The translations under genes and the position numbers were made by a program. The notes beneath the pieces were generated by a model that did no database searches, was not told where the DNA came from, and saw nothing but the letters and a program-made list of their open reading frames with translations. This document shows positions 1 through 61,815 of a stretch of 61,815 nt of DNA, piece after piece (within the stretch, counting starts at the first letter, position 1; the number at the start of each line of letters is the position of its first letter). The stretch covers positions 1-61,815 of the forward strand of contig JACDEV010000003.1 of the NCBI GenBank assembly GCA_013816135.1, written 5' to 3'. This DNA comes from Patescibacteria group bacterium. Lineage in GTDB: Bacteria; Patescibacteriota; Minisyncoccia; Phycocordibacterales; DATDWN01.

Positions 1-1
1 C

Positions 2-49
2 GCAACAAGTATGAAAAAACCCCGATCGGGGTTTTTTCATACTTGTTGC
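2..49. terminator. 48-bp perfect palindrome, bidirectional intrinsic-terminator-like hairpin
   Basis: nt 2-25 are the exact reverse complement of nt 26-49 (centre GATC). A GC core is flanked by A6/T6, so a U-run follows the stem on either strand. Confidence 0.6.
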
Positions 50-117
50 AGAGAACAGACAAACTTCTTTGTCAGGGTTGATTAGCGGTCTCATAAGTAT
101 TATCATTTATATGATCT

Positions 118-531
118 ATGCCTTATAAAAATCCAAGTAAAAAGAGAGAAAATCATAAAAAATATATGAGAGAGGTTTGGTATCCATTAAATAGAACCAA
201 ACATATTAAATATATTGAAAACTTAAAAAGAAAAATCTCCGTTTTTATAATGGATTACAAAAAGAAAGGAAGATGCTATGATTGTGGCTTGAGAGGAAAG
301 AGTTACCCAGAAATCCTTGAATTTGACCATTTAGGTGATAAAAAATTCAATATTTCTGAATATAGAAGAATTACGTCAAGCATAAGTAAGGTTCAAGAAG
401 AAATTGAAAAATGCCAACTAGTTTGTTCTAATTGCCACAGAATAAGAACTGTAAAGAGAAAAAATTGTATTGTCGGGGTAGCTCAATTGGTAGAGCGTGG
501 GACTCATAAGCCCAAGGTAGTGGGATCGTAA
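118..531 (+). CDS. small HNH endonuclease (homing/phage type)
   Basis: CYDCG ... EFDHLGDKKFN ... CSNCHRIRT gives the CxxC / H-N-H / CxxC pattern. The last ~20 codons are read out of the tRNA gene at 472-544, and the stop TAA lies in the tRNA T-loop. Confidence 0.7.
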   Translation: MPYKNPSKKRENHKKYMREVWYPLNRTKHIKYIENLKRKISVFIMDYKKKGRCYDCGLRGKSYPEILEFDHLGDKKFNISEYRRITSSISKVQEEIEKCQLVCSNCHRIRTVKRKNCIVGVAQLVERGTHKPKVVGS

Positions 532-544
532 CCCACCCTCGACA
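472..544 (+). tRNA. tRNA with CAU anticodon (elongator Met or Ile2-lysidine type)
   Basis: Cloverleaf folded by hand. Acceptor GTCGGGG/CCTCGAC with G1-C72, D arm GCTC/GAGC, anticodon loop CTCATAA, T arm GTGGG-ATCGTAA-CCCAC. No encoded CCA. The T-loop is unusual (A54, U58). Confidence 0.8.
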
Positions 545-601
545 CAAAATTTCGGGAGTAAATTTTTCTGAAGGCGGTAAGTTTCTTTTTTATCTAACAG
601 C

Positions 602-633
602 AAAAACCGCGCTTCCTTTTAAGGGAAGCGCGG
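602..633 (-). terminator. intrinsic terminator of the 639-959 gene
   Basis: CCGCGCTTCC / GGAAGCGCGG 10-bp GC-rich stem (607-633), followed on the minus strand by TTTTT. Confidence 0.6.
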
Positions 634-638
634 AGTAT

Positions 639-959
639 CTAAAGCTTGTCTACTTTTGCAGCCATGATGAAATCGTTTTCAGTTAGACCAAATGCGGCGT
701 GCGAGGTGAAGGAGATATCAACGTTTCTCCAGCGGTAAATACCCATGTCAGGATGATGATCTTCTTTTTCTGAGATCTCCGCCACCTTATTGAAAAAAGC
801 AAGTGCTTCCTTGAAGTTATTGAAGCGGAAGGTTTTTTGGATAGCTCTACGATACAAGGTCCATCCCCGAAGCTGACCGAGTCGCTCAGCAATCATTACA
901 TCGGAAAGGATTGGTGTATTGGCACGACATACTACGCACTTTTTCTGACTCAGATCCAT
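639..959 (-). CDS. phhB: pterin-4-alpha-carbinolamine dehydratase (PCD/DCoH family)
   Basis: 106 aa. Family-typical FxFxNF...A..F...VA..(S)E...HHPD ... LT(E)NDF pattern. Confidence 0.8.
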   Translation of the reverse strand: MDLSQKKCVVCRANTPILSDVMIAERLGQLRGWTLYRRAIQKTFRFNNFKEALAFFNKVAEISEKEDHHPDMGIYRWRNVDISFTSHAAFGLTENDFIMAAKVDKL

Positions 960-1043
960 AACTGCACCTCAAATGAAAGTGTCTTTGGGTAGTCTAACGG
1001 ATTAAAAGAGAAAAATCTACATGCTCTAAAATAGTCTGTCCTG

Positions 1044-1505
1044 TTAAGGAGTTATGTTTTTCTTTATAGAATCCCTAATTTTTTCAAGTATTTCAACTGG
1101 AACATCAAACTTATCAGCAGGGGAGTAGTTTTTACCCCATCTGGTGTCAACAAAAACATGGCCTGAAAATTCACGTTCCTTTTCATATCTTGGAATTAAA
1201 TGTAAGTGACCGTGACCTCCATGATCTATGAACAAATTTGCAAGCCAAGCATAATTCATAAAATCAGGCTTCCATAATACGCCAATCGCCTTTTCATACT
1301 CTTGGATAATTAACTTTAGCTCAGTGTACTCTTCATCAGTAGTATCAGAAAACTTTTGCATTTCTCCTTCTCGAAGTAGCCATATGTACGATCTTCCTAA
1401 GTATCTCTGTTCTTCGGAATGTAATAGCAGTGTCCAGTATTTATACTCTTTTAAAATCCATTCTTTGTACTTTGGATCTAGACTTCTATATTTTTCTTTC
1501 TTCAT
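1044..1505 (-). CDS. HIT (histidine triad) family protein
   Basis: HGGHGHLHLIPRY contains the HxHxHxx histidine-triad motif. 153 aa. Confidence 0.7.
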   Translation of the reverse strand: MKKEKYRSLDPKYKEWILKEYKYWTLLLHSEEQRYLGRSYIWLLREGEMQKFSDTTDEEYTELKLIIQEYEKAIGVLWKPDFMNYAWLANLFIDHGGHGHLHLIPRYEKEREFSGHVFVDTRWGKNYSPADKFDVPVEILEKIRDSIKKNITP

Positions 1506-1590
1506 ATAAAAAATTATACCAAGTTCGAACTAAAAAATCTTTGTAGTTAAGAGATTTTATCAAAAAAAGAAGAATTCTAGTTGTACAGTT

Positions 1591-2154
1591 CTAAATACTG
1601 CACACCAAAGGATCTGACATTTTCTTTCCAGTAATATATAAGGCTACAATAAGTATTATTATGCTCAGAAAACTGAACTCTTGACCTTTGAAGGGAAGTA
1701 ATCCTGTAAATGAAGCAGCTGCTCCTACCCCTAGAAAAGTGGATAGTACAACCGATCCGCAGGAGGCACATCCGATTCCGATTAAACCTGATAGCATACC
1801 TGGTATACTCATGCCGTTAGCTTTTTGAAAAGCAATACGTTTTTTGAAGTAATAAATTGTCACAGCCATATTTAATCCAAATAAAAGTGAGATGATTATA
1901 AGTAGGAATGCAGAGAGCATGCTGAAGTTTGTTGCGATAGCTCCGAGAGAACTCCAAAGAAAATTTATTTTTCCAAGTAATGTGAAATTATGAGAGAACA
2001 CAACCTCTCCTACTAAACTTAAGTTAGGGAACCAAACTGAAAACAAAAAGATTAGAACGGTAAAGATAAGTGATATAAGTGCATATAAGGGAGTGCATAT
2101 GATTTCATGATAGATAGAAGTAGATGCTGATTTTATGTTTTGAAATAATTTCAT
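1591..2154 (-). CDS. integral membrane protein, function unknown
   Basis: Multiple hydrophobic segments. GIGCASCGS CxxC motif inside a predicted TM helix. No family recognised. Confidence 0.5.
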   Translation of the reverse strand: MKLFQNIKSASTSIYHEIICTPLYALISLIFTVLIFLFSVWFPNLSLVGEVVFSHNFTLLGKINFLWSSLGAIATNFSMLSAFLLIIISLLFGLNMAVTIYYFKKRIAFQKANGMSIPGMLSGLIGIGCASCGSVVLSTFLGVGAAASFTGLLPFKGQEFSFLSIIILIVALYITGKKMSDPLVCSI

Positions 2155-2163
2155 TAGAATAGG

Positions 2164-2571
2164 TTATTTATCTAAATCTTCCAATAGGGAAGAGGGTTTG
2201 TGCGTAGACAATTCTTTCTTAGCTTCTTCAATAGAAAACCATCTAGTTTGAATATCAGGTTCCTTATTTCCTTTATCTGTTATTGGTTTTGCCTTAAACA
2301 TTGCTACTCTTATTGGTTCACCTGTTTTTTTGTTTTTGTATGTTAAATCCATCAGTCTTTTTGTAATCTCTACCTCATATCCTGTTTCTTCTTGCACTTC
2401 TCTAATGGCTGTTTGCTCTAAGGTCTCGCCAGTTTCAACATGTCCTTTCGGAAAACTCCAAGTCTTTCCTTTTTTGCCAGTTACTAGTAAGACCTTTCCT
2501 TTGTCCACGATCATGCATCCTGCCTTGAGAGTTTCGCCTTCTTTATTTTTAACTTTAATAGGTATATTCAT
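2164..2571 (-). CDS. NUDIX hydrolase
   Basis: Nudix box [23 protein letters not shown]. Confidence 0.85.
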
Positions 2572-2594
2572 TTTTAAAAAATTATTAGAACTAC

Positions 2595-3257
2595 CTACAA
2601 ATTCTTTGTTCCTTGATTTAAGATTTTGCTATTCCAATGTTCCTCTAATGCAGAAAGTGTAATTTTTTCGTTAAATTGTTCTCGGAAGTAATTTTTTAGA
2701 TCTGAGTCAGGAAGCTTATTAAATGAGCTTCGCTTTTCCCAGTGCTTACTTTGAACCAGCCTTTCCACCCACTCTTTATCCCATGTCAGTTCACCTAGAT
2801 CAGTTAGAACAACCTTATTTTCAGATGTTACTCCGCAGTTGATCATAAAATTAAATGGTGTGTCGCTAAATCCATAATCCCAACAGCCAAGTAAATTATT
2901 CATGTATTCATTTACTAATTCTTTTTGCCTTGAAAAATCACTTGAATATAACATTTCTCCGAAGGGGATAACCTTATCCTGCTCATAACTAGCATTCTTT
3001 TTAATAACAGGATTACCTAATAATGATATATCTATACTAGGTAGGTGTTTTTTCAAATTCTCAATAGATTCTTTTGTTTGTTTACCTGTACCCAGAGAAG
3101 TTTTTATATTATGTATCAAATGATAATAAACTTTATATTTAGGAGCAATTTTATGAAATCTATAAATTTTTTCAAAAAAAGAAGTTTGGGTCTTCCTAAC
3201 TCTGTCGTTTCCTAGATCATAAACATTGTATTGAATACCACTACCAATTTTTTTCAT
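2595..3257 (-). CDS. hypothetical protein (possible kinase-like fold, weak)
   Basis: Long ORF with host-like codon usage. N-terminal GSGIQYNVY and a later LTDLGE are only loosely kinase-like. Confidence 0.4.
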
Positions 3258-3354
3258 ACCAAAATTCTACCATAGATCTAATCTCTAAGACTTAGCTGAT
3301 GATTTAGACAAAAATCCTTCACAAGGATTTTTTTCTGAGCGTGCTAGGATGATG

Positions 3355-3780
3355 TTAAAATTGTTTTATTAAATTAATAACTTTAGGTACCCATACTTCT
3401 TGAGTAAAGAAGAGGGTAACAACTATAAATATTAAAATAATAACTCTTACATTATTAATAAGAAATAAAATTAAACTATATGTCTTTTCTGCTCTTTCTA
3501 ACAAAATTTGGTCGTTTTCTTGATTAGCAATTTCTATTATTTTTTTGAAACTTAAACCAGGTGTATTACCCGTATTGAAAGACTGAGACAAGTTAAAAGG
3601 AAATGGAAGAAATTTTAAAAATCTTGATGTTCCTAATTGATTTTTATATCGAGTTGGATATTTTACTTTTACATAACAACCAAGAGAATATAATTTCATT
3701 TCTAAGAATATTTTGAAGATAAGAAATGTCAAAATAAGTAAGCTTATTAAAAACCATAATATTGTGGGATTGTCTATCAT
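3355..3780 (-). CDS. hypothetical membrane protein
   Basis: ORF with N- and C-terminal hydrophobic helices. No recognisable motif. Confidence 0.4.
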   Translation of the reverse strand: MIDNPTILWFLISLLILTFLIFKIFLEMKLYSLGCYVKVKYPTRYKNQLGTSRFLKFLPFPFNLSQSFNTGNTPGLSFKKIIEIANQENDQILLERAEKTYSLILFLINNVRVIILIFIVVTLFFTQEVWVPKVINLIKQF

Positions 3781-3883
3781 TTCTAAATGATACCATAGTT
3801 CAAATTGACTACACGAGTGAACTTTATTTCCTTATTTATCAGCTTAAAACGATGTGGATCGGGATTATTTTCATTAACTACAC

Positions 3884-3905
3884 AAAAACCCCTTTCGGGG
3901 CTTTG
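3884..3905 (-). terminator. hairpin immediately 3' of tRNA-Asp
   Basis: The minus strand reads AAAGCCCC GAAA GGGGTTTTT directly after the tRNA 3' end. Confidence 0.45.
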
Positions 3906-3910
3906 TTTTG

Positions 3911-3984
3911 CGCGGTCGACCGGACTTGAACCGGCAACCTCTCCCGTGACAGGGGAGTGCTCTAACCAGTTGAGCTACGACCGC
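3911..3984 (-). tRNA. tRNA-Asp (GUC)
   Basis: The reverse complement folds as a cloverleaf: acceptor GCGGTCG/CGACCGC, anticodon loop CTGTCAC, T arm GCCGG-TTCAAGT-CCGGT. No encoded CCA. Confidence 0.9.
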
Positions 3985-4067
3985 ATAGAATAAAACTAAC
4001 AAATTTATCCTTATTTATCAATGTAGACCTATTCTATGAAGTTAAATTCAATGTTAATATCTATATT

Positions 4068-5741
4068 ATGGCTTATTTACTTTTTCCAGGACGACATCTA
4101 TTGACCACAGCTTTTCAATCAGATTACCTTTGGAGCATACTTCGACTTCCTATAAACAAACTTGAACTGTTAGGAGAATACAAAGGTGATGGTGAAGATA
4201 AAATCGATACCATAATTTTTGCAGTCACTTCCGCCAACCAAGAGAATTCACGTTATAACCCGATCCCGTTTCATATGAGATCTATTGAACTTGATAGATT
4301 CTCAGAAGATTATAGAAATGCATTAGGAGTAAAAACCGAAATAGTTGCAATACCGCACTTTCATCCAAACGAACATTTCGGAGAGTATATCCTAAAAGAG
4401 TACTCTGAAAAAACAGAAAATCAGACAGTTCTTACCCCAAAAAATACTATAGTTCTTTGTTCAACTCTTGCTTTAATACAGCAATATCAGAAACTAGGAT
4501 TTGCTGTCCTTACATCCGAATATGATGTTAAAGAAGAAAAACTAAAATCAAAAACCCCGATTGACTACCTAAGACTGTTCGCATCAAGCGAAGGTGAATG
4601 GGAAATGAATGCTGAATTTACAACTGGAGTTTCCAAGGCAACTCAAAAATTCTGGAAAGATTTTCCTTCTGTTCCAACAAAGATCCTTCGTCTCTGGAAA
4701 GACCCACTGCTTACAGAAGAAGGTAGTCTGACCAAAACAAGAAACTATTCAACATACGCCCAAGGAATGGGCCATACAGCACTTCTTGATGCAAAATATA
4801 AAGACATAAATCAATCTGTAAAGACTGGAAAGATAGTGGACGAGGGCTGTGCTGACGGTGCCCTGATGACACTTCTTGCAAAAGATTTTTCTGACTCAGA
4901 TATTATAGGAATTGAGATCACTAGCGAGTTTACTGCTAGATGTTTAGAACGGCAAAGAGCAGGAGAGTTTGGTGGGACATTTGTACATTTTCATCAGAGG
5001 AACTTGATGGATAAGATTTTTGAAGATAACTCAATTGATACAACTATTTGTAATTCAACAACCCATGAGATATGGTCATACGGTGACAGAGAAGAGTCCT
5101 TGTTTAAGTATCTAAAGCTTAAGTTTGATCAGCTGTCAAAAAATGGAAGATTGATTATTCGCGATGTGGTGGGTCCAGAAGATAAGGAAAAAATAGTTTA
5201 TCTGGAATTGAATGATAGAGACGGTTCAAATGATAATATTTTTAAAATCTGTTCCAACCAGGATGAATTACGCGATCACCTATCAGGATTATCTACCTCC
5301 GCTCGGTTTATTCGTTTCACAGAAGATTATTTGAAAGATATGAGAGAAGGTGAAAGAAGAGGGGATGAAACTAAAATAAAATTTGAAAAAACAATAATAG
5401 ACAATAAGAACTATTTCGTCCTAAGGCTCAAAGATGCAATGGAGTTTTTGACTAAGAAAGATTATGTAGATAATTGGCAAAGCGAATTAAATGAAGAGTT
5501 CGCATTCTGGAGTTTTAGTGAGTGGAAAGATATTTTAAGAAAAATAGGTTTTCATATAATTGAGAACCCAAATGAACTTGAAAGATCGTCTCGAGCATTC
5601 GGTATTTCATGGATAGTAGATAATAGACTGAAGGGTAAAGGAACTATATATACAAAGGACGGTAACTCATTAAATGTTTTACCATATCCGCCTACAAATA
5701 TGGTTATAATAGCTACAAAAGAAGGAACATTTGACAATTAA
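4068..5741 (+). CDS. two-domain protein: N-terminal nucleotidyltransferase-like region fused to a class I SAM-dependent methyltransferase
   Basis: The SAM motif I-like IVDEGCADGALM lies mid-protein. The N-terminal LLFPGRHLLTTAFQ resembles a degenerate GRFxPxHxGH of NMNAT-type enzymes. It lies directly upstream of pnuC-nadR. Confidence 0.55.
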   Translation: MAYLLFPGRHLLTTAFQSDYLWSILRLPINKLELLGEYKGDGEDKIDTIIFAVTSANQENSRYNPIPFHMRSIELDRFSEDYRNALGVKTEIVAIPHFHPNEHFGEYILKEYSEKTENQTVLTPKNTIVLCSTLALIQQYQKLGFAVLTSEYDVKEEKLKSKTPIDYLRLFASSEGEWEMNAEFTTGVSKATQKFWKDFPSVPTKILRLWKDPLLTEEGSLTKTRNYSTYAQGMGHTALLDAKYKDINQSVKTGKIVDEGCADGALMTLLAKDFSDSDIIGIEITSEFTARCLERQRAGEFGGTFVHFHQRNLMDKIFEDNSIDTTICNSTTHEIWSYGDREESLFKYLKLKFDQLSKNGRLIIRDVVGPEDKEKIVYLELNDRDGSNDNIFKICSNQDELRDHLSGLSTSARFIRFTEDYLKDMREGERRGDETKIKFEKTIIDNKNYFVLRLKDAMEFLTKKDYVDNWQSELNEEFAFWSFSEWKDILRKIGFHIIENPNELERSSRAFGISWIVDNRLKGKGTIYTKDGNSLNVLPYPPTNMVIIATKEGTFDN

Positions 5742-5789
5742 GTATTAAGTGTATAATATACAATATATACCTTTAATATTTATAAAGTC

Positions 5790-6452
5790 ATGAAAAAAAT
5801 TATATATTGGTTCGCTGTAGTTGTGTCAGTAGTCTTGATCTATGCTTCCTGGAAAGGGATTATTCCTTTTGGGCTAACTGAGATGCTGGGATTTGTAACA
5901 GGGGGTTGGACCGTTTGGCTTACTGTAAAGGAGAACATTTGGAATTGGCCAATTGGTATTTTGAATTCAATTTTTTTCCTAATACTTTTTCTAAAAGCTA
6001 GATTATTTGCAGATTCAGGTTTGCAAGTTGTTTATGTGGTATTTGGTTTTTTGGGGTGGTATTGGTGGCTATATGGAGGAAAAGATAAGACAGAATTGCC
6101 TGTTCAAAATGTAACAAAGCGCACAGCATTTATCTTGGCCTTCCTTACTCTTGCTTTCACTTGGATTATGACTATATATTTGAGAAAGATATCAGACGTG
6201 TCTCCATTTCTAGATGCTTTGACAACTGTTCTAAGTTTGGTTGCACAGTATCTTCTTACAAAAAAATACATAGAGAATTGGTATATATGGATAACAGCAG
6301 ATGTTATATATATTTATCTATATGCATACAAGAATCTATATCTGACTTCAATCTTGTATTTTATTTTCCTATGTATGTGTATTCAAGGAGTTCTGGAATG
6401 GAAGAGATCGCAAGATAAGATGATTTTCGTAGAGCCTGCAATAATAAAATAA
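5790..6452 (+). CDS. pnuC: nicotinamide riboside transporter PnuC
   Basis: 220-aa polytopic membrane protein with Trp-rich motifs (NIWNWPIGILN, GWYWW). Immediately followed by nadR. Confidence 0.75.
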   Translation: MKKIIYWFAVVVSVVLIYASWKGIIPFGLTEMLGFVTGGWTVWLTVKENIWNWPIGILNSIFFLILFLKARLFADSGLQVVYVVFGFLGWYWWLYGGKDKTELPVQNVTKRTAFILAFLTLAFTWIMTIYLRKISDVSPFLDALTTVLSLVAQYLLTKKYIENWYIWITADVIYIYLYAYKNLYLTSILYFIFLCMCIQGVLEWKRSQDKMIFVEPAIIK

Positions 6453-6457
6453 ATAAT

Positions 6458-7435
6458 ATGTTTAAATTCAAAAAAGGATTAGTAATAGGGAAGTTCTACC
6501 CTCCACATAAAGGTCACAAATACCTTATAGATAAAGCCAAAGCGCAATGTGATGAATTGACTGTTATATTGTGTTGGAAAAGAAGCGAAACAATCCCTGG
6601 TTATCTGCGAGCTGATTGGTTAAAAAAAATACACCCAGATGTATATATAAAAGTAATAGAAGATAATAAATTAGCCGATGATGATTCTAAGGGTTGGGCT
6701 AAGTTTACTTTGGATATATTGGGTTATGTTCCAGATGCAGTCTTCACCTCAGAAGCATATGGCGATCCTTATGCATCGTTTATGGGCAGCACTCACGTTC
6801 TAGTTGATAAAGATAGAACCTTTATACCTATATCCGCTACGATAATTAGAAAAGATCCAATTTCTAACGCCGAATTTTTGGAACCATGTGTACGGTCCTA
6901 TTTCTCAAGACGAATTAGGATTGTAGGAGCAGAATCAACGGGAACTACTACACTATCGCGTGACTTGGCTAAACATTATAATACTGTTTGGGTTCCAGAA
7001 TATGGCAGAATGTATTGTGAAGGGAAGTTGTTCGGTGGCAAAGAAGCTACTTGGAGGAGTAATGAATTTCTAAACATTGCAAAAATGCAGGCATCTTTAG
7101 AGGATACTTTAGCTGAATCTTCGAATGGATTGGTCATATGTGATACAGATCCATTTGCTACAAGTGTTTGGCATGAGCGATATATGAATAGCGAGTCAAA
7201 GGAAGTAGAAGCATTCGCCGCAACTAGAGGGTATGACTTATATATAGTTACAGGTGATGAAATTCCATTTGTGCAGGATGGTACCAGGGACGGAGAAAAC
7301 ATCAGACATCAGATGCATCAAAGGTTTTTAGAGAAGTTGGAAAAAAATAATCACAAGTATATTGTAGTAAGCGGTAGTCAGATAGAAAGATTAAATCAAA
7401 GTATAGCAGCAATAGATCAATATCAAGTCAAATAA
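6458..7435 (+). CDS. nadR: NadR-type NMN adenylyltransferase / ribosylnicotinamide kinase (no HTH domain)
   Basis: N-terminal GKFYPPHKGH (GxFxPxHxGH), then the P-loop GAESTGTTTL of the kinase domain. Confidence 0.8.
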   Translation: MFKFKKGLVIGKFYPPHKGHKYLIDKAKAQCDELTVILCWKRSETIPGYLRADWLKKIHPDVYIKVIEDNKLADDDSKGWAKFTLDILGYVPDAVFTSEAYGDPYASFMGSTHVLVDKDRTFIPISATIIRKDPISNAEFLEPCVRSYFSRRIRIVGAESTGTTTLSRDLAKHYNTVWVPEYGRMYCEGKLFGGKEATWRSNEFLNIAKMQASLEDTLAESSNGLVICDTDPFATSVWHERYMNSESKEVEAFAATRGYDLYIVTGDEIPFVQDGTRDGENIRHQMHQRFLEKLEKNNHKYIVVSGSQIERLNQSIAAIDQYQVK

Positions 7436-7455
7436 TTTTGGTATATAATTACATT

Positions 7456-8121
7456 ATGTCTAAAGACACTAATCCTATCCCAAAGGAAATAAGATTTGCA
7501 GCTCTCGCCGTGGATGTGGTGTGTTTTCGAATAAACGAAGGTAGATTAGAAATGCTAGTAGGGGAAATCATTTCTGATAATAACAAATATAAAGGACAGC
7601 TTGCTCATATTGGGGGTTTAATAAAAGTTGATGAGACTGCTGAACAATCTGTTGATCGATTGCTAAAAGACAAAGCTGGCCTGACAAATGTATATAAAGA
7701 GCAACTCTATACTTTCAGTAAGGTTGATAGAGACCCACGTGGCCGAGTCGTGTCCGTCGCTTATTTAGGTTTTACAAATAAAAATACAAGTCAATTGGAA
7801 AACACAGAAGTCAGGACTGAATGGAAATCTGCCCATGATAGTTCTAAGCTTGCATATGATCATAATGAAATGACAAAGGTAGGAATTGAGCGTTTGCAGT
7901 CCAAAATTATATATACAGATATAGCTCGCCATCTTATGCCAGAAGAGTTTACACTTTCAGAACTTCAAAAGGTCTATGAGGTTGTGTCGGGGGAGGAGAT
8001 GGACAAGAGAAACTTTCGAAAGAAAATGTTAGCACTCGGGATACTTCATGATACTAAACGTACAATAAAAAAAGGAGTAATGAGGCCTGCCACCTTGTAT
8101 AGATTTAAACCATCAAAATAA
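7456..8121 (+). CDS. nrtR: NrtR-like Nudix-related transcriptional regulator
   Basis: N-terminal Nudix-fold region without a full catalytic box, plus a C-terminal winged-helix-like LSELQKVYEVVSGEEMDKRNFRKKM. The ATG at 7456 is preferred over the TTG at 7438. Confidence 0.7.
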   Translation: MSKDTNPIPKEIRFAALAVDVVCFRINEGRLEMLVGEIISDNNKYKGQLAHIGGLIKVDETAEQSVDRLLKDKAGLTNVYKEQLYTFSKVDRDPRGRVVSVAYLGFTNKNTSQLENTEVRTEWKSAHDSSKLAYDHNEMTKVGIERLQSKIIYTDIARHLMPEEFTLSELQKVYEVVSGEEMDKRNFRKKMLALGILHDTKRTIKKGVMRPATLYRFKPSK

Positions 8122-8146
8122 ACCTCTCATCCCGAGAGGTATTTTT
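8122..8146 (+). terminator. intrinsic terminator after nrtR
   Basis: ACCTCTC atccc GAGAGGT followed by ATTTTT. Confidence 0.6.
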
Positions 8147-8197
8147 GTGTCTCTTAAATAGTTTAGATTTGACACCATTAACTAATTATGTCCTATA

Positions 8198-8218
8198 ATA
8201 GTGTAATCTTGACACTAT
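8198..8218. promoter_or_regulatory. 21-bp palindrome ATAGTGT-N7-ACACTAT, candidate NrtR operator
   Basis: Exact 7-bp inverted arms overlapping the -35 of the nadM/nadV promoter. A third ATAGTGT half-site at 8233-8239 overlaps the -10. Confidence 0.4.
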
Positions 8219-8237
8219 CTATATAAAGGAATATAGT
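8209..8237 (+). promoter_or_regulatory. sigma70-like promoter for nadM-nadV
   Basis: TTGACA (8209-8214), 17-nt spacer, TATAGT (8232-8237). Confidence 0.5.
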
Positions 8238-8288
8238 GTATTTAGAACAATATATAGTCCTTTAACATTATTCCATAAGGAGAAAAAA

Positions 8289-9197
8289 ATGAATCACACA
8301 CAAACAGTCGGAGTAGTAGTTGGTAGATTTCAAAGCCCATATGTACATAGCGGTCATCAATACCTTCTTGAAGAAGTCAGGCGAAGGTGCGATCAGATTC
8401 TGATTATCGTGGGGGTGACAGGGGGAGTGCCTGATAGTCATGACCCGATGGATTTTAAGACCAGAAAACTGATGATCGAATCCAGATGTCCTGGTGCAGT
8501 GATAGTTTCTTTAAATGATCACTTATCCAATGAAGCGTGGTCGTCAAAGCTTGATGATTTGATCGCGGAGAACTTTCCAGGTTTTAAAGCTATGTTGTTT
8601 GGATCAAGAGACAGTTTTCTTCCATGCTACAAAGGAAAGAATTGCATGGAGTACATTATGCCAAAGGCAGATGTACCCTCTGCAACAACTTTGCGAGCTG
8701 AAGTAACAATGAAACCTTTGAATTCAAGTGATTTTCGTGCAGGTATTATTTACGCCGGAACAAGGCAAGGATTTCCTACTTCGTTTCAAGCAGTAGATAT
8801 TGCAATCCGGCACAGCATTGAAGATAAGGTAATTGTTGGAAGAAAGGCTGGCGAAAGTGGTTGGCGTTTCCCTGGGGGCTTCTCAGATCCAGCAGATCTA
8901 AGTTTAGAATCTGCTGCTGTGAGAGAAGCTCGTGAAGAAGCTGGAGATATCGAGGTAGGGAATGTAAAGTACCTCGCTTCTCGCAGGATGGAAGATTTTC
9001 GTTACAGAAAATCTGACAACAAACTGATGACAGCTTTGTTTTCTGGAACTTACATTTTCGGCCAAGTAAAAGCTGGCGACGATCTAGTCGAAGTCAGATG
9101 GCAAGACTTTGATGGGCTTATTGAATGCATGATGACTGATCACAAATGCTTAGGAGAAATTTTTCTTCAAAGCATTCAAACAAATAAATCCGTATAA
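8289..9197 (+). CDS. nadM: bifunctional NMN adenylyltransferase / Nudix ADP-ribose pyrophosphatase (NadM-Nudix)
   Basis: N-terminal GRFQSPYVHSGH (NMNAT motif). C-terminal Nudix box GGFSDPADLSLESAAVREAREEAG. Confidence 0.8.
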   Translation: MNHTQTVGVVVGRFQSPYVHSGHQYLLEEVRRRCDQILIIVGVTGGVPDSHDPMDFKTRKLMIESRCPGAVIVSLNDHLSNEAWSSKLDDLIAENFPGFKAMLFGSRDSFLPCYKGKNCMEYIMPKADVPSATTLRAEVTMKPLNSSDFRAGIIYAGTRQGFPTSFQAVDIAIRHSIEDKVIVGRKAGESGWRFPGGFSDPADLSLESAAVREAREEAGDIEVGNVKYLASRRMEDFRYRKSDNKLMTALFSGTYIFGQVKAGDDLVEVRWQDFDGLIECMMTDHKCLGEIFLQSIQTNKSV

Positions 9198-9211
9198 CCG
9201 AAAGGTGTTTT

Positions 9212-10594
9212 ATGAATATCGAAAACAATCTACTTCTTCTCACTGACAGTTACAAGGTCAGCCACTACAAGCAGTATCAGCCAGGCACCACCCGCGTATT
9301 CTCGTTTTTTGAAAGTAGAGGCGGACGTTATCCTGAAACTCTGTTCTTTGGTCTTCAGTACTACATCAAGAAATACCTTGAAGGCGTGGTAGTTACAGAA
9401 GAAAAGATTCAAGAAGCTAAGGAAATTTTAAAGAATCATTTGGTTTCTGAAGATATCTTCAACGAAGAAGGGTGGCGTCACATCCTCGAAGTTCATGGTG
9501 GGCGTTTGCCAATTGAAATTCGGGCAGTCCGAGAGGGTTCGCGAGTTCCCACGGGAAACGTCCTTCTTACAGTTGTGAACACTGATCCTAAATTGCCTTG
9601 GCTTACAAACTACATCGAAACTCTTTTGGTGGAAGTGTGGTATCCCATGACAGTTGCCACTCAAAGCTACTTCATGAAACAAACTATCCTGAAATACCTC
9701 GAAGAAACAGGAAACCCTGAACTCATCGAGTTCAAGCTTCATGATTTTGGTTTTCGTGGTTCAACATCAGTAGAGTCTGCTGGAATTGGTGGACTTGCAC
9801 ACCTGGTGAATTTCAAAGGGACCGATACTATCCAAGCATTGGTTGTGGGAAGAAATTACTACAAAGAACCGATGGCTGGATTTTCCATTCCTGCGGCTGA
9901 GCATTCCACTATTACTTCTTGGGGGAAAGACCACGAAGTGGATGCCTATCGCAATATGCTCAATCAGTATCCTACAGGGATGGTTGCTGTTGTAAGTGAC
10001 AGTTACGATATCTTCCATGCTTGCGAGGAAATCTGGGGGAACATTCTTCGAGAAGAAGTGCTGAAGCGCAATGGCACTTTAATCGTAAGGCCAGACAGCG
10101 GTGATCCGTTGGAAGTCCTTCCGAAAATTCTTGAAATTCTTGGAAGTAAATTCGGATTTGAGGTAAATGAGAAGGGCTACAAAGTTCTCAATCCTCGAAT
10201 TCGAGTCATTCAAGGCGATGGTATTGATTACCTCAGCCTTGAAAAAATCCTCGAAGCACTGAAAGTTGCTGGGTGGTCCGCAGACAACATTGCCTTCGGT
10301 AGTGGCGGTGGTCTTCTCCAGAAACTTGATCGTGATACTCAAAAGTGCGCCTTCAAGTGCAGTGCAACAGAAGTGAATGGTGAGTGGGTCGATGCTATGA
10401 AAGACCCAATCACTGATCATGGAAAGAAATCGAAGGCTGGCCGTCTTTCTCTCATTGTAAAAGATGGAAAGTACAAGACGGTGCGTTTGGAAGAGGCCTT
10501 TACTGAAAACATGCTAGTTACTGTTTTCAAGAACGGTCATCTCCTTGTGGAATATGGTTTGTCAGGAATTCGCGATCGAGTTTTGACTGCGTAA
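9212..10594 (+). CDS. nadV: nicotinamide phosphoribosyltransferase
   Basis: 460 aa. NAMPT-like throughout (LLTDSYKVSH, HDFGFRGS, IRPDSGDP, VIQGDGI). Confidence 0.85.
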   Translation: MNIENNLLLLTDSYKVSHYKQYQPGTTRVFSFFESRGGRYPETLFFGLQYYIKKYLEGVVVTEEKIQEAKEILKNHLVSEDIFNEEGWRHILEVHGGRLPIEIRAVREGSRVPTGNVLLTVVNTDPKLPWLTNYIETLLVEVWYPMTVATQSYFMKQTILKYLEETGNPELIEFKLHDFGFRGSTSVESAGIGGLAHLVNFKGTDTIQALVVGRNYYKEPMAGFSIPAAEHSTITSWGKDHEVDAYRNMLNQYPTGMVAVVSDSYDIFHACEEIWGNILREEVLKRNGTLIVRPDSGDPLEVLPKILEILGSKFGFEVNEKGYKVLNPRIRVIQGDGIDYLSLEKILEALKVAGWSADNIAFGSGGGLLQKLDRDTQKCAFKCSATEVNGEWVDAMKDPITDHGKKSKAGRLSLIVKDGKYKTVRLEEAFTENMLVTVFKNGHLLVEYGLSGIRDRVLTA

Positions 10595-10604
10595 ACCTGA
10601 CTTT

Positions 10605-10634
10605 GGAGCGTCAGTTTTGACGCTCCATTTTTTT
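10605..10634 (+). terminator. intrinsic terminator after nadV
   Basis: GGAGCGTCA gttt TGACGCTCC followed by ATTTTTTT. Confidence 0.7.
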
Positions 10635-10683
10635 ACTTAATTTTACTTGTAAACTCAATTTTATAAGTGCAGAATAGGTAACT

Positions 10684-11310
10684 ATGAATAATTGGAAGTA
10701 TACTTCTCGCGAGTCTAAGCTTTTTCAAAGGCTGAATACTCCTGAAAAGATTCAGGATTATCTCAATTTACTACCTTTTAATTTTGAGAAGAAAAAAGAG
10801 ACTTGTATGTCTCCAAGGTTAGTCCTTTCTAACAAAACTGCGCATTGTATGGAGGGTGCAATGTTTGCGGCTGCAGTTCTTGAATTTCATGCTAGAGAAC
10901 CTTGGATTTTGGACCTTCGTTCTGAGAAGGATCCTTATGATTATGATCATGTTGTTGCTATTTTTAAGGAGGATGGATTTTATGGAGCAATTTCAAAAAC
11001 TAATCACAATGTCTTGCGTTATAGGGAACCTATATATAAATCAGTAAGAGAGCTAGTCATGTCCTATTTCCACGAGTATTTCCTAGATAATGGAAGAAAA
11101 ACTTTGAGAGAGTACTCTGAATTATTGGATTTGAACTATTTTAATAAAATAAATTGGAGGACATCGGAAAAAGATCTTTTTTCTATTCCAAAACACTTGG
11201 ACAAGATAAAACATCATCCGATTTTGAGTAAAAAACAAATAAACAATTTGCGAAAAGTAGACAGAATAGAGGTAAAAGCTGGCAATATATATGAGCACTT
11301 TAAGAAATAA
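10684..11310 (+). CDS. hypothetical protein, possible Cys/His peptidase-like fold
   Basis: AHCMEGAMFAA and YDHVVAIF suggest a Cys...His pair. No family confidently recognised. Confidence 0.4.
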   Translation: MNNWKYTSRESKLFQRLNTPEKIQDYLNLLPFNFEKKKETCMSPRLVLSNKTAHCMEGAMFAAAVLEFHAREPWILDLRSEKDPYDYDHVVAIFKEDGFYGAISKTNHNVLRYREPIYKSVRELVMSYFHEYFLDNGRKTLREYSELLDLNYFNKINWRTSEKDLFSIPKHLDKIKHHPILSKKQINNLRKVDRIEVKAGNIYEHFKK

Positions 11311-11376
11311 GGAAAAAATAAAAACTTGTAAAATCTTCAAAAAAGTCTAAACTGCGGTAATCTAACAGTCTTCATA

Positions 11377-11943
11377 ATGCATAAATTATCCACACTAGAC
11401 ATTGTCGTAATAGCTATTGTCCTCATCATTCTTCCTCTACCCTTCTTCTTTTTTGGTAGCAAAGTTGTTACAACTACGAACTTACGGTACTTGGTAAAAG
11501 CGGAAGTGCCTTTGCGACTTTCCATTCCATCTATAGGAGTGGACACAGATATTATTAAAGTTGGCCTAACGAGCGCCGGAGCGATGGATACCCCAAAAGG
11601 ACCGAAAGAAGTAGCTTGGTATGAACTTGGTCCGAAGCCTGGCGAAAATGGTGCATCAGTTATTGCTGGTCATAGCAGTTGGAGTAATAACATACCTGCT
11701 GCGTTTGATAATCTGCCTAAACTAAAAGTAGGAGAAAAAGTATATGTTAAAGATGTGGAAGGTAAGACTACAACTTTTGTGGTAAAAAGCAGTAGACTGT
11801 TCGATCCAAAAGCTGATGCAGGTATTGTATTTAATTCAACATCTGGCAAACATTTAAACCTTATAACTTGTGCTGGTGTGTGGGATGAAGCTACAAAAAG
11901 TTCAAGCAAGCGTTTAGTTGTATTTACTGACTTAGTAGAATAG
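11377..11943 (+). CDS. sortase family transpeptidase
   Basis: N-terminal TM helix, IAGHS, and the catalytic-Cys motif LNLITCAG (TLxTC-like), then RLVVF. Confidence 0.8.
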   Translation: MHKLSTLDIVVIAIVLIILPLPFFFFGSKVVTTTNLRYLVKAEVPLRLSIPSIGVDTDIIKVGLTSAGAMDTPKGPKEVAWYELGPKPGENGASVIAGHSSWSNNIPAAFDNLPKLKVGEKVYVKDVEGKTTTFVVKSSRLFDPKADAGIVFNSTSGKHLNLITCAGVWDEATKSSSKRLVVFTDLVE

Positions 11944-11949
11944 TAGAAT

Positions 11950-12024
11950 GCCGTTGTAGTTCAGTGGTAGAATACTGTCTTGGTAAGACAGTGGTCGTGG
12001 GTCCGATTCCCACCAACGGCTCCA
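11950..12024 (+). tRNA. tRNA-Thr (GGU), CCA encoded
   Basis: Acceptor GCCGTTG/CAACGGC, anticodon loop TTGGTAA, T arm GTGGG-TCCGATT-CCCAC (C at position 55). Confidence 0.9.
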
Positions 12025-12171
12025 AGAAAAAATATGTTTTTTCTTCTGGGAATCGGACGACGGAGCGGGCACACAGCGAGCTCGCTGGGTCGCGAGTCGG
12101 TGCCCAGACTAAAATGTTTTGACGAAAACATTTTAAGTCGAGGGAGATTTCCATCAACAGCTCAAAGAAAA
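12025..12171 (+). repeat. tRNA-linked GC-rich structured element, copy A
   Basis: In order: A/T hairpin; reverse complement of the tRNA-Thr T-loop/stem; GACGGAGCG; hairpin; CGCGAGTCGG; long hairpin; 22/26-nt copy of the tRNA 3' end plus trailer. Confidence 0.6.
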
Positions 12172-12186
12172 TAATAAATATAAATT

Positions 12187-12480
12187 ATGGAAGGAATAAA
12201 TATACCAGGAAATCAAGAAGAAGAAAAAAATATTATTGTCGCCAGAATAACTGCGTTGCGTGACCATTTATTCCAAACATCGGATACAATTCTTTATAAT
12301 AATGAAGTTTATAGAAAAGCAGAAGAGTTAAGAAGTAAGTATCCTGATTATGATGATTATATAGCTTATCGTATTCTTATAAGTGGTGGGGAAAAAGTTC
12401 CTGAGACTAGTATTAATTTTCCAAAAACAGATTTTGCAGGCGAAGATTCCGTGGAATTGTTTTTCAAGAATTATAAATAG
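12187..12480 (+). CDS. hypothetical protein
   Basis: 97-aa ORF with host-like composition. No motif recognised. Confidence 0.4.
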   Translation: MEGINIPGNQEEEKNIIVARITALRDHLFQTSDTILYNNEVYRKAEELRSKYPDYDDYIAYRILISGGEKVPETSINFPKTDFAGEDSVELFFKNYK

Positions 12481-12698
12481 CCAAAGTACTTCAGTTTGCA
12501 TGGTGACCATCTTCTTAAGTCTTAGGTAGGCCTTTCGACTCCGGCCTTTTGATATAAATTAGAATTTAGCTTACTTCTTTACATTTGAACTCAATTAAGG
12601 CATTATTGGTATATATTAAAAAATTATTAAAAATGTGCTATTTATGCAATTTAGCAATAAAATTAGTAATAATATTAATTACAATTAAGAACTTATAA

Positions 12699-13703
12699 AT
12701 GAAAAAAATAAATAAAATAGGACTCGTTTCATTATTCTTGTTAATGAGTGGTAGTGTGTATGTATACGCTGCACAGCCGACAGTAAACCGAGGAACAGCA
12801 GAAAATTTTGCCATTCTTGCCGCTTCCACTATTACGAACACTGGTTCATCAGTTGTAAATGGTGATGTCGGCCTTTCTCCTGGTAACTCGATCACAGGTT
12901 TCCCTCCAGGTCAGATTAACGGTACTCAGCATATTGCTGACGGCGCTGCAGCTCAAGCTCAAGCAGATTTGACACAGGCTTACAATGACGCTGCAGGTAG
13001 AACTCCTGTCACAACTATAATCACAGAGCTAGGTGGAGCGACTCTTGTTCCAGGTGTTTATACTTCTGCAGACGGAACCTTCAGTCTTACTGGCACATTG
13101 ACACTTAATGCACAAGGTGATCCTAATGCAGTCTTTATTTTCAAGACGGCTTCAACCCTTATTACTGCAGCAGGAAGTTCTGTTGTTCTCTCGAACAGTG
13201 CTCAAGCCTGTAATGTTTTCTGGCAGGTCGGATCTTCTGTTACTCTTGGCTCGAACTCAACATTACAAGGAAACCTACTTGTTTTAACTTCAGCCACTCT
13301 TACAACCGGTTCGAGCGTCATGGGAAGAGTCCTTGCTCGAAATGGTGCGGTGACATTGGATTCAAGTACAGTAACAAAGCCAACATGTATAACTTCACCA
13401 GCTCCAGTTGTTGCAGTAACCGCAACAACAACGGCAACAGTTACAGCAACTACCACCCCTGTAGTTATACCAATAGCTACAACTACTACACCTGTAGTTA
13501 TAACTTCTGTAGCAACAACTACTGTAGTTGTTACTGCGACTACTACACCAGTTGTAGTACCAGTTTTCACACCATCATTTCCTAACACTGGCTTTTCTTC
13601 TCCTTCTGAAAGTGCTTTATCAATGTTTTTGTTTCTAGCTACTCTTAGTTTCGTAAGCTCTATCGTTTTCTTTTTAAATAGAAAATTAGCAGTCATTAAG
13701 TAA
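12699..13703 (+). CDS. ice-binding-like (DUF3494) surface protein with Thr-rich repeats and a sortase-type sorting signal
   Basis: Signal peptide; GTAENFAILAASTITNTGSSVVNGDVGLSPG typical of DUF3494; ATTTPVV repeats; C-terminal FPNTG + hydrophobic helix + NRK tail. Confidence 0.8.
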   Translation: MKKINKIGLVSLFLLMSGSVYVYAAQPTVNRGTAENFAILAASTITNTGSSVVNGDVGLSPGNSITGFPPGQINGTQHIADGAAAQAQADLTQAYNDAAGRTPVTTIITELGGATLVPGVYTSADGTFSLTGTLTLNAQGDPNAVFIFKTASTLITAAGSSVVLSNSAQACNVFWQVGSSVTLGSNSTLQGNLLVLTSATLTTGSSVMGRVLARNGAVTLDSSTVTKPTCITSPAPVVAVTATTTATVTATTTPVVIPIATTTTPVVITSVATTTVVVTATTTPVVVPVFTPSFPNTGFSSPSESALSMFLFLATLSFVSSIVFFLNRKLAVIK

Positions 13704-13744
13704 AAATCACTCGATAGTTTATCCTTAGTAGGATTGTAGTCAAA

Positions 13745-14635
13745 ATGGATGATACAAAGGAAAAGTTAAACATTGAGCTCCAAAAATTAGAAACGGAGAT
13801 GGTATCTCCGGATTTTTGGTTGAACAAAGATAAAGCCCAGGCTACTATCCGTCGAATCCAAGAATTAAAAAACGAGATTGAGGGTGTAGGAAAATATGAC
13901 GCTGGAGGTGCGGTTATGACTATTTTTTCGGGTGCAGGGGGAGACGACGCGGAGGATTTTTCTTCCATACTTTTGAAAATGTATATGAGATTTTGTGATA
14001 AGAACGGATTTGGAGTTTCGATGTTGCATAGCAATGATAACGATCATGGGGGATATAGGAATGTGACAATAGAAATTTCCGGCAAGAATGCATACGGCAC
14101 GCTGAAGAATGAATCCGGTGTTCATAGGTTGGTTCGTATATCACCATTTAATGCGAAGGCTTTACGCCACACATCTTTTTCAATGGTGGAAGTAATTCCA
14201 AAATTTGATAAAAGCGCTAAAGCTTCTGACTTAGAGATACCAGAAACTGAACTTCGAGTAGAACTTTCTCGCTCTTCGGGTCCCGGGGGACAAAATGTAA
14301 ATAAACGCGAAACAGCCGTGAGGATTGTGCATATTCCAACCAACCTTTCTGCTCAGAGTGATAATGAAAGGTCTCAAGGTCAAAACAAAGAGAAAGCAAT
14401 GCAGATCTTGCAAGGTAAGATTTACAAAGCGCTGGAAGAAGAGAGAATCTCCAAAGAAAAAGGAATGTATATTTCGAAAACCACACAGATTGAATGGGGG
14501 AATCAGATACGCTCTTATGTTATGCATCCTTACAAGATGGTAAAAGATCACAGAACTGGAGTAGAGACCAGTAATATAGATTCAGTTTTGGAAGGTGATA
14601 TCGATGAATTTATTGAAGGAGAAAAATCTTTATAA
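13745..14635 (+). CDS. prfB: peptide chain release factor 2, short N-terminal domain, no frameshift site
   Basis: SPF tripeptide (ISPFNA) and GGQ (SGPGGQNVNK). Only ~60 aa precede the SGAGGDDAEDF region. Confidence 0.85.
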   Translation: MDDTKEKLNIELQKLETEMVSPDFWLNKDKAQATIRRIQELKNEIEGVGKYDAGGAVMTIFSGAGGDDAEDFSSILLKMYMRFCDKNGFGVSMLHSNDNDHGGYRNVTIEISGKNAYGTLKNESGVHRLVRISPFNAKALRHTSFSMVEVIPKFDKSAKASDLEIPETELRVELSRSSGPGGQNVNKRETAVRIVHIPTNLSAQSDNERSQGQNKEKAMQILQGKIYKALEEERISKEKGMYISKTTQIEWGNQIRSYVMHPYKMVKDHRTGVETSNIDSVLEGDIDEFIEGEKSL

Positions 14636-14664
14636 TTTAGCGAGAATAGGTTATAATAGACGAC

Positions 14665-15345
14665 GTGATTCACTTCGATAAAGTATCAAAAATTTACCTT
14701 GATAACTCCGTCGCTCTGGAGGATATCTCATTTTCAATCGAACCAAAAGAGTTCGTATCTATTGTTGGTCATTCAGGAGCTGGAAAGACCACTTTGCTTA
14801 AGATGTTTTTGGCTGAGGAAAAACCTAGTGCTGGTAAGGTGTTTTATGAATCAACAGATATAGCTACATTGAAGCGTGATCAGATAAACAACTTTAGAAG
14901 AAAAATTGGTGTGGTCTTTCAGGATTTTCGGCTTCTTCCTCATAAAAATGTCTATGAGAACATTGCCTTTGCTATGGAAGCGGCCGGCCGTACCGACGAA
15001 GAAATTGAAGCAGATGTACCTCACGTCTTAGACCTAGTAGATCTTGGTAAAAAGATTTGGAATTTTCCAAATGAGCTTTCTGGGGGAGAGAAACAGCGCG
15101 TTTCAATTGCTCGAGCAATTGTTAATCAACCTGAGGTTATCATTGCGGATGAACCAACTGGAAATCTGGATCCTTTGAATACTTATGACATCGTTCAAAT
15201 ATTGAAAAAGATAAATGATTTGGGTACCACAGTTATTTTAACCACTCACAACAAAGGAGTAATCGACTCTCTGAAGAAGAGAGTGCTTACTATGGAGAAT
15301 GGTAGAATCATACGTGATGATAAAGAAGGTAAATACGTTATTTAG
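14665..15345 (+). CDS. ftsE: cell division ATP-binding protein FtsE
   Basis: Walker A GHSGAGKTT, signature LSGGEKQR, Walker B IIADEPTG. GTG start. Followed by ftsX. Confidence 0.85.
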   Translation: MIHFDKVSKIYLDNSVALEDISFSIEPKEFVSIVGHSGAGKTTLLKMFLAEEKPSAGKVFYESTDIATLKRDQINNFRRKIGVVFQDFRLLPHKNVYENIAFAMEAAGRTDEEIEADVPHVLDLVDLGKKIWNFPNELSGGEKQRVSIARAIVNQPEVIIADEPTGNLDPLNTYDIVQILKKINDLGTTVILTTHNKGVIDSLKKRVLTMENGRIIRDDKEGKYVI

Positions 15346-15488
15346 TTCAGATTTCACGTATTTCTTTGTTGCTTCACTTTATTTTTTTCACGCGCAGTAT
15401 TTTAATACAGCTTGGTCAAAAATAAAGCTTGCGCCTCGAACTACATCCAAATCTGAATTAAATAATAATCATGATATAATAAATAAAA

Positions 15489-16412
15489 ATGCTTTGGATT
15501 AAATTAAAAAGAGTAATACGTTCAGGGTTCTTCGGCTTTTGGCGTAACGGCTTCGTGTCTTTGTCATCTATCTTGGTAATGCTGGTGACTTTGTTTGTTA
15601 TTGGTACAACTATTTTTTCAGGAGCTATTCTGAAATCAACTTTGGCTGAAATAAGAGATAAGGTGGATATAAATGTTTATTTTGTGACCACTGCAAATGA
15701 AAACGATATTCTTGCAATGAAAAGTAATTTGGAGAAATTACCAGAAGTAATGCCTCCAGTTACATATGTTTCAAAAGAAGAAGCTTTGGCTGCTTTCAAA
15801 TTAAGACATCAGAACGATCAGTTTACTCTGCAATCTTTAGATGAGTTGGGTCAAAATCCACTTGGAGCAACTCTTAATATCAAAGCCAAAGATCCTTCTC
15901 AATATGAAAGCATTGCACAATTTTTAGATGGACAGAATGCCGCAGACGGAAGCAGTATTATCGAAAAAGTAAATTACTATCAGAACAAGGATGCTATTGA
16001 TCGATTGACTCACATCATCAACTCTGCAAATCGCCTAGCTATGTTACTTACTATTTTCCTTATTATAATTTCAATTCTTATCACTTTTAATACTTTGCGT
16101 TTGGTAATATACATGTCTAGAGATGAGATAGCTGTTATGCGTCTAGTGGGAGCATCAGCTGGTTATATTCGTGGACCATTTTTTATCGCTGGAGCAATCT
16201 ATGGTTTTATTTCGGCCATTATCGCACTCATTCTTTTCTATCCGATTACTATTTGGCTCGGCTCTACAACAGCAGATTTTTTTGTTGGATTTAATATTTT
16301 TCACTACTATACAGCAAATTTTGGACAAATCTTCCTCATTATTGTCGGTTCTGGCATAGCAATTGGTTCGATTTCTTCATACCTTGCTGTACGCAAATAC
16401 TTAAAGGTATAG
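15489..16412 (+). CDS. ftsX: cell division permease FtsX
   Basis: N-terminal TM helix, large extracytoplasmic domain, three C-terminal TM helices. Adjacent to ftsE. Confidence 0.8.
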   Translation: MLWIKLKRVIRSGFFGFWRNGFVSLSSILVMLVTLFVIGTTIFSGAILKSTLAEIRDKVDINVYFVTTANENDILAMKSNLEKLPEVMPPVTYVSKEEALAAFKLRHQNDQFTLQSLDELGQNPLGATLNIKAKDPSQYESIAQFLDGQNAADGSSIIEKVNYYQNKDAIDRLTHIINSANRLAMLLTIFLIIISILITFNTLRLVIYMSRDEIAVMRLVGASAGYIRGPFFIAGAIYGFISAIIALILFYPITIWLGSTTADFFVGFNIFHYYTANFGQIFLIIVGSGIAIGSISSYLAVRKYLKV

Positions 16413-16488
16413 GTGAGAGGACGAACTTGTCTCATATATGAAAGTCATATAAAATGTTTCGATACGCAAGTATGTAAGTAAACTCAGG

Positions 16489-18159
16489 ATGAAAAAAAAC
16501 CACAAATATATTTTTGTAATAGGAGGTGTGATGTCAGGAGTAGGAAAGGGTATAGCGTCATCGTCGATCGGTAAAATTCTTCAAAGTAAGGGCTTTAAGG
16601 TCAACCCAGTAAAGGTTGATCCTTATTTAAATGTGGATGCTGGAAATATGAATCCAACAGAGCACGGGGAAGTGTTTGTACTTGATTCTGGATTGGAAAC
16701 AGACCAGGATATGGGAAACTATGAAAGATTTTTGGAAATGGATTTGGAATCGGAAGATTATATGACATCGGGAATGATTTACAAGCACGTCATAGATAAG
16801 GAAAGGAATTTGGGCTATCGTGGCAAATGTGTAGAAGCCATTCCGCATATTACGGAAGAAATAATTACAAGATGGAAGAAATCTGCAGAAACTCATGGCT
16901 CGGACATTTCTCTTATTGAAATCGGTGGAACTATCGGTGATTATCAAAATATTTTATTTATTGAGGCGGCTCGAACTCTGAAGATAAAGCATCCTCAGGA
17001 TGTGATGTTTATTATGGTTTCTTATCTGCCAGTTCCAGGTTCACTTGGAGAAATGAAAACAAGGCCGACTCAGAATGCAGTCAGGCAGTTAAACTCCTAT
17101 GGTGTTCAGCCGGATGTCATTATCGCTCGCGGTCCTCATACTTTGGATATTAAAAGAAAAGAAAAAATCGCTATTGCTTGCGCATTACTTACAGAAAATG
17201 TTATTTCTGCTCCGGATATTGAAAGCATTTATGATGTGCCTTTGAACTTTGAACGGGACAGAATAAGTTCTGTACTTTTGAAAACCCTTCACATGAGAAC
17301 CAAGGCTCACAATGGCGAATTGGAGGAGTGGAAGAAATTTGTTGAAAAAAGAACTAAAGCCAAAAAGCAGTTGAAAATTGCTGTGGTTGGAAAGTATTTT
17401 GATACAGGGGATTACACACTTTCAGATGCCTATGTTTCAGTAATCGAAGCGATAAAGTTTTCTTCCTATTGGAAGGATACCAATACAAAGCTAACTTGGA
17501 TAAACTCTAAAGATTTTGAGACAAATCCAAAGAAAATAGAAGAATTAAAGAACTACGATGGCATCATTGTCCCAGGGGGATTCGGTGAAAGCGGAATTGA
17601 GGGAGTAATCATGACAATTGAATATGCTAGAAAAAACAAAGTTCCATATCTTGGATTATGTTACGGCATGCAATTAGCAGTAGTAGAATTCTGCCGAAAT
17701 GTCATCGGCTGGAAAGATGCAAACACTGCTGAAATAAATTCCAAAGGCACACACACTGTTATTGATATTATGGAACATCAAAAAAAGCTTTTGGAAGAGG
17801 GAAGATATGGAGCAACCATGAGGCTTGGAGCTTATCCCGCGATCTTGAAAAGCGGTTCTATCGTTCAGAATGCATATGGTAGTAAGGAAGTTTCCGAAAG
17901 ACATCGTCACCGATACGAAGTAAATCCAAAATATGTAAAAGAAATAGAAGAAGCTGGAATGGTTTTTTCTGGTACTTCTCCTGATGGAAAGCTGATGGAA
18001 TATGCTGAACTTCCGAAAGCAACTCACCCCTTCTTTGTCGGTACTCAAGCTCATCCAGAATTCAAAGCTCGACCTTTGCATCCTCATCCTTTATTTACTG
18101 CTTTTGTAGAAGCCTGTTTAAAAACTCCCACATCTAGCCAATCTCATCCTCTAAAATAA
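16489..18159 (+). CDS. pyrG: CTP synthase
   Basis: IFVIGGVMSGVGKG N-terminus and the glutaminase domain GLCYGMQ ... HRHRYEVN. Confidence 0.95.
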   Translation: MKKNHKYIFVIGGVMSGVGKGIASSSIGKILQSKGFKVNPVKVDPYLNVDAGNMNPTEHGEVFVLDSGLETDQDMGNYERFLEMDLESEDYMTSGMIYKHVIDKERNLGYRGKCVEAIPHITEEIITRWKKSAETHGSDISLIEIGGTIGDYQNILFIEAARTLKIKHPQDVMFIMVSYLPVPGSLGEMKTRPTQNAVRQLNSYGVQPDVIIARGPHTLDIKRKEKIAIACALLTENVISAPDIESIYDVPLNFERDRISSVLLKTLHMRTKAHNGELEEWKKFVEKRTKAKKQLKIAVVGKYFDTGDYTLSDAYVSVIEAIKFSSYWKDTNTKLTWINSKDFETNPKKIEELKNYDGIIVPGGFGESGIEGVIMTIEYARKNKVPYLGLCYGMQLAVVEFCRNVIGWKDANTAEINSKGTHTVIDIMEHQKKLLEEGRYGATMRLGAYPAILKSGSIVQNAYGSKEVSERHRHRYEVNPKYVKEIEEAGMVFSGTSPDGKLMEYAELPKATHPFFVGTQAHPEFKARPLHPHPLFTAFVEACLKTPTSSQSHPLK

Positions 18160-18286
18160 GAAACGTAGCCGTCAATGTACTAGCTGTACATCTCCGACTC
18201 CATTACTTATTTTATAGGCGACCTTGTCTCAGATCTGAAAGTTTTAATTTGTAATAATGGCATTTTTCGGGTATTCTGTTATCTAT

Positions 18287-18357
18287 TGCCAGATCGTCTA
18301 ACGGTAGGACTCCGCCCTCTGGAGGCGGGTATCTTGGTTCGAGTCCAAGTCTGGCAG
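18287..18357 (+). tRNA. tRNA-Gln (CUG)
   Basis: Acceptor TGCCAGA/TCTGGCA (U1-A72), anticodon loop CTCTGGA, T arm CTTGG-TTCGAGT-CCAAG. No encoded CCA. Confidence 0.9.
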
Positions 18358-18540
18358 CAAAATAGCGAAGCTATTTTCCTGTCCAGAAGCAAAGCGTAGC
18401 TTTGCGCTTGGACTCGAACGACGGAGCGATTCGTGTTTTAACAAAAACACGACGCGAGTCGGCGCCTAGACTTTTTCCGAGCGACGGCAAGGAAAAAAGT
18501 CGGAGGAGAGAGTGTACTCACGATCCAAGTCTGGCAGCCA
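18358..18540 (+). repeat. tRNA-linked GC-rich structured element, copy B (ends in a second tRNA-Gln 3' end with CCA)
   Basis: A/T hairpin; TGTCCAGA; hairpin; CTTGG+ACTCGAA (inverted T-loop); GACGGAGCG; hairpin; CGCGAGTCGG; hairpin with GAGCGACGGC loop; CCAAG TCTGGCA G CCA. Confidence 0.6.
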
Positions 18541-19143
18541 ATGAAAAATAAAATTATTAAATTAGCTTCCTTAATATTGGATTTCGGAAAGATTGAAAGG
18601 CAGACTTTTCATCAAGATGGTTTGACATCTGAGTCTGATACCGATCACACAGTCATGCTTGGTGTTATAAGCTGTTCATTGGCTAGTAAATTATATTTGG
18701 ATTTAGATGTTGGTTTGGTTGCACAATTTGCTTTTGTTCATGATTTGGTTGAGGTCCATGCAGGAGACACACCAACTCTTAAAGGAATAACTGATGAATT
18801 TTTAGAATCAAAAGAAAAAAGAGAATTAAGGGCTTTAGAAAAAATAAAGTATGAATTTTCAGAGGATTTTTTTTGGATACATAAAACAATAGAAAAATAT
18901 GAAAAATTAGATACAAAGGAAGCTAGATTTATAAAAACTCTTGATAAGATTTTACCCAAAATTACGGTTATCTTAAACAATGCCAAAGGTTTAAATGATA
19001 ATAAACTTGCTACAAGGACTGAAGCGAAAGAAACTTTTGATAAACAAAGAATAAAATTATCCAAATTAGCAAATGATATGCCGGAAGTTATGGATTTATG
19101 GGAGTATTTTGTAGAAGAAGAACTAAAACTTATAAAAGATTAA
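18541..19143 (+). CDS. HD-domain phosphohydrolase (YfbR-like 5'-nucleotidase type)
   Basis: DTDHTVM ... FVHDLVEVHAGDTP gives the H...HD...D metal-binding pattern. Confidence 0.7.
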   Translation: MKNKIIKLASLILDFGKIERQTFHQDGLTSESDTDHTVMLGVISCSLASKLYLDLDVGLVAQFAFVHDLVEVHAGDTPTLKGITDEFLESKEKRELRALEKIKYEFSEDFFWIHKTIEKYEKLDTKEARFIKTLDKILPKITVILNNAKGLNDNKLATRTEAKETFDKQRIKLSKLANDMPEVMDLWEYFVEEELKLIKD

Positions 19144-22100
19144 TGTCATCATCTCAAAAACCAGTATTTTATGATCCAACCAATCAGCGAGCAAAAAAGT
19201 TACGCTTTATTTCCCTTGTCTTGGGGTTTACTCTTACTGTTCTTCTTATTATTTTTCTTATAAGTATATTATTTGTTCCTAGTTTTACCCCTCTTCCTTT
19301 AGCTTCCTTTATAAAAGAGAGCAGACAAAAACCTCCTCAACAATTATCCATTTCTGCAAGCAAAGCCAAAATAATCGAAGAATTAGAAATAAAAAGAGCA
19401 GAAGAGCAAAAGAAATATGCTTTAGAACAAGAACGTCTACAGAATAGTAAAAAACCTCTGTCACCACTCGTCATAGGGTTTATGGTTAATTGGGATGACA
19501 ATAGTTTCGAGTCTCTCAAACAAAACTTTGAAAAAATAGATATCTTGTCGCCAGAATGGCTACATATCAAAGATGGAACGGGAAATATAACTTTGGACAA
19601 CGAAGGCTTACAAAAGGAAGTCACTGAGTATGTTAGAAGTCGTAATTCGAATCTGGCAATTATTCCACTTGTAAACAATTTTGGATGGCAAAAATCTATT
19701 TTGCATGAAGTATTACGTAAGAATTCCACTAGAGCACACCTAATATCGGAGCTACTGAAATATATTAAAGATAGAAAATATGCCGGAATCAGTATAGACT
19801 TTGAAAATATAGATGACATAGACCAGAGAAATTTCAGTCAATTTATAGAGGAAATTTCTTCTACTTTTCATGCAGAAAATCTTCAAGTTTCAGTTAATGT
19901 TATTCCAGATAATCCCGCGTATGAATTCAAACGACTTTCTCTTGCAGCAGACCATGTCATATTAATGATGTATGACGAAAATATTGCAACAGATCCTGCT
20001 GGACCGATTTCTGGAATCGATTGGTATTCAGAGCTTTTAACAAATCTGTCTAAAGAAATTCCTTCAAACAAAATGATTATTGCCATGGGAGCGTACTCCA
20101 ATGATTGGCAAGGGAATAATAAAGCAGAGCAAAAGTCATTTGAAGATGCCTTGCTTACTGCTACAGATTCCGAAGGTGTGATTAGCTTAAATCCAATTTC
20201 ACTCTCCTCTACATACCAGTATTATGATGATACAGATAAACTCCATACAGTTTGGATGCAGGACAGTGTTAGTCTTTTCAACCAGTACATGATTGCGAGC
20301 AGATTTAGTCCCGCAGGTGTAGCACTATGGCGACTTGGAGGAGAAGATAAAAGTATTTGGAATTTTATTGGAAATTCTTTCGACACTACATACACACCTG
20401 ATTCTGTTCAGGCTTTGTTAGGTGATGTGACTTATTCTTATACTTTGGATTATGAGAGTGACGGAGAAATATTAAAAGTGACGGGTTTGCCTCATACCGG
20501 CAAAAGAATTGTCACATTTAATCCTGTTACTGGACTCATTTCCAAAGAAAATTTTAATGACTATCCGAAACCCTACGTTATTACTCAGTATGGTAAAAGT
20601 GATCGCAAAATCGCTCTGACATTTGACGATGGACCTGATGACTCTTACACTTCCAAAATACTTGATATCTTGAAAAATAAAAATGCCCCAGCCACTTTTT
20701 TTTTGGTAGGGGAGAATATTGGAAGTTTTCCATCTCTTGTCCGTCGTGAATATGAAGAAGGTCACGAGATTGGTAATCATACTTTCTCACATCCAAATAT
20801 TTCGGAAATTTCGCAAACTCAGCTTCGTTTAGAACTGTCTGTTACAGAACGCATGATTGAAAGCAGTACCGGTCACCAATCTCTTTTATTCCGTGCGCCT
20901 TTTGCTGTTGATTCAGAACCCACTACTCCGGATCAGATGATCCCAGTGGCAGAAGTGAGTCGTTTAGGTTACCTGATGGTAGGAATGCATATAGACCCAT
21001 CAGACTGGGAAAGTCCTCCGTCTGGCCAAATTATCAGTCGGGTGTTGAGCCAAATAGAAAGCGGACAAGGAAATGTAGTATTGCTTCACGATGGAGGTGG
21101 AGAAAGAGAGCAAACAGTTTTAGCTTTACCCAAACTAATTGATACTCTCCGGGCCAAAGGCTACAACCTTGTGTTAGTGTCGGATCTACTTGGTAAGAGC
21201 CGGGATGAAATAATGCCAGCAATCCAGGTTAGCGATAAATTTGAGAAAGTCAGTAACACTGCAAGTTTTAGTATTGCTAGAGTTATTGTGTATATATTGC
21301 ATCTTCTTTTTCTTTTCGGTTTAATTCTCGGAATTATTCGGTTCTTTATGGTGGGCATTCTTGCTTTGATAGAATACCTGAAAGAACGCAGGAAAACATT
21401 TACTCCCGGATTTTTCCCTTCCATGGCGGTTATCATTTCTGCTTTTAACGAAGAAAAAGTTATTAATCAAACAATCTCAACTCTACTTTCTTCCACATAT
21501 CCAAATTTTGAAATTATTGTTGTAGATGACGGTTCGACAGATAAAACTTTGGAGAAAGTTAAAGAAACATTTGGAGAAAATAATCGTGTTCAGATATATC
21601 ATCAGGAAAATTCTGGCAAATCCACAGCCCTTAACTTTGGTATAGCGAAAACTTCTGCGGATATTGTAGTAAGTTTAGATGCTGATACTATATTTCCCCC
21701 GGTAGCACTTTCCAAACTAGCACGCCATTTTGAAGATCCGAATATTGGTGCGGTAGCAGGTAATGCAAAAGTGGGAAATAGGAATAATCTTTTGACTAAA
21801 TTTCAGGCTCTTGAATATATTATTAGCCAGAATCTAGATAAGAGAGCTTTTAGTGTGCTAGATGCAATTACAGTAGTGCCAGGGGCAGTAGGAGCTTGGC
21901 GAAGGAAGGCTCTTTTGGAAGCAGGAGGGTTTAAGAGTGATACTTTGGCTGAAGATTCAGACCTAACGATTTCTATAAGAAAAATCGGCTACACTATAAC
22001 CTATGAAGATGAGGCAATAGGAATTACTGAAGCTCCAGAAACTGTTAAGAATTTAATTAAACAGCGTTTTCGATGGATGTATGGAACATTGCAAGTAGGT

Positions 22101-22538
22101 TGGAAGCATATAGGAGCCTTACTTAATCCAAAATACGGCTCACTCGGACTTATTGCATTACCAAACATTATTATTTTTCAATTAATATTTCCAATCGTTT
22201 CTCCGTTAATGGATTTGACCGTTATTGTTTCCATTTTCGCAACACTCTTTACCTACAATCAGCACCCAGAAAGTTTTTCTGCAGGCTCGCTTCAACATAT
22301 ACTTTATTTTTATCTTTTATTTTTAATTATTGAAATACTGGGTGCTGGAATAGCTTTTCTTTTTGAGCGAAAAGAAGATCCGCGTCTCTTGGTTTGGCTA
22401 ATCATACAACGTTTCTACTATCGTCAGCTGATGTATTATATTGTTTTGAAATCACTCTTTACTTCGCTTAGGGGGATTGCAGTCGGTTGGAATAAATTTG
22501 ATCGCACGGGTACTGTGAAAATAGATAATTTAAAATAA
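19143..22538 (+). CDS. fusion protein: GH18-like domain + CE4 polysaccharide deacetylase + processive GT2 glycosyltransferase (PgaB/PgaC-like)
   Basis: GISIDFEN (GH18 DxE-like); TFDDGPDD and HTFSHP (NodB/CE4); VVDDGSTD, LDAD, QRFRWMYG (GT2 QxxRW); C-terminal TM helices. The ATG at 19143 (TAATG overlap with the HD gene stop) is preferred over 19098. Confidence 0.8.
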   Translation: MSSSQKPVFYDPTNQRAKKLRFISLVLGFTLTVLLIIFLISILFVPSFTPLPLASFIKESRQKPPQQLSISASKAKIIEELEIKRAEEQKKYALEQERLQNSKKPLSPLVIGFMVNWDDNSFESLKQNFEKIDILSPEWLHIKDGTGNITLDNEGLQKEVTEYVRSRNSNLAIIPLVNNFGWQKSILHEVLRKNSTRAHLISELLKYIKDRKYAGISIDFENIDDIDQRNFSQFIEEISSTFHAENLQVSVNVIPDNPAYEFKRLSLAADHVILMMYDENIATDPAGPISGIDWYSELLTNLSKEIPSNKMIIAMGAYSNDWQGNNKAEQKSFEDALLTATDSEGVISLNPISLSSTYQYYDDTDKLHTVWMQDSVSLFNQYMIASRFSPAGVALWRLGGEDKSIWNFIGNSFDTTYTPDSVQALLGDVTYSYTLDYESDGEILKVTGLPHTGKRIVTFNPVTGLISKENFNDYPKPYVITQYGKSDRKIALTFDDGPDDSYTSKILDILKNKNAPATFFLVGENIGSFPSLVRREYEEGHEIGNHTFSHPNISEISQTQLRLELSVTERMIESSTGHQSLLFRAPFAVDSEPTTPDQMIPVAEVSRLGYLMVGMHIDPSDWESPPSGQIISRVLSQIESGQGNVVLLHDGGGEREQTVLALPKLIDTLRAKGYNLVLVSDLLGKSRDEIMPAIQVSDKFEKVSNTASFSIARVIVYILHLLFLFGLILGIIRFFMVGILALIEYLKERRKTFTPGFFPSMAVIISAFNEEKVINQTISTLLSSTYPNFEIIVVDDGSTDKTLEKVKETFGENNRVQIYHQENSGKSTALNFGIAKTSADIVVSLDADTIFPPVALSKLARHFEDPNIGAVAGNAKVGNRNNLLTKFQALEYIISQNLDKRAFSVLDAITVVPGAVGAWRRKALLEAGGFKSDTLAEDSDLTISIRKIGYTITYEDEAIGITEAPETVKNLIKQRFRWMYGTLQVGWKHIGALLNPKYGSLGLIALPNIIIFQLIFPIVSPLMDLTVIVSIFATLFTYNQHPESFSAGSLQHILYFYLLFLIIEILGAGIAFLFERKEDPRLLVWLIIQRFYYRQLMYYIVLKSLFTSLRGIAVGWNKFDRTGTVKIDNLK

Positions 22539-22591
22539 AATTGATGAAAATAATTCGAGATTACTTATTAACTTATTATTAACAATTACCA

Positions 22592-22621
22592 TTGACATTT
22601 CACAAGTTTACATTGTATAAT
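22592..22621 (+). promoter_or_regulatory. near-consensus sigma70-like promoter
   Basis: TTGACA (22592-22597), 18-nt spacer, TATAAT (22616-22621), 16 nt before the ATG at 22638. Confidence 0.55.
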
Positions 22622-22637
22622 TATATCTGAGGCAAGC

Positions 22638-22847
22638 ATGAAAGTAAGATGTGTTAATGAATGTTCGACATCCAAAATGTGCCCAGGATGTTCCGAATGT
22701 ATGCTTTGTTGTAAGTGTGGAAGTGTAATCGGTTGCCACATCGGTAGTATTGATGTGAAAATCGAAGGACACTACGTAACTGATGACGGTATGGTCTGCA
22801 TGGCTTGCCATGGACCCAAAATAATCAACACTCAGTTGTCGCGTTGA
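22638..22847 (+). CDS. small cysteine-rich protein (13 Cys in 69 aa), function unknown
   Basis: CVNEC..CPGCSECMLCCKCG...C...CMAC pattern. Own promoter. GC content visibly above its neighbours. Confidence 0.5.
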   Translation: MKVRCVNECSTSKMCPGCSECMLCCKCGSVIGCHIGSIDVKIEGHYVTDDGMVCMACHGPKIINTQLSR

Positions 22848-23062
22848 TTAAATTCGATATTTCTTTCCCTGAAGACTCACTTCATGTTTCGCATGTGGTG
22901 GTTTTTTATTTAAGTAATATTTTTTAAACGAAATAGTCCAAACTTCATACTTGTCGGCTAGCAAACATCAGAAGGTTCGGACTCCTATGTCTATAAAAAA
23001 TGAAACTACATATAAAATTTATATTTCATATCTAATCCCAGGGAATTTGGTATAATTAGTTT

Positions 23063-23980
23063 ATGAAGTACACGAGCAACAGAGGATTTTTGTCGGGTAC
23101 AACTCTATATGTAGTCGTTATTGTTTTACTTGGAAGTGCTCTTATATATGGGTATAGAGAGATTTATAATTTAAATAAAAAAGTTGGCACACTCACAACT
23201 GAGCTTGCTTCTACAACTGCACTTTTCTCGCAAAATGCAAACGAACTTTCGCAAAATATTACAGATTTAAGTGCTAAAGCTTCTAGTACAGATCAAAACA
23301 TACAGGATGTGAAAAATCAGGTTGGAGGAGTGCAGAACACTCTCGGTTCAGTGTCGGGATCTCTCGGTACACTTGAAAAGCTTTCTAGAATTGATCCAGT
23401 TATTCTAAAAAAATATTCAAAGGTGTATTTTCTGAATGAAAACTACACTCCGGCCCACCTAACGATATTACCTACGGAGTATTTGTTCAGTCCAAATCGA
23501 ACTGAACAATTTCAGACAGAATCTTGGCCATTTTTGAAAAATCTTTTGGACGATGCAAAAGCAAGCGGAGTGACACTTTTCGTAAAGTCGGCATATCGAT
23601 CATTTGCTGAACAACAGACACTTAAAACTGCCTACACTATTACCTATGGAGCTGGTACTGCTAATTCATTTTCTGCAGACCAAGGATATTCCGAACATCA
23701 GTTGGGTACTACAGTTGATCTTATTACATCAGGAATGAACGGTCAGTTATCTGTTTCTTTTGATAAGACTCTTGCATATCAGTGGCTAACAAACAACGCC
23801 TATCGATATGGGTTCGTTCTGTCTTATCCAAAAGGGAACAGCTATTACATATATGAACCATGGCATTGGCGCTTTGTAGGAGTTAAGCTTGCTGTCTATT
23901 TACACAACAACAACTTAAAGTTTTATGATATGGATCAAAGGGAGATAGATTCCTACCTTGTAAATACGTTTGATTTCTAA
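23063..23980 (+). CDS. peptidase M15 (VanY-type D-Ala-D-Ala / LD-carboxypeptidase)
   Basis: SAYRSFAEQQ, SEHQLGTTVDL, EPWHWRFVG. N-terminal TM helix. Confidence 0.75.
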   Translation: MKYTSNRGFLSGTTLYVVVIVLLGSALIYGYREIYNLNKKVGTLTTELASTTALFSQNANELSQNITDLSAKASSTDQNIQDVKNQVGGVQNTLGSVSGSLGTLEKLSRIDPVILKKYSKVYFLNENYTPAHLTILPTEYLFSPNRTEQFQTESWPFLKNLLDDAKASGVTLFVKSAYRSFAEQQTLKTAYTITYGAGTANSFSADQGYSEHQLGTTVDLITSGMNGQLSVSFDKTLAYQWLTNNAYRYGFVLSYPKGNSYYIYEPWHWRFVGVKLAVYLHNNNLKFYDMDQREIDSYLVNTFDF

Positions 23981-24017
23981 TAATACTCAGGTTGAGCTGG
24001 CATGGTATAATAGGAAT

Positions 24018-24917
24018 ATGAAAAATACAATTATTGCTGTCATAGCGGTTATCATTATTGGGTTTATTGGCTACTTTATTTTTAGGAAACCCGTTTCACC
24101 TGTTGTTCCAACTACAAATACAATATCGACAACGACACCAACCAGTGCTGTTCAAAATACGACACCAGTAAATAAGGAAGAAACTGTAATCGGAAAGTCA
24201 GTTGAAGGACGCGATATTGTTGCATATCATTTTGGTACAGGAGTAAGAGAAATAGTACTTGTGGGAGGAATTCATGGAGGTTATTCATGGAATACAGCTC
24301 TTGTTGCGTATCAAACAATAGATTACTTGAAAGCTAATCCATCTGTAATTCCGGCAAATATAAAAGTGACTGTTATTCCAGCTCTAAATCCAGATGGCCT
24401 ATTCAAAGTTGTGGGCAAAACTGGGGCGTTTACTGCGACGGACGTCTCTGCATCTGCCACACTCCAAGCAGCTGCACGATTTAATGCGAATCTTGTAGAC
24501 ATAAGTCGAAACTTCGATTGTGATTGGCAAGCGAATGCAAAGTGGCAGAGCAAAACTGTAAGCGGAGGAAGTGCTGCGTTCTCAGAACCAGAAAGTTTAG
24601 CTGTAAAAAACTATGTTGAAACTAAAAACCCAACAGCAGTTATTGTTTGGTATAGTGCGGCTGGCGGAGTATACCCATCTAAATGTGGTGGAAGTGTAAT
24701 GACTGAAACTACAAACCTAACAAACTTATTTGCAAAGGCATCAGGATACAAAGCATATTCAAGTTATAATTTTTATGAAACTACAGGAGATATGGTGAAC
24801 TGGTTGGCAAAAAAGCAGATTCCTGCCATCAGTGTTCTTCTTACAAATCATACAGATACTGAATTCACAAAAAACCAGAACGGTATAATGGCAGTAATGA
24901 AATTCTACACTAAATAA
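24018..24917 (+). CDS. M14-family zinc carboxypeptidase-like protein (paralogue 1)
   Basis: GGIHGGYSWN, DISRNFDC, FSEPES. The ATG at 24018 (MKNTIIAV, TM helix) is preferred over 23970. Confidence 0.7.
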   Translation: MKNTIIAVIAVIIIGFIGYFIFRKPVSPVVPTTNTISTTTPTSAVQNTTPVNKEETVIGKSVEGRDIVAYHFGTGVREIVLVGGIHGGYSWNTALVAYQTIDYLKANPSVIPANIKVTVIPALNPDGLFKVVGKTGAFTATDVSASATLQAAARFNANLVDISRNFDCDWQANAKWQSKTVSGGSAAFSEPESLAVKNYVETKNPTAVIVWYSAAGGVYPSKCGGSVMTETTNLTNLFAKASGYKAYSSYNFYETTGDMVNWLAKKQIPAISVLLTNHTDTEFTKNQNGIMAVMKFYTK

Positions 24918-25798
24918 TGAGGAATTTTTTATCTAAACCGATTGTCATTATTGGATTAGTTGTTTTGTTGCTAGGAGGCCTAATTGGTTCAAATATATAT
25001 AGAAATTCAAGACCTGTAGTCGCCACTGTTCCACAAGTTAAAATTATTGAAAAGGCTGGGCCAATAGTTACTGTTATTGGTAAGTCAGTTCAAGGAAGAA
25101 CTATAGATGCGTATACATATGGAAAAGGTAAAACTCATATAGCATTTGTAGGAGGTGTTCATGGTGCATATGAATGGAATAGCATAGTTCTCGCATTTAA
25201 AGTTATAGATTATCTAAACTCTAATCCCAGCTCTGTTCCAAAAAGTTTAACTGTAACTGTAATTCCTGATGCAAATCCTGACGGAGTTTTCAAGATAATT
25301 GGAAAGGAAGGGAGATTTACAGAAAAAGATATTCCTTCAAATATCTCAACAATTCCAGGCCGTTTCAATGCAAATACAGTAGACCTTAACCGAAACTTCG
25401 ATTGTAAATGGCAACCAGAAAGTACATGGCAAAACAAAACAGAGAGTGCTGGAACAAAACCATTTTCAGAACCCGAAGCTGAGGCTATAAGAGCTTTTGT
25501 GGAAAAAGATCATCCAGTTGCAATGGTGTTTTGGCACAGTAAGTCTGGAGCAGTATACGCATCACAATGTAAAAACGGAATCCTTCCTGAGACTTTGAAA
25601 ATTATGAATGCGTATGCAAAAGCTTCTGGCTACAATGCTGTTCCTGTTTTTTCTGCATATGTAACAACAGGGGACTCTGAGGGTTGGCTCGCGTCAATTG
25701 GTATTCCTGCAATTACTGTAGAAATGACAACTCATGAGACTATTGAATTAGAAAAGAATCTTGCCGGTATCAAAGCTCTGTTTGAATATTACAAATAA
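24917..25798 (+). CDS. M14-family zinc carboxypeptidase-like protein (paralogue 2)
   Basis: Collinear with the upstream paralogue: GGVHGAYEWN, DLNRNFDC, FSEPEA. Confidence 0.7.
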   Translation: MRNFLSKPIVIIGLVVLLLGGLIGSNIYRNSRPVVATVPQVKIIEKAGPIVTVIGKSVQGRTIDAYTYGKGKTHIAFVGGVHGAYEWNSIVLAFKVIDYLNSNPSSVPKSLTVTVIPDANPDGVFKIIGKEGRFTEKDIPSNISTIPGRFNANTVDLNRNFDCKWQPESTWQNKTESAGTKPFSEPEAEAIRAFVEKDHPVAMVFWHSKSGAVYASQCKNGILPETLKIMNAYAKASGYNAVPVFSAYVTTGDSEGWLASIGIPAITVEMTTHETIELEKNLAGIKALFEYYK

Positions 25799-25821
25799 AA
25801 TGATTATTGTATAAATAATTA

Positions 25822-26346
25822 ATGGATAAATTTTTAATTACAGAACCTAAGGATGGTGACGAGGTGGCGATTGGTCCAATGCATATTCAATCTTGGATTG
25901 AAACTTACTTACCTCAAAATAAGGAAATGACAGAAGAGTTTATAAAAAAACAAATAAGTTTTGTTGCTAATGAAAGTGGAAATAAGTTTAGAAAGGAAAC
26001 TTTTAAAGAAGCACAGGAACATCCTGATAAAGTTTTATATAGAGTAGTTAAAAACACTGAAGGTGTGGTTGTGGGTTTTTTCCATTGCACCAAAGACGAA
26101 AATTTTAATGAAATTGAAGGAATCTATTTGTTAGAGGAAGCAAAAGGTCATGGTATTGGAAAAAAATTAATGGAAGATTTTTTAAATTGGATGGATAATA
26201 ATAAGCCTTCTCGTCTAGAAGTATTTGGTACTAATGAAAGAGCAATAAGTTTTTACTCTAAGTATGGATTTAAAAAATTTGATAAAGAAGTACGTCTATA
26301 CAAAGACAAATTTCCTATAATTGAAATGATACGCCCAGCAAAATAA
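25822..26346 (+). CDS. GNAT family N-acetyltransferase
   Basis: Acetyl-CoA motif region EEAKGHGIGKKLME and a C-terminal YSKYGFKK. Confidence 0.75.
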   Translation: MDKFLITEPKDGDEVAIGPMHIQSWIETYLPQNKEMTEEFIKKQISFVANESGNKFRKETFKEAQEHPDKVLYRVVKNTEGVVVGFFHCTKDENFNEIEGIYLLEEAKGHGIGKKLMEDFLNWMDNNKPSRLEVFGTNERAISFYSKYGFKKFDKEVRLYKDKFPIIEMIRPAK

Positions 26347-26356
26347 GATAAACATT

Positions 26357-26788
26357 ATGGAAAATAATAATGAATTAATCGTCACTCGCGTATTTGATGT
26401 TTCACCAGAACTCGTTTGGAAGGCATGGGCCCTACCTGAACAAATTGCTCAATGGTTTGCCCCGGGGATAGTCATGGAAGTACGCGAGCTTGATGTGCGA
26501 CCGGGAGGCCATTTTAGATTTGCCGATCCAAACGATAAACTTTCTGGTGAATATACCGGAACTTATATTACGGTTAAGCCTCTCCAAGAGCTTTCATTTT
26601 CTGTTGTAGATTTTTCTGATAATCCGGCAGGTATAAGAGCAGGGTTCAAAGTAGAATTTGAGGAGATTGGTAATCAAACAAAAATGACACTTACATCACT
26701 TCCGCCAGAAAATTCTTATGACAAAACTACATTTGATGCTTGGAGTGGTTGCTTCGATAGAATGGCTAAGGTGATAAAATCAAATTAG
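26357..26788 (+). CDS. SRPBCC / AHSA1-domain protein
   Basis: VTRVFDVSPELVWKAWALPEQIAQWFAP is typical of the Aha1/SRPBCC family. Confidence 0.75.
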   Translation: MENNNELIVTRVFDVSPELVWKAWALPEQIAQWFAPGIVMEVRELDVRPGGHFRFADPNDKLSGEYTGTYITVKPLQELSFSVVDFSDNPAGIRAGFKVEFEEIGNQTKMTLTSLPPENSYDKTTFDAWSGCFDRMAKVIKSN

Positions 26789-26884
26789 TTTTATAATATA
26801 CTATTACGTCTTGTAATTTGTAAATTTGCAACATGTTTAATTAAATGTTAGCCTGATTTTAGATCTTTTTTATGGAGGTGTGAA

Positions 26885-27205
26885 GTGGCTGATATCGTAA
26901 TGCTGGAGTCTCAACCGTGCCAGTTTCAAAAGGCATGGGTAGGAATGTGCAGGAGGCCAAGTACAAATGGCTGGTGTACAGAACACGAAGCGTTGAAATG
27001 TCGTGTATGCGGAAAGCAGGCAGTAAAAACCTGCGACTTTACAGGGACTAACCCGCTCGTTTGCGGTGTGCCACTCTGCCACACTTGCCAGCATGAGCCA
27101 TACATCAAAGGCAAAGTGGATTTCCCAAGCAAACATATGAATGCCGCGGATTTCAGCCAAGCTTCTGGGGAATCAGTTTTAGCTGAAATGTCTTCCCACA
27201 AATAG
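26885..27205 (+). CDS. cysteine-rich small protein in a GC-rich island, function unknown
   Basis: GGAGGTG Shine-Dalgarno. CxxxxxxxxC ... CRVCG ... C ... CGVPLCHTCQH pattern. Strong terminator downstream. Composition is clearly foreign to the surrounding genome. Confidence 0.5.
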   Translation: MADIVMLESQPCQFQKAWVGMCRRPSTNGWCTEHEALKCRVCGKQAVKTCDFTGTNPLVCGVPLCHTCQHEPYIKGKVDFPSKHMNAADFSQASGESVLAEMSSHK

Positions 27206-27228
27206 TCTTCAGTACTTGATACGTAAGA

Positions 27229-27254
27229 ACCGCCGACTAATACTCGGCGGTTTT
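27229..27254 (+). terminator. intrinsic terminator
   Basis: ACCGCCGA ctaatac TCGGCGGT followed by TTT. Confidence 0.7.
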
Positions 27255-27274
27255 AATTTTGCTATAATTATGTA

Positions 27275-28147
27275 ATGGAAGAAGGAAAATTTGAACACCC
27301 TTTTATAGATAATCTTGTCGGAATTCCTCATGGGGATTCGGAGGTAAAAAATGCAACAGGAAAATCTGTTGAAGAATACATGAGACACACTGGATCAAAT
27401 AAACACGAAGGGGTTGAGATTGAAAAAACACCTGAAGATATTGAAATTATTCAGTTTGCAATTGATTCTGTAAATGAAGTAATGAAAGAATATGGTCGAG
27501 AAAAAGACATAGAGCTTTCCATGAATCATATTCATATTGTTCCAGTTGGAGGCACAGAAATTGTGACTCAAGGAAATTCGAAAAAAGCAGCTCAAGCTTC
27601 TACTCGCTCCTCATTAATTATAGATAGAGATCCTTCCAACATTCAGTTTTGTTTGAGAGCTTTTCATGAAATTTTACATTTGAAATCATATGTAGCTTTA
27701 CAAATTCTTCCACCTCCTGAAGAGAATAGCCAGTCTTCACTTAAAGCATACAGGAAGGGCTTTATGGTTGTTTCTCGTGATGGAAAAGAAAGATATTTTA
27801 CAGATTTGGAAGAAGGCGTGATTGGAATGCTTACAGAAAAATTCTTTAATGAAAAAATAAAATCAGAAATACTCTTTTCAGAAGAGTTAAAAAATAAAGG
27901 AGAGGTACCTTTCGAATTTAGTCGCCAAGAAGAAATACAGCTGTTAAATGATTTAGTAGATCAAATATTTGAAAAAAATATAGATGACTTTAAAAGTAGA
28001 GATGAAATCCTTGAGTTGTTTATACGTGCACAAGTAAACGGTAACTTACTTAGAGTAGGAAAATTGATTGAGAAAACATTTGGAAAAGGAAGCTTTAGAG
28101 AAATTAGTGAAGGAAATTACCCAAAGGATACACATCATGACAGATAA
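27275..28147 (+). CDS. hypothetical protein with an HExxH motif
   Basis: AFHEILHLKS contains H-E-x-x-H (possible zincin). No other support. Confidence 0.4.
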   Translation: MEEGKFEHPFIDNLVGIPHGDSEVKNATGKSVEEYMRHTGSNKHEGVEIEKTPEDIEIIQFAIDSVNEVMKEYGREKDIELSMNHIHIVPVGGTEIVTQGNSKKAAQASTRSSLIIDRDPSNIQFCLRAFHEILHLKSYVALQILPPPEENSQSSLKAYRKGFMVVSRDGKERYFTDLEEGVIGMLTEKFFNEKIKSEILFSEELKNKGEVPFEFSRQEEIQLLNDLVDQIFEKNIDDFKSRDEILELFIRAQVNGNLLRVGKLIEKTFGKGSFREISEGNYPKDTHHDR

Positions 28148-28211
28148 ATAATATAATAATTGTCGAGAAGATACATCTTGTTTTGTATAAAAGAATTGAT
28201 AAGCTAGTACT

Positions 28212-28559
28212 ATGTCCCTACCAATGCCAAAAAGAGTTCCCGAACTTGGTTTCTATTACCACTACAAACACGATCCAAGTGTGGTCAATGATCATGCCTA
28301 TGAGGTTATTGGAATAGGTTTCCACACAGAGGATAATGCTAAACCAGGAGAGGAGCATTTTCTTATCTATAGGCCTTTGTACAACCAGTCTGTCTATACA
28401 GCTTCAAAAGAACTAGGTATTGCATGTTTTGATAATAGACCTCTCGAGATGTGGATGGAAGAGGTGACAAAAGAGGGTAAGACTTTTCCACGTTTCCAAA
28501 AAATTACTGATCCGGAAATTATCACACAGCTTGAAAAGATCAGAGGAGAAATGTATTAA
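28212..28559 (+). CDS. DUF1653 family protein
   Basis: YYHYKHDP ... YEVIGIGFHTE ... FLIYRPLY pattern. Confidence 0.65.
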   Translation: MSLPMPKRVPELGFYYHYKHDPSVVNDHAYEVIGIGFHTEDNAKPGEEHFLIYRPLYNQSVYTASKELGIACFDNRPLEMWMEEVTKEGKTFPRFQKITDPEIITQLEKIRGEMY

Positions 28560-28564
28560 ATTGT

Positions 28565-29806
28565 TTGAAACACATTTCCTGGTATTATTCTCATATGGAT
28601 ACAGTAAATAGTAAGGGAAGAGAAATGCTAAATAAGGTCCCAGAAGTCACTTTATACTTTTGGATTATTAAAATACTTTGTACAACTGTTGGTGAAACCG
28701 CTGCTGACTTTCTAAATGTTAATTTAAATTTTGGTTTAACTACAACCTCAATAATTACAGGCGTACTACTGGCGATTAGTCTATTTTTTCAATTTCGAGC
28801 AAAGAAATATATTCCAAGTGTTTATTGGTTTACAGTCGGGTTAGTCAGTGTTTTTGGAACATTGGTAACTGATAACTTAACTGACAAACTAGGTGTACCT
28901 CTGGAAGTAAGTACGATTATTTTTGCCATCCTGCTTGGTCTTACATTCTTGATTTGGTATATAAATGAAAAAACACTTTCTATTCACTCTATTTTTACAA
29001 CAAAACGAGAAATATTTTATTGGTCAGCTATTCTTTTTACATTTGCTTTGGGTACAGCATCTGGAGATTTATTTGCCGAAGGTCTGGGACTCGGATATTT
29101 AGTTACTGGGTTAATTGTGGCTGGCATAATTGCATTAACTTCAGTTGCCTGGAAAATGAGACTAAATTCCGTTCTTTCATTTTGGATTATCTATATCATG
29201 ACCCGTCCCCTCGGTGCATCTATTGGTGATCTACTCTCACAACCCACAAGTCATGGAGGGCTAGGTCTAGGAGCAACTCTTACAAGTGCAATATTTGTTG
29301 GGGGTATTCTCTTAATCGTTACTTATCTTTCGCTCACCAGACGAGATGTTATTTTAGGAGGGGAAAAGGAACATCAAGAGGGATCAAATGAAAAAGGGGG
29401 TCTATGGCAAACAGCAGTTGTCTTAGCACTATTTATTGTTTTAGGTGGAAGTGGGTATTATATTCGCCACAGAGCTCTTCAAGCAGAAATTCCCTCTCCC
29501 CAAAATAGTAGCGATAATGCAACAACAACTCTTAGTTTACTGGGTGATCTAACAGTTTTTAGAACTATTACCCAAGATACGTTAAATAAACTAAATGCTG
29601 GTGATCAATCTGGCGCAACCACTCGTATAGGTGATCTTGAATATGCATGGGATAAAGCTCAACCTGTTCTGAAATCAAGAAACAGTATTGAATGGAGTAA
29701 AATAGATGCGAAAATTGACACTGTACTTAGAGAACTTCGATCAACTAACCCAAATCCAACAACTGAGAAGTCTGCACTTACATCACTACTGTCAGCACTT
29801 CAGTAA
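28565..29806 (+). CDS. polytopic membrane protein with a soluble C-terminal domain
   Basis: Repeated TM modules (YFWIIKILCTTVGETAADF / SFWIIYIMTRPLGASIGD). The true start may be an internal ATG (28595 or 28625) rather than the TTG at 28565. Confidence 0.55.
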   Translation: MKHISWYYSHMDTVNSKGREMLNKVPEVTLYFWIIKILCTTVGETAADFLNVNLNFGLTTTSIITGVLLAISLFFQFRAKKYIPSVYWFTVGLVSVFGTLVTDNLTDKLGVPLEVSTIIFAILLGLTFLIWYINEKTLSIHSIFTTKREIFYWSAILFTFALGTASGDLFAEGLGLGYLVTGLIVAGIIALTSVAWKMRLNSVLSFWIIYIMTRPLGASIGDLLSQPTSHGGLGLGATLTSAIFVGGILLIVTYLSLTRRDVILGGEKEHQEGSNEKGGLWQTAVVLALFIVLGGSGYYIRHRALQAEIPSPQNSSDNATTTLSLLGDLTVFRTITQDTLNKLNAGDQSGATTRIGDLEYAWDKAQPVLKSRNSIEWSKIDAKIDTVLRELRSTNPNPTTEKSALTSLLSALQ

Positions 29807-29815
29807 GATTATTAT

Positions 29816-30391
29816 ATGGAAGAAAACCAAGACAAGATAATAGAAAATCTTAACTCGGAAGGAGGAGTTGTAGTAATGCCAACCGATACTATTTATGGGA
29901 TTTTGGGTAGAGCATTTGATCCAAAAGCAGTTGATAAGATATACCAAATTAAAAAAAGAACACCAGATAAACCTTTCATTATTCTTATCGCTGATATTTC
30001 TGACTTAAGTAAGTTTTCCATACAATTCTCTGATACAGATAAAGAAATTTTTTATAAAATTTGGCCTGGGCCTTTTAGTGTAGAATTTGAGGTAAATAAT
30101 GAAACATTTACTTATAGAAGTTTTGGGAAAAAACTTGCTCTTCGACTTCCTGATAATGATTTACTACGAGAGATTATAAGGCATACTGGTCCACTTGTAG
30201 CTCCAAGTGCGAACCTTGAAGGGGAACCTCCAGCTAAGAATATTGAAGAAGCAAAGGAATATTTTGGTGATGGAGTAGATATGTACGTAGATAATGGAGA
30301 AATACTGGAGGGTGAACCATCCACACTAATTTCACTAAGAAATGGCGAAATTAAGATTCTCAGACAAGGCCGAGGAGTGTTAGAACTTTAA
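29816..30391 (+). CDS. tsaC: L-threonylcarbamoyladenylate synthase (YrdC/TsaC type)
   Basis: VVMPTDTIYGI, LRLP, PSANLEGEPP. Confidence 0.8.
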   Translation: MEENQDKIIENLNSEGGVVVMPTDTIYGILGRAFDPKAVDKIYQIKKRTPDKPFIILIADISDLSKFSIQFSDTDKEIFYKIWPGPFSVEFEVNNETFTYRSFGKKLALRLPDNDLLREIIRHTGPLVAPSANLEGEPPAKNIEEAKEYFGDGVDMYVDNGEILEGEPSTLISLRNGEIKILRQGRGVLEL

Positions 30392-30406
30392 TGTTAAAAT
30401 AAACCC

Positions 30407-30658
30407 ATGCCTAATAAAGAAATTTCCACAGGTACAGTACACAGTTTACCTCCCGATTTACGAAAGGCTCTTTCTACTGATTCAAAGGTATTACACTTAT
30501 GGGAGGATATTACACCACTAGCACGTAATGAGTGGATATGTTGGGTCATCTCTGGTAAAAAAGCAGAGACAAGAGGTATTCGTATTGGTAAAGCACTCTC
30601 AAAGCTGAGAGGTGGAATGCGTAGGCCTTGTTGCTGGGCTGGTTGTCCTCACCGTTAA
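30407..30658 (+). CDS. YdeI/OmpD-associated family protein (short form)
   Basis: LP.DL..AL ... W..L.P..R.EWI.W pattern. Confidence 0.6.
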   Translation: MPNKEISTGTVHSLPPDLRKALSTDSKVLHLWEDITPLARNEWICWVISGKKAETRGIRIGKALSKLRGGMRRPCCWAGCPHR

Positions 30659-30711
30659 ACATAATAAGATTCTCATTTGTTATTCATTGAAATGTTTGTA
30701 TAATCAATTTT

Positions 30712-31614
30712 ATGAATAAAATAATTCCACATCTTTGGTTTGATAAAGAGGCGAAAGCTGCAGTCGAGTTTTATGTTTCTGCTTTTCCAGACTCAAAAAT
30801 AACCCACTCTTCAGTTATAAAAAATACTCCGTCAGGCGATTGCGATATTCTTTCATTCGAAATCGGAGGACATTCTTTTATGGCTATCAGTGCAGGGCCA
30901 TATTTTAAAATCAATCCTTCAGTTTCTTTTATGGTCAACTTTGATCCATCTAAAGATTCGAATGCAAAAGAAAATTTAAACAAACTTTGGGAAAAATTAA
31001 TTGATGGAGGTGAAGCTCTAATGCCTTTGCAGGAATATCCTTTCAGCAAGCTATATGGTTGGGTAAAAGATAGATATGGACTTTCATGGCAACTAATCCT
31101 GACAAATCCAGAAGGAGAAGACAGACCATTTATTGTTCCTTCACTTTTGTTTGTAGGGAAGGCTTATGGAAAAGCTGAAGAGGCAGTGGATTTTTACTTA
31201 TCAATATTTAAGGACTCTGCGTTAGGACAGAGGGTTAAATACGGAAAGGGAATGGAACCAAACCAAGAAGGAACTGTGATGTTTTCAGATTTTAAACTTT
31301 TAGAAAGTTGGTTTTCTGCTATGGATGGTGGGGGAAAGCATGAGTTTGAATTTAACGAAGCCATATCTTTTATTGTTAATTGTAAGGATCAGGAGGAAAT
31401 CGATTATTACTGGAGTAAACTCTCTTTTTTTCCTGAGTCAGAACAGTGTGGATGGCTCAAGGATAAATACGGTCTCTCTTGGCAGGTGGTTCCAAGTAGA
31501 ATGAATGAGATGATGTCTACAGGTACATCTGAGCAAAAGTCACGAGTAACTGCCGCTTTTCTTAAAATGAAAAAATTTGATATTGCTGTATTGGAGGATG
31601 CATTTAAGGCTTAA
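30712..31614 (+). CDS. duplicated VOC/PhnB-like (3-demethylubiquinone methyltransferase-domain) protein
   Basis: N-terminal IIPHLWFD. Two copies of the D(R/K)YGLSWQ module. Confidence 0.7.
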   Translation: MNKIIPHLWFDKEAKAAVEFYVSAFPDSKITHSSVIKNTPSGDCDILSFEIGGHSFMAISAGPYFKINPSVSFMVNFDPSKDSNAKENLNKLWEKLIDGGEALMPLQEYPFSKLYGWVKDRYGLSWQLILTNPEGEDRPFIVPSLLFVGKAYGKAEEAVDFYLSIFKDSALGQRVKYGKGMEPNQEGTVMFSDFKLLESWFSAMDGGGKHEFEFNEAISFIVNCKDQEEIDYYWSKLSFFPESEQCGWLKDKYGLSWQVVPSRMNEMMSTGTSEQKSRVTAAFLKMKKFDIAVLEDAFKA

Positions 31615-31688
31615 GTATTGTGTAAGGAATAAGATTAAAGGCATTCTGTTATAATAGATATTGAAGATTATTATTTAATATATATAAA

Positions 31689-32105
31689 ATGTTTTCAATT
31701 AATTTGATGCTTGTTGTTATCGCTGCAATTGTAGCTTTCGTATTGGGTTTTTTGTTTCATGGTCCTGTCTCTGGAAAACTTTGGATGAAGTTAGCTAATA
31801 TTCATCCAACAGGAAATGAAAAACTTAAAGATATGGTGCCACAGCTTTTATGGAACTTTCTTTCCAATTTAATAACCGCTTATGCTTTATCTGTTGTATA
31901 TTTATTAGCTTCTACTTCTACATTACTAAATGGCGGAGGACTACAGACTGGAATCATCTGCGCATTACTTGTTTGGTTTGGCTTTTTGGTAACTTCCTCC
32001 TCTATTGAGGTGATCTGGATGGGAAGATCAGCAAAACTTTGGCTATTTGAGTCGGCTTGTTCTCTAGTTGTAATGGTAGCAATGGGTGTAATTATCTCTA
32101 TATAA
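31689..32105 (+). CDS. DUF1761-like membrane protein
   Basis: Four hydrophobic helices, FLFHGPVSGKLW near the N-terminus. Assigned from memory of the family pattern. Confidence 0.5.
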   Translation: MFSINLMLVVIAAIVAFVLGFLFHGPVSGKLWMKLANIHPTGNEKLKDMVPQLLWNFLSNLITAYALSVVYLLASTSTLLNGGGLQTGIICALLVWFGFLVTSSSIEVIWMGRSAKLWLFESACSLVVMVAMGVIISI

Positions 32106-32127
32106 GCTTTTAGTATAATTAGATTTC

Positions 32128-32685
32128 ATGATCTACGTTGCTTTACTGCGGGGAATCAATGTGGGTGGAAATGCCAAGGTGGAAATGTCGAAGCTGAAAG
32201 CTACCTTTGAGTCAATAGGTTGCTTGAAAGTGATGACCTATATAAATAGCGGAAATGTGGTATTTGAAGATAAACGTTCCAATGCGGTTTTAATAAAAGA
32301 AATTGAAGCAGCTATTACTAAAAGCTTTGACTTGAAAATCCGTATAGTATTACGGAATATAGAAAACATAATAAAACTTAGCAAAGAAATTCCTTTGAAC
32401 TTGACTAATGATTCCGAACAAAAAACTGATGTTCTTTTCTTATGGAAAGAGATTGACCATCCAAGTGTCATAAAAAAAGTTGTCATAAATCCTAACCTTG
32501 AAAATGTAAATTATATAGAGGGTGCTCTTGTTTGGAATATTAAGCGAAAAGATATCGCAAAAGGAAGTGGAGTAAAGCTACTCAAAACAGATCTTTACCA
32601 GCATATTACAGTCCGAAATATAAATACAGTTAGAAAATTGAAGGAATTAATGGAAAAGGTAAGAGAAGAGTCAAAAAAGACGTAA
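32128..32685 (+). CDS. DUF1697 family protein
   Basis: MIYVALLRGINVGGNAKVEMSKLK is the characteristic N-terminus. Confidence 0.7.
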   Translation: MIYVALLRGINVGGNAKVEMSKLKATFESIGCLKVMTYINSGNVVFEDKRSNAVLIKEIEAAITKSFDLKIRIVLRNIENIIKLSKEIPLNLTNDSEQKTDVLFLWKEIDHPSVIKKVVINPNLENVNYIEGALVWNIKRKDIAKGSGVKLLKTDLYQHITVRNINTVRKLKELMEKVREESKKT

Positions 32686-32714
32686 ACTCTTTTTTTTGGT
32701 AGTATAAATCTAAT

Positions 32715-34373
32715 ATGAATTCTGAAGAAATAAAATCCCAACTAACTCCATTATTAACTGGAGACATAGATATAGAAAAAAGAACACTAGAAATTTACTC
32801 TCATGATGCTAGCTTGTTCGAGGTTATGCCACAGATGGTAATATTTCCAAAAAACACTAAGGATGTTCAAGCTGTTGTGAAGTGGGTAGGGGAAAATAAA
32901 GAAAAAAATCCATCTCTATCTATTACAGCAAGATCAGCTGGTACTGACATGTCTGGTGGTGCAGTAAATAACTCTATTATTCTTGATTTCACAAGATATA
33001 TGAATGCTATAGGCGAAGTTTCAAATAACGTCTGCATAGTTGAGCCAGGATGTTTTTATCGAGATTTTGAAAAAGAAACTTTGAAGAAAAATCTCTTTAT
33101 GCCTGCTTATACTGCTTCCCGGGAGATCTGTGCAGTTGGTGGAATGGTTGCAAATAATGCTGGAGGAGAGAATACCGTGAAGTACGGCAAGGTTGAAAAC
33201 TTTATTGACCATTTGAGAGTTATATTTACGGATGGAAACGAATACATAATCAAACCTATTGGAAAACAAGAACTTAATTCAAAAGCTAGCCAAGATAATT
33301 TCGAGGGTAAGCTTTATAAAAATATTTCACAGCTAATCTTTGATAATAAGGAAAAAATATTTGCTGCAAAGCCACATGTTTCAAAGAACTCAGCAGGGTA
33401 TTATCTTTGGAATGTCTGGGATGAACAGGCTCAGGTCTTTGACCTATGTCGCCTTATTGTTGGCTCCCAAGGTACTTTAGGTATAATCACACAAATTGGT
33501 TTCAAGCTCGTGCCTAAACCAAAGTATGGAAGTCTGCTCGCGATATTTATGCCATCCCTAGATCATTTACCAGAAATTGTCACCGAGGTCATGACCTTCA
33601 AACCTGACAGTTTTGAAACCTATGATGATTACAGTTTGAAATTAGCAGTAAAATTCTTTTTTGATTTCTTTGCTCAGATGGGATTTGTTAATGCGGTCAA
33701 ACTTGGACTTCAATTTATTCCTGAGAGCTGGCTTATCCTGACTGGGGGAATTCCAAAACTGACCTTGCTAGTACAGTTTACTGGTGATAACAAGGAGGAT
33801 GTTCAAACACGACTGAAAGAACTACAAATGAAAGTCGCTCATTTCGGATTGAAATCTCGAGTGACAAAAAGTCCAATCGAGGCTGAGAAATATTGGGAGA
33901 TTAGACGGCAGAGTTTTAATATGTTGCGAAAGCATGTTCATGGTAAAAGAACCGCTCCATTTATCGATGACATTATTGTTAAGCCAGAATACTTACCAGA
34001 ATTTCTGCCAAAGGTGGAAGCAATTCTAGATGAAGCTAAGCTTGTATATACTGTTGCTGGTCATGCAGGGGATGGTAATTTTCATATAATTCCTTTGATG
34101 GATCTCCACTCTCCTTATTCAGTGGACACCATAATGGAAATTTCTGAAAAGATATATAGCTTAGTTGGGGAATACAAAGGCTCGATAACAGCCGAGCATA
34201 ACGATGGGATTATACGCACACCTTATCTAGAAAAAATGTACGGAGCAGAAATAGTTTCATTTTTCAAACAAACAAAAGAAATATTTGATCCGCATTACAT
34301 TCTCAATCCAGGTAAAAAAGTAGGTGGAACTTTTGCTGATATAAAAAGTAAACTGATTCGAAAGAACAACTAA
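32715..34373 (+). CDS. FAD-binding oxidoreductase (GlcD / FAD-linked oxidase family)
   Basis: FAD-binding PCMH-type region (ARSAGTDMSGG, GSQGTLGIIT) and the C-terminal oxidase domain (GSITAEHNDG). Confidence 0.8.
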   Translation: MNSEEIKSQLTPLLTGDIDIEKRTLEIYSHDASLFEVMPQMVIFPKNTKDVQAVVKWVGENKEKNPSLSITARSAGTDMSGGAVNNSIILDFTRYMNAIGEVSNNVCIVEPGCFYRDFEKETLKKNLFMPAYTASREICAVGGMVANNAGGENTVKYGKVENFIDHLRVIFTDGNEYIIKPIGKQELNSKASQDNFEGKLYKNISQLIFDNKEKIFAAKPHVSKNSAGYYLWNVWDEQAQVFDLCRLIVGSQGTLGIITQIGFKLVPKPKYGSLLAIFMPSLDHLPEIVTEVMTFKPDSFETYDDYSLKLAVKFFFDFFAQMGFVNAVKLGLQFIPESWLILTGGIPKLTLLVQFTGDNKEDVQTRLKELQMKVAHFGLKSRVTKSPIEAEKYWEIRRQSFNMLRKHVHGKRTAPFIDDIIVKPEYLPEFLPKVEAILDEAKLVYTVAGHAGDGNFHIIPLMDLHSPYSVDTIMEISEKIYSLVGEYKGSITAEHNDGIIRTPYLEKMYGAEIVSFFKQTKEIFDPHYILNPGKKVGGTFADIKSKLIRKNN

Positions 34374-34429
34374 CAAGATTGTAGGTGTTAGGAGGTATAT
34401 ACTATAGAGGTACTATTAATTTTATCTCT

Positions 34430-34873
34430 ATGAATATAGAACATATTGCATTTCTTAAGTTGCGTTTTGTTATGGCCTTCATATTTCTCTGGGCCTTTTT
34501 AGATAAAACATTTGGCTTAGGTTTTGCTACTACAAAAGAAATGTCATGGATAAACGGAGGATCACCAACTTTTGGATTTTTAACTCACGCAACCAAAGGA
34601 CCTTTCATACTCTTTTACAAGAGTATGGCTGGGGTTGCTTTAGTTGATTGGTTATTCATGTTAGGTTTGCTATTTATCGGGCTAACACTATTGTTGAATC
34701 GATATGTGCTGTATGGATCAATTGCAGGCATAATAATGATGCTTCTTATGTGGCTAGCAGTATTTCCACCTGCAAATAATCCTATAATAGATGAGCATGT
34801 TGTTTATATTCTAGTTCTCACTATTTTAGCTATAAAAAGTAAAAAAGGAGAATTGGATTTTAAAAAAGCATAG
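34430..34873 (+). CDS. small membrane protein (DoxX-like, weak)
   Basis: Four TM helices. The ATG at 34430 is preferred over the GTG at 34385. Confidence 0.45.
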   Translation: MNIEHIAFLKLRFVMAFIFLWAFLDKTFGLGFATTKEMSWINGGSPTFGFLTHATKGPFILFYKSMAGVALVDWLFMLGLLFIGLTLLLNRYVLYGSIAGIIMMLLMWLAVFPPANNPIIDEHVVYILVLTILAIKSKKGELDFKKA

Positions 34874-35009
34874 AGTTTTGAGGTATCGAGAAAGTCAGGC
34901 TCAACGCAGCATATGTTAGGTATGCTTCTTCATGGAAAAAAATAGAGCTAGATGTTAGAATAGAAACCGTATTTTTTTATTATCATTTAATTACAGTAAA
35001 ATAATAAAC

Positions 35010-36251
35010 ATGAATAAAAAAGTCCTTTTTTCTGTAATCTTTACTGTGTTCATTGATCTTCTTGGTTTCGGTATTCTTATACCTGTTATTCCGCAGTTAT
35101 TAGCTAACCCAGCTTCTCCTTTTTTTCTATTACCTATTGGATACAGTATAAAATCCGGATATATAATTCTTGGTTTTCTGACTGCTATATTTCCATTCAT
35201 GCAATTTTTTGCAACGCCGTTGCTAGGGGAACTATCCGATCGTTTTGGCAGAAAACCAATTCTAGCGATCTCACTTGCCGGAACTTGCGTCTCTTACATA
35301 GTGTTCGCTTACGGAGTTCTTACCCGTAACCTCATTTTGCTTTTTGTTGCTCGGGGCTTTGATGGAGTTACCGGTGGTAACATCGCCGTTGCTCAAGCTG
35401 CAATAGCTGATATATCAACACCGGAAAATAGAGCAAAGAATTTCGGATTAATAGGAGCAGCTTTTGGAGTTGGATTTATTCTAGGTCCATATTTAGGTGG
35501 AAAACTTTCAGATCCTAACTTCGTTTCATGGTTTAACGCTTCCACACCTTTTTGGTTTGCTGCCGGATTAAGTTTCCTAAATATGCTGTCTGTTATATTC
35601 TTATTACCTGAAACTTTGAAAGAAAAATCAAACGAGCTCACTTTGCATTGGTCAAAATCCATAAGAAATATCATCAAAGCTTTCAATATAGAGAATATGA
35701 AAACATTGTTTTTTACAGTGTTTCTCTTCCAAGGAGGTTTTACATTTTTCACGACTTTCTTTGGAGTTTTTCTCATTACGAAATTTGGATGGAATCAGGG
35801 ATCTATAGGAAATTACTTTGCGTATGTTGGAGTATGGATAGCATTTTCTCAAGCTGTCGTGACCAGGTATGTCTCGAAGCGATGGAATGAAAATAAGATT
35901 TTATCGTTTTCACTTTTTGGGACAGGAGTGTTTATTCTCGCTCAGTTTCTGCCAAGTTCAGTTTTAGGACTTCTCTTGGTTGTTCCATTTTTTGCGATTT
36001 TCAATGGTTTGTCACAAGCTAACTTAACAAGTTTGGTTAGCAGGTCAGCTGGTCCTGAAATACAAGGTGAAATTTTGGGTGTGAATGCATCAGTCCAGGC
36101 TCTCGCACAAACTATTCCCCCTATACTTTCTGGCTTTATAGCTGCAAATATTGGAGCTAGAGTGCCGATTTTTGTTTCTGGAATTACAGTTATTCTTGCT
36201 GGTCTGGTTTACATATCATTTGTTAGAACTCCTTTACTTAAAAGAACTTAA
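35010..36251 (+). CDS. MFS transporter (TetA/drug-efflux type)
   Basis: 12 TM helices. MFS motif A GELSDRFGRKP. Confidence 0.8.
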   Translation: MNKKVLFSVIFTVFIDLLGFGILIPVIPQLLANPASPFFLLPIGYSIKSGYIILGFLTAIFPFMQFFATPLLGELSDRFGRKPILAISLAGTCVSYIVFAYGVLTRNLILLFVARGFDGVTGGNIAVAQAAIADISTPENRAKNFGLIGAAFGVGFILGPYLGGKLSDPNFVSWFNASTPFWFAAGLSFLNMLSVIFLLPETLKEKSNELTLHWSKSIRNIIKAFNIENMKTLFFTVFLFQGGFTFFTTFFGVFLITKFGWNQGSIGNYFAYVGVWIAFSQAVVTRYVSKRWNENKILSFSLFGTGVFILAQFLPSSVLGLLLVVPFFAIFNGLSQANLTSLVSRSAGPEIQGEILGVNASVQALAQTIPPILSGFIAANIGARVPIFVSGITVILAGLVYISFVRTPLLKRT

Positions 36252-36293
36252 GTTAGTGGAAATTAGAAGTAGTTTGTTTTGGGGGAAAATTGA

Positions 36294-36323
36294 TTGACAT
36301 AAGAACATATATCTGGGTATCAT
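36294..36323 (+). promoter_or_regulatory. sigma70-like promoter driving the GC-rich island
   Basis: TTGACA (36294-36299), 18-nt spacer, TATCAT (36318-36323). Confidence 0.5.
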
Positions 36324-36337
36324 ATAGTTTGTTCAAC

Positions 36338-36650
36338 TAGGAGGTGTAGATGTGTAATCCGGCATTACCGAAAGTGACTCACTGCAACATCAGTCAGACT
36401 TACCGGAAGGGTAAGACCTGTGATTATTGCGGGGTAGCCCTTGCAGCACCCTTGCAAGACTCTCAAAAGGAGATGACTGCAAAACAGGTTCCTGCTGAGG
36501 CTGGAAAGCCAACAATCGGAGCTCGGGCTTAACGATCCGCAACACCTCATCCCACCCAGCTGTGAATAACCAGCACAGCTACACTTTGTTCTTTCGTAGG
36601 TTTTTAATATTTGTTCGTCAGGGAGCTCGTCGTTGTCGTCGAGCTTTTCC
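36338..36650 (+). other. GC-rich island: 60-codon ORF (36350-36532) or a structured RNA; unresolved
   Basis: AGGAGGTG + ATG and a C..C...CxxC peptide argue for coding. Arguing for RNA: rare-for-host codons (CCG, CGG, GGG, GCC), an equally long antisense ORF, terminal pairing GAGGTGT (36341-47)/ACACCTC (36542-48), many GC hairpins, and a terminator at 36623-36650. Confidence 0.3.
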
Positions 36651-36722
36651 TTTAGGTGAAAAGAGTTAAGTAATAGAAATAAGAATAATACGTCTTAATA
36701 TATACAAATAATTTATATAAAT

Positions 36723-37523
36723 ATGAAAAATTCATTTTGGATTGCAGTGGCTATTTTGGTAGTAATACTAGGGCTTGGAATTTTTTACTTCTCGAGCTGT
36801 AGTGGTCTCTCATGCAGTGCGGATTCTCAAAAGATCAGCCAGGCAGTGAGTTTTGAAAAATGTGTTGAACTTGGTTTCCCAATAATGGAAACAAGTCCAA
36901 GGCAATGTGTGGCAGGTGAAAAGGTTTTTATAGAGCAGATTGCAGTAATACCAACTACAACAACTACCACTACCACAACTACATCTACAACTACTAGCAA
37001 CACCAGTAATAGCAATATTCGAGTCACTACCCCTACTTCTAGCTCGACTGTTAAAAGTCCTTTGGTAGTAAAAGGTGAGGCTCGAGGGACATGGTATTTT
37101 GAAGCTTCTTTTCCTGTAAAGCTTCTAGATGCAAATGGAAAGGTCCTAGCTCAGGCCCCAGCTCAGGCAAAAAGTGATTGGATGACAAATGATTTTGTTC
37201 CATTCGAAGCGACTCTTACCTTTACTGCACCAACTACAGGAATAGGAACATTAGTCCTTTCAAAGGACAATCCATCAGGACTTCCACAAAATGCAGGAGA
37301 GATAAGGATTCCTGTGAAATTTACAGGAGCTACTACAACTGCAATAGCATGCATTAGAAGCGGATGTAGCGGCGAAATCTGTAGCGATCAGAATCAAGTT
37401 TCCAATTGTATATATAAACCTGAATTCGCATGTTATGCGAAAGCTAAATGCGAACGCCAGATGAGTGGTCAATGCGGATGGACGCAGACCTCAGCTCTCT
37501 CAATGTGTCTTTCTGGAAAATAA
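36723..37523 (+). CDS. secreted Gmad2 immunoglobulin-like domain protein with a poly-Thr linker and Cys-rich C-terminus
   Basis: Signal/TM helix, T9-rich linker, VKSPLVVKGEARGTWYFEASFPVKLLDANG (Gmad2-like), terminal multi-Cys module. Confidence 0.65.
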   Translation: MKNSFWIAVAILVVILGLGIFYFSSCSGLSCSADSQKISQAVSFEKCVELGFPIMETSPRQCVAGEKVFIEQIAVIPTTTTTTTTTTSTTTSNTSNSNIRVTTPTSSSTVKSPLVVKGEARGTWYFEASFPVKLLDANGKVLAQAPAQAKSDWMTNDFVPFEATLTFTAPTTGIGTLVLSKDNPSGLPQNAGEIRIPVKFTGATTTAIACIRSGCSGEICSDQNQVSNCIYKPEFACYAKAKCERQMSGQCGWTQTSALSMCLSGK

Positions 37524-37714
37524 TAATTTATTTTTGCTATTCCGTTTCAATGCTTGGTATACTATAGGTATGTCGAAAGGAGAAACATACAAAAAAGAAA
37601 AGAAGAAGCCAAAGAAGAATAAGTAATAGTCTGATATGGTCTTATTCATCCCTTCATTTATAGCCGGTATTTATCGTGCTTCACTTTCATCCTCAGATAG
37701 AATATAATTATTTG

Positions 37715-38161
37715 ATGAATAAGCCAGCTTCCCTTGAAGAAATCCGACGATCACATAGGCCTCTAAGGAACGTAAATATAGAACACAAGGAAAACTTATC
37801 AAAGCTCGAGAAATTTGCTGTTTGGGTGACAGACAATATAGGCACGATGGGATTCTTCTTCTTTATTCTTGCATTCAACATCCTGTGGATACTGTGGAAT
37901 GTCTTTGCGCCAAGAGAATTTGTTTTTGACTCAAGTTGGAGTTTCCTCGTTCTGCTATTTATAAACAACATCCTTCAAATCCTGTTCATGCCTCTTATTA
38001 TGGTTGGGCAGAATTTGCAAGGACGACATTCAGAAGCTAGAGCGGAAGCTGATTTTGAGGTAAATACTAAAGCAGAAAAGGAGATTGAAACAATACTCCT
38101 ACACCTTGAAAACCAAAATGATCTAATCTTGGAGATAATAGATAAGCTAAAAACAAACTAG
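37715..38161 (+). CDS. DUF1003 membrane protein
   Basis: LSKLEKFAVWVTDNIGTMGFFFFIL ... two TM helices, then a charged coiled tail. The ATG at 37715 is preferred over the GTG at 37676. Confidence 0.65.
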   Translation: MNKPASLEEIRRSHRPLRNVNIEHKENLSKLEKFAVWVTDNIGTMGFFFFILAFNILWILWNVFAPREFVFDSSWSFLVLLFINNILQILFMPLIMVGQNLQGRHSEARAEADFEVNTKAEKEIETILLHLENQNDLILEIIDKLKTN

Positions 38162-38547
38162 TCTTTTTTTAGTTCGGATTCTAAGTTCTCGATTTTTTCC
38201 TCGACCCGTTCAAGAGTTTTTTGCATTTTCTTTATTTGCTCTTCTTCGGTTTCTATCTCTTCTATAGTCTTGTCCGAGAGCTTTTTTTCTCCTGATAGTC
38301 CCGAAATTATTAGCCGGTTTCCAACAAAGGCTGAAACGAAGATCCCCGTAACAAGAAGGATTACTCCCCCAATAATAAGTGAAATAAAAGAATTCAGATA
38401 AGCATCATCAGCTAAGTGCCAAACCCCTCGCCAAAACAAGATAACTCCAACACCTCCAATAAAAGCATAAACAAAAGGGAATCTAGAGAGTTTTGCTCTG
38501 GTCTTATCCTCTAATTTATCGAAATAGTTAAAAATTTTCTTAGTCAT
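38158..38547 (-). CDS. small membrane protein with a C-terminal coiled coil
   Basis: Two TM helices. The ATG at 38547 (MTKKIFNYF) is preferred; the longer ORF would overlap the next gene's start. Confidence 0.5.
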   Translation of the reverse strand: MTKKIFNYFDKLEDKTRAKLSRFPFVYAFIGGVGVILFWRGVWHLADDAYLNSFISLIIGGVILLVTGIFVSAFVGNRLIISGLSGEKKLSDKTIEEIETEEEQIKKMQKTLERVEEKIENLESELKKD

Positions 38548-38590
38548 AATTAGCTTTGAATAATCATACACTAATAGTATTATTATTTCT

Positions 38591-39337
38591 ATGAATGATA
38601 AAAAAGTAATAATTTGTGATTTGGACGGCACTTTAGCACCTAGCAAATCTGCTGTTTCTTCAGAAATGGCTGAAACTATTTCAAAGATACTTGTTTCTCA
38701 TAAACTAGCGATTATATCTGGCGGAGGATATTCTCAATTTCAGAAACAATTTCTTTCAGAGCTTACCCCAAGCGAGAATTTTAAAAACCTATATTTGTTT
38801 CCGACAATGGGAAGTACATGTTATATATGGGATGTTGAAAGTAAAAAATGGAAGCAATCTTATGATGAGTCTATGACTCCCGAACAACGTGATGAAATTG
38901 TCTTAGCTTGTGAAAAATTGATTAAAGATGAAAGTTTGGATGTTCTTGCTTCCTATGGAGAAAGAGTTGAGGATAGGGGAAGTCAGGTTACTTTCTCAGC
39001 ATTAGGTCAGGAAGCTCCTCTGGATTTGAAGGAAAAATGGGATCCTACACAAGAAAAAAGACGTCGTTTTGTTGAGATTTTGAAGACTTACATACCTAAA
39101 TATGAGATCAGGATTGGAGGTATGACCTCAATAGATATCACTAAAAGTGGTCTAGATAAGGCTTATGCTATAGGAAAAATAAAAGAATTGCTTAAGATTG
39201 AAGAGAGAGAAATGGTGTTTATAGGTGATGCACTTTATGAAGGTGGAAATGATGCTCCGATAAAGAAAACAGGCGTGGATTATATTCAGCAAAGCGGACC
39301 AGAAGAAACTTTAGAGTATTTGATGCAACTCGTTTAA
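38591..39337 (+). CDS. HAD-IIB hydrolase, phosphomannomutase-like
   Basis: ICDLDGTLAPSKS (DxDGT motif I). GDALYEGGNDAP motif IV region. Confidence 0.7.
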   Translation: MNDKKVIICDLDGTLAPSKSAVSSEMAETISKILVSHKLAIISGGGYSQFQKQFLSELTPSENFKNLYLFPTMGSTCYIWDVESKKWKQSYDESMTPEQRDEIVLACEKLIKDESLDVLASYGERVEDRGSQVTFSALGQEAPLDLKEKWDPTQEKRRRFVEILKTYIPKYEIRIGGMTSIDITKSGLDKAYAIGKIKELLKIEEREMVFIGDALYEGGNDAPIKKTGVDYIQQSGPEETLEYLMQLV

Positions 39338-39401
39338 AAATATTATAAAAAAAGGGTATAAGTCTTTATACTTGTATATGTGTATATGGTAAAATTTATT
39401 C

Positions 39402-39743
39402 ATGAAGCCAACTATCGAACATAGGCCATGGGGGTCTTTTACGACTTTTACAAAAAATGAAACTTCGACAGTTAAGATTTTGAATATAAAAAAAGGTGAA
39501 GAATTAAGCCTTCAATATCATAATAATAGGGAAGAATTTTGGAAAGTATTAGACGGTACGCCTATGGTCACAATAGGTGATGAAGTTAAAAGTCTTAAGG
39601 AAGGAGAAGAGGTTACCGTTAAATCAAATACTAAACACCGGATTTCTGCTCCAAATGATGATGTAAGGATGTTGGAAATATCAACGGGAAATTTTGATGA
39701 AGAAGATATAGTGAGGGTAGAAGATAAATACAATCGTATATAA
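39402..39743 (+). CDS. cupin, mannose-6-phosphate isomerase type II C-terminal-domain-like
   Basis: HRPWGSF ... LSLQYHNNREEFW ... HRISAP pattern. Confidence 0.7.
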   Translation: MKPTIEHRPWGSFTTFTKNETSTVKILNIKKGEELSLQYHNNREEFWKVLDGTPMVTIGDEVKSLKEGEEVTVKSNTKHRISAPNDDVRMLEISTGNFDEEDIVRVEDKYNRI

Positions 39744-41605
39744 TGAAATATCAAAAAGCTCTTACAAAAAAAATCGCCAGTGTTCCATTGGGGGTTATTG
39801 TTTTGGATTCGATTGTATGTCTTTTGGTGAGAGTAGATAAAAAGATAAGTAGTTCACTTTATTTTTTAGCAAGTGGAAATGGAATTGATTTCACCAATGA
39901 CCCTACTAGGGTCAGTCTCGTTCATTCGTCAGGTAAAAAAGAAAAAATAAGTTTATGCGAGAATTTTTCTTTCTCACAAACTTCATCTGGGTTCCTCATG
40001 ACATACACAAGAAGAGGACTGACAAAATCAAAGAATGTTCTGGTTATCGCCAAATCAAAAGATCTTTTTGAATGGATAATTAAGTCGGAAATAGAAGCTA
40101 AGGATTCTACACACTCAACATTATTTTACAATAAAGAAAGAAATGAATTTGAACTTTATCGGGACGGACTTTTTGTTCGTAGTCAAACCTCAAAAACAGC
40201 CTCAGTTTGGAAAGAACAATTTACTTTGTTGTTTACCTCAAGAAATGGTCAGTTTGACTCTGAAAAACTTCTTATTATTGGATCTCTCTTAACTCGTGAT
40301 GGCTTAGTTTTGTTTTATGATGCAACTATTATGCACAAAGGAGCTGCATTACTTCAAGTAGGGTCTGTAGTGGTAAAAGATAATAAAGTAACGTGGCGAT
40401 CAAATTCACCTATATGGCAAGGCTTAGCTGAAACAAGTACAGGAAATCTTCCAATCAAGCCACTTGGAATTATTAATTTCAAAGGAAACTTTTTGGTCTA
40501 TTGGATTACAGCTAAAAATGAGATTATCGTCGCGACTATTCCTAAATTATTTAAAGAAGTTGAGGAAAGCCGATATCATCCAAAAATTCTAAAGAGGTTT
40601 ATTGGAAATCCTATCATTGAACCCACTCATAGAAGCTGGGAAGATGAAGGAACTTTTAATCCTGCTGTAGTTGAGGATGATGAAGGAACAATACATCTTT
40701 TATATAGAGCAATTGGTCGTGATGGAATATCAAGAGTCGGATATGCCAAGAGTAAGAATGGAACTTATTTTACAAAACGATCTGCTCACCCAGTTTTCGA
40801 GCCAAGTATGGGATTTGGATTACCAGATTCTGAAAAAGCAGAGGGTCCTATTGGCTATCACCCTGCTATGTATACTTCTGGCGGGGGTTGGGGTGGAGCT
40901 GAAGATCCAAGAGCTGTGCTAATAGAAGATAAGGTTTATATGACATATGTTGCATTTGAGGGTTGGAATTCTGTAAGGATTGCTTTGACCTCCATCAGTG
41001 TTGATGATTTCAAAAAAGGAAACTGGAATTGGAAAAAACCTATCCATCTTTCTTCACCGGGAAAAATAAATAAGAATTGGCTTTTATTTCCGGAAAAGAT
41101 AAAAGGAAAATTTGCTATTCTTCATAGCATCGCTCCAAAGGTTCAAATAGAATATGTTAAAAATATAGATAAGATGGAGAATTTTATCGAAAGTTCCAGG
41201 AAGGAAGGTCCACAACCTGGCCGAAATAATAAATGGGATGGATTGTTGCGCGGAGGTGGGCCTCCACCTATAAAAACTGAATTAGGGTGGCTATTGCTAT
41301 ACCATGCTCTAGATAATAAGGATTCTGGAAAATATAAACTAGGAGCTATGATTTTAGATGTAAAAGATCCCACACAGATTTTACATCGTTCAGCTCATCC
41401 TATTCTTTCACCAGATATGCATTATGAAAATAATGGGAAGCCAGGAGTTGTCTATGCTTCCGGAGCAATAATTAGAGGTGATGACCTGTATGTTTATTAT
41501 GGTGGGGCAGATAAGGTAGTTTGTGTTGCGACTACTCCGCTCAAAAAGTTTTTAAAATATATGATAGATAAGGACTCTGAAGTTTATTCTTTAAAAACAG
41601 CATAA
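39743..41605 (+). CDS. GH130-family (beta-mannoside phosphorylase-like) protein with an N-terminal domain of unknown function
   Basis: The C-terminal 330 aa have FNPAVVEDDEGTIHLLYRAIG, AEDPR, YYGGADK typical of GH130. Confidence 0.7.
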   Translation: MKYQKALTKKIASVPLGVIVLDSIVCLLVRVDKKISSSLYFLASGNGIDFTNDPTRVSLVHSSGKKEKISLCENFSFSQTSSGFLMTYTRRGLTKSKNVLVIAKSKDLFEWIIKSEIEAKDSTHSTLFYNKERNEFELYRDGLFVRSQTSKTASVWKEQFTLLFTSRNGQFDSEKLLIIGSLLTRDGLVLFYDATIMHKGAALLQVGSVVVKDNKVTWRSNSPIWQGLAETSTGNLPIKPLGIINFKGNFLVYWITAKNEIIVATIPKLFKEVEESRYHPKILKRFIGNPIIEPTHRSWEDEGTFNPAVVEDDEGTIHLLYRAIGRDGISRVGYAKSKNGTYFTKRSAHPVFEPSMGFGLPDSEKAEGPIGYHPAMYTSGGGWGGAEDPRAVLIEDKVYMTYVAFEGWNSVRIALTSISVDDFKKGNWNWKKPIHLSSPGKINKNWLLFPEKIKGKFAILHSIAPKVQIEYVKNIDKMENFIESSRKEGPQPGRNNKWDGLLRGGGPPPIKTELGWLLLYHALDNKDSGKYKLGAMILDVKDPTQILHRSAHPILSPDMHYENNGKPGVVYASGAIIRGDDLYVYYGGADKVVCVATTPLKKFLKYMIDKDSEVYSLKTA

Positions 41606-43506
41606 TGTTTGTAGTTAGACGTTCAAAAAATAATCCTATAATTTCTCCCACGAAAGAAAGTTCGTTTGACAGTTTTTCAGCATTCAATGGAAATCCAATC
41701 GAAGTAGGAAACAGTATTCAGTTACTTTATAGGGCCCAATCATTACCTCAAAGTTTTGAAAATCATCAATTTTCACTTTCAGTTATTGGAAAAGCTGGGA
41801 GTTCAGATGGTGTTCATTTTAAAGATAAAAAAGAATTTATTATTCCCGAAGAAGTCTGGGAAAGATTTGGTTTAGAGGATCCAAGAGTAACAAAAATTGA
41901 TGGAAAGTATTATATTTTTTATACTGCCTTATCCGTTTTTCCTTTCAGTGGCGACGGTATTAAGGTTGGAGTAGCTATTAGCAAGGATATGAAGGTTATA
42001 GAGGAAAAACATTTAGTTACTCCTTTCAATGCCAAAGCCATGACTTTATTTCCAGAAAAAATAAATGGAAAATATTTGGCTTTACTTTCCGTCAACACTG
42101 ATAAACCTCCTGCACAGATAGCTATAGCTGAATTTGATAAAATAGAAGAAATATGGGATCCAAAATATTGGAATAAGTGGTATAAAGAATTAGAAAAACA
42201 TATATTAAAGATTCCTAAGTTATCATCAGACCAAGTGGAAGTCGGAGCCACACCGATAAAAACTAAAGAGGGATGGTTAATGATTTATTCACATATAAAA
42301 AATTATTTTTCAAATGACAAAATCTTTGGCATTGAAGCGCTACTTCTAGATTCAAAAAATCCTCTGAATATTTTGGGAAAAACCCAAGGACCGATTCTTC
42401 TACCAGAAGAATCTTATGAAAAATATGGACAGGCCCCAAATATCGTTTTTCCAAGTGGAGCATTGGTAAAAAAAGATAAACTCATGATCTATTATGGTGC
42501 CACGGACACCACATGTGCTGTAGCTGAAGTATCTTTAGGTCCTTTACTGAAGACACTTAAGTCTCCAAATGAGGCTGGATTCAAAAGACTAACTGCTGGA
42601 CCAATGTTTGTACCTAGAAAAAAAATTGACTGGGAATCTCTAGCAGTATTTAATCCTGCAGCTATTTATCTAGGAGGTAAAACCCATATTTTGTATAGAG
42701 CAATGTCACAGGATAATACATCGGTAGTGGGGTATGTTGAGAGTGTTGATGGTTTGGTAGTGGATTATCAGTCCAATGAGCCTATTTATTCTCCACGAGA
42801 AACTTTTGAAGAAAAAAAAGTACCGGGAGGAAATTCAGGATGTGAAGATCCTCGTCTTACTAAGATAGGAGATGTAATTTATATGTGTTACACGGCATAT
42901 AATGGCATCACTCCTCCTGCTGTCGCTCTAACTTCAATTACGGAGAAGGATTTTCTTGCAAAAAGATGGAATTGGAAAAAACCAGTTCTAATTACTAAAG
43001 AAGGTGTGGATGACAAAGATGGATGTTTGCATCCTGAAAAAGTAAAAGGAAAATATTTTCTATACCATCGGGTAGAAAATATAATCTGTGGAGACTATGG
43101 ATCGACAGTAGAGTTTAAGGAAAAAAATAATTTTCGAAATATTCCAATCCTAAGACCAAGGGCTGGAATGTGGGATTCTAAAAAAGTTGGAATGTCGGTC
43201 CCGCCTATACGCACTGAAAAAGGATGGATTCTTCTTTATCATGGTGTATCAGATGATTCTGTATATCGTGTGGGGGCAATTCTTCTTGATTTGAAGGATC
43301 CAACAGTTGTTCTATCGCGAACAACTGGTTTTTTATTCGAGCCAGTTTTACCTTATGAAAAAAAAGGCCAAGTAAATAATGTAGTATTTCCTTGTGGAGC
43401 AACGGTAAGAAATGGCGTCGTCTATATGTACTATGGAGGGGGAGATAGTGTTGTAGATGTCGCCTCTATGCCACTTAAAGAGCTTTTAAGCGTCCTTTTG
43501 GACTGA
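41605..43506 (+). CDS. tandem double GH130-domain protein
   Basis: Two repeats, each with FN(G/P)..I....I.LLYRA, EDPR, Y.GA.D/YYGGGD. Confidence 0.75.
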   Translation: MFVVRRSKNNPIISPTKESSFDSFSAFNGNPIEVGNSIQLLYRAQSLPQSFENHQFSLSVIGKAGSSDGVHFKDKKEFIIPEEVWERFGLEDPRVTKIDGKYYIFYTALSVFPFSGDGIKVGVAISKDMKVIEEKHLVTPFNAKAMTLFPEKINGKYLALLSVNTDKPPAQIAIAEFDKIEEIWDPKYWNKWYKELEKHILKIPKLSSDQVEVGATPIKTKEGWLMIYSHIKNYFSNDKIFGIEALLLDSKNPLNILGKTQGPILLPEESYEKYGQAPNIVFPSGALVKKDKLMIYYGATDTTCAVAEVSLGPLLKTLKSPNEAGFKRLTAGPMFVPRKKIDWESLAVFNPAAIYLGGKTHILYRAMSQDNTSVVGYVESVDGLVVDYQSNEPIYSPRETFEEKKVPGGNSGCEDPRLTKIGDVIYMCYTAYNGITPPAVALTSITEKDFLAKRWNWKKPVLITKEGVDDKDGCLHPEKVKGKYFLYHRVENIICGDYGSTVEFKEKNNFRNIPILRPRAGMWDSKKVGMSVPPIRTEKGWILLYHGVSDDSVYRVGAILLDLKDPTVVLSRTTGFLFEPVLPYEKKGQVNNVVFPCGATVRNGVVYMYYGGGDSVVDVASMPLKELLSVLLD

Positions 43507-43523
43507 TATGGTATAATCTTTTT

Positions 43524-43829
43524 ATGGATACAAATTTTTTCAAAGCAGATATTTTTTTTGTAGTAACCACAGTAGCAGTAGTTGTTATATCTATCGGGAT
43601 TATTATTGCTCTAGTTTATACCATTAGAATTCTTAGAGATATTAAAAATTTATCAGAAAAAGCAAAGAGTGAAGGGGAAAGGATTTTACAAGAAGTTAAA
43701 TATTTCAGAGAAAATATTTCAGAGAAAAGCTCTTTTATGAGCAGTATGTTATCCAACCTACTCAGTTTTGGTTTAAAAAGAGTGACGAAAAGTCGTCCAC
43801 TAGGCAAAAAAAAAGATATTGATGTATAA
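43524..43829 (+). CDS. hypothetical small membrane-anchored protein
   Basis: N-terminal TM helix, charged C-terminus. Confidence 0.4.
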   Translation: MDTNFFKADIFFVVTTVAVVVISIGIIIALVYTIRILRDIKNLSEKAKSEGERILQEVKYFRENISEKSSFMSSMLSNLLSFGLKRVTKSRPLGKKKDIDV

Positions 43830-43868
43830 TATCTTATTATTAAATTATAATTAAATTCAATCATCAAA

Positions 43869-44282
43869 ATGGCAAAAAACAACACGAACAGTGCGGGAGG
43901 AAATGTAGCAGTGGGTGTAGGACTAGGAATGCTGGCAGCTCTGTCAGCGGGGGCTTATTATCTATATGGAACAAAGGAAGGAGCAACAAGAAGAGTAAAG
44001 ATCCGAGGTTGGATGCTAAAAGCCAAAGGAGAAGTTTTGGAAAAGTTGGAGACTTTGAAAGATGTAAATGAGGGAACATATAATGAATTGATTGATCGGG
44101 TAATGAAGAAATATCAAGGTTTGAAGAATCTCGATCAGGAAGAGGTAGCTATTTTGATTTCCGATTTGAAGAAACATTGGAAGAATATCAAGGGTCGTTT
44201 GAGTCAAGATTCAAAGCCAGCTAAGCCTAGAGCTCGAAAAGCAGCACCAAGAAAACAAGTTAAAAAAGAGGAAAGTAAATAA
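43869..44282 (+). CDS. hypothetical protein (N-terminal TM helix, Lys-rich tail)
   Basis: ORF only. No motif recognised. Confidence 0.4.
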   Translation: MAKNNTNSAGGNVAVGVGLGMLAALSAGAYYLYGTKEGATRRVKIRGWMLKAKGEVLEKLETLKDVNEGTYNELIDRVMKKYQGLKNLDQEEVAILISDLKKHWKNIKGRLSQDSKPAKPRARKAAPRKQVKKEESK

Positions 44283-44295
44283 AATAAAATAAAAT

Positions 44296-44319
44296 AAAAC
44301 TACTCGAGAGAGTAGTTTT
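44296..44319. terminator. bidirectional terminator between convergent genes
   Basis: AAAACTACTC gaga GAGTAGTTTT with A/T runs on both sides. Confidence 0.7.
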
Positions 44320-45490
44320 ATTTTGTGTCTGTAATAGCTAATGAATAATGACAACCTAAGATCATTAAAGTTCCGATAACTATGAATATATATTGAAAAG
44401 GAATGAACTGGAGACTTAGTGTTGCAAGTAATGGTCCGACTATATATGACAATGGTCTTGCTAAACGAAAAAAACTGATAACATCTGTTTTTTCTTGATT
44501 AACCTGTTTGAAAAAATAGCTTTCTGTACTGATTTCAACAAAACTAGCTCCTATACGGGTTATAAATAGAAGCACAGCCCATATCCAGAAGATTTTAGCA
44601 GTGACAAAGCTTATGAATAGAGTTGGAAGTCCCATTACAATAAATCCTATAGTAAGAAACTCTTTTTCTCCATATTTATTATCAGCTAGATTTCCTACAG
44701 GAAGTTCAAATAAAACAAAAGGAAGGAGCATTATAGTAAACATAACGCCGACTTCTGCCCAAGAAAATCCAATTATTTTTATGAGATATAAAGGGACATA
44801 TATGACCATATAAGCATAGAATAACTGCAACAAAAACTGCGAAATGAAAATATTGTAGAGGTTTTTGTTTTTAAGGTATTCTACCAATGTTTCTTTTATT
44901 CTGATTGGGGTAGAGCTTGTAGCCCTGCTGAAATTTAATCTCTTTATTAGATTAAAAAGAGGAACCATTAATCCTGCTGACACAATATAGACATAATTAT
45001 ATGTATTTTGAAATACCAGTAATGCAATCACAGAAGGTGCAAGTACAATAGTTATATTTGTTAAGGTGAGATAAGTGGCTCTTATGCTTCCTGTAACTGA
45101 TTCAGTTGATACACTTTCTACAAATACATCCATATTAAACAGAATAAGTGATATACAAACCAGATGAATTATGAAGTAAAGACCTACAAGGAAAGGGATT
45201 GTGGTTACAGCTAGACCTACCGTTGTAAGAAATTCAAGTATAAGTACGAATAAAGAAAATTTATAACTTCCTAATTTATCCAATATCCTAGATGCATTCA
45301 ACAAGAGAGAAATATCCAATATTGATCCTATTATATACAAAGCAGAGACTTGGGTGTTGGTAAAGATGGTGTTTAAGAAAGACGAATTTATATATATGAC
45401 AAGTGCATAGTGGAAGGAAATAAATACATTTGAAAGAAACAAGGTATTTAGTAATTTGTTTTGTTTGAAAGGAAGGAGTAATTTATCCAT
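44318..45490 (-). CDS. polytopic transporter, MFS-like
   Basis: About 12 hydrophobic helices. The ATG at 45490 (MDKLLLPF) is preferred, because the GTG at 45565 lies inside repeat X. Confidence 0.55.
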   Translation of the reverse strand: MDKLLLPFKQNKLLNTLFLSNVFISFHYALVIYINSSFLNTIFTNTQVSALYIIGSILDISLLLNASRILDKLGSYKFSLFVLILEFLTTVGLAVTTIPFLVGLYFIIHLVCISLILFNMDVFVESVSTESVTGSIRATYLTLTNITIVLAPSVIALLVFQNTYNYVYIVSAGLMVPLFNLIKRLNFSRATSSTPIRIKETLVEYLKNKNLYNIFISQFLLQLFYAYMVIYVPLYLIKIIGFSWAEVGVMFTIMLLPFVLFELPVGNLADNKYGEKEFLTIGFIVMGLPTLFISFVTAKIFWIWAVLLFITRIGASFVEISTESYFFKQVNQEKTDVISFFRLARPLSYIVGPLLATLSLQFIPFQYIFIVIGTLMILGCHYSLAITDTK

Positions 45491-45548
45491 ATTTATATTG
45501 TAGCGCAGAAAAAACTTCTCGTCATGATGAGCATAAAGAATACTTTTG

Positions 45549-45625
45549 TTATTTAGAGTACGCACTTTTCTTGCTAGAAAAGATGCTCGAATCCTCGCGC
45601 CGTCGCGCTCTGAGCCTCTAAATAA
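45549..45625. repeat. GC-rich 63-nt core repeat (copy X) enclosed by a 10-bp flanking stem
   Basis: Core 45556-45618 is 62/63 identical to 52892-52954. TTATTTAGAG (45549-58) pairs with CTCTAAATAA (45616-25). Confidence 0.7.
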
Positions 45626-45637
45626 TAAAAATATTCT

Positions 45638-47536
45638 TTAAACTCCAAGTATCACTGGAATCACAATAGGCTTCTTTGCGGTTTTTTGGAACAAGAATCG
45701 TCCGACATTGTCTGCTAGATTGGATTTAACGAAATCAAAGTTGATTGGGTTCATTCCTCGAGTAGTATCTTCTACAGTCTTTTTGATTATCATTCGAGCA
45801 TTTGATAGAAGCTCCTGTGATTCACGTAGATAAACAAATCCTCTAGCAATGATATCAGGGGACTTCTTAAGTTTTCCGGTTTTGGCGTTGATACTGACGA
45901 TCACTACGAAAATACCGTCTTGAGCTAACATTTTTCTATCTCGTATAACCATTTCTTGAACATTTCCAATAGAAAACCCGTCAACTATCATAATGCTATC
46001 TGGAGCTTGTTCTTTTAGTCTTACGAAGGTCTGTCCTTCATTTTGGATTTCTAATATAGAGCCGTTATCAGGAACAATAATATTTTCTTTCGGCATTCCT
46101 ACTGCAGTTTCAGCTAGATCTTCGTGAACTCTAAGCATGTAGTGATTTCCGTGCATAGGCATAAAGAATTTTGGAGCTATCATTTTGTGCAACCATTCAA
46201 GTTCTCCACGGTTACCGTGACCTGTTGAGTGGATGTAAACATCAGATGTTCTGTAGTGGATTATTTTTGCACCTTGTCTAGCTAAGTTATCTTTTAGTTT
46301 CTGAACAGCTTTTTCGTTTCCAGGAATAATAGATGAAGAGAGGAGCACTGTATCTCTTGGAGTTATCTTGAAATATTTGTGGGTCTTATTGGACATTCGC
46401 ATCAATGCAGCGAATTCATCTCCTTGAGCTCCAGTAGCCAAAACAATGATTCTGTCTGGAGGGTAATTTTCCATATCAGCAGTAGTAATAATAGTTTCCG
46501 GCTTTATTTTCAGCATTCCCATATTGAGAACAATCTCGATATTTGTTTTCATGCTTCGTCCTTCAACTACTACTTTTTTTCCATACTTTTCAGCAATCAT
46601 AACTATTTTCATTACACGTTCAAGCTGGGATGCGAAAGTTCCTATGACCAAACGGCCTTTAGTGTTTTTGATGATGTTATCCAAGTTTTCGTGCACCAAT
46701 CTTTCAGGTGTTGAAAACCCTGGGTTATCAACATTAGTTGAGTCCATCATAAGGAGAAGAACTTTTTCGTTTTTGAATCTTCCGAATTCTTTAAACTCAG
46801 CGTCTGTTGGCACTCCGTCGTTATGGTCTAGTTTGATATCACCAGGAGTAACAATGGCTCCGTAGGGAGTGTCAATTATAATACCCATTGAATCTGGAAT
46901 AGTATGAGTTACAGCAAAAAATCTAACTTTCAGTTTACCGAAACTTATAATGTCTTCCTTCTCAACTATCTTCATATCTAAAGCAGGTAAATGAGGAAAT
47001 TCTTCCTGACGCTTCTTTATCATTATTGAAGTAAGAGCCCGAGTATAAAGAGGGGGATTGCCGATACGATCCATGATGTATGGTATTCCTCCGATATGGT
47101 CTAAGTGACCGTGAGTAATGATTACTCCTCGAATCTTATCTTTTCTATCCTCTAAGTATTTTGTGTTAGGTAAAATATAGTCTACTCCTGGAGTGTCATC
47201 GTCCTTAAATTGAAATCCCATATCGATAACAATAATGTCATCCTTGTATTCAACAATAGTCATATTCTTTCCAACTTCTTCTACTCCTCCAAGGGGAATT
47301 ATACGGATGCTATCTCCTGCTGGTGGAATGATATCGTCAGTTTTTTTTGTCATTCTCATTGGTGGCATGCTTCTCTGAGAGAAAGATCTTTTTGAAAAAC
47401 CTCCTCTACCTCCACGTCCTTGTGCCGGAGCTGTGTGTAGAGATGGTTTTGTTTCTGTAGGTACGCTAGTAGAAAGGGCGTTTTCAAGCGCACTATCGAA
47501 CTTATCTCCACTGTTATTGTCTTTTGTATTATCCAT
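45638..47536 (-). CDS. rnj: ribonuclease J with an N-terminal RGG-like extension
   Basis: Metallo-beta-lactamase HGHLDH, beta-CASP and C-terminal domains. N-terminal GRGGRGGF low-complexity region. Confidence 0.9.
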   Translation of the reverse strand: MDNTKDNNSGDKFDSALENALSTSVPTETKPSLHTAPAQGRGGRGGFSKRSFSQRSMPPMRMTKKTDDIIPPAGDSIRIIPLGGVEEVGKNMTIVEYKDDIIVIDMGFQFKDDDTPGVDYILPNTKYLEDRKDKIRGVIITHGHLDHIGGIPYIMDRIGNPPLYTRALTSIMIKKRQEEFPHLPALDMKIVEKEDIISFGKLKVRFFAVTHTIPDSMGIIIDTPYGAIVTPGDIKLDHNDGVPTDAEFKEFGRFKNEKVLLLMMDSTNVDNPGFSTPERLVHENLDNIIKNTKGRLVIGTFASQLERVMKIVMIAEKYGKKVVVEGRSMKTNIEIVLNMGMLKIKPETIITTADMENYPPDRIIVLATGAQGDEFAALMRMSNKTHKYFKITPRDTVLLSSSIIPGNEKAVQKLKDNLARQGAKIIHYRTSDVYIHSTGHGNRGELEWLHKMIAPKFFMPMHGNHYMLRVHEDLAETAVGMPKENIIVPDNGSILEIQNEGQTFVRLKEQAPDSIMIVDGFSIGNVQEMVIRDRKMLAQDGIFVVIVSINAKTGKLKKSPDIIARGFVYLRESQELLSNARMIIKKTVEDTTRGMNPINFDFVKSNLADNVGRFLFQKTAKKPIVIPVILGV

Positions 47537-47558
47537 TTTTTTTATTATTTTTTATTAT

Positions 47559-49316
47559 TTAATTTTTATTTTTTGTGAATATTTTCCATACATTGTTGGT
47601 TTCTATATACCACTTGGATATATTGCTAAATCTTTCCGATGGTGCGGTGATAGCTCCCAAAGTAACATTTTGCACTTTATCTGGAACAATATATATAAAA
47701 TATGGAGAATAGGTAAAGACAGCCGGAACATCATTGCTTATTTCCTTTTGGAAACTAACAAAATAGTTTTTTTGTTCAACAGGATCGATAGTCTTCCGGA
47801 GATTCTCCAAGATCTTATCAGTTTTTACATTAGCATATTGTGCTATGTTCAGACCAGGAGCTGTCCTCTGTGAAGAGTGCCAAAAAGGATAAAGATCTTG
47901 ATCGCGTCCAATAACTTCTCCAAAGAGAAGTGCATCATATTTTCTAGGTTTGATTATATTTTGATTCAAATCACTTATTTCAAATATTTTAACATCAACT
48001 TTTGCTCCAATAGCTGACCATTGTTTTTGTAATAGAAAAGCTGTGTCTTTCAATTCTTTTGCGTCACCAGTTGATATTGCAAAAGAAAGAGTCTGAGTTT
48101 CTTTTTTGTCTGTTTTCTCAAAAACACCCTGACTGTTCAATACCCAGCCATTATCAGTTAAAAGTTTTTTTGCCTTCTCTATTCTGGTAGCGATATCAGA
48201 AGTACTAGTCGCCGACTTTATTGTATATATTACAGGTACCGGACTGTTTATTGGTTGACCATAACCACCCAGGATTGAATTTACAATATCTTGGTTATCT
48301 GTAGCCAAACTCAATGCTGTCCTTACTTCTTTGTGGACCAATACTGGTGCCACGTTTTGATTGAAAAATACACCGAATATTCTAGGAAGGGGAGAAAGGA
48401 TTATTTTGTCAGTTTTTAATTTTAATTGTGATAACTGCTTTGGTGAAATTCCATGAACACTGTCCACACTTCCGTTTTTATATGCTTCAGATTCATCTTT
48501 CTCGTTACTGTATGATTTTATAACTAAAGTAGTGATGTATGGGCGACCTAGTGTATATTTGTTAAAAGAAGTTAGATGATATTCCGATGGCAGACCGCTT
48601 GATGAGTATGTGATTGAATCTACTTTGTATGGTCCTGCTCCTACTGGGTTTATATTGAATTGACTAAAGGGAAATTCCTCGACATTTGCGGTGTTCCATA
48701 TATGTTTAGGAAGGATTCCAAGAGTGGCGTTTTGTATAAATGGTGAATATGCTTGTTTGAGAGAAAAAGTAACTGTTCTGTCATCTATTTTTTCCACCTT
48801 AACACCACGCCAGTTTACTTCTCGTGGACTCTTTAGACTAGTATCCTCAGCTTTTTCTATGGTAAAAATCACATCATCTGCTGTAACTTTTTTTCCATCA
48901 TGGAAAACTGCATTGTTTTTTATTACAAAAGTATAAGTCAGCCCATCGTCCGAAATATTAAAGCTTTCTGCAAGGTCTGGCAATAGTTCACCATTTTCAC
49001 CTACCTTCAAAAGACCAGAGTATAGAAGGCTAGTTAGATCTCTATCAATATCACTAGAAGCTAAAATAGGGTTAACAAATCTTGGCGAACCTACTACTCC
49101 TTCAGTGATTTTTCCCCCATAATCTGGAACCTGAACTAAAAAAAGTTTATTTACTTGGTATAGCAAAGACAACCCGCTAACAATGAAGATTGCTGAGAAT
49201 ACTGCAAAGATAGCTTTTTCAGTCAGAGAAAAAGACCGGATGATTGCCATTATTTTTTCTGCGAAAGGCATATGCCATTCCTTTTTTGTAAGTGATTTAA
49301 GTGAATCTTTGTTCAT
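47559..49316 (-). CDS. ABC transporter substrate-binding protein, family 5 (peptide/nickel type)
   Basis: N-terminal TM anchor. Family-5 SBP-like length and motifs (LLYSGLLK, VKFHDGK-like AVFHDGKKVTADDV). Confidence 0.8.
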   Translation of the reverse strand: MNKDSLKSLTKKEWHMPFAEKIMAIIRSFSLTEKAIFAVFSAIFIVSGLSLLYQVNKLFLVQVPDYGGKITEGVVGSPRFVNPILASSDIDRDLTSLLYSGLLKVGENGELLPDLAESFNISDDGLTYTFVIKNNAVFHDGKKVTADDVIFTIEKAEDTSLKSPREVNWRGVKVEKIDDRTVTFSLKQAYSPFIQNATLGILPKHIWNTANVEEFPFSQFNINPVGAGPYKVDSITYSSSGLPSEYHLTSFNKYTLGRPYITTLVIKSYSNEKDESEAYKNGSVDSVHGISPKQLSQLKLKTDKIILSPLPRIFGVFFNQNVAPVLVHKEVRTALSLATDNQDIVNSILGGYGQPINSPVPVIYTIKSATSTSDIATRIEKAKKLLTDNGWVLNSQGVFEKTDKKETQTLSFAISTGDAKELKDTAFLLQKQWSAIGAKVDVKIFEISDLNQNIIKPRKYDALLFGEVIGRDQDLYPFWHSSQRTAPGLNIAQYANVKTDKILENLRKTIDPVEQKNYFVSFQKEISNDVPAVFTYSPYFIYIVPDKVQNVTLGAITAPSERFSNISKWYIETNNVWKIFTKNKN

Positions 49317-49331
49317 CGGGAAATATATATA

Positions 49332-49371
49332 CGAATATGCGAATGGAACGAATGATACGAATGTAGCGAAT
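49332..49371. repeat. five phased CGAAT repeats (8-9 bp period)
   Basis: CGAAT at 49332, 49340, 49349, 49358, 49367. Confidence 0.7.
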
Positions 49372-49392
49372 AATACAATCCAATAACTTTCT

Positions 49393-49432
49393 ATTCGTAG
49401 CTATTCGGAGATTCGAATAATTCGTATATTCG
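49393..49432. repeat. five phased ATTCG repeats (inverted orientation of the left array)
   Basis: ATTCG at 49393, 49403, 49411, 49420, 49428. Confidence 0.7.
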
Positions 49433-49441
49433 TATGTTTAT

Positions 49442-49723
49442 CTAGATAAGTAGAAGGCTGAAAGAAGTTGCAACAAAAAGAATAGCGATCACTATTGTTG
49501 AAATAAAAATCGTCTTTTCTGCTCCTCGTTTTGTGTGATGACCAGATGAGAAACCGTCTCCACCGCCAAATCCTGCACCTAAACCGGCGTCTGATTGCTG
49601 TAGGAGGATTCCTCCGATCATGAGGATGGCCAATACTATCTGAATAATGGGTATGATTTTCGTCATGCGCTCTAAAATACTTATGTGGTTCAGTATACCT
49701 GAATTTCCGAAATTGACAACCAA
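49442..49723 (-). CDS. secG: preprotein translocase subunit SecG
   Basis: Two TM helices. ILLQQSDAGLGAGFGGG is the SecG signature region. Confidence 0.8.
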   Translation of the reverse strand: MVVNFGNSGILNHISILERMTKIIPIIQIVLAILMIGGILLQQSDAGLGAGFGGGDGFSSGHHTKRGAEKTIFISTIVIAILFVATSFSLLLI

Positions 49724-49759
49724 TAATCACAATATGGCTAATAATAAAGAGATATATAA

Positions 49760-49788
49760 TTGACGAAAAAATACTCACTCACTATACT
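49760..49788 (+). promoter_or_regulatory. sigma70-like promoter of groES-groEL
   Basis: TTGACG (49760-65), 17-nt spacer, TATACT (49783-88). Confidence 0.55.
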
Positions 49789-49814
49789 AGGGCCAATAAG
49801 GAATATAAGGTAAT

Positions 49815-51840
<2,026 letters not shown>

Positions 51841-51878
51841 TTATGATATAATTCAGAAATTAAAATTAACAAAAAACT

Positions 51879-52268
51879 ATGACATCACCTGAGGGAGTAA
51901 CACAGCCAAATTTACCTTCTGAAATTCTTGTACCTGAACACTTAACAGAGGGGCAAAAAGCAAGACTATCAGAATTAAGAGAAAAATATGCAAAACCTAT
52001 GAATCCCAAGGGTGATAGGTTGTCAGAACCAGGTATAATAGACATTCCAAATATTCTCAGTCATATAGCAAATACTCATGCATCAAAAAAAGAAACGTAC
52101 GGATTTTATATAGTTTCTCATCTTAATGATGAAGGGAGTTTAGACTTGATTAAATTAAGAGAGGAACTTGATAAGGAGAGCTACTACATGACACCTATCG
52201 ATCAAATGGCTTGGGCTGAAGCAGCTACTGATGTTAAAAGAGATCTAGATAGGGTTTTAAATGAATAA
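51879..52268 (+). CDS. hypothetical protein
   Basis: ORF only. Confidence 0.4.
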   Translation: MTSPEGVTQPNLPSEILVPEHLTEGQKARLSELREKYAKPMNPKGDRLSEPGIIDIPNILSHIANTHASKKETYGFYIVSHLNDEGSLDLIKLREELDKESYYMTPIDQMAWAEAATDVKRDLDRVLNE

Positions 52269-52289
52269 GTTTATAATTAATTTAAAAAT

Positions 52290-52865
52290 ATGAATCAAAG
52301 CTTTTTTCAAAGAAATATGAAGTGGATCGTGGTCGTTGGTGTTATTTTGCTAGTTCTAGTGTGGGGAGTGTCAAAAAAGAATTCATTTGTAACTCAAAAC
52401 GAGCAGATAAATGTACAGTGGGCACAAGTTGAAAACCAATATCAAAGACGTTTTGATTTGATCCCTAATATAGTTGAGTCAGTAAAGGGTGTAGCAAAAC
52501 AAGAAACAGCTGTTTTCGGTGCAATAGCAGAAGCTAGAACAAGATACTCAGGTGCTGTAACTCCAGACCAGAAAGCTCAAGCTGCCTCACAAATGGAATC
52601 AGCTCTTGGTAGACTACTCGTTATTTCTGAAAACTATCCAGTACTACAATCTTCTCAAGCCTATAGAGACCTAATCACAGAGTTAGAGGGTACAGAAAAC
52701 CGAATCTCAGTTGAGAGAATGAAATACAACCAAGAAGTTAAGACTCTAAACACTAGTGTCAAAGTTTTCCCTTCATCACTTGTTGCTAGTTTGTTTGGTG
52801 TAAAAGAAAGAGCTTATTTTGAAGTTCCGAAGGAGGCACAAGTTGTTCCGTCTGTGAAGTTCTAA
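52290..52865 (+). CDS. lemA: LemA family protein
   Basis: N-terminal TM helix. VQWAQVENQYQRRFDLIPN and NYPVLQSSQAYRDL are typical LemA blocks. Confidence 0.85.
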   Translation: MNQSFFQRNMKWIVVVGVILLVLVWGVSKKNSFVTQNEQINVQWAQVENQYQRRFDLIPNIVESVKGVAKQETAVFGAIAEARTRYSGAVTPDQKAQAASQMESALGRLLVISENYPVLQSSQAYRDLITELEGTENRISVERMKYNQEVKTLNTSVKVFPSSLVASLFGVKERAYFEVPKEAQVVPSVKF

Positions 52866-52879
52866 AAATTGCTCTTCCT

Positions 52880-52966
52880 CATAATTTTTTGGAGTACGCA
52901 CTTTTCTTGCTAGAAAAGATGCTCGAATCCTCGCGCCGTCGCGCTCTGGGCCTCCAAAAAATTATG
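52880..52966. repeat. GC-rich 63-nt core repeat (copy Y) enclosed by a 15-bp flanking stem
   Basis: Core 52892-52954. CATAATTTTTTGGAG (52880-94) pairs with CTCCAAAAAATTATG (52952-66). Confidence 0.7.
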
Positions 52967-52971
52967 ACTCA

Positions 52972-53889
52972 ATGCAATTTTCCCTAAATACAATGCAAAA
53001 ACTACTAAAATATTTTGCAATTCTGTCATTTCTTCTACCCATTTCACTTTTTGCTTTTGTCGTACCTGCAAAACCAACTGGATTTGTTCAGGATTATGCA
53101 AATATACTTTCTCCAGAGCAGATAAATCAGCTCGAGACGAAACTTGAAGCTTACGAGAAAAATACTACAAATGAAATTGCTGTTGTGACGATTCAGTCCC
53201 TTGATGGTGATGCTATTGAAAATGTTGCACAGGATATTTTTACGAAGTGGGGAATCGGTAAAAAAGATAAGAATAACGGAGTTTTACTTCTAATTTCTCT
53301 TTCTGATAGAAAAACTAGGATCCAAACGGGTTACGGTGTTGAGGGACAGCTTACAGACATAGGAACATCCTATATTCAGAGAGAAATTATTACTCCAGCG
53401 TTTAGAAATGGTGATTATTATTCGGGTATAAATGGAGCGGTAGATAAGATGATAGAAGCTTTAGGTGGAAATCAAATAGTTCCATTAGATTACGCTGTTT
53501 CTCAAAGAACCTCCAGTTTTCCTTGGAATTTTATTTTAATTTTTATTATCTTTGGTGTTCAAATCCTTACTGCAGTGCTTGCTCCATCTAAGTCTTGGTG
53601 GGCTGGTGGAGTTATCGGTGGAGTTTTTGGAGGAATAATTTGGCTTACAAATATTGTTTCTGGAATATATGCAATATTTGCATTTATTGTTCTAGTCATT
53701 CTTGGATTGATTTTTGATTATTTTGTTTCTAAGGCTTACACACAAAAAAAGACAACAGGATCATTTCCTCCTTGGTTTTTCTGGGGAGGTGGAGGTGGAG
53801 GATTCGGCGGGGGTAGAAGTGGAGGAGGTGGTTTCGGAGGATTTGGTGGAGGTTCATCAGGTGGTGGCGGATCTTCGGGAGGGTGGTAA
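52972..53889 (+). CDS. TPM-domain (YgcG-like) membrane protein with a Gly-rich tail
   Basis: VQDYANILSPEQ ... EIAVVTIQSL ... NNGVLLLISLSDRKTRIQTGYGVEGQLTD. Follows lemA, the usual pairing. Confidence 0.8.
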   Translation: MQFSLNTMQKLLKYFAILSFLLPISLFAFVVPAKPTGFVQDYANILSPEQINQLETKLEAYEKNTTNEIAVVTIQSLDGDAIENVAQDIFTKWGIGKKDKNNGVLLLISLSDRKTRIQTGYGVEGQLTDIGTSYIQREIITPAFRNGDYYSGINGAVDKMIEALGGNQIVPLDYAVSQRTSSFPWNFILIFIIFGVQILTAVLAPSKSWWAGGVIGGVFGGIIWLTNIVSGIYAIFAFIVLVILGLIFDYFVSKAYTQKKTTGSFPPWFFWGGGGGGFGGGRSGGGGFGGFGGGSSGGGGSSGGW

Positions 53890-53911
53890 ATCCGCACACT
53901 AACTTTCATTT
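53890..53911. repeat. left arm of a 22-bp perfect inverted repeat flanking the GIY-YIG gene
   Basis: ATCCGCACACTAACTTTCATTT is the exact reverse complement of 54170-54191. Confidence 0.9.
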
Positions 53912-53915
53912 CGTT

Positions 53916-54182
53916 ATGTTTTATATGTATATATTAAAAAGTAAGAAAAATGGCGAACTATATGTTGGTTCTACCAATAATCTGCGAGCTAGATTTATAA
54001 AACATAACAAAGGAGAGGTGACTTCTACACAGAGCAAAAGACCTTACATCTTAGTTTATTACGAGGCATATACTGCAGAAGGAGATGCGCGTAGACGTGA
54101 AAAAATGATAAAGTTAAGAGGACAAGCAAGGAATCAATTAATACTAAGATTAAAAGATACACTAGCGCAAAATGAAAGTTAG
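53916..54182 (+). CDS. GIY-YIG nuclease family protein (stand-alone Uri-type domain)
   Basis: YMYILKSKKNGELYVGSTNNLRARFIKHN (GIY...YVG...R...H/N) and a later E. The stop codon lies inside the right inverted repeat. Confidence 0.75.
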   Translation: MFYMYILKSKKNGELYVGSTNNLRARFIKHNKGEVTSTQSKRPYILVYYEAYTAEGDARRREKMIKLRGQARNQLILRLKDTLAQNES

Positions 54183-54191
54183 TGTGCGGAT
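54170..54191. repeat. right arm of the 22-bp perfect inverted repeat
   Basis: AAATGAAAGTTAGTGTGCGGAT. Confidence 0.9.
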
Positions 54192-54202
54192 ATAATTAAA
54201 AT

Positions 54203-54706
54203 ATGAACAACATACCTGAAGTAAAAGATAAAGAATTGCATCGTATTGCCACAACAGTTCTAATTTATAAACCAGACTTTACATATCTCATTACTAGACG
54301 AGCACTTCATAAAAAAATGATGCCAGGTAAGTGGACTATTCCTGGTGGAGGTTTAAATATCGATGATTATATACATCTTCCTCCACATTCTGAAGGTGCA
54401 CCACAATGGTATGGAGCTTTGGAAAACAGTATGAGACGAGAGATAAAAGAAGAAGTAGATTTAGAAATTGGAAAATGTGAAATGCTAACTGACCTGACTT
54501 TTATTCGTCCAGATGGAATACCTGTGATTTGCTTCAGTTACTTTACGCCATTTATTTCAGGTGAAGTTAAGTTTGACCAAGATACTGAAGGAGATACTAT
54601 CGATGCAAAATGGGTGACCTTGGAAGAAGCTTCGAGGTATGATTTGATAGATGGGATTTGGGATGAGATAAAAGATGTGGAAAATATTTTAAAGTCACGG
54701 AAGTAA
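54203..54706 (+). CDS. NUDIX hydrolase
   Basis: GGGLNIDD ... MRREIKEEVDLEI Nudix box. Confidence 0.8.
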   Translation: MNNIPEVKDKELHRIATTVLIYKPDFTYLITRRALHKKMMPGKWTIPGGGLNIDDYIHLPPHSEGAPQWYGALENSMRREIKEEVDLEIGKCEMLTDLTFIRPDGIPVICFSYFTPFISGEVKFDQDTEGDTIDAKWVTLEEASRYDLIDGIWDEIKDVENILKSRK

Positions 54707-54722
54707 TTCTATAATTTTAATT

Positions 54723-54860
54723 GGAGAGTTCGCATAGCGGTCTGGTGTTGAAATGCGATGAGCATTTCAAAGACGGAGCATGGCGATGCGAGTCGGGGTC
54801 GAGGAAATTTTTTCCAAAAAATTATCCGTGACCGAGCTTGGAAAGCGGGTGCTATAATGG
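54723..54860 (+). pseudogene. disrupted copy of tRNA-Ser(GGA) carrying structured element copy C
   Basis: 54723-54747 matches the 5' 25 nt of the intact tRNA (1 mismatch). An 88-nt insert (54748-54835) carries GACGGAGC...GCGAGTCGG. Then comes the anticodon arm CGAGCTTGGAAAGCGGGT. No T arm or 3' acceptor strand. Confidence 0.6.
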
Positions 54861-54869
54861 TTTTTAATT

Positions 54870-54956
54870 GGAGAGTTCGCATAGCGGTCTAGTGCGCTCG
54901 CTTGGAAAGCGGGTAGGGAAGCAATTCCCTCAGGAGTTCGAATCTCCTACTCTCCG
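54870..54956 (+). tRNA. tRNA-Ser (GGA)
   Basis: Acceptor GGAGAGT/ACTCTCC, anticodon loop TTGGAAA, long variable arm, T arm AGGAG-TTCGAAT-CTCCT. TATAAT lies 11 nt upstream. No encoded CCA. Confidence 0.9.
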
Positions 54957-55127
54957 CAAACAAATTGTTTGCAATTTGTTCGTGAGAGTAAGTAAGGTCA
55001 TGTTATGACCTTACGTGGAGATTCGAAAGACGGAGCGGGTACTAGTCGAGCACGACTGGTCGCGAGTCCGGGTAGGGAAAATTTTCGAGCGACGGCCATA
55101 AAATTATTCCTGACCGAATTTCTCCGC
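54957..55127 (+). repeat. tRNA-linked GC-rich structured element, copy D
   Basis: A/T hairpin; GAGAGT; hairpin; GGAG+ATTCGAA (inverted T-loop of tRNA-Ser); GACGGAGCG; hairpin; CGCGAGTCCG; hairpin with CGAGCGACGGCC loop; CGAATTTCTCC GC. Confidence 0.6.
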
Positions 55128-55159
55128 TATAACTTTTAGTTGTGTTAAAATAAGAATAT

Positions 55160-55708
55160 ATGAAAAATTCACAAAAAGGTTTTACAAATATTATTTTGAT
55201 AGTAGTTATTGTCGCAATTGTAGCTGTTGGTGGATATTTTGTTTTATCTAAAAAATCTCATCAAATAAGCAACAATTTGGTTCCAACCACTGCAAATTTA
55301 CAAACATATAAAAATAATAATTATAATTTTGAATTAAAATATCCAAACAACTATTCCTTAATAGAAAACAAAACAGGAATTTTGATATCATCCTCACAAT
55401 CTTGTCAAAAAACTCTAGGTACAGGAGGAGGTCAATGGCCAAAGGACTGTTTTGTATACGAACTATTAATTCAGAAAAATAAAATAGAAGGAGGAAGTGC
55501 TCACACACCTTCAACGAAAGTGGCCGGTTATTCTTCAGAAAAGTTTGAGATAGACGGAGGTATGTATGATAATTTGAATCAAATTTATATTCAATTTGAA
55601 AAAGGTGGCATCTGGTATATAAGTTATGTCTCCTACCATTCAGAAAACAAAATTACGGCAGAAAATTTACTACATGAGATTCTATCTACTTTTATATTTA
55701 GTGAATAA
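55160..55708 (+). CDS. hypothetical secreted/anchored protein
   Basis: N-terminal TM helix. No motif recognised. Confidence 0.45.
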   Translation: MKNSQKGFTNIILIVVIVAIVAVGGYFVLSKKSHQISNNLVPTTANLQTYKNNNYNFELKYPNNYSLIENKTGILISSSQSCQKTLGTGGGQWPKDCFVYELLIQKNKIEGGSAHTPSTKVAGYSSEKFEIDGGMYDNLNQIYIQFEKGGIWYISYVSYHSENKITAENLLHEILSTFIFSE

Positions 55709-55819
55709 AAAGCTGAAGTTAACATAAAGGTTACAAATCCAGTAGTACATAAAGTAGAATGATATTTCAAGATATTTTTTAACCTTGATTAATTCATTGA
55801 AGAATAATGATAGTACTAT

Positions 55820-56812
55820 ATGAATAAAAAACTAGCCGTAGCCATAACAGCTCTTCTTGTGTTAGCTGTGATTTTTTATAAGCAATATAAACCTATTAAC
55901 CAGTCTAACCTTCTTAGTTCCGTAGAATACTCCCATATAAAAAATGAATTGTTAGATGTGGTAGTAATTAAAAATCCTACAGAAGCATTATCCTCGTTAA
56001 AGATAAAAATGGATAATCCTTTGGTATCATCCAGATGTCATTCACTGACACATGATATAGGGCACGTAGCGTATGAAAAATATAAAGATTTTGATATAGC
56101 AATGAAATATCAAGATGACATATGTGGTGGAGGATATCTACACGGAATTATTGAAAGAGTATTCAAGGATTCGTCCGATATAAACAAAGAAATGAATACA
56201 ATTTGTAAAAGGTATACTCGGGAGGATGATTTAGATAAATGTTATCACGGAGTTGGACATGGCTTCATGTATTATACAAATAATGACTTGCCAAAATCAT
56301 TGAGTATGTGCAGTGAATACAGAAGTAATCAAACAAAAATATCATGTTCGGAAGGAGTTTTTATGGAAAATTTTGGTACGGATACCGTAGACCATCCTTC
56401 AAATTTTCTTGATTCTAATAATCCAGCATATCCTTGTATTCAGCAAAACATTTTTTATAAAGGCAGTTGTTACTTTTATGCACCGATATATTATCTAAGT
56501 CTTCATGATGATAATTACCAAGCTGGATTTGCATGGTGCCAGACTCTAGAAAGTTCATTTAAAATGCGGTGTACGAGTGGAATGGGAAGTCGAGTAATGA
56601 AAAAATATATTACCCAAAAGGATATAGCTGAAAAGATTTGTTTACTTAAAAATAAATTTGAGACCAGTGCCTGCATTGATGGGCTTGTTAGTTATTATTT
56701 ACTTCAAAATAACTCTTTAAATTTAGCTCGTGAAATGTGTAATGATTTCAATGATGAAGATAAAGTTTCCTGCCTGAATTCAGTAACAAAACGAGAAAAT
56801 TTGTTTAATTAA
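55820..56812 (+). CDS. hypothetical Cys/His-rich exported protein
   Basis: N-terminal TM helix. Repeated C...H.(V|I)GH modules (CHSLTHDIGH, CYHGVGHG). Confidence 0.45.
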   Translation: MNKKLAVAITALLVLAVIFYKQYKPINQSNLLSSVEYSHIKNELLDVVVIKNPTEALSSLKIKMDNPLVSSRCHSLTHDIGHVAYEKYKDFDIAMKYQDDICGGGYLHGIIERVFKDSSDINKEMNTICKRYTREDDLDKCYHGVGHGFMYYTNNDLPKSLSMCSEYRSNQTKISCSEGVFMENFGTDTVDHPSNFLDSNNPAYPCIQQNIFYKGSCYFYAPIYYLSLHDDNYQAGFAWCQTLESSFKMRCTSGMGSRVMKKYITQKDIAEKICLLKNKFETSACIDGLVSYYLLQNNSLNLAREMCNDFNDEDKVSCLNSVTKRENLFN

Positions 56813-56839
56813 AAAAACCTCCAATTGGAGGTTTTTTTA
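56811..56839. terminator. bidirectional terminator between convergent genes
   Basis: AAAAAAACCTCC aatt GGAGGTTTTTTT. Confidence 0.75.
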
Positions 56840-56856
56840 TTATTTGCGTTTAATTT

Positions 56857-57558
56857 TTACTTAGAAAACCACTTTGTGAACCATCCAAATACGCTGAATG
56901 AATTTTCATGAGCTTCTGCAAAAACATCAATTTTTGTTTGTAAATCCTCAAGAGCTTTTATTTGAGCAGAAAGGTCCGCTTTGGTTGAGACACTTGAAGT
57001 TGCTACTAGAAGTTTTTTTAATTGATCAATATTGTGTTCAGTTGTAACCATTTCACTTCTCAACTCACCAAGACTGTGAAAATCGCTACCAAATAAGAAA
57101 GCACTGATTCCCTCCTTATTCTTTATTTTGATTATTGCCTTATCTGAAGTGCTGGCAGAGTTCTGTTGTGCCATTGCTACTACACGTACTTGCTGACCAA
57201 TACCTCCTTCACGGTTAGCAACTGCTAGAAGCACTTTGACGATTGCAGAAACTGCACTGTGGTGTGATTCTTCAGTAAGTTCTTCATTGTCATTTTCATC
57301 GGCATTATCGTTTTCAAGATCTTTTTTTGCACCTGTACTAGTTGCATTTCGGTGCATTTCAGTTTTTTCAGAATTAGAATCATTATCATCTGCTTCCTCG
57401 ACGTCTGTATGTAAGGTAGTGTCGTTACTTTTTGAGTTAAGTTCAACATCTACATTTGTATGTAGAGTTCCAGTGCTAACTTGTGCCGATACGACTGAGA
57501 ACATTCCAGTCGAGGCCAGTAGAGCAGTTAAGAGCACGGGTGTAATTTTTGATTTCAT
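56857..57558 (-). CDS. hypothetical secreted protein with an acidic region
   Basis: Signal peptide, D/E/N-rich central part, helical C-terminus. Confidence 0.45.
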   Translation of the reverse strand: MKSKITPVLLTALLASTGMFSVVSAQVSTGTLHTNVDVELNSKSNDTTLHTDVEEADDNDSNSEKTEMHRNATSTGAKKDLENDNADENDNEELTEESHHSAVSAIVKVLLAVANREGGIGQQVRVVAMAQQNSASTSDKAIIKIKNKEGISAFLFGSDFHSLGELRSEMVTTEHNIDQLKKLLVATSSVSTKADLSAQIKALEDLQTKIDVFAEAHENSFSVFGWFTKWFSK

Positions 57559-57656
57559 AAAAATTTTAGAATAAACACAATAATAATGTATAACTAATAT
57601 TAAGACGTAGGGACAAGATGTTTATTACATACTATGTTATATGCTAAAATATACCC

Positions 57657-58592
57657 ATGAAGATTGTAAAGAATTTATTCTTACTTGCGATTTTAGCTCT
57701 TGTTATTTTTTTCTTTAGAGTTCCGCTTCAGAATATTTATGCACAGATGACTTCGCGTTTTTTTGCCTGTCAGCAACCTATCACTTATAGCTTGGACAGG
57801 TTTGATACTAAGTTTGGTATTTCAAAGGATTACTTTTTGAAAACTATGTCTGACGCAGAAGGTGTATGGGAGATACCAATTAATAAAAAGCTTTTTACTT
57901 ATGATCCAACAGGTAATGGAACTCTCAAAATCAGTTTGATTTATGATATCCGCCAAGAATCTACATTAAAGCTGAGAGAGATGGGACTGGTAGTTCAAAA
58001 TACGAGAGCTTCATATGATGCTTTAAAGGCAAAATACGACTTGATGAATAAGAATTACCAATATGAAAAGAGTGTATTTGAAGCCAGAGTCTCAGCTTTT
58101 GAAAAACGTAAAGCAATTTATGAAGCTAAAGTAGCGTCTGAGAATAGAAAAGGAGGATCGGATGAGGCGACATACAATGCTTTAGAAGCTGAAAGACAAT
58201 ATTTAAATAATGAAATTGTCGCAATAAAAGCTATGCAGGATAATTTAAATATTACAGTAGATAATATAAATGTTCTTGCAATGGCACTAAATAAACTAGT
58301 AGCGTCACTCAATATCAATGTTAACCAATTCAATACTGTAGGTAGTACGCTTCCCGGCGAATTCGAAGAAGGTACTTATGAAAGTGGACCACAAGGGCAG
58401 AAGATAAATATTTATCAATTCGACAGTAGGGCAAAGTTAGTTCGTGTTCTAGCTCATGAGCTCGGTCATGCACTAGGCCTCGATCACGTTGATGATCCAA
58501 AGGCTATTATGTATAGATTAAATAATGGGATAAATGAAAAGCTGACGGCTACAGATCTCAAGGCTCTAAAGGCAAAATGTTCTATTAAATAA
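57657..58592 (+). CDS. matrixin-type (M10) zinc metalloprotease with a coiled-coil insert
   Basis: HELGHALGLDH followed by a Met-turn (AIMY). Confidence 0.7.
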   Translation: MKIVKNLFLLAILALVIFFFRVPLQNIYAQMTSRFFACQQPITYSLDRFDTKFGISKDYFLKTMSDAEGVWEIPINKKLFTYDPTGNGTLKISLIYDIRQESTLKLREMGLVVQNTRASYDALKAKYDLMNKNYQYEKSVFEARVSAFEKRKAIYEAKVASENRKGGSDEATYNALEAERQYLNNEIVAIKAMQDNLNITVDNINVLAMALNKLVASLNINVNQFNTVGSTLPGEFEEGTYESGPQGQKINIYQFDSRAKLVRVLAHELGHALGLDHVDDPKAIMYRLNNGINEKLTATDLKALKAKCSIK

Positions 58593-59677
58593 TGAAGCTC
58601 ACTAAGCTAAAAAAATGGTATGGCAAATATGAAAGGCCACTATCTTCACTCTCCCTTATTTTTGGATTTATTTTTGATGCAGTAACACTAGAGAGGATAG
58701 ATAAAGTTTGGGATAACTTCTGGGTCTTAGCACATATTTTATTGGTTGCGATATTAATGGTTTTGGTGCATTCAGTTAAAAGTAAGCCGGGGGACGAAAC
58801 TAATCCTCAAAAGCTTCAATTCTGGCTGGTTAATATTTTACAATTCGTATTCGGTGGACTCTTGTCAGTTTTCTTAGTTTTCTATTTTCGTAGCGCAGAC
58901 CTTTCTTCCAGTTGGCCTTTCTTGCTTATTTTGGCAATTGCATTTTGGGCCAACGAATCCTTGAAGCGACATTTTGTACGACTGACTTTTCAAGTCTCAA
59001 TTTTCTTTCTTTCTCTTTTTTGCTGTGCAATATTTTTGGTTCCGGTTCTGATGCATGAGTTTGGTACTCGTACATTTATTATTTCCGGACTTCTTAGTCT
59101 AGGGTCATTGTTTCTTTTTCTATATATAGTTTCAAAGGTAAGTAATGAGAAATTTAAAACTAGCAGGAGTATGATTTTTTTATCTGTGCTGGGAATCTAT
59201 GTAGGAATGAATGTTTTATATTTTACAAATCTTATTCCACCTATTCCACTTTCAATAAAAGATTCTGGAGTTTATCATTTCATCGAAAAAAATTCGATAG
59301 GTCAGTATGTTGGACAGTTCGAATATAAAAGCTGGGAAGATTATTTCAAGATTTATCATGAATACCATTTTGTGCAAGGAGAGACAGCATATGCTTATAG
59401 CGCTGTTTTTTCTCCTACCTCATTAAACACAACTATAGTTCATAAATGGCAGTATTATGACAAGGTTTCGAAACACTGGATACAATATGACAGCGTCTTG
59501 CTTCCAGTGTTTGGTGGAAGAAATGGAGGATTCCGTACGTTTTCTACTGAAAGGAATCTAACACCAGGAAAATGGAGGGTGAACGTAGAGACACTCCGAG
59601 GACAGGGAATTGGGCGAATAAGATTCAATGTCATTACTTCTCCTGCAGATAATTTGAAGACAAAAATTTTGGAGTAA
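58592..59677 (+). CDS. polytopic membrane protein with a C-terminal beta-rich domain (DUF2914-like)
   Basis: About 7 TM helices, then a soluble domain ending GKWRVNVETLRGQGIGRIRFNV. Family name recalled, not verified. Confidence 0.55.
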   Translation: MKLTKLKKWYGKYERPLSSLSLIFGFIFDAVTLERIDKVWDNFWVLAHILLVAILMVLVHSVKSKPGDETNPQKLQFWLVNILQFVFGGLLSVFLVFYFRSADLSSSWPFLLILAIAFWANESLKRHFVRLTFQVSIFFLSLFCCAIFLVPVLMHEFGTRTFIISGLLSLGSLFLFLYIVSKVSNEKFKTSRSMIFLSVLGIYVGMNVLYFTNLIPPIPLSIKDSGVYHFIEKNSIGQYVGQFEYKSWEDYFKIYHEYHFVQGETAYAYSAVFSPTSLNTTIVHKWQYYDKVSKHWIQYDSVLLPVFGGRNGGFRTFSTERNLTPGKWRVNVETLRGQGIGRIRFNVITSPADNLKTKILE

Positions 59678-59680
59678 TTG

Positions 59681-59751
59681 TGCGGGTAAGGGTAATCGAA
59701 ACCCTGCCTTATCCTTGGGAAGGACACGTTCTACCACTGAACCATACCCGC
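59681..59751 (-). tRNA. tRNA-Gly (CCC)
   Basis: The reverse complement folds: acceptor GCGGGTA/TACCCGC, anticodon loop TTCCCAA, T arm AGGGT-TTCGATT-ACCCT. Confidence 0.9.
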
Positions 59752-59812
59752 AATTTAGAAATAATATCACAATATTTTTGTGATATATTGTATTTCTGAC
59801 GGGCACCAAAGC

Positions 59813-59902
59813 GGAGGGTTGGCAGAGTGGTCTAATGCGCCGCACTCGAAACGCGGTTGGGGGTTTACCTCCTCACAGGTTCAAATCCTGTACCCTCCGC
59901 CA
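59813..59902 (+). tRNA. tRNA-Ser (CGA), CCA encoded
   Basis: Acceptor GGAGGGT/ACCCTCC, anticodon loop CTCGAAA, long variable arm, T arm ACAGG-TTCAAAT-CCTGT. Confidence 0.9.
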
Positions 59903-60020
59903 AAATTGAAAATCAGAATTGGAAGCCGAAACGGGGTCGCGCCGAAGGCGCGACACAAACGCATTCCCCCCAAAAAATCCTGAATCTGAAAGGGTTCGCC
60001 ACGCAGAGCGTGGCTCCTCG
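59873..60020 (-). pseudogene. remnant of a serine-recombinase C-terminal tail, antisense to and overlapping tRNA-Ser(CGA)
   Basis: The minus-strand frame reads EPRSAWRTLSDSGFFGGN AFVSRLRRDPVSASNSDFQFWRRVQDLNL*. This parallels the C-terminus of the intact recombinase (EPRSAWRTLSDSGFFGGN SEQTALRADHIFASEPDFVFWRYVLD...). Confidence 0.55.
59963..60016. repeat. left arm of the 54-bp perfect inverted repeat bracketing the recombinase gene
   Basis: ATTCCCCCCAAAAAATCCTGAATCTGAAAGGGTTCGCCACGCAGAGCGTGGCTC is the exact reverse complement of 61430-61483. Confidence 0.95.
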
Positions 60021-60037
60021 TTAGCCAATGCAACAAT

Positions 60038-61606
60038 ATGAATAATCACACCAGAAAATTTTTCATCTATACTCGCAAATCTACCGATACAGAAGATCGG
60101 CAAGTTAGAAGCATTTCGGATCAACTGGCCGAGTTAAAAGAGTTAGTGGTTAAAGAACAAATTGAGGTTGTTGATATTTTCGTGGAAAAGCAAACTGCTA
60201 AAGCTCCGGGTCGGCCAGTATTCAATGAAATGCTTCTCCGTATCGAAGCAAATGAGGCGAGTGGGATTTTAGCGTGGCATCCTGACCGCCTAGCTCGTAA
60301 TTCTGTTGATGGTGGAAAGATAATATATTTGCTTGATACGGGAAAAATTGCCGAGCTAAAATTCCCAACTTTCTGGTGTGATACTACGCCACAAGGTAAG
60401 TTCATGCTTTCCATTGCTTTCTCTCAATCCAAATACTATATCGATAACTTATCGGAGAATATCAAGCGTGGACACAGAAACAAAGTGAAAGACGGTATAT
60501 GGCCTCAAATGTCGCCTCTGGGCTATGTAAATGTCAAAGGTGCTGGAATAGTACCCGATGAAAATATCGCTCCGTTAATCAAGAAAACATTTGAGGCCTA
60601 CGCAACTGGAAATTTCACTTTGCGACAACTGCACGATAAGTTTAACGCTCTTGGATTGAGTAGAAAGAATGGAAAGGTGCTTTCCGTTTCAAACTATCAA
60701 CAAATTTTGAAAAATCCGATATTCACGGGGTTAATGAGATATAGTGGTGAAATATACGAAGGAAAGCACAAACCGATTATCACAAAGAAACTTTTTGATT
60801 CTGTTCAAGAGGTGATGAGTCGAAAATCTAAACCGCATAGCAAAGGACTGAAACCATTTTTGTATAGAGGATTTTTCCGTTGTGGAGAATGTGGATGTTT
60901 TATCACTACCGAAACACAGAAAGGTCATAACTATTTGCGATGTACTAAACGGAAAAATCCTTGTTTGCAAAAATATGTCCGTGAAGAAATCATCACTTCT
61001 CAAATTGCAGAAAGTATCAAAAAAGTTTCTTTGCCACTCGATTGGACAAATTGGATGATTGCCGAAAATGAAAAAGATCGGCAATCAGAAACCCAATCGA
61101 GTGAGATTTTTTCTCAAAAAACAAAAGATGAAATTTCTCTTTTAGATTCAAAAGTTGAAAAGTTGATGAACTTATATTTAGAAAATGTTTTGTCTTTGGA
61201 AGAATATCGTGATTCTAAAAATAAGTTAGTGAATCAAAAACAACTTTTAAAAGAGAAATTATCGGCTTTTGAGAAAAAATCTCATAATCGGTTCGAACTT
61301 ACCGATAAATTCCTAAAAGCCAATGTATCCAATATGGAATTGGCTAACGAGAAAACAAATGAAGAAATTCTTCATTTGTTTAAAAAAGTCGGTTCGAACT
61401 TTCAAATCTTGAATCGAACCGTCTTTTTTGAGCCACGCTCTGCGTGGCGAACCCTTTCAGATTCAGGATTTTTTGGGGGGAATTCAGAACAGACGGCACT
61501 TCGTGCCGACCATATTTTTGCTTCCGAACCCGATTTCGTTTTTTGGCGGTATGTTCTGGACAAAGTTCGAACCTTTTTTGAAATGAATCCTGACGAAGAA
61601 ATCTGA
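60038..61606 (+). CDS. large serine recombinase (integrase/invertase type)
   Basis: Resolvase catalytic domain (IYTRKSTDTEDRQ, HPDRLARN), recombinase domain, zinc ribbon (CGECGC...LRCTKRKNPC), coiled coil. Adjacent to a tRNA gene. Confidence 0.9.
   Translation: MNNHTRKFFIYTRKSTDTEDRQVRSISDQLAELKELVVKEQIEVVDIFVEKQTAKAPGRPVFNEMLLRIEANEASGILAWHPDRLARNSVDGGKIIYLLDTGKIAELKFPTFWCDTTPQGKFMLSIAFSQSKYYIDNLSENIKRGHRNKVKDGIWPQMSPLGYVNVKGAGIVPDENIAPLIKKTFEAYATGNFTLRQLHDKFNALGLSRKNGKVLSVSNYQQILKNPIFTGLMRYSGEIYEGKHKPIITKKLFDSVQEVMSRKSKPHSKGLKPFLYRGFFRCGECGCFITTETQKGHNYLRCTKRKNPCLQKYVREEIITSQIAESIKKVSLPLDWTNWMIAENEKDRQSETQSSEIFSQKTKDEISLLDSKVEKLMNLYLENVLSLEEYRDSKNKLVNQKQLLKEKLSAFEKKSHNRFELTDKFLKANVSNMELANEKTNEEILHLFKKVGSNFQILNRTVFFEPRSAWRTLSDSGFFGGNSEQTALRADHIFASEPDFVFWRYVLDKVRTFFEMNPDEEI
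61430..61483. repeat. right arm of the 54-bp perfect inverted repeat (inside the recombinase 3' coding region)
   Basis: GAGCCACGCTCTGCGTGGCGAACCCTTTCAGATTCAGGATTTTTTGGGGGGAAT. Confidence 0.95.
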
Positions 61607-61674
61607 AACAATGCGGACGAAGTTTTGCGGAAACAATTTTCTGGGGAAAGGATTCGCAAAACTTCGGCTGATTT

Positions 61675-61718
61675 CCCGCCCGCAGGAGGGGTCTGGGGAG
61701 GAATGCGGGCGGGTTTTT
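61675..61718 (+). terminator. GC-rich hairpin + T-run downstream of the recombinase
   Basis: CCCGCCCGCA (61675-84) / TGCGGGCGGG (61704-13) followed by TTTTT. Confidence 0.6.
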
Positions 61719-61815
61719 GAACCTTTCCTTTTTCGTTTCCGAATTTCGTGCCAGTTGAAAACTGGCGCACCACCTAGTTTATAAATTTACCTTATTTTGA
61801 ATAATACTTATCAAA

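Follow-up and report, generated by a model that had tools for sequence, protein, structure and literature searches.

Directly behind the tRNA-Thr(GGU) gene of a Patescibacteria group bacterium lies a GC-rich segment that ends in a degenerate copy of the tRNA's own 3' end, and that an earlier note, made from the sequence alone, had described as a structured element matching no family known to it. What is this segment, is its fold selected, and how did it come to lie beside a tRNA gene? We have addressed these questions in the whole stretch of DNA analysed (61,815 nucleotides, hereafter the window) and in related genome and metagenome loci. The genes of the window include CTP synthase, sortase, RF-1, FtsX, GroEL/ES and similar, and the closest CTP synthases (80-86% identity) belong to Candidatus Zambryskibacteria, Paceibacterota and other Patescibacteria genome bins.

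Organization of the Element at tRNA-Thr(GGU)

The host gene, tRNA-Thr(GGU), occupies positions 11950-12024 of the + strand (ARAGORN; Rfam tRNA, 68 bits) and contains the target segment T1, composed of T-loop and T-stem (12001-12012, + strand). All the parts that the earlier note had listed for 12025-12171 are present. Within the tRNA trailer, between target and guide, stands an A/T hairpin, AGAAAAAATATGTTTTTTCT (12025-12044, + strand), which is terminator-like and weak and was not called by a simple terminator scan; at the same position, the relatives L136, L123, L138 and L147 carry strong GC-stem plus T-run hairpins. The guide itself, TGGGAATCGGAC (12047-12058, + strand), is an exact 12-nt reverse complement of T1 and forms the 5' strand of a helix, P1. 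On its 3' side come, in order, GACGGAGCG, a palindromic hairpin, CGCGAGTCGG, a long hairpin and the degenerate tRNA 3' end.

On folding, two further stems are formed on the + strand. P2 (12059-12098) is made of a proximal helix GAC/GTC, an internal loop GGA/GA, a helix GCG/CGC and a variable hairpin (12068-12090), with family covariation at every one of its pairs and a loop consensus CGNAG/CGAG. P3 (12103-12144), here of the 'A' subtype, has a CCC/GGG base, a GACT/AGTC helix, a bulged A on its 3' strand, a long A/U helix and a GACG terminal loop that recurs in the family, and it shows compensatory changes with respect to the orthologue in L127. The unit ends with T2 (12146-12171, + strand), a degenerate duplicate of the tRNA from T-loop to trailer that is 22/26 identical to 12005-12030. 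The first 7-8 nt of T2 supply the 3' strand of P1, 12048-12054 being paired with 12146-12152 in the model alignment.

Other Copies in the Window

Four instances of the motif GACGGAGC..N4-34..GAGTC are present in the window, all of them on the + strand (12059, 18420, 54772 and 55029), for a chance expectation of 0.04, and four copies were reached in 0/100 shuffles. All four adopt one and the same three-way junction on folding (z-scores -2.9 to -4.0), and the helix between the two conserved strands is paired in 4/4 while its sequence is different in each. Local GC is 0.54-0.57 vs ~0.26-0.36 in the flanks, in line with the earlier description of copies much richer in GC than their surroundings. 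Three of the seven tRNA genes of the window bear such elements.

Copy 2 (18359-18540, + strand; model match 61.7 bits, E 1.9e-18) lies after tRNA-Gln(CUG) and comprises two hairpins, a guide (18408-18419), P2 (18420-18460), P3 (18465-18506), a small hairpin (18510-18521) and T2 (18522-18539). Copy 4 (54958-55127, + strand; 102.4 bits, E 5e-32), after tRNA-Ser(GGA), belongs to a 'B' subtype (GGGTAG..CTGACC) and likewise has two hairpins followed by a guide (55016-55027), P2 (55029-55068), P3 (55070-55115) and T2 (55116-55127). The remaining copy, formerly delimited as 54748-54835 and taken for one more instance of the same arrangement, does exist (54723-54852, + strand; 53.9 bits), but it is a 5'-side insertion upstream of tRNA-Ser(GGA), set inside a duplicated promoter and tRNA 5' part. 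It begins with this promoter and tRNA-Ser nucleotides 1-25 (to 54747), continues with a hairpin, P2 (54772-54794) and P3 (54796-54833), and ends with T2 (54834-54846), a short anticodon-arm duplicate, the intact tRNA-Ser(GGA) then starting from 54870. Its guide, GCATTTCAA (54762-54770), is the 3' strand of the hairpin and is complementary to the anticodon loop/stem of tRNA-Ser, not to the T arm. The same 5'-side arrangement is found elsewhere, in L134 and L127 (both D-loop) and in L165 (anticodon loop).

Across these copies and their relatives, the general order is T1, spacer, guide, P2, one junction nucleotide, P3 and T2, in a unit of about 110-180 nt devoid of any ORF. The spacer comprises what remains of the tRNA and frequently includes a terminator-like hairpin; an additional hairpin, 'P0', with a YYGC loop, is also frequent. 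In the three-way junction, P1 joins guide and duplicated target, P2 consists of covarying helices round an internal loop, and P3 is a long hairpin, usually with a GACG tip; the guide can pair with T2, closing the junction as P1, or equally with T1. The tRNA-complementary segment and the degenerate 3' end pointed out at the first locus are thus real, but they are no curiosities of one locus: every copy has a guide and a target duplication, which makes of the structured element a tRNA-targeted insertion element.

A Large Family with a Conserved Fold

Relatives were searched with the 'B' subtype P3 alone, GGGTNGNGRAAATT..AATTATYCNTGACC, a pattern of ~24 base-equivalents for which less than one chance match was estimated, and it was found in at least 120 metagenome contigs or loci. 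Among the matches listed, P2, which is not part of the search pattern, is present with full pairing in 103 of 119 distinct elements; its proximal pairs are GG/CC (33), GC/GC (32), GA/TC (19), AG/CT (10) and GT/AC (4), and its loop is CGGAG, CGCAG or CGTAG opposite CGAG or TGAG. As most copies were found via the exact P3 pattern, the apparent conservation of P3 is inflated. When 922 kb of related genome loci were searched with a covariance model, 16 matches were obtained; 534 kb of metagenome loci gave 142, and single contigs of ~14 kb can contain as many as 5-6 elements. Built from metagenomic relatives alone, the model recovers the tRNA-Thr copy at 12043-12159 (61.5 bits, E 2e-18), and since it finds both 'A' copies of the window (61.5 and 61.7 bits, E ~2e-18), the A and B subtypes are one family.

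Covariation was examined in an alignment of 76 sequences, for which RNAalifold returns the three-way junction, unknotted, with double changes in 19/29 pairs. With P1 added, double compensatory changes occur in 26/36 pairs, pairing cells amount to 91.5% vs 71.4% after shuffling, and the covariation score is 0.531 vs 0.178, a value reached in 0/500 shuffles; slid-partner controls give at most 0.149. P1 pairing is only 70% in the ungapped alignment. In P2 plus P3, G-U outnumbers A-C (35 vs 12), from which it follows that the folding strand is the tRNA-sense strand. The element has thus a conserved sense-strand fold, and the proposal that a helix changing in sequence yet keeping its complementarity denotes a selected fold is borne out. 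The two strands regarded as invariant in the window are not so in the wider family, where they covary (GAC/GTC, GGC/GCC, GCC/GGC, AGC/GCT, GTC/GAC).

The conserved part of P2 is its internal loop, C-G-N-A-G / C-G-A-G. In the 76 sequences, CGGAG (53), CGCAG (13) and CGTAG (3) stand against CGAG (69) and TGAG (7); the first position of the 5' loop strand is G in 72/76 and the next A is invariant, as is the G-A of the 3' strand. Judging by these bases, the loop plausibly contains tandem sheared G-A pairs. A kink-turn has a 3-nt bulge between a canonical helix and such pairs, and the k-turn label once attached to the motif does not hold, as 5'-G-N-A-3' opposite 5'-G-A-3' leaves an asymmetry of one nucleotide. 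Kissing between the loops of P0 (CUGC) and P2 (GCAG) was also considered and dropped, these loops being without covariation in the examples examined.

That the copies might be inert debris of local tandem duplication round tRNA genes would agree with the partial tRNA duplication present at every copy. With more than 140 members sharing a conserved covarying fold in many genomes and at many tRNAs, this explanation is hardly credible, and covariation and distribution together already refute it. The outcomes that, according to the earlier note, would have refuted its view of the element did not occur: no known family is matched, covariation persists with more copies, and the copies are not debris of local duplication. 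Its central view, a selected single-strand fold, is much strengthened. These sequences are an undescribed large family of non-coding folded elements in Patescibacteria: a full-text literature search retrieved no description of the element, and searches of 50,697 phage and 72,556 plasmid records found no related sequences. In viral contigs, the loose motif GACGGAGC..GCGAGTCSG gave chance matches only, in GC-rich coding DNA, and the specific subtype A, subtype B and type 3 patterns gave nothing or matches in coding sequences only.

Targeting of tRNA Genes

Among the matches listed, 88 of 125 elements have a same-strand tRNA within 350 nt upstream, whereas an opposite-strand tRNA is the sole upstream tRNA of one, and the associated tRNAs represent 17 amino-acid specificities. 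Some elements lacking a called tRNA may follow tRNAs missed by ARAGORN, such as the minus-strand copy beside a group I intron in L156. Insertions are found in sense orientation in the T-loop (between positions 56 and 57), at the extreme 3' end, in the anticodon loop and in the D-loop. The insertion point is flanked by a direct repeat, which makes its unique placement impossible.

In the T-loop class, the junction reads ...GACC|G57 and the guide, ...TCGAA, is complementary to T54-C56 plus G57 onward (TTC|GA...). Targets of the 3'-end class extend across the acceptor end (e.g., CGCAC|AAG); here P0 doubles as terminator and the duplicate is only ~6 nt long. The junction nucleotides of this class (GCGA, GGAA, GCTT) track the acceptor end of each tRNA, and the guide therefore spans the insertion point. 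Exact complementarity of the guide averages 8.9 nt to the intact tRNA vs 6.3 nt to T2, the match being longer to the intact tRNA than to the duplicate in 59 of 78 cases and shorter in 4. Duplications are as short as ~6 nt in the 3'-end class and otherwise reach 20-28 nt or more; the part duplicated is the shorter side of the tRNA, so that one intact tRNA gene is always left. Oriented insertion specific for tRNA loops, target duplication that preserves the tRNA and guide-target matching across many tRNAs are thus observed, although the 'guide' might result from the chemistry of insertion and not bring it about.

Evidence for Mobility

Empty sites are found at orthologous positions. In L143, tRNA-Thr(GGU) is followed after 26 nt by the ATG of the same small ORF as in the window, where 22 nt separate T2 from this ATG. 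Similarly, L123, L125, L134 and L136 have no element at the tRNA-Gln that lies downstream of pyrG, where the window and L130 carry a type-1 element and L122, L133, L135, L138 and L155 an unrelated core of the same architecture. L156, L147, L126, L206 and L278 contain units in tandem, every one of which has a trailer, guide and core to itself, those of L206 being identical, and a single tRNA can bear two or three such units or cores unrelated in sequence. Moreover, 14 pairs of cores at least 90% identical lie at different tRNAs with different guides, some switching between the T-loop and 3'-end classes. Gain, loss and tandem reiteration of the elements are hence observed; a site-specific insertion element is indicated by the empty orthologous sites, by the tandem arrays and by near-identical cores whose guides differ. 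In L207, two identical elements flank an IGPS-like ORF; the idea of a cassette was not retained from this single case, which may be a segmental duplication.

T2 is decayed to various extents, indicative of copies of different ages: T2 and T1 are identical over 20 nt (20/20) in 9 of 42 T-loop elements, with values down to 9/20 in others. The 7 nt of T2 that form P1 are kept best (86-100% vs 62-79% elsewhere in T2), a comparison confounded by indels. This better conservation is among the facts that would suit a resident functional RNA, co-transcribed with the tRNA, whose guide would alternate between the tRNA T arm and T2 as a switch or decoy for tRNA folding, processing, modification or turnover, and which would have spread by selection and not by selfish mobility. 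In agreement with it, the minimum-energy fold of the 226-nt read-through transcript pairs the guide with the tRNA T arm, the cloverleaf not being formed, and 5'-side copies stand directly behind a tRNA-type promoter. However, orthologous tRNAs fare well without the element, single tRNAs bear two or three tandem units or unrelated cores, near-identical cores sit at unrelated tRNAs, and copies also occur in truncated pseudo-tRNAs, with no tRNA to regulate in cis. In addition, many copies have an intrinsic-terminator-like hairpin between the tRNA promoter and the core; RNA from the core would therefore arise only by read-through, which argues against an abundant resident RNA. We consider a resident role unlikely. 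A related idea, in which the element would provide a replacement 3' half for tRNA repair by a trans-splicing design, was rejected because T2 is often degenerate or truncated.

Comparison with Known Families and Mobile Elements

With Rfam 15 at gathering thresholds, only tRNAs were found in the window, and tRNAs plus one group I intron, located elsewhere, in seven related loci; in E-value mode over 11940-12200 and 54700-55150, nothing was found on the elements. The first impression that the family matches nothing known is in accordance with these searches.

Theta (HDV-like) ribozymes abut phage tRNAs, form a nested double pseudoknot and cleave at their own 5' end (PMC10879173). Both they and the present elements are small structured elements just downstream of tRNA genes on the same strand, but here the fold is a plain three-way junction, hairpins lie between it and the tRNA, and there are a guide and a target duplicate. 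An HDV-like or theta ribozyme was rejected since the elements have no Rfam HDV-family match, a core 22-60 nt or more past the tRNA and an unknotted fold; when the HDV topology was mapped by hand onto T1...guide, P0 was unfit as P3/L3 and a P2 partner was absent. A hammerhead ribozyme was likewise discarded, its CUGANGA ... GAAA core being found in 0/76 sequences.

These tests bear on a broader proposal, according to which the three-way junction would itself be a small ribozyme, cleaving and ligating at the C|R junction both in the T1 loop and at the P3/T2 boundary; the ~140-180-nt unit would circularise, attack other tRNA transcripts and re-enter DNA via reverse transcription, in the manner of retrozymes or viroids. 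Such autocatalysis would account for insertion points that are all single-stranded loops or the single-stranded 3' end of a folded tRNA, for a junction that always reads ...GACC|R, for T1 and T2 being the same substrate, circularly permuted, and for identical tandem units such as those of L206; the putative tandem G-A pairs, the bulged A and the tolerance of G-U are RNA-like as well. It is nonetheless quite unlikely in our judgment: the elements contain no known ribozyme core and have no Rfam ribozyme matches, the strands at the junction measure just 1-4 nt, the core is preceded by terminators, and no reverse transcriptase is linked to the elements.

Regarding integrases, the elements share one trait of tRNA-integrating islands, direct repeats of a tRNA part at both ends, located in the T-loop, anticodon loop or 3' end, but these units of 110-180 nt are without an ORF and contain no integrase gene. 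T-loop, anticodon loop and 3' end are reportedly the classic sublocations of integrases in tRNA genes. Integrase islands and prophages resemble the elements in using the same sublocations, in restoring the tRNA, in leaving the displaced fragment as a direct repeat and in their tandem occupancy. They differ in that the element has neither integrase nor ORF, possesses a conserved single-strand fold and a reverse complement of its target, and has 5'-side versions duplicating the promoter and the tRNA 5' part. The copies could accordingly be thought of as att relics or miniature cargo-less derivatives of such islands, the duplicate being an att repeat, the conserved sequences protein sites on double-stranded DNA, and the fold irrelevant. 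Besides the position of the direct repeats, the attP-like supply of a new tRNA 3' end and terminator, and a serine recombinase beside another tRNA of the window, speak for this origin. Yet units of 110-180 bp are too small for easy circularisation of double-stranded DNA, massive compensatory covariation and a bias of G-U over A-C are not expected of double-stranded sites, and the phage and plasmid records searched hold no relatives. The junction is also without dyad symmetry, a reason for which a serine-recombinase att site was rejected. Altogether, we hold descent from such islands to be very improbable.

Integron attC sites and the CTX-phi attP (XerCD) offer a parallel for the folded strand, as in both cases the helices keep their structure and not their sequence, and folding is specific to one strand; the folded strand of the element could likewise rebuild a duplex copy of its target (P1). 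The element differs by its lack of R/L boxes, IntI and a dif-like site, and by a tRNA-loop target that varies with a matching guide; the attC boxes RYYYAAC ... GTTRRRY were found in 0/76 sequences.

An element-borne sequence complementary to the insertion site is shared with group II introns (EBS-IBS), IS200/IS605 (guide tetranucleotides), TnpB omega-RNA and IS110/IS1111 (bridge or seek RNA), and, as in these systems, retargeting occurs by a change of guide while the core is kept. The 8-19-nt guide of the present element spans the junction, and the long target duplication has no counterpart among them. A group II intron was rejected on the size of the elements (110-170 nt) and the lack of any Rfam intron match on them, and IS110 bridge-RNA or IS605 omega-RNA systems on the absence of DEDD recombinase, TnpA and TnpB in a Pfam scan of 60 window ORFs. 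IS91-type insertion next to GTTC was dropped, as it suits the T-loop class but not the 3'-end, D-loop or anticodon classes.

Finally, fungal mitochondrial GC clusters or double-hairpin elements and bacterial REP/MITE sequences are also short, GC-rich, hairpin-forming non-coding repeats of AT-rich genomes and apparently mobile. Theirs, however, are element-borne palindromes or terminal inverted repeats with short fixed target duplications, whereas here the outer helix is made of guide and target for each tRNA, the duplication varies in length (6 to more than 28 nt) and tRNA loops are the specific targets. A MITE was excluded on the same grounds, as the outer inverted repeat, formed by guide and target, changes with each tRNA and the duplications (~6 nt to 20-28 nt or more) have no fixed length.

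Proposed Mechanism and Candidate Enzymes

Taking these data together, we give about even chances to a guide-directed, non-coding, non-autonomous, site-specific insertion element, with some room left for accounts beyond those weighed here, and we infer, as the best account, guide-directed insertion of a folded sense-strand intermediate. Duplex circles of 110-180 bp are implausible and the helices tolerate G-U, hence the preference for an intermediate that would be folded and single-stranded. Target choice would come from base-pairing, over the insertion point, between the guide and the intact target's sense strand, and the active form would be the folded sense strand, either as read-through RNA or as single-stranded DNA. 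P1 would dock the target beside the terminus of P3 (...GACC), while the conserved P2 loop and P3 would either serve a trans-acting enzyme as scaffold or constitute the catalytic core. The regenerated target would then permit repeated insertion, giving rise to tandem arrays. For the 5'-side copies, the core lies directly behind promoters of tRNA type.

The elements have no linked transposase, integrase or reverse transcriptase, and none was found in the window by the Pfam scan of 60 ORFs except the serine recombinase, a large protein encoded at 60038-61606, 5 kb from the nearest copy and without mechanistic link to it. In 1.62 Mb of related loci, 22 GIY-YIG ORFs of ~60-120 aa were found that consist of the catalytic domain only, 12 of which lie no more than 150 nt from a tRNA. 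Their enrichment concerns the neighbourhood of tRNAs as a whole, none being seen beside the elements. In L278 and L315, a GIY-YIG ORF stands between a duplicated tRNA 5' part (35 nt; 23 nt or more) and the intact tRNA, and the tRNAs concerned also have type-1 elements on their 3' side. This signature of partial duplication is the same as that of 5'-side elements. As they show no enrichment beside the elements, these small ORFs are an enzyme candidate only. A programmable protein-less insertion element, relying on its own catalysis or on a recruited minimal nuclease without DNA-binding domain such as GIY-YIG, is conceivable but rather doubtful.

Significance for Patescibacteria

Patescibacteria genomes are tiny and, to our knowledge, few mobile elements have been described in them. 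On the most conservative reading, the present work adds a new, abundant and well-supported structured family that is absent from Rfam. The element explains the pseudo-tRNA fragments and the GC-rich spikes beside tRNA genes in these genomes, and it should be masked or annotated in metagenome-assembled genomes. If the protein-less programmable reading were true, the element would represent a hitherto unknown class of mobile elements directed by a guide and, perhaps, also a novel guided nuclease. If the guide does set the target, these elements would be a very small natural system coupling a programmable guide to insertion while the essential gene is spared, relevant to the mechanisms of mobile DNA, to how guide-directed systems such as group II introns, IS110 and IS605/OMEGA evolved, and possibly to the development of tools.

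Further core types

The layout of tRNA, guide and duplicate that characterizes the type-1 element, the folded non-coding family of tRNA genes, is common to a second and also to a third core type, both encountered in related Patescibacteria loci (L-numbers, each with its own coordinates). The second core type is located at L122 9500-9690 (minus strand), L133 12888-13045, L135 12035-12160 and L138 10941-11095, as well as in L123 and L155, and reads GGGTCGGGAAAC..GTTTCCCGTGGAGGAAGG.. TTGGAAAACCGTGGGTTTCCAA, with a mini-P2 (GACGCAGCGAAGCGAG) at the end of some copies. It occupies the orthologous tRNA-Gln site, downstream of pyrG, and its motif has 9 matches in the fetched related loci vs none in shuffles, with no match within the window.

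The third core type (L133 6972-7110, L142 4409-4580, L156 12182-12330; also L126, where it forms three tandem units, L138 and L135) follows the order ACCTGT-GATAG-hairpin-CAGA-ACAGGT, with GTACTG next and finally a short UGUA-loop hairpin. Its motif was matched 25 times in the fetched related loci and never in shuffles; the window is without a match.

Variants and neighbours of the type-1 element

Between P3 and the duplicated target of the type-1 element, a mini-hairpin of 10-12 nt, G(Y)GTA(M)TC(R)C, splits the T-loop copy in this target. It is present just 3' of P3 at window 18510-18521 and in L203, L212, L215, L272, L274 and L313, and may be a fourth stem that only some copies carry, or else a very small insertion in its own right. 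L207 (3076-4075) has a 183-aa ORF bearing an IGPS (TrpC-like) domain, and on either side of it stands one of two identical type-1 elements, complete with a duplicated target of its own; this cassette-like layout is represented by one case only. In L156, a group I intron (3101-3304, minus strand; Rfam, 58.6 bits) lies just upstream of a type-1 element (2752-2879) on the same strand, and may sit inside a tRNA gene missed by ARAGORN.

Distinct from the type-1 element, a ~65-nt intergenic element (..CAGAGCGCGACGGCGCGAGG..GCATCTTTTCTAGCAAGAAAAGTGC..) has two copies on the minus strand of the window (45555-45618 and 52890-52955), neither of which adjoins a tRNA. It reuses modules of the type-1 family, namely the CAGAG/CGAG, GACG and UAGCAAG loops, and its closing outer helix shows a compensatory difference between the copies (TAGAG/CTCTA vs TGGAG/CTCCA). 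With the type-1 covariance model, both copies gave weak matches (13.7 and 13.5 bits).

Other features of tRNA loci

U55 of the tRNA T-loop is nearly universal. In the T-loop of tRNA-Thr(GGU) (window 12001-12007, TCCGATT) it is replaced by C, as in the Thr tRNAs of L127, L123, L132 and L143.

The Patescibacteria loci analysed, 1.62 Mb in total, contain 22 small GIY-YIG ORFs of ~60-120 aa with the catalytic domain alone, and for 12 of these a tRNA lies less than 150 nt away; the window member (53883-54182, plus strand) has 99 aa. In L278 (563-883) and L315 (578-868), the ORF separates a partial tRNA copy, duplicated from the 5' part, from the complete tRNA. Upstream of the L278 ORF, the pseudo-tRNA-Glu copy contains two small hairpins (TCCGCCGAAGGCGGA, TCCGCCTCCGGCGGA; 570-600) inside its anticodon loop.

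Finally, a large serine recombinase (window 60038-61606, plus strand; Resolvase, Recombinase and Zn ribbon) starts 135 nt past tRNA-Ser(CGA) (59813-59902). Just upstream, an inverted 44-aa fragment (59885-60016, minus strand) has 68% identity to part of this enzyme. Recombinase and fragment probably mark the edge of an integrated element extending beyond the window.

Follow-up and report, generated by a model that had tools for sequence, protein, structure and literature searches.

A candidate mobile element with tRNA-matched arms 3′ of the tRNA and tmRNA genes of Patescibacteria

Tyrosine-integrase elements of tRNA and tmRNA genes target the stretch from the T-loop to the 3′ end, leave a direct repeat of that end, regenerate the tRNA and can occupy one site in tandem. 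The element described here, found 3′ of tRNA-Gln(CTG) in the window (the 61,815-nt stretch of Patescibacteria DNA that was analysed), resembles them in each of these respects, but is a unit of only about 110–250 nt that has no integrase inside and holds cargo at a single locus (L062). It also differs in having an antisense copy of its target and a conserved single-strand fold, and in occupying at least 34 isoacceptors as well as tmRNA, with arms matching each. CTX-phi and IMEX use host XerCD to integrate at dif, with a single-stranded attP that is folded into a hairpin. Judged by its predicted structure, the element is comparable to these in lacking a recombinase of its own, in forming tandem arrays, in a fold that favours one strand and in its layout of inverted arm, spacer and hybrid site, and its two inverted segments, about 100 nt apart, may similarly fold into a duplex that mimics the target. 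Unlike in those systems, the target is a tRNA or tmRNA gene rather than dif, the arms are specific to each target and the spacer is a conserved three-way junction.

MITE-like repeats (Correia/NEMIS, Rickettsia palindromic elements and REP/BIME) are likewise small, multi-copy, non-coding and intergenic, with inverted ends and a foldable centre, whereas here the 'terminal repeats' are copies of a tRNA, the units lie in tRNA and tmRNA 3′ flanks in one orientation, and the covariation is of the RNA type. A MITE was rejected as a candidate since the arms copy the neighbouring tRNA and vary per locus, and the duplication is 15–45 nt rather than of a short fixed length. Theta ribozymes, which are minimal HDV-like ribozymes with a double pseudoknot, lie directly 3′ of phage tRNAs (within ±5 nt) in gut Caudoviricetes and are proposed to act on the tRNA 3′ trailer (PMC10879173). 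The element shares with them the position of a structured RNA 3′ of tRNA genes, but starts 22–273 nt downstream, folds as a three-way junction with tRNA-complementary arms, is chromosomal in CPR bacteria and has no match to the HDV families of Rfam. Guide RNAs (IS110 bridge RNA, TnpB/IscB omega-RNA and the EBS of group II introns) also combine a scaffold with target-complementary segments and stand beside their target; in contrast to these, the element has no attached recombinase or nuclease, its complement of about 20 nt is mirrored by a sense copy, and 18–45 nt of the target are duplicated. Plant mitochondrial t-elements, mascRNA and the tRNA-like domain of tmRNA resemble copies such as that of the window in being an acceptor-plus-T minihelix without an anticodon arm, yet in the element the T-loop is exchanged for a core of about 100 nt, CCA is unconserved, and the copies of the neighbouring tRNA are perfect antisense and sense ones.

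No description of the element was found in the literature, and it apparently represents an uncatalogued family of structured elements of about 110–200 nt, widespread in CPR bacteria and adjoining the 3′ end of a tRNA or tmRNA gene. We tentatively favour, at somewhat below even probability, the reading that it is a non-autonomous mobile element which inserts between the T-loop and the 3′ end of tRNA genes and spreads by way of a folded single strand.

The element beside tRNA-Gln(CTG) and its relatives in the window

The locus is composed of the following features.

18287–18358 (ARAGORN) or 18287–18357 (Rfam, 56 bits), forward strand: intact tRNA-Gln(CTG)
18359–18377, forward strand: terminator-like hairpin AAAATAGC-GAA-GCTATTTT (segment F), seen in the sequence and in folds
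18380–18387, forward strand: anti-acceptor segment TGTCCAGA
18389–18405, forward strand: side hairpin (A)GCAAAGC-GTA-GCTTTGC(G), splitting the anti arm into two halves
18407–18419, forward strand: anti-T segment CTTGG-ACTCGAA-C, which reverse-complements tRNA positions 53–65 (GTTCGAGTCCAAG)
18420–18460, forward strand: P2, formed by GAC-GGA-GCG, a variable hairpin and CGC-GA-GTC; the invariant helix of the core, whose internal loop is GGA/GA
18461–18506, forward strand: P3 hairpin GG-CGCCTAGAC...GTCGGAGG, with the cap GA-GC-GACG-GC-AA
18508–18522, forward strand: optional module AGAGTGTACTCACGA, a small hairpin of the GAAAGYGTACTCRCG type, between P3 and the direct repeat
18521–18540, forward strand: direct repeat of the tRNA 3′ end, CGA + TCCAAGTCTGGCAGC + CA, which forms P1 with the anti arm

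C-AAAA comes directly after the gene, which thus has no encoded CCA. Positions 54–74 of the tRNA are the source sequence of both arms of the element, from which the tRNA is separated by the terminator-like hairpin; in folds this hairpin is the tip of a long hairpin made by the tRNA-Gln 3′ end and the anti arm, and at other loci terminator-like hairpins of differing sequence stand in the same place. The anti-acceptor segment is complementary to the acceptor 3′ strand TCTGGCA, which is present both in the tRNA (18351–57) and in the direct repeat (18530–36), and pairs with the latter over 7 bp with one bulged U from its extra T. In the second half of the arm, CTTGG (18407–11) has its CCAAG partner at 18525–29 and is followed by ACTCGAA (18412–18). 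The core motifs are GACGGAGCG at 18420–28 and CGCGAGTCGG at 18453–62, and the P3 cap holds a conserved GACG tetraloop module. The repeat ends in G-CCA (18537–40), probably fortuitously, and the next ATG is at 18541. The same side hairpin module occurs at unrelated tRNAs in other genomes (for example at loci L029, L042, L054 and L028), and the optional module at L033, L064, L075, L088, L102 and L103.

The tRNA, the pairing segments, the side hairpin, the conserved core, the G-CCA and the ATG had been described in the same places in an earlier note on this DNA, which had also described the tRNA-Gln as complete without a CCA, an account with which the ARAGORN and Rfam calls agree. The exact 15-nt repeat that it reported occurs exactly twice, at 18344–58 and 18524–38, against an expectation of 0.02. 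The closing helix that it proposed is borne out by folding, in that the 182-nt stretch has a z of −4.7 and a centroid structure that includes this helix.

Rfam covariance models run on 18250–18600 at E ≤ 10 matched only tRNAs, leaving 18359–18540 without a match, and at the gathering threshold the whole window likewise returned only tRNAs. Several identities were rejected on these and related grounds. For a tRNA or pseudo-tRNA (RF00005), only 18287–18357 scores, 18359–18540 being below even the E ≤ 10 level. A tmRNA would have a tRNA-like domain and a tag frame, and ARAGORN found none within the window. Self-cleaving ribozymes (hammerhead, HDV-like/theta, twister, twister-sister, pistol and hatchet) gave no Rfam 15 match in 18250–18600 at E ≤ 10, and the junction strands, AAA / GG / 0–2 nt, do not map onto the CUGAUGA / GAA of a hammerhead or onto an HDV junction. 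Group I and II introns gave no Rfam match and are expected to have a conserved catalytic core (P3–P9 or domains I–VI) and a size above 200–400 nt, compared with a core of about 70–110 nt here. A T-box or known riboswitch gave no Rfam match, and the genes that follow the element are unrelated to one another; an IS110 bridge RNA or TnpB omega-RNA likewise gave none, and no ORF family is linked.

The window has four copies of the core, all of them next to tRNAs, and three of the seven tRNAs are occupied. The other copies are as follows.

12025–12165, forward strand: copy A, 3′ of tRNA-Thr(GGT) (11950–12024); covariance model score 93 bits over 12046–12154
54720–54869, forward strand: copy C, with a degenerate core at 54759–54855; covariance model score 51 bits
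54958–55130, forward strand: copy D, 3′ of tRNA-Ser(GGA) (54870–54957); covariance model score 96 bits over 55016–55124

Copy A has an anti-T arm only (GGGAATCGGA), matching the unusual TCCGATT T-loop of its tRNA-Thr(GGT); its P3 is of type II and its direct repeat has diverged. Copy D has a split anti arm with side hairpin and a P3 of type I, and its direct repeat has decayed. The core of copy C lies inside a partial duplicate of the tRNA-Ser gene, comprising its 5′ 25 nt, the anticodon arm and a promoter-like TATAAT region. The tRNA-Gln copy, which had been called the best preserved, ranks third of the four by its covariance model score (78 bits), but it alone in the window has an intact acceptor-plus-T direct repeat.

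A common core with arms matched to each tRNA

Across the family, the arms correspond to the tRNA next to them, different tRNAs and genomes share one core, and folding is on the tRNA-sense strand. Pattern scans of genome and metagenome collections gave at least 120 loci each, and nearly all of the matches listed are in MAGs of the Patescibacteria/Parcubacteria type (CPR). A same-strand tRNA ends 22–273 nt upstream in 94 of the 126 genome matches listed, and 84 of the 122 metagenome matches listed have a tRNA or tmRNA on the same strand no more than 700 nt upstream, the remaining listed matches being mostly at contig or block edges. The parts follow the order tRNA, terminator-like hairpin, anti arm, core (about 70–110 nt) and direct repeat, and at tmRNA loci the element is 3′ of genuine tmRNA genes. 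The core is shared by hundreds of loci, and, if the family is as it seems, CPR genomes would by a rough estimate carry perhaps 10–20 copies each. Neither the membership of so large a family nor the complementarity of the arm to the adjacent tRNA itself had been part of the earlier note.

The core is a three-way junction of P2 and P3, closed by P1, in which the antisense arm pairs with the sense repeat. P2 has the family form GAC-GGA-GCG...CGC-GA-GUC, with 99% of its pairs kept and compensatory changes in divergent members. In P3, 10 of 10 pairs covary and 95% of cells are paired; in an independent set, the share of paired cells is 95%, versus 71% when shuffled and 35–51% when slid. P1 is paired in 92% of cells among unselected matches. 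The top strand folds better than the bottom strand for P2 in 77 of 80 copies and for P3 in 43 of 45, which identifies the tRNA-sense strand as the folding strand.

The anti arm, frequently interrupted by the side hairpin, is the Watson–Crick reverse complement of tRNA position 54 to about 74 plus the gene flank. Among the matches listed, the two bases 5′ of TCGAA complement the cognate T-loop positions 59–60 in 85 of 94 and 70 of 80 copies, where shuffled partners give about 23 and 18, respectively; position 55 is mirrored as well, a C55 being matched by G in seven of seven cases. The T-stem and acceptor complements are specific to each tRNA, and an anti-acceptor matching at six or more of seven positions is found in 39 of the 94 copies listed (6.5 expected), about 60% of copies having no recognisable one. 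The direct repeat, present in 57 of these 94 copies (null, 1 of 94), runs from about C56 to the tRNA 3′ end, at times through the terminator, and varies in length from 15 to 45 nt; many repeats have no acceptor part, and many copies are without the acceptor half of one arm. A CCA follows the repeat in only 6 of 45 cases in which the gene has none, so that a terminal CCA is no feature of the family.

The origin of the arms can be read from G·U pairs of the tRNA. Opposite the U, the arm has an A at 32 of the 33 sites in acceptor stems and at 18 of the 38 in T-stems, a tally in which some rows are mis-parsed, and it has the base of the tRNA 5′ strand at 6 sites of the same tally; in the metagenome set, A was counted 29 times and G twice. 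What the arm copies is therefore the 3′ strand, in antisense, and it is not a decayed 5′ half, which sets aside the earlier suggestion of an insertion in a truncated tRNA copy: opposite U it has A, and its T-loop is a reverse complement that includes the rare C55 variant. A decayed tandem tRNA was rejected on the same observations. The 4 nt 5′ of the anti-acceptor match the gene flank at 4/4 in 15 of 33 and 8 of 42 copies and N73+CCA at 4/4 in none (0/33 and 0/42); the primer-binding site of a retroelement was rejected because the arm thus complements the gene flank, not CCA. At sites that differ between tRNA and repeat, the anti arm agrees with the tRNA 68 times and with the repeat twice, its mismatches show no wobble preference, and copies in which the anti arm is long and continuous tend not to have a good repeat. 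Taken as sequences, the arms look templated from the gene rather than from the mature tRNA or the tRNA 5′ half.

These properties bear on a further suggestion of the earlier note, that the element is expressed as a tRNA-like RNA, in which P1 would mimic the cognate acceptor/T-stem minihelix with the core in place of the T-loop, and which RNase P, RNase Z and the CCA-adding enzyme would excise, possibly for tagging, aminoacylation or circularisation. Copies with split arms and a full repeat, including that of the window, do form a 7-bp acceptor-like helix on a 5-bp T-like helix, with the side hairpin in the place of the D and anticodon arms, the discriminator base kept and the tRNA strand as the folding strand. 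The reading may hold for copies with both arm halves. As an account of the family it is very unlikely, given the rarity of CCA after the repeat, the many copies without an anti-acceptor and repeats without the acceptor part, a strict Watson–Crick arm that extends into the T-loop and flank, needless for a mimic, and the lack of any Rfam tRNA or tmRNA signal in the element.

Possible signs of movement or host function and a proposed route of insertion

Several properties of the family suggest movement. Tandem arrays, partial units and decayed copies occur; 24% of bystander tRNAs are occupied; and for the same isoacceptor the element is present in some genomes and absent in others. Stand-alone copies without a tRNA are found at L188 and L075, and L062, where a unit is inverted, has an island of about 950 nt with cargo, bounded by two units and a perfect repeat. 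A search for distant repeats, as expected of cargo-bearing or autonomous versions, returned only tandem units besides this island. Within one MAG, the cores at two different tRNA-Ser genes are 100% identical and their arms differ, and cores are 92–97% identical across genomes and tRNA types. A syntenic tRNA-Thr locus is occupied by different subtypes of the element.

Of the three readings in the earlier note, the best fit is the integration of a small element at the sublocation of the T-loop: the repeat that begins near C56, the tmRNA targets, the arrays and the patchy occupancy are in its favour, and the integrase that it implied is missing. In clustering of the ORFs of about 120 loci, no protein family was present at more than nine, the commonest were housekeeping genes, and no integrase, recombinase, transposase or reverse transcriptase was linked to the element; the genes downstream of it are mutually unrelated. 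The comparison of related tRNA-Gln loci proposed in that note, pursued through the downstream HD-hydrolase, yielded no pair of empty and filled sites: the closest HD-hydrolase relatives are at most 74% identical and their loci are not syntenic, and no base differs between the window and the other assemblies that encode this protein.

A functionless by-product, either the attachment scar of a phage or island or the inverted triplication left by a template switch at the palindromic T-loop TTCGAA and the terminator, would explain a direct–inverted–direct series of tRNA 3′ segments flanked by two palindromes (T-loop and terminator), and tRNA and tmRNA 3′ ends are classic integration sites. It is barely credible for a core of about 100 nt with invariant motifs and heavy covariation at hundreds of loci, and to judge by the conservation of this core it appears largely refuted already; moreover, tRNAs without the core have no inverted repeat, and cargo or far-off repeats are confined to L062. 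Two scans of the 2.9 million viral contigs of IMG/VR gave only chance matches in GC-rich contigs, so a phage attP origin is not supported. One of these chance matches is the antisense of a phage tRNA. Two simple routes to the arms were also rejected: restriction-like cutting and ligation at the palindromic TTCGAA fits the left junction but not the right (GAC|CGA), and snap-back extension from the terminator fits loci with continuous palindromes (L064 and L051) but not the one-sided bulges of L053 and similar loci.

A rather unlikely, though weightier, alternative is that the element is not mobile but a host-functional structured RNA coupled to its tRNA, either a ligand- or protein-sensing switch or a processing signal, through which the core would control how that one tRNA matures or how stable it is. 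The anti arm would then pair either with the tRNA 3′ half, in a long hairpin blocking the cloverleaf, or with the downstream repeat, forming a P1 that closes a three-way-junction 'aptamer', and the cores would be homogenised by gene conversion. The strongly conserved, covarying core and a P1 typical of switching helices are in line with such a role, and the two pairings are nearly iso-energetic: in the minimum-free-energy fold of the tRNA-Gln and element co-transcript, the strands are swapped, with tRNA 54–73 paired to the anti arm and the tRNA-Gln 5′ acceptor strand to the direct repeat. The agreement of the anti arm with the tRNA over the repeat, the absence of any linked mobility gene and the syntenic tRNA-Thr locus, filled in six species among loci chosen for having the element, are further points for it. 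The 92% pairing of P1 and the intact core of copy D despite its decayed repeat would also fit host function, and identical cores with different arms could equally arise by gene conversion among functional RNA copies. Against it, tandem arrays, degenerate units, copies without a tRNA and an inverted unit are odd for a regulator; only about one-quarter to one-half of tRNAs carry the element, with isoacceptor occupancy varying by genome; arm mismatches without wobble preference look as if not under selection for RNA pairing; and long continuous anti arms go with poor repeats. Because the terminator-like hairpin stands between tRNA and element, this reading also needs read-through.

The core may, distinctly less probably again, be an RNA device with programmable arms, which would act either in tRNA maturation gated by a ligand or protein at the three-way junction or, by cleavage and ligation at the T-loop, as a protein-less, tRNA-homing mobile RNA. 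It would exchange strands with its cognate tRNA or pre-tRNA as the predicted fold of the co-transcript suggests, the tRNA 3′ half going to the anti arm and the tRNA 5′ strands to the repeat; on the second branch, an intron-like or viroid-like RNA would re-template its guides on each new target.

For the favoured mobile element, a unit of tRNA 3′ segment, hairpin, anti arm and core would insert between the T-loop and the 3′ end of the gene, regenerating the tRNA and pushing the old 3′ end downstream as the direct repeat. The intermediate would be a single strand, either RNA or ssDNA, folded so that P1 restores the target as a duplex or as a tRNA-like minihelix, with the conserved core as the handle for a host or helper enzyme acting in trans. 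The proposed insertion is like that of integrative elements at tRNA genes, and the folded intermediate like an attP of the CTX-phi type. No known mechanism copies its target in inverted and in direct orientation at once, and a simple cross-over model fails to account for the change of arms on moving to a new tRNA.

If correct, these readings describe a tiny, protein-less CPR element or RNA whose specificity consists of exact antisense and sense copies of tRNA 3′ ends. A selfish element would exploit tRNA genes in a new way, through a fold that mimics the target together with templated guides and host enzymes, and a host control would add a new tRNA-specific RNA layer in organisms with minimal genomes. 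The architecture of scaffold plus guide would be naturally programmable and of biochemical interest. Metagenome contigs frequently end at the element, which breaks assemblies at tRNA genes.

The tRNA-Gln unit and the anatomy of its family

The structured tail downstream of tRNA-Gln(CTG) belongs to a large, uncatalogued family of elements that is strand-specific, sits at tRNA and tmRNA 3′ ends and carries arms fitted to the local tRNA gene. The tRNA-Gln gene is followed by C-AAAA and does not encode CCA; on re-reading the sequence, the coordinates in the earlier note proved right throughout.

Features of the tRNA-Gln locus (forward-strand coordinates)
18287–18358: tRNA-Gln(CTG), from tRNA gene calls
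18380–87: TGTCCAGA, 3′ of tRNA-Gln
18389–18405: 7-bp hairpin, 3′ of tRNA-Gln
18407–18: CTTGG-ACTCGAA, 3′ of tRNA-Gln
18420–28: GACGGAGCG, core motif
18453–62: CGCGAGTCGG, core motif
Upstream of 18525: hairpin with loop GAGCGACGGCAA
18525–40: CCAAG-TCTGGCA-G-CCA
18541: ATG of the next gene

Exactly two occurrences of the 15-mer TCCAAGTCTGGCAGC were counted, where 0.02 would be expected. The 182-nt stretch folds better than 200 of 200 shuffles (z = −4.7), and the closing helix proposed earlier is present in its computed centroid structure. The start codon of an HD-domain (YfbR-like) hydrolase lies 2 nt past the repeat of the tRNA-Gln 3′ end (18538–18543), a start that is probably real because homologues are equal in length; without the element, only 2 nt would separate tRNA-Gln from the start of the gene, leaving no space for a ribosome-binding site. 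The end of this gene is overlapped by a 1146-aa ORF (19098–22538), whose counterpart in identical assemblies, called as 1131 aa, has glycosyl-hydrolase 18, polysaccharide-deacetylase and chitin-synthase-like glycosyltransferase domains, a fusion that is to our knowledge unusual in a CPR genome.

Read along the tRNA strand, the unit comprises the tRNA, a terminator-like hairpin whose sequence differs at each locus, the anti arm, A/C, helices P2 and P3 (the core), an optional small module (GAAAGYGUACUCRCG) and the direct repeat. The tRNA T-loop and T-stem 3′ strand recur in the anti arm as their reverse complement; in approximately 40% of copies this arm reaches the acceptor 3′ strand too, and a conserved side hairpin (AGCAAAG...CUUUGCG and relatives) often splits it. 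P2 is formed by GAC-GGA-GCG and CGC-GA-GUC around a variable hairpin, and P3 has two main subtypes, GGGGUCGNG...CNUGACC and GGUGCCYAGAC...GUCGAGGGAGA. A GACG tetraloop, on 2–4 G-C pairs adjoining tandem G·A pairs, caps one core hairpin, and an AGCA-type loop caps the other; these caps exchange positions in short variants. The direct repeat starts most commonly at C56 (26/55) and ends 0–3 nt past the discriminator, except in 9 cases in which it extends into the flank by at least 6 nt, reaching 20 nt or more at the longest. Long continuous anti arms go with poor repeats, and short or split ones with good repeats (ρ = −0.24).

The two core motifs occur four times in the window, all on the + strand. 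A covariance model trained on 67 relatives likewise returned just four copies (96, 93, 78 and 51 bits; next match 12 bits), namely the tRNA-Gln copy and the following three.

Other element copies in the window
12025–12165, +: copy after tRNA-Thr
54958–55130, +: copy after tRNA-Ser(GGA)
About 54720–54869, +: copy within a partial tRNA-Ser duplicate

The partial tRNA-Ser(GGA) duplicate (54706–54869) has fragments enclosing a degenerate element core: a promoter-like CTATAAT..TTTTAATT with tRNA positions 1–25 occurs at 54712–54747 and 54852–54894, and the anticodon arm (GCTTGGAAAGCGGGT) recurs at 54836–54850. The remaining four window tRNAs have ordinary flanks, in which no inverted repeat was found. 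The element is absent from tRNA-Met (472–545), which has an unusual T-arm (GGGATCGTAACCC), and from tRNA-Gly(CCC) (59680–59751; T-arm GGGTTTCGATTACCC).

Distribution and association with tRNA genes

The scan pattern TYGRAN-GACGGAGCG-N6–36-CGCGAGTC, for which ~8 chance matches are expected in the genome collection, is matched at no fewer than 120 loci in the GTDB genomes and at least 120 in metagenome contigs. The IMG/VR viral contigs yielded just chance matches in GC-rich DNA. This absence of the core from viral contigs, together with its conservation, makes it highly improbable that the element is a scar or by-product. No family in Rfam 15 matches it, and a literature search found no description. 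The genome matches listed are nearly all Patescibacteria MAGs, including Parcubacteria/Paceibacterota, Lloyd-, Kaiser-, Taylor-, Zambryski-, Nomura-, Adler-, Yonath- and Campbellbacteria, with many TPA MAGs labelled Saccharibacteria also among them.

A same-strand tRNA ends 22–273 nt upstream (median 63) in 94 of the 126 genome matches listed, with at least 34 isoacceptors represented; the listed matches lacking one are mostly block edges or GC-rich chance matches. The metagenome set agrees (84 of 122 matches listed; 30 isoacceptors and four tmRNAs), and hand inspection found further copies 3′ of tmRNA ends. The tmRNA (ssrA) genes lie upstream of the element in L092, L036 and four metagenome loci, with the 3′ end ..GCACGCGGGTTCGATTCCCGCCATCTCCA. 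Many metagenome contigs stop ~100 nt from the element (L137–L256; matches at, for example, 99–146), which suggests that short-read assemblies of CPR genomes are interrupted by element and tRNA repeats. The tRNA genes at genome and metagenome loci most often end in discriminator-C-A-A rather than CCA (CAA 25/55 versus CCA 10/55), and A-tract/T-tract hairpins follow them.

Core fold and fit of the arms to the tRNA

The core genuinely folds as a single strand. In 96 metagenome matches outside the training set, paired cells reached 95.2%, against 71.2% shuffled and 35–51% slid, and double-sided changes numbered 414 versus 116, in an alignment that was fitted to the model and so leans to its structure. 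Every pair of P1, the closing helix between anti arm and direct repeat, and of P3 covaries in these matches, and the nearly invariant P2 base also has compensatory changes. The tRNA-sense strand out-folds its complement in 77 of 80 copies for P2 and 43 of 45 for P3. One viral-contig chance match of the first core pattern (L006, 4927–5023) is simply the T-arm and acceptor of a phage tRNA-Gly read in antisense (GACGGAGCGGGAGTCGAACCCGCGAGTCGG); the two core motifs therefore bear a faint likeness to the antisense of a tRNA 3′ end.

The arms look templated from the tRNA gene. The two bases 5′ of TCGAA complement T-loop positions 59–60 in 85 of 94 copies (with partners shuffled, 23 on average and 39 at most) and in 70 of 80 copies of an independent set (null 18). 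T-stem complementarity is 3.9/5 with the copy's own tRNA and 2.5/5 with other tRNAs, and an anti-acceptor match of at least 6/7 is found in 39 of 94 copies (6.5 expected). Position 55 of tRNAs is near-universally T/ψ; in 7 of 7 tRNAs with the rare C55, the arm base opposite is G, although the repeat stops short of position 55. This T-loop variant, TCCGATT, occurs in several Parcubacteria-type tRNAs (Thr, His, Met), among them the window tRNA-Thr(GGT) (11950–12024) and those of L039, L067, L074, L087, L090 and L119, and the element arm mirrors it.

Opposite the U of tRNA G·U pairs, including G3·U70 of tRNA-Ala, the arm has A and not the G of the tRNA 5′ strand (32/33 acceptor-stem and 18/38 T-stem sites, with some rows mis-parsed; 29 A versus 2 G in a second count), which rules out the anti arm as a decayed tRNA 5′ half. 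Complementarity extends into the gene's 3′ flank at 4 of 4 positions in 15/33 and 8/42 copies, and to an added CCA in 0/33 and 0/42; at some loci the palindrome is perfect over 20–28 bp. What the arm copies is therefore the gene or its primary transcript and not the mature tRNA. Among cases in which tRNA and repeat are discordant, 68 have the arm pairing with only the tRNA, 24 with both and 2 with only the repeat. Wobble pairs are not preferred among arm mismatches (A>G 8.7%, C>T 10%, G>A 5%, T>C 8%), and the outer arms thus appear to decay nearly neutrally. Where the gene lacks CCA, the triplet follows the repeat, as it does in the tRNA-Gln copy, in only 6 of 45 cases. A tRNA mimic would suit copies of the window tRNA-Gln type and is ill-suited to the family overall, and we regard it as improbable.

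Possible mobility and relation to known systems

Many loci hold tandem arrays (L013, L028, L044, L068, L087 and L091 among them), stand-alone units occur where the tRNA is absent (for example, L188 and L075), and 18 of 76 bystander tRNAs within retrieved loci (24%) bear a copy too. The main rival explanation, a host-functional RNA switch coupled to the tRNA, draws on the joint fold of tRNA-Gln and element, whose predicted optimum swaps strands (tRNA 54–73 with the anti arm, the tRNA 5′ acceptor strand with the repeat), so that the two conformers are nearly iso-energetic. Evidence against such a switch, which we consider rather unlikely, comes from the arrays, the patchy occupancy, the copies that are decayed or stand alone and the neutral decay of the arms. 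Our tentative preference, held with slightly less than even confidence, is for a non-autonomous selfish element with an insertion site from the T-loop to the 3′ end of the gene. The inserted unit would consist of a tRNA 3′ segment, hairpin, anti arm and core; its insertion would regenerate the tRNA and leave the displaced old 3′ end as the direct repeat, and a host or helper enzyme would take hold of the conserved core. Such an element would pass through an RNA or ssDNA intermediate and have both arms re-templated on a new tRNA. Neither a snap-back nor a cut-and-ligate model accounts for all junctions.

By their defining tests, the element is not a tRNA or pseudo-tRNA, a tmRNA, a known small ribozyme (including the HDV-like theta ribozymes, which adjoin phage tRNAs (PMC10879173)), a group I or II intron, an integrase-borne island, a MITE, a retroelement primer-binding site, a bridge or omega RNA or a known riboswitch. 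It is rated as outside the known kinds, with a putative function. It shares the target site and repeat with integrative elements at tRNA genes, which leave behind the layout proposed here, arrays and a putative folded target mimic with IMEX elements, scaffold-plus-guide logic with mobile-element RNAs and an acceptor/T minihelix with tRNA-like processing signals, and is alike in geometry to CTXφ-type elements, in which a folded single strand rebuilds the target duplex.

Among ORFs around ~120 retrieved loci, no protein family was linked to more than 9, and the commonest were housekeeping genes. In one MAG, the cores at two separate tRNA-Ser genes (L008 and L123) are 100% identical over the stretch from TCGAAA to GACCGAAT, with arms and side hairpins that are not the same, and cores at different tRNAs of different genomes are 92–97% identical. 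P2 and P3 types recombine; L032 and L049, for example, have P2 but not P3 in common. Five retrieved loci share synteny with the window tRNA-Thr locus (~72% nucleotide identity), all occupied but by differing subtypes, in a comparison biased by the choice of loci for bearing the element. An island of ~950 nt follows tRNA-Ser(TGA) in L062 (4881–5950), in the order tRNA, canonical unit, decayed repeat, ORF, opposite-strand divergent unit and perfect repeat.

Features of the L062 island
5361–5791: lipoprotein-like ORF, 143 aa
5835–5919, opposite strand: divergent unit, core AGACCGGAGGC..GCCGAGGU
5926–5944: perfect copy of the tRNA 3′ end, with a terminator alongside

The divergent core subfamily is found in L044 and L014 as well.

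Follow-up and report, generated by a model that had tools for sequence, protein, structure and literature searches.

A candidate REP/MITE-like palindromic repeat with an invariant branched centre at gene junctions of Paceibacteria-type CPR bacteria

Dispersed palindromic repeats are already known, among them the REP/BIME elements of Enterobacteria and Pseudomonas (RAYT, Y1/HUH). These are non-coding extragenic palindromes found in both orientations between co-transcribed genes, just behind a stop codon, and they conserve structure more than sequence; they are thought to move as folded single strands and to serve as mRNA stabilisers or terminators once inserted. The element described here, of which two copies, X and Y, were found in the stretch of DNA that was analysed (61,815 nt, in the following the window), shares this layout and setting, but REPs are simple G+C-rich hairpins of 20–40 nt with a GTAG head and hundreds of copies, whereas X is a unit of 110–130 nt whose arms are A/T-rich and whose G+C-rich cap is branched and invariant. 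No RAYT was detected in the window of 62 kb; the relative L009 has a Y1_Tnp gene.

Bacterial MITEs (Correia/NEMIS, ERIC, RUP, BOX and the rickettsial palindromic elements) are likewise short and non-autonomous, possess terminal inverted repeats capable of forming long hairpins, show insertion polymorphism and are co-transcribed with their neighbours. Terminal inverted repeats, in the form of arms of 25–33 nt, were present in all members of the family studied here, and TA...TA ends, as in Correia and IS630-type MITEs, in 5/8. The difference lies in the distribution of conservation: the termini of MITEs are conserved because the transposase binds there, whereas in the present family it is the centre that is invariant, with drifting ends. 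A parent insertion sequence with ends matching the element was not found.

The attC sites of integrons and the folded attP of CTX phage are imperfect inverted repeats of 60–140 nt that start at the preceding stop codon and whose shape, as a folded single strand, is what is recognised; their apex is variable or branched and their arms mimic the target, all of which recalls X. In contrast to attC, X has no IntI or Xer signature in the window and no cassette array, its neighbours are core genes in conserved order, and inspection of the X and Y arm ends revealed no R''/R' boxes (RYYYAAC/GTTRRRY). The IS200/IS605-derived PATE possess subterminal hairpins without terminal inverted repeats and have a Y1 partner; X has two internal hairpins plus long inverted arms, and the window holds no Y1 gene. 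The present family differs from the known kinds in its invariant branched centre with drifting ends, its stop-codon-anchored arms, its hosts with ultra-small genomes, and relatives whose closing helix copies the adjacent tRNA.

The window has a G+C content of 36%, and the nearest non-self relatives of its GroEL (83% identical) are labelled Candidatus Zambryskibacteria, Paceibacterota or Patescibacteria. Due to these GroEL relatives we assign the window to a CPR bacterium of the Paceibacteria/Zambryskibacteria-like kind. Genomes of CPR/Patescibacteria measure about 1 Mb, are densely packed and are generally thought to be poor in repeats.

Copies X and Y were recognised by a 54-nt string (TACGC...CTCTG) that occurs exactly twice in the window, at 45559–45612 and 52895–52948, both on the plus strand, and in 0/100 shuffled sequences. 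A repeat finder gave 94% identity over 78 nt (45549–45626 versus 52885–52962). An earlier reading of the letters alone, without database searches (the sequence-only reading), had reported 62/63 identical positions between 45556–45618 and 52892–52954 on the same strand; this was borne out, the sole mismatch of the 63-nt GAG...CTC block being A/G at 45613/52949. The minus-strand strings quoted there for copy X were found in the sequence, as was the T-loop-like string on its plus strand (TCGAATCC, 45587–45594). The flanks just outside the two cores, described as unrelated, proved to be alike: TTATTTAGAG/CTCTAAATAA and TTTTTTGGAG/CTCCAAAAAA agree at 8/10 positions, and both differences are compensated on the partner arm. 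The self-complementarity attributed to these flanks is real, but it extends over 25–30 nt and not 10 nt.

In X, the arms (left, 45529–45558; right, 45616–45645) are 30 nt long and 87% complementary; in Y (left, 52865–52894; right, 52952–52981), they are 30 nt long and 83% complementary, and the two arm pairs are the two longest inverted repeats of the whole window. The well-paired part of the X left arm (45534–45558, TAAAGAATACTTTTGTTATTTAGAG) forms 25 bp, of which 23 are Watson–Crick, one is G.T and one is C.A. Between the X arms lies a 57-nt core (TACGC...CTGAGC, 45559–45615), which together with the flanking GAG/CTC constitutes the 63-nt block. Its first part is an A/T-rich hairpin, P2 (GCACTTTTCT-tgct-AGAAAAGATGC, 45562–45586), the sequence of which varies among genomes with pairing retained; the second is a G+C-rich half-core (45587–45615) with the hairpin P3 (GCGC-CGTC-GCGC, 45597–45608). 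The Y core (52895–52951) is 56/57 identical to that of X.

The placement of X between the rnj stop and the next minus-strand gene was confirmed. The rnj TAA codon (45640–45638, minus strand) lies at the outer end of the X right arm and is followed by an MFS transporter gene, whose true start we place at about 45490 by comparison with orthologues. Copy Y is situated between a different pair of genes: the final base of the LemA stop codon (52865) is the first of the left arm of Y, and the gene that follows on the plus strand encodes a TPM-domain protein. This gene probably starts at the ATG at 52993, to judge from its L010 orthologue at the N-terminus, and not at 52972, where the listed ORF begins; an ATG at 52964, within the right arm of Y, was ruled out by an in-frame stop after seven codons. 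X and Y share one chromosomal orientation and have opposite orientations relative to their own genes.

To the two copies of the window, three were added from other assemblies. Scanning one genome per species with a 22-mer yielded two true copies on two short contigs (L006 and L007) of one metagenome-assembled genome, and four further matches, in high-GC genomes, were due to chance. This genome is labelled Saccharibacteria, a label that we doubt since the SmpB of L007 is closest to Zambryskibacteria/Parcubacteria proteins. A metagenome scan with a degenerate pattern revealed one more copy, L008, from Hainich groundwater, so that five X-type copies from three assemblies are known (X, Y, L006, L007 and L008). 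The grounds on which the sequence-only reading would have given up its element were that only X and Y exist and stem from a segmental duplication including the flanks, or that the core belongs to a known REP/MITE family. Beside the three extra copies, it was found that X and Y are unrelated in sequence beyond the arms and that no known family was matched in the libraries compared. Viral contigs gave 0 matches to the X core, phage and plasmid collections gave none by blastn, and no description of the family was found in the literature searched or in Rfam.

Invariant in 5/5 X-type copies are GAGTACGC and a 33-nt block, CTCGAATCC...GCCTC, i.e., CTCGAATCCTCGCGCCGTCGCGCTCTG(R)GCCTC, with R being the A/G at 45613, the only position of the G+C-rich half-core to differ among the copies. 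P2 and the arms differ among the copies, with compensation.

Folding of each X-type copy, on either strand, revealed the same three-way junction, made up of the arm helix (P1), the A/T-rich hairpin P2 and the 4-bp G+C hairpin P3, with conserved joining strands. Folding was better than that of shuffled sequences on both strands (z = −3.2 to −4.1). In the five-sequence alignment, double compensatory changes were present in 10/29 pairs and, among the inner-arm pairs, in 8/12; 93% of cells were paired, as compared to about 54% with the partner slid by one or two columns, and the observed level of covariation was reached by 0–1 of 500 shuffles. A covariance model built from the five X-type copies (R1) recovered from the window only X (99.7 bits) and Y (99.6 bits), the next match having 18 bits. 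Of the two alternatives that the sequence-only reading had offered, a covarying closing helix as part of the element agrees best with the data, given the doubly compensated inner-arm pairs and the likeness of the arms across sites.

The other alternative, in which older A/T hairpins, for instance terminators, receive the element at their apex, found no support at the orthologous gene junctions, where uninterrupted hairpins had been expected and short spacers were found instead. L010/L011/L012 and L013/L014 have the same gene order as the window around X and Y. The rnj–MFS junction measures 147 nt with the element in the window and 27–28 nt, with no hairpin, in L010 and L013; for LemA–TPM, the values are 127 nt with the element and 7–8 nt, respectively. 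At the NusB/NUDIX–rnc junction, L008 has about 150 nt with an X-type element whose arms are perfect over 33 bp, and L017, with an rnc 90% identical, has 1 nt. Between smpB and ssrA (the tmRNA gene), L007 carries an X-type and L128 a sister-type element, L126 has a small terminator-like hairpin only (ACATATC-GGAG-GTATATG), and L124 has none. Presence/absence polymorphism at orthologous sites was thus seen at the four junctions compared. Since the spacers of relatives are 1–28 nt long and devoid of a long hairpin, arms and core together represent an insertion and not a core within an older terminator. Furthermore, in about 230 kb of related DNA, an empty GAG|CTC hairpin was not encountered, all eight GAG|CTC-closed hairpins found carrying a core; therefore, the arms arrive with the core.

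The elements sit between co-directional genes, the stop codon of the upstream gene being either adjacent to their outer end or provided by it. The outer arm starts precisely with the TAA/TAG of the upstream gene in X, L008, L018, L006 and L009b, and one base later in Y. Relative to the flanking genes, the units occur in either orientation (4:4); their orientation was inconsistent with respect to GC skew, in contigs too short for a judgement. The TA...TA ends of five of the eight units would fit, without proving, a TA target with the element giving the third base of the stop codon; TA is self-complementary, and hence a target-site duplication is inseparable from arm pairing. The stop-codon starts and the tRNA-linked copies described below had suggested that the arms are inverted duplications of the local flank also in the intercistronic copies. 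This idea was dropped because arms at different sites are homologous and spacers of 1–8 nt, as in the ancestral state, could not have supplied them.

The unit as a whole measures about 110–130 nt, with 25–33-nt A/T-rich inverted arms, always closed by ...GAG/CTC..., around the 57-nt core. Sister elements combine other cores with the same closure and with arms of similar sequence: at the NUDIX–rnc junction, the core of L018 is of a different type and 55 nt long; L128 carries a 55-nt core of the L018 type after smpB, and L009 has two copies with a core of 108–129 nt, one of them at the same rnj–MFS junction as X. L018 and L128 are alike in both arms and core at different loci of different genomes; therefore, the whole unit can move. 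Arms from different sites and genomes had a mean alignment score of 1.23 as compared to −2.97 (sd 0.62) for shuffled arms (0/500), and this held without the inner 10 nt. The X arms are the most divergent among the arms compared.

Core and arms have also changed separately. The X and Y cores agree at 56/57 positions including P2, which differs between genomes, and the X and Y arms are only about 50–70% alike. From this we conclude that the cores were copied or homogenised recently and independently of the arms. The simplest explanation would be short-patch gene conversion anchored in the invariant blocks. An alternative would be core replacement at an existing element, which would also explain why, at two junctions, genomes differ in the subtype that they carry at a given position (L008 versus L018, and L007 versus L128). 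These differences could represent old resident elements changed by conversion and not by repeated insertion.

Kinship with elements linked to tRNA genes, proposed before for copy B downstream of tRNA-Gln together with a reversed orientation, was supported by a second covariance model (R2), which was trained on the L018 core together with the four tRNA-linked elements of the window, without any X-type sequence. Run over the whole window with the filters disabled, R2 gave as its top matches beyond the training set Y (52888–52958, minus strand, 21.7 bits, E 9e-4) and X (45552–45622, minus strand, 19 bits, E 4e-3), followed by a match of 12.4 bits. Outside the window, R2 recognised L008 (25.4 bits, E 3e-4), L006 (17.6 bits) and L128 (42.9 bits) and revealed a new member upstream of tRNA-Ser(GGA) in L013 (13809–13889, 45.3 bits). 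The kinship holds because a model built without X-type sequence recovers X and Y (E about 1e-3), and it does so on the minus strand, i.e., the minus strand of X corresponds to the plus strand of the tRNA-linked elements.

The four tRNA-linked elements of the window all lie on the plus strand. The one downstream of tRNA-Thr (12044–12162) begins with an exact inverted copy of the T-loop and T-stem of the tRNA (12047–12058). In copy B (18407–18538), the T-arm is copied in inverted form at 18407–18419, and 15 nt of the tRNA 3' end recur in direct orientation at 18524–18538. Upstream of tRNA-Ser(GGA), an element at 54757–54837 lies within an incomplete second copy of the 5' half of the tRNA, an arrangement conserved in L013, and downstream of the same tRNA, another (55014–55127) has an inverted T-arm copy at 55017–55027. 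The closing helix of the tRNA-linked members is thus taken from their own neighbouring tRNA, and their starts are exact inverted copies of 11–13 nt of T-loop/T-stem (0/300 shuffles). The common layout, read on the tRNA-sense strand, is closing helix, GA, G+C hairpin, GA, A/T hairpin, YGYR and closing helix. The cores of the two groups are homologous and their layout is shared, but X has the reverse orientation, and A/T-rich arms between protein-coding genes take the place of the tRNA T-arm/acceptor sequence that closes the tRNA-linked elements in the direction of the tRNA. In viral contigs, the tRNA-linked motif gave 105 matches, none of them convincing with R2; the best one examined (L037) lies inside an apparent coding sequence.

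Taken together, X and Y are best explained, with slightly better than even chances, as a dispersed, non-autonomous, structure-constrained REP/MITE-like palindromic repeat of Paceibacteria-type CPR bacteria. The unit would be copied as a folded single strand, and it would be for this reason that the structure of the hairpin, and not the sequence of its arms, is under selection. The enzyme for its movement would be supplied in trans, with TA as a possible target, and short-patch gene conversion in the invariant core would keep the cores of one genome identical. Once inserted, the unit would be transcribed within the operon, where the long hairpin probably acts as a REP-like processing or stability signal between cistrons. 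We infer both the way in which the element moves and its function. Against a repeat of this kind, the most conserved part is the centre and not the termini, the reverse of a classical MITE; no transposase was present among the window ORFs scanned, a search for Y1/HUH transposase and reverse transcriptase in the window (tblastn with L009 proteins, Pfam scan of ORFs) found neither, and only two copies lie within 62 kb. A structured repeat family that repeatedly opens gene junctions of 1–28 nt in CPR genomes would be useful for tracing the dynamics of these genomes.

The very strong conservation of the 33-nt block across genera could equally indicate a cellular function. A cellular structured RNA, either an sRNA gene or a cis-acting module read from the X minus strand, is accordingly the rival that survives best, and we regard it as possible but not as probable. 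The junction with its GA/GA motifs around the G+C hairpin, together with a segment antisense to the tRNA T-loop (GGAUUCGAG), would bind a protein or tRNA, and the copies would be selected paralogues. An invariant junction with covarying helices is RNA-like conservation. Non-Watson–Crick pairs in the arms of the eight hairpin-type members comprise nine G.U pairs on the X-minus-like strand versus two on the plus-like strand, and the minus-like strand is more stable by 0.5–5 kcal/mol in 5/5 members. The folded strand of the X core is probably the minus strand. The five tRNA-linked relatives all point in the direction of their own tRNA, and the member preceding tRNA-Ser is conserved beside that gene across genera. 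Pair bias (binomial p about 0.03, dependent on the chosen orientation of three sister elements) and stability give a weak hint that the tRNA-sense, X-minus-like strand is under structural selection, be it as RNA or as single-stranded DNA.

Other results speak against an RNA gene or module. Relative to the flanking genes, the core orientation is 4:4, which would make the favoured strand antisense to the operon in half of the copies. Promoter-like sites near X and Y were no commoner than in shuffled sequence, and there was none at Y. The perfect 33-bp arms of L008 contain no G.U pairs, pointing to an origin at the DNA level, and the element is dispensable because related genomes lack it at the same junction. 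Rfam 15, applied to X, Y and two tRNA-linked regions at gathering thresholds and with E up to 10, returned only tRNAs, snoRNA and miRNA matches at chance level and, for X only, a SAM-I match. No tRNA cloverleaf was detected at X with ARAGORN or RF00005, all seven tRNAs found being located elsewhere.

A broader proposal, which we consider unlikely, unites the X-type, L018-type and tRNA-linked elements in one class of miniature integrative modules that arose from the tRNA T-arm and spread as folded single strands without a gene of their own. The closing helix would be rebuilt from, or would mimic, the local target, which is the T-loop to the 3' end in tRNA genes and a stop-codon-anchored A/T helix between cistrons, and the G+C-rich cap would be the handle for a putative host or helper enzyme. 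If this is true, the most reduced bacterial genomes would harbour a mode of mobility that is new; equally new would be the alternative that the cap is an RNA pairing with tRNA T-loops. Independently of this proposal, the link to T-arm-copying relatives offers a concrete route to asking how small non-coding modules move, or what they do, in uncultivable organisms. X contains a string resembling a tRNA 3' half (TCGAATCC-TCG-CGCCGTC). Should a tRNA ending in ...TTCGAATCCTCGCGCCGTCG be present in the full genome, the X core would carry a tRNA 3'-end copy like its tRNA-linked relatives.

Quite improbable in our judgement is a folded single-strand recombination site in the style of attC or CTX-phage attP, in which the arms pair to mimic a duplex target, a recombinase inserts a tiny circle, and the arms of the tRNA-linked members mimic the stretch from T-arm to 3' end. 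The exact inverted T-loop/T-stem copies at the starts of the tRNA-linked elements, the direct 15-nt 3'-end copy that terminates the Gln element, the conservation of hairpin structure and not sequence in the arms, and the start at the stop codon of the preceding gene, as in attC, are all in line with such a site. The only recombinase of the window, a large serine recombinase (60038–61606), adjoins tRNA-Ser(CGA); nothing ties it to the element, and serine recombinases are not known to act on folded single strands. The site would further lack an integron integrase in the window, a cassette array and the R''/R' attC consensus, it is flanked by conserved housekeeping genes in fixed synteny, and neither the viral contigs nor the phage collection contained a circular or phage-borne copy.

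Very unlikely is a mobility restricted to the core of 57–63 nt, with older A/T hairpins, for instance terminators, as homing sites at their apex. The 98% identity of the X and Y cores with arms far less alike, the different cores at the same position of related genomes at two junctions, and the small hairpin of L126 at the smpB site would suit it, and the window does contain terminators that are perfect palindromes and begin at a stop codon (e.g., 56810–56839). It conflicts with the orthologous empty sites of 1–28 nt without a hairpin, with the absence of core-less family hairpins from the 230 kb of related DNA, with arms of the L018 type that travel with the core between loci, and with arms homologous across sites. 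Natural terminators of the window, moreover, are laid out as A-run, G+C stem and T-run, unlike X. Around X or Y, no terminator-like sites and no T-run after either arm were detected; this implies that neither copy is an intrinsic terminator.

Chance similarity, segmental duplication and a variant SAM-I riboswitch can practically be dismissed: the weak Rfam match of the X minus strand to SAM-I (RF00162; 20.6 bits, E 0.058) lies below the gathering score of 44.4, Y gave no SAM match, the downstream gene encodes an MFS transporter, and an exact 54-mer that is found twice versus 0/100 shuffles, recurs as a family in other genomes and has unrelated surroundings beyond the arms is explained by neither chance nor duplication.

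Returning to the REP/MITE-like repeat, both covariance models, R1 and R2, can be run at once over all Patescibacteria genomes and groundwater metatranscriptomes. Such a repeat family would account for some of the breaks in metagenome-assembled genomes: one Logan contig that is identical to the window stops within copy Y, which is typical of assemblies at repeats, and in relatives the contigs carrying smpB often reach a length of no more than about 1 kb.

The elements lying beside the genes for tRNA-Thr, tRNA-Gln and tRNA-Ser(GGA) each start with an exact inverted copy, 11-13 nt in length, of T-loop and T-stem sequence from the tRNA immediately upstream, found at 12047-12058 (Thr), 18407-18419 (Gln) and 55017-55027 (Ser-GGA). 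The Gln element also closes (18524-18538) with 15 nt that repeat the tRNA 3' end in direct orientation, and behind these stands a CCA that the actual tRNA-Gln gene does not encode. In the core of X, the palindromic repeat copy at the rnj-MFS junction, positions 45587-45606 of the plus strand resemble the final 20 nt of a tRNA, with a T-loop TCGAAT, a T-stem CCTCG and an acceptor strand CGCCGTC, followed by G. This tRNA-like 3' end was absent from all seven tRNAs in the window; the stretch could have been copied from a tRNA located elsewhere in the genome.

On the 5' side of tRNA-Ser(GGA), a partial duplicate of the 5' half of the tRNA, comprising the acceptor and D arm, was found at 54715-54860 and is split by an 80-nt element. 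Next come a degenerate anticodon arm and a TATAAT box, immediately 5' of the real tRNA. The split layout is also kept at 13775-13918 of L013, a contig from a relative that shares 82% GroEL identity with the window.

A larger sister element of X is present in two copies (2463-2665 and 14080-14255) on L009, a further relative's contig, with a core of 108-129 nt and arms reading ...CCTTTTCAGAG/CTCTGAAAAGG... One copy occupies the rnj-MFS junction, as is the case for X, and the other follows ybeY. Also encoded on this contig are a transposase of the Y1 class (IS200/IS605-type) and a fragment of a reverse transcriptase (89-847 and 6888-7511).

In the relative's contig L126, the element-free spacer between smpB and the tmRNA gene (10447-10490) contains a small hairpin (ACATATC-GGAG-GTATATG) and, directly after it, a T-run. 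The hairpin stem is similar to the middle part of the X-family arms (CATATCC...GGATATG), and the hairpin could be the remnant of a deletion. The short contigs L006 and L007, each with an X-type copy, belong to GenBank CAZQKP01, labelled Candidatus Saccharibacteria; the nearest proteins to the SmpB of L007 are from Zambryskibacteria/Parcubacteria (76-85%), and both contigs may be mis-binned.

Immediately downstream of tRNA-Ser(CGA), a large serine recombinase with Resolvase, Recombinase and Zn ribbon domains is encoded at 60038-61606, and G+C-rich hairpins were found in this region at 59912-59976 and 61654-61725. The stretch 59813-61725 is probably the border of an integrated element extending beyond the window.

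The divergent SBP/SecG region and the sequence 5' of groES hold CGAAT/ATTCG box arrays in inverted arrangement (window 49323-49441), and the arrays are kept in the relative (L009 6470-6566 and 8457-8549). They look like operators for a regulator and are not members of the X family. At 2-49, 44291-44324, 56810-56839 and 61353-61381 lie perfect palindromes, 29-48 bp long, whose loops measure 0-4 nt and whose parts are ordered as A-run, G+C stem and T-run. These look like bidirectional terminators; the palindrome at 56810 opens with the preceding ORF's stop codon. Two neighbouring GH130 genes (620 and 633 aa) constitute a tandem duplicate at 39743-43506, which accounts for several direct-repeat families in the repeat search of the window.

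Follow-up and report, generated by a model that had tools for sequence, protein, structure and literature searches.

A candidate mobile palindromic repeat with a nearly frozen three-way-junction tip in Patescibacteria

A hairpin between lemA and the TPM-domain gene of a Patescibacteria group bacterium, in the 61,815-nt stretch of contig JACDEV010000003.1 analyzed here (the window), belongs to a family of elements that is multi-copy, non-coding, intergenic and missing from the orthologous spacers of relatives. Comparison of the copies indicates that compensatory changes maintain the helices of the element and that its junction sequence is nearly frozen. The reading that we cautiously prefer is that it constitutes a new non-autonomous mobile palindromic repeat, similar to MITEs, REPINs and BOX elements, whose hairpin would be under selection. 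The unit measures ~105 to 125 nt: its outer stem is short, its internal loop contains conserved pyrimidine-rich motifs, an A/T-rich helix (P1) covers 10 to 25 bp, and the tip is a G/C-rich three-way junction. We propose that the element inserts as a complete hairpin and that the folded tip serves as recognition module for a putative trans-acting factor, possibly a protein that recognizes the tip in single-stranded DNA or RNA and copies the element to new intergenic sites. Because the arms would need only to pair, they could drift through compensated substitutions, or one arm could be corrected from the other by hairpin-templated repair; the near-identity of cores within one genome may reflect recent spread or gene conversion.

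Structure of the hairpin and pairing of its arms

The initial annotation described the copy between lemA and the TPM gene (copy Y) as an exact 15-bp closing stem around a core shared with a second copy in the window (copy X). The stem is real, as 52880-52894 (CATAATTTTTTGGAG) is the exact reverse complement of 52952-52966 (CTCCAAAAAATTATG), and it extends 1 bp further than claimed to a perfect 16 bp. Beyond it lie a 6 × 6 internal loop and an 8-bp outer stem (Table 1), whose first base is also the final A of the lemA stop codon (52863-52865). Every full copy folds in the same order: outer stem, internal loop, P1, J1/2, P2, J2/3, P3, a single C and the 3' arm of P1. Written as RNA, P2 reads GCACUUUUCU-UGCU-AGAAAAG(A)UGC and P3 reads CUC-GCGC-CGUC-GCGC-UCUG-GRG, with UAC and UCGAAUC as the joining strands J1/2 and J2/3. 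The copy Y hairpin has a predicted energy of ~-43 kcal/mol, and the G+C content of the core is ~60%, against 36% for the window.

Table 1. Features of the element in the window (copies Y and X) and the lemA-TPM spacers of relatives; the L039 positions are those of that contig.
Feature	Position	Strand	Details
Outer stem 5' arm, copy Y (AAAATTGC)	52865-52872	+	Pairs with 52974-52981 in minimum-free-energy and centroid folds
Internal loop 5' side, copy Y (TCTTCC)	52873-52878	+	Within left-flank motif AATCTCTT-CTC
P1 5' arm, copy Y (TCATAATTTTTTGGAG)	52879-52894	+	16 bp, perfect; covariation across copies
Junction J1/2 (TAC)	52895-52897	+	Invariant among type-A copies
P2 hairpin (GCACTTTTCT-TGCT-AGAAAAG(A)TGC, bulged A)	52898-52922	+	Folds and covariation
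Junction J2/3 (TCGAATC)	52923-52929	+	Invariant; sequence T-loop-like
P3 (CTC-GCGC-CGTC-GCGC-TCTG-GGG) and closing C	52930-52951	+	Folds; comparison of X and Y
P1 3' arm, copy Y (CTCCAAAAAATTATGA)	52952-52967	+	Pairs with 52879-52894; covariation
Internal loop 3' side, copy Y (CTCAAT)	52968-52973	+	Within right-flank motif (A)CTCAA(C)
Outer stem 3' arm, copy Y (GCAATTTT)	52974-52981	+	Fold pairing with 52865-52872
Copy X	45529-45645	+	Core 45559-45615; R1 model 112.9 bits, R2 model 99.4 bits
lemA-TPM spacer, L032			LemA identity 84%; 8 nt
lemA-TPM spacer, L033			LemA identity 81%; 8 nt
lemA-TPM spacer, L045			LemA identity 77%; 4 nt
lemA-TPM spacer, L047			LemA identity 77%; 40 nt
lemA-TPM spacer, L036			LemA identity 78%; 50 nt
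lemA-TPM spacer, L034			LemA identity 77%; 65 nt, unrelated hairpin
lemA-TPM spacer, L039	10556-10677		LemA identity 80%; 122 nt, unrelated A/T-rich hairpin, no G/C core

Shuffles, Markov simulations and fold z-scores all argue against a chance origin, as the annotation had judged. Copy Y is the sole perfect inverted repeat of at least 15 nt with a spacer of 20 to 130 nt in the window, and 200 first-order Markov simulations of the window yielded none; when the inverted repeats of the window are ranked by length, copies X and Y are the top two. The two copies share their secondary structure, with fold z-scores of -5.4 to -7.7 against shuffles on both strands, and no core matches are expected in shuffled sequence.

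The two cores are the same, as claimed: the 57 nt at 52895-52951 recur in copy X with one difference, G at 52949 against A at 45613, which keeps the P3 pair (U-G versus U-A). Including the GAG/CTC ends, the shared block is 63 nt long at 98.4% identity. P1 of copy X is longer, at ~25 bp (45534-45558/45616-45640), and contains one G.T and one C.A mismatch. That the stems of the two copies share nothing, as had been stated, is too strong, given that 9 of 15 arm positions are identical; the six that differ are all compensated on the other arm. P2 and P3 pairing is identical in X and Y, yet P1 carries six compensated differences. Judged from these sequences, the contrast would require either gene conversion or homogenization of the core within the genome, or re-templating of the arms. 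Arm re-templating, if true, would be new biology, and tRNA-linked modules that carry inverted T-arm copies (see below) hint at it.

Across copies, the left arm follows the consensus AATCTCTT-CTC-n-CATATCC-TTTTTGGAG and the right arm CTCCAAAAA-GGATATG-n-CTCAAC, followed by GAGATT in some copies. The pyrimidine motif AATCTCTT-CTC is common to the left flanks of copies in other genomes and sequencing runs, and (A)CTCAA(C) recurs in the right flanks of other copies. Since the arms share a consensus across genomes, they are homologous and travel with the core; the two flanking stems are therefore variations on one family consensus and not the independent stems that they had been taken for. The outer stems, at the same place in each copy, differ in sequence (AAAATTGC, GAATAATTCTTT, ACACAATTT and AATCTC).

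The annotation had also considered a required closing helix, which would be called into question by other copies of the core lacking flanking complementarity. Both flanks are available for eight copies (four complete, and X30, X37, X3 and X15b with flanks taken from the loose ends of contigs), and in all eight they are complementary. Cognate arms in these eight copies pair at a mean of -16.6 kcal/mol, compared to -7.5 kcal/mol for non-cognate arms, and the cognate partner ranks first in six of them. An ungapped, core-anchored alignment of seven copies, in which the cores of X30, X37 and X3 were filled in from the reference (their contigs differ by 0 to 1), has 14 of 17 P1 pairs altered on both sides. 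Paired cells make up 92% of this alignment as observed and 81% in shuffles, with 0 of 500 shuffles as high; in a control with the partner slid, 40 to 55% of cells are paired. P2 covaries as well, with C-G replaced by U-A in L001 and L024 and swapped to G-C in a copy from run X4 (C52906G and G52913C). These results support the required closing helix, and the compensatory changes in P1 and P2 indicate that hairpin formation is selected or mechanistically enforced.

Copy number, spread and the spacers of relatives

Words of the core occur at a depth of 100 to 147 in the source soil metagenome run, whereas the flanks have a depth of 9.6. Copies are found on at least 17 contigs of that run, most of which have a depth of 7.8 to 9.8, near that of the window itself. 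Together, the core-to-flank depth and the contig depths suggest ~10 to 15 copies in the genome of this population. Assemblers typically break contigs at repeats, and the Logan contig carrying lemA stops inside the element. More than 20 public runs contain core 31-mers, and their habitats span soil, wastewater, freshwater, groundwater, fish and rhizosphere.

An exact-pattern scan of metagenomes located a copy between priA and def in two JGI metagenome contigs of identical sequence (L001 and L003), plus one chance match. The exact 31-nt core pattern had no match in genome contigs; a looser pattern gave 21 loci there, of which one is real (L024) and the others are coding DNA of high-G+C genomes. 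L024, a GTDB contig titled 'Candidatus Saccharibacteria', has its copy between smpB and a tmRNA-like 5' end, although ARAGORN called no tmRNA at this smpB spacer. Two scans of viral contigs returned chance matches in coding DNA and nothing else, and phage and plasmid records held no match to the element. The known type-A sites (lemA/TPM, RNase J/MFS, priA/def and smpB/tmRNA-like) are thus unrelated contexts, occupied in both orientations. At copy X both neighbors lie on the minus strand, with the RNase J stop at 45638-45640 and the probable MFS start at ~45490; the copy is oriented opposite to both, whereas copy Y in that orientation is sense. In the R1-plus orientation, the element is sense to its neighbor genes at three of five loci, antisense at one and located in a divergent spacer at one.

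A diverged homolog (L039v; R2 model, 94 bits) lies at 9049-9179 of L039, in the spacer between secG and an ORF; L039 is a syntenic relative and comes from the metagenome that also contained L003. The homolog differs in core sequence (~60% identity), but its architecture and flank motifs are preserved, as is the UGCU loop of P2. The closest named LemA relatives of the window belong to Zambryskibacteria, Paceibacterota and Minisyncoccia, which places its organism among Patescibacteria of the Paceibacteria type, and the core is near-identical in this Paceibacteria-like genome and in the Saccharibacteria-labeled L024.

Genes of the window confirmed by Pfam include those for LemA (52290-52865), the TPM-domain protein, a GIY-YIG ORF, NUDIX, the MFS transporter and RNase J. 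In relatives the TPM protein starts with ATGCAAAAATATTTTGCA, to which the ATG at 52993 (MQKLLKYFA) is equivalent here, compared to a first in-frame ATG at 52972. The true start is therefore probably 52993, judging by this alignment, which would give a lemA-TPM spacer of 127 nt. At its other end, the TPM gene encodes a long glycine-rich C-terminal tail (53800-53889; GGGGGGFGGGRSGGGGFGGFGGGSSGGGGSSGGW). The last two codons of lemA, whose loss could be imagined as an effect of the insertion, are lacking here and also in the relative P0012.

Comparison of this intergenic region in relatives, as the annotation had advised, gave spacers of 8 nt in the closest ones, L032 and L033, and of 4 nt in L045 (Table 1). 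At the site of copy X, the syntenic L034 has 20 nt between RNase J and MFS, compared to 147 nt here. Since the closest relatives have no hairpin at these sites, the ~115-nt hairpin was inserted as a whole, and the stems came with the core. Other insertions also occur at both junctions. L039 has a 115-nt A/T-rich hairpin at RNase J-MFS (4837-4951), and its hairpins in the two spacers have 15- to 21-bp arms that do not resemble those of the element; L045 has a GIY-YIG fragment and a small ORF at RNase J-MFS, and L036 has two extra genes there. From these comparisons, the two junctions appear to be recurrent landing sites for several kinds of insertion. Further downstream in the window, a small ORF of the GIY-YIG nuclease family (53883-54182; Pfam E value 4.7e-15) lies between the TPM gene and NUDIX; in L034 and L039 NUDIX directly follows TPM, and the ORF here looks like another insertion.

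The spacers of the relatives bear directly on an alternative raised in the annotation, hairpin-loop targeting, in which a core of 57 to 63 nt would have inserted into the loop or center of pre-existing A/T-rich hairpins, e.g., terminators, with the arms being host sequence. Several features speak for it: A/T-rich palindromes that are long and perfect and have tiny loops are numerous in this genome (in the window at 2-49, 44291-44324, 56810-56839 and 61353-61381), P1 of L024 (AAAAAGAG...CTCTTTTT) has the order of A-tract and T-tract found in such terminators, and copy X resembles a consensus element with ~18 extra bp of P1 on both arms. Moreover, the very two spacers that X and Y occupy here contain long A/T-rich hairpins without a core in L039, and L034 has a different hairpin between lemA and TPM. 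However, the L039 and L034 hairpins have no sequence in common with the arms of Y or X, and the closest relatives, with spacers of 4 to 8 nt at lemA-TPM and 20 nt at RNase J-MFS, have no older hairpin to target. In addition, the arms and internal-loop motifs are homologous across genomes, so they travel with the core, and neither a coreless TTTTTGGAG...CTCCAAAAA hairpin nor an extra flank motif was found elsewhere in the window. We therefore regard loop targeting as quite improbable. The window palindromes themselves have perfect arms of 14 to 24 nt and loops of 0 to 4 nt, and at least those at 2-49 and 56810-56839, which have an A-tract/stem/T-tract form, look like bidirectional intrinsic terminators.

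In run X4, the lemA-TPM copy of a close relative, the ortholog of copy Y, keeps the left-flank motif and the right arm, while its left arm and most of its core are gone. This contig was considered as a case of core swapping, which was rejected: what remains is a degraded ortholog of copy Y rather than an exchanged cassette. The decay suggests that the element is dispensable at this locus. An effect of the element on lemA-TPM coupling, as the annotation supposed, is plausible given the increase of the spacer from 4 to 8 nt to 127 nt. In any lemA-TPM co-transcript, a hairpin of ~-43 kcal/mol would probably uncouple translation or create a site of processing or pausing.

Comparison with known repeats and structured RNAs

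The mobile palindromic repeat that we favor has counterparts in several known classes, from each of which it also differs. Like MITEs, e.g., the Correia elements of Neisseria, it is short (MITEs being ~100 to 150 bp), non-coding, multi-copy and intergenic; its whole unit forms a long hairpin as single-stranded DNA or as a transcript, its copies separate or join neighboring genes, and the corresponding sites of relatives are empty. In contrast, MITEs have conserved terminal inverted repeats that are bound by a transposase, and here the termini vary and the center is conserved. MITEs are also flanked by target-site duplications and have a parent IS. No clear direct repeats were seen in comparing filled with empty sites of relatives at LemA identities of 77 to 84%, where boundaries are uncertain by several nt, and no candidate transposase or parent IS was identified for the element. 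The case for mobility comes from presence and absence among relatives at this level of LemA identity and not among near-isogenic strains.

REP and REPIN sequences, linked to RAYT transposases of the Y1 HUH type, are likewise dispersed extragenic palindromes in which the hairpin is maintained and stem changes are compensated, and it is as folded single-stranded DNA that they are presumed to be mobilized in trans. REPs, however, are 20 to 40 nt long with a conserved 5' GTAG, and the element has no GTAG-hairpin motif; REPINs have conserved arms and a variable loop, whereas here the tip is conserved and the arms are variable. The BOX elements of Streptococcus pneumoniae (boxA-boxB-boxC), which we compared by description only, are likewise modular intergenic repeats (~100 to 200 nt) that form stable stem-loops, have no known transposase and may affect the expression of neighbors, but their conserved modules are the boxA and boxC arms, in contrast to the varying arms here. 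We know of no BOX element with a three-way-junction tip. PATEs derived from IS200/IS605 have subterminal hairpins at both ends and no inverted termini, and they insert 3' of a fixed tetra- or pentanucleotide. P2 and P3 of the element might be taken for two such hairpins, but they are unlike each other; the element does have inverted termini, and no fixed left-flank target was evident in ~12 left flanks.

Searches against known RNA classes were negative. Copy Y had no match at E ≤ 10 in Rfam 15, which includes hammerhead, twister, twister-sister, pistol, hatchet and HDV-like ribozymes, and copy X had sub-threshold matches at chance level only. Inspection by eye found the hammerhead core boxes on neither strand. 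A terminator scan found no intrinsic terminator at X or Y on either strand, and U tracts beyond the outer stem do not occur consistently across copies. No promoter-like sites were found at copy Y. There is no conserved ORF between the copies, and a peptide search with the four open frames of the core against a protein database gave nothing; a small protein from the ATG at 52919 was rejected, as it would have 22 aa in Y and 12 aa in X. TIGR-Tas arrays are tandem and unrelated to the element, and a literature search by sequence string and keyword returned nothing relevant.

A weak match was obtained to the SAM-I riboswitch. Copy X on the minus strand lies in the 5' region of the MFS gene, has an AGAG, a GC hairpin and a P3-like GCA..GUGC helix with an unpaired base, and scored 20.6 bits against RF00162 (clan CL00012) in cmscan (E value 0.026 in a 271-nt search), so that a variant of this clan controlling the downstream transporter could be imagined. 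This score is far under the RF00162 gathering score of 44.4, P4 is absent, the match is unlisted at E ≤ 1 in a search of the whole window and copy Y does not match RF00162. Moreover, many copies in both orientations next to unrelated genes, rather than upstream of sulfur or methionine genes, are unlike a SAM-I riboswitch, and we consider such a variant extremely unlikely.

A more serious alternative, which we regard as possible but less probable than mobility, is that the copies are functional RNAs of one structured family, encoded as small RNA genes or serving as cis-acting modules, possibly on the minus strand. Activity or protein binding would then reside in the three-way junction, with P1 needed as its closing helix, and copies would be gained and lost like tRNA genes. 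Invariant joining strands with covarying helices (P1 and P2), and a G/C-rich structure (~60% in the core) in an A/T-rich genome (36% G+C), are what Rfam-type non-coding RNA motifs display. Two observations count in this respect against the mobile reading: the near-identity of the core between L024 and the window fits functional constraint on an RNA equally well, and L039v preserves architecture, flank motifs and the UGCU loop at ~60% core identity, as structured RNA families do when they evolve. On the other hand, a high copy number, both orientations and an insertion-like distribution are atypical of such RNAs, ~10 to 15 near-identical copies per ~1-Mb genome would be unusual for a bacterial non-coding RNA gene, and the ortholog in run X4 has decayed.

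Several observations favor the minus strand as the functional one. Arm mismatches of the A.C or C.A kind in the plus-strand reading, which become G.U on the minus strand, outnumber the reverse by 12 to 4 in a hand tally; G.U closing pairs in minimum-free-energy folds number 15 on the minus and 4 on the plus strand; and minus-strand folds are more stable by 2 to 13 kcal/mol in seven of seven copies. The minus-strand layout, GA-[GC hairpin]-GAG-N8-12(UCGAG)-[AU hairpin], is shared with modules that closely follow three tRNA genes and lie on the strand of the tRNA, and GCGCGACGGCGCGAG is identical in the tRNA-linked module of L034 and in the minus strand of the element. The strand evidence is in conflict, however, as the lone core difference between X and Y gives U-G if the plus strand is read and C.A if the minus strand is, and G.U pairs are scarce in the arms (4 of 178 plus-strand pairs). 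If the minus strand is functional, three of the four type-A copies with known neighbors would be antisense between co-directional genes, without a promoter-like site. One copy occurs in a contig of a run labeled RNA-Seq, the single such run; its source is 'metagenomic' and its contigs are undirected, and it may hold DNA. The mobile-repeat and functional-RNA readings are compatible with each other.

tRNA-linked modules and significance

A second G/C-rich repeat family in the window is absent from Rfam and lies directly downstream of tRNA-Thr, tRNA-Gln and tRNA-Ser(gga) (12049-12110, 18408-18470 and 55017-55100), with a partial copy at 54766-54810. Each tRNA-linked copy opens with an exact 11- to 13-nt reverse complement of the T-arm of its own tRNA (GGGAATCGGAC, CTTGGACTCGAAC and GGAGATTCGAA), followed by GACGGAGCG, a variable hairpin and GCGAGTC(G/C)G, and then by CGAGCGACGGC in the Gln and Ser copies. 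The trailer can pair over at least 20 bp with the 3' half of the tRNA. Just upstream of the real tRNA-Ser lies a partial tRNA-Ser(gga) duplicate (54709-54860; acceptor/D-arm and an anticodon-arm-like part), which is split by a ~85-nt G/C-rich module and for which ARAGORN makes no call. The same arrangement occurs at 12253-12400 of L034, where the tRNA-Ser-linked module holds GCGCGACGGCGCGAG, the exact reverse complement of a 15-nt stretch of the element's P3 (CTCGCGCCGTCGCGC). Overall, the layout of these modules resembles the minus strand of the element. A further repeat of the window, just downstream of secG, is an inverted array at 49323-49441 with ~5 CGAAT followed by ~5 ATTCG (31-nt arms, 57 nt between); by its sequence, it could be a cluster of protein-binding sites.

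The exact inverted copies of the neighboring T-arm suggested a broader hypothesis, in which the element and the tRNA-linked modules would form one Patescibacteria-specific superfamily of mobile structured RNA modules that act on the minus strand and whose arms, specific to each copy and almost free of mismatches, are made anew at each insertion by inverted copying of one flank. The arms would be made by hairpin-templated synthesis, and the role might be, e.g., that of a protein-recognition or processing signal or of a small ribozyme. We consider this proposal improbable as a whole, and to our knowledge insertion by inverted copying of one flank has no described bacterial counterpart.

The genomes of Patescibacteria (candidate phyla radiation) are tiny and densely packed, and we are aware of few non-coding elements described in them. 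Copies of the repeat break assemblies and come between tightly paired genes, lemA and TPM being one example. Even as no more than a selfish palindromic repeat, it would be the first defined family of that kind for this group, among the databases searched. Should the link to the tRNA-trailer modules prove true, this would suggest that one system of RNA recognition serves both in these organisms. A tip that is frozen across distinct lineages, held by arms whose changes are compensated, may offer a handle on a protein-nucleic-acid system, be it a mobilizing enzyme, an RNA-binding factor or a processing pathway.
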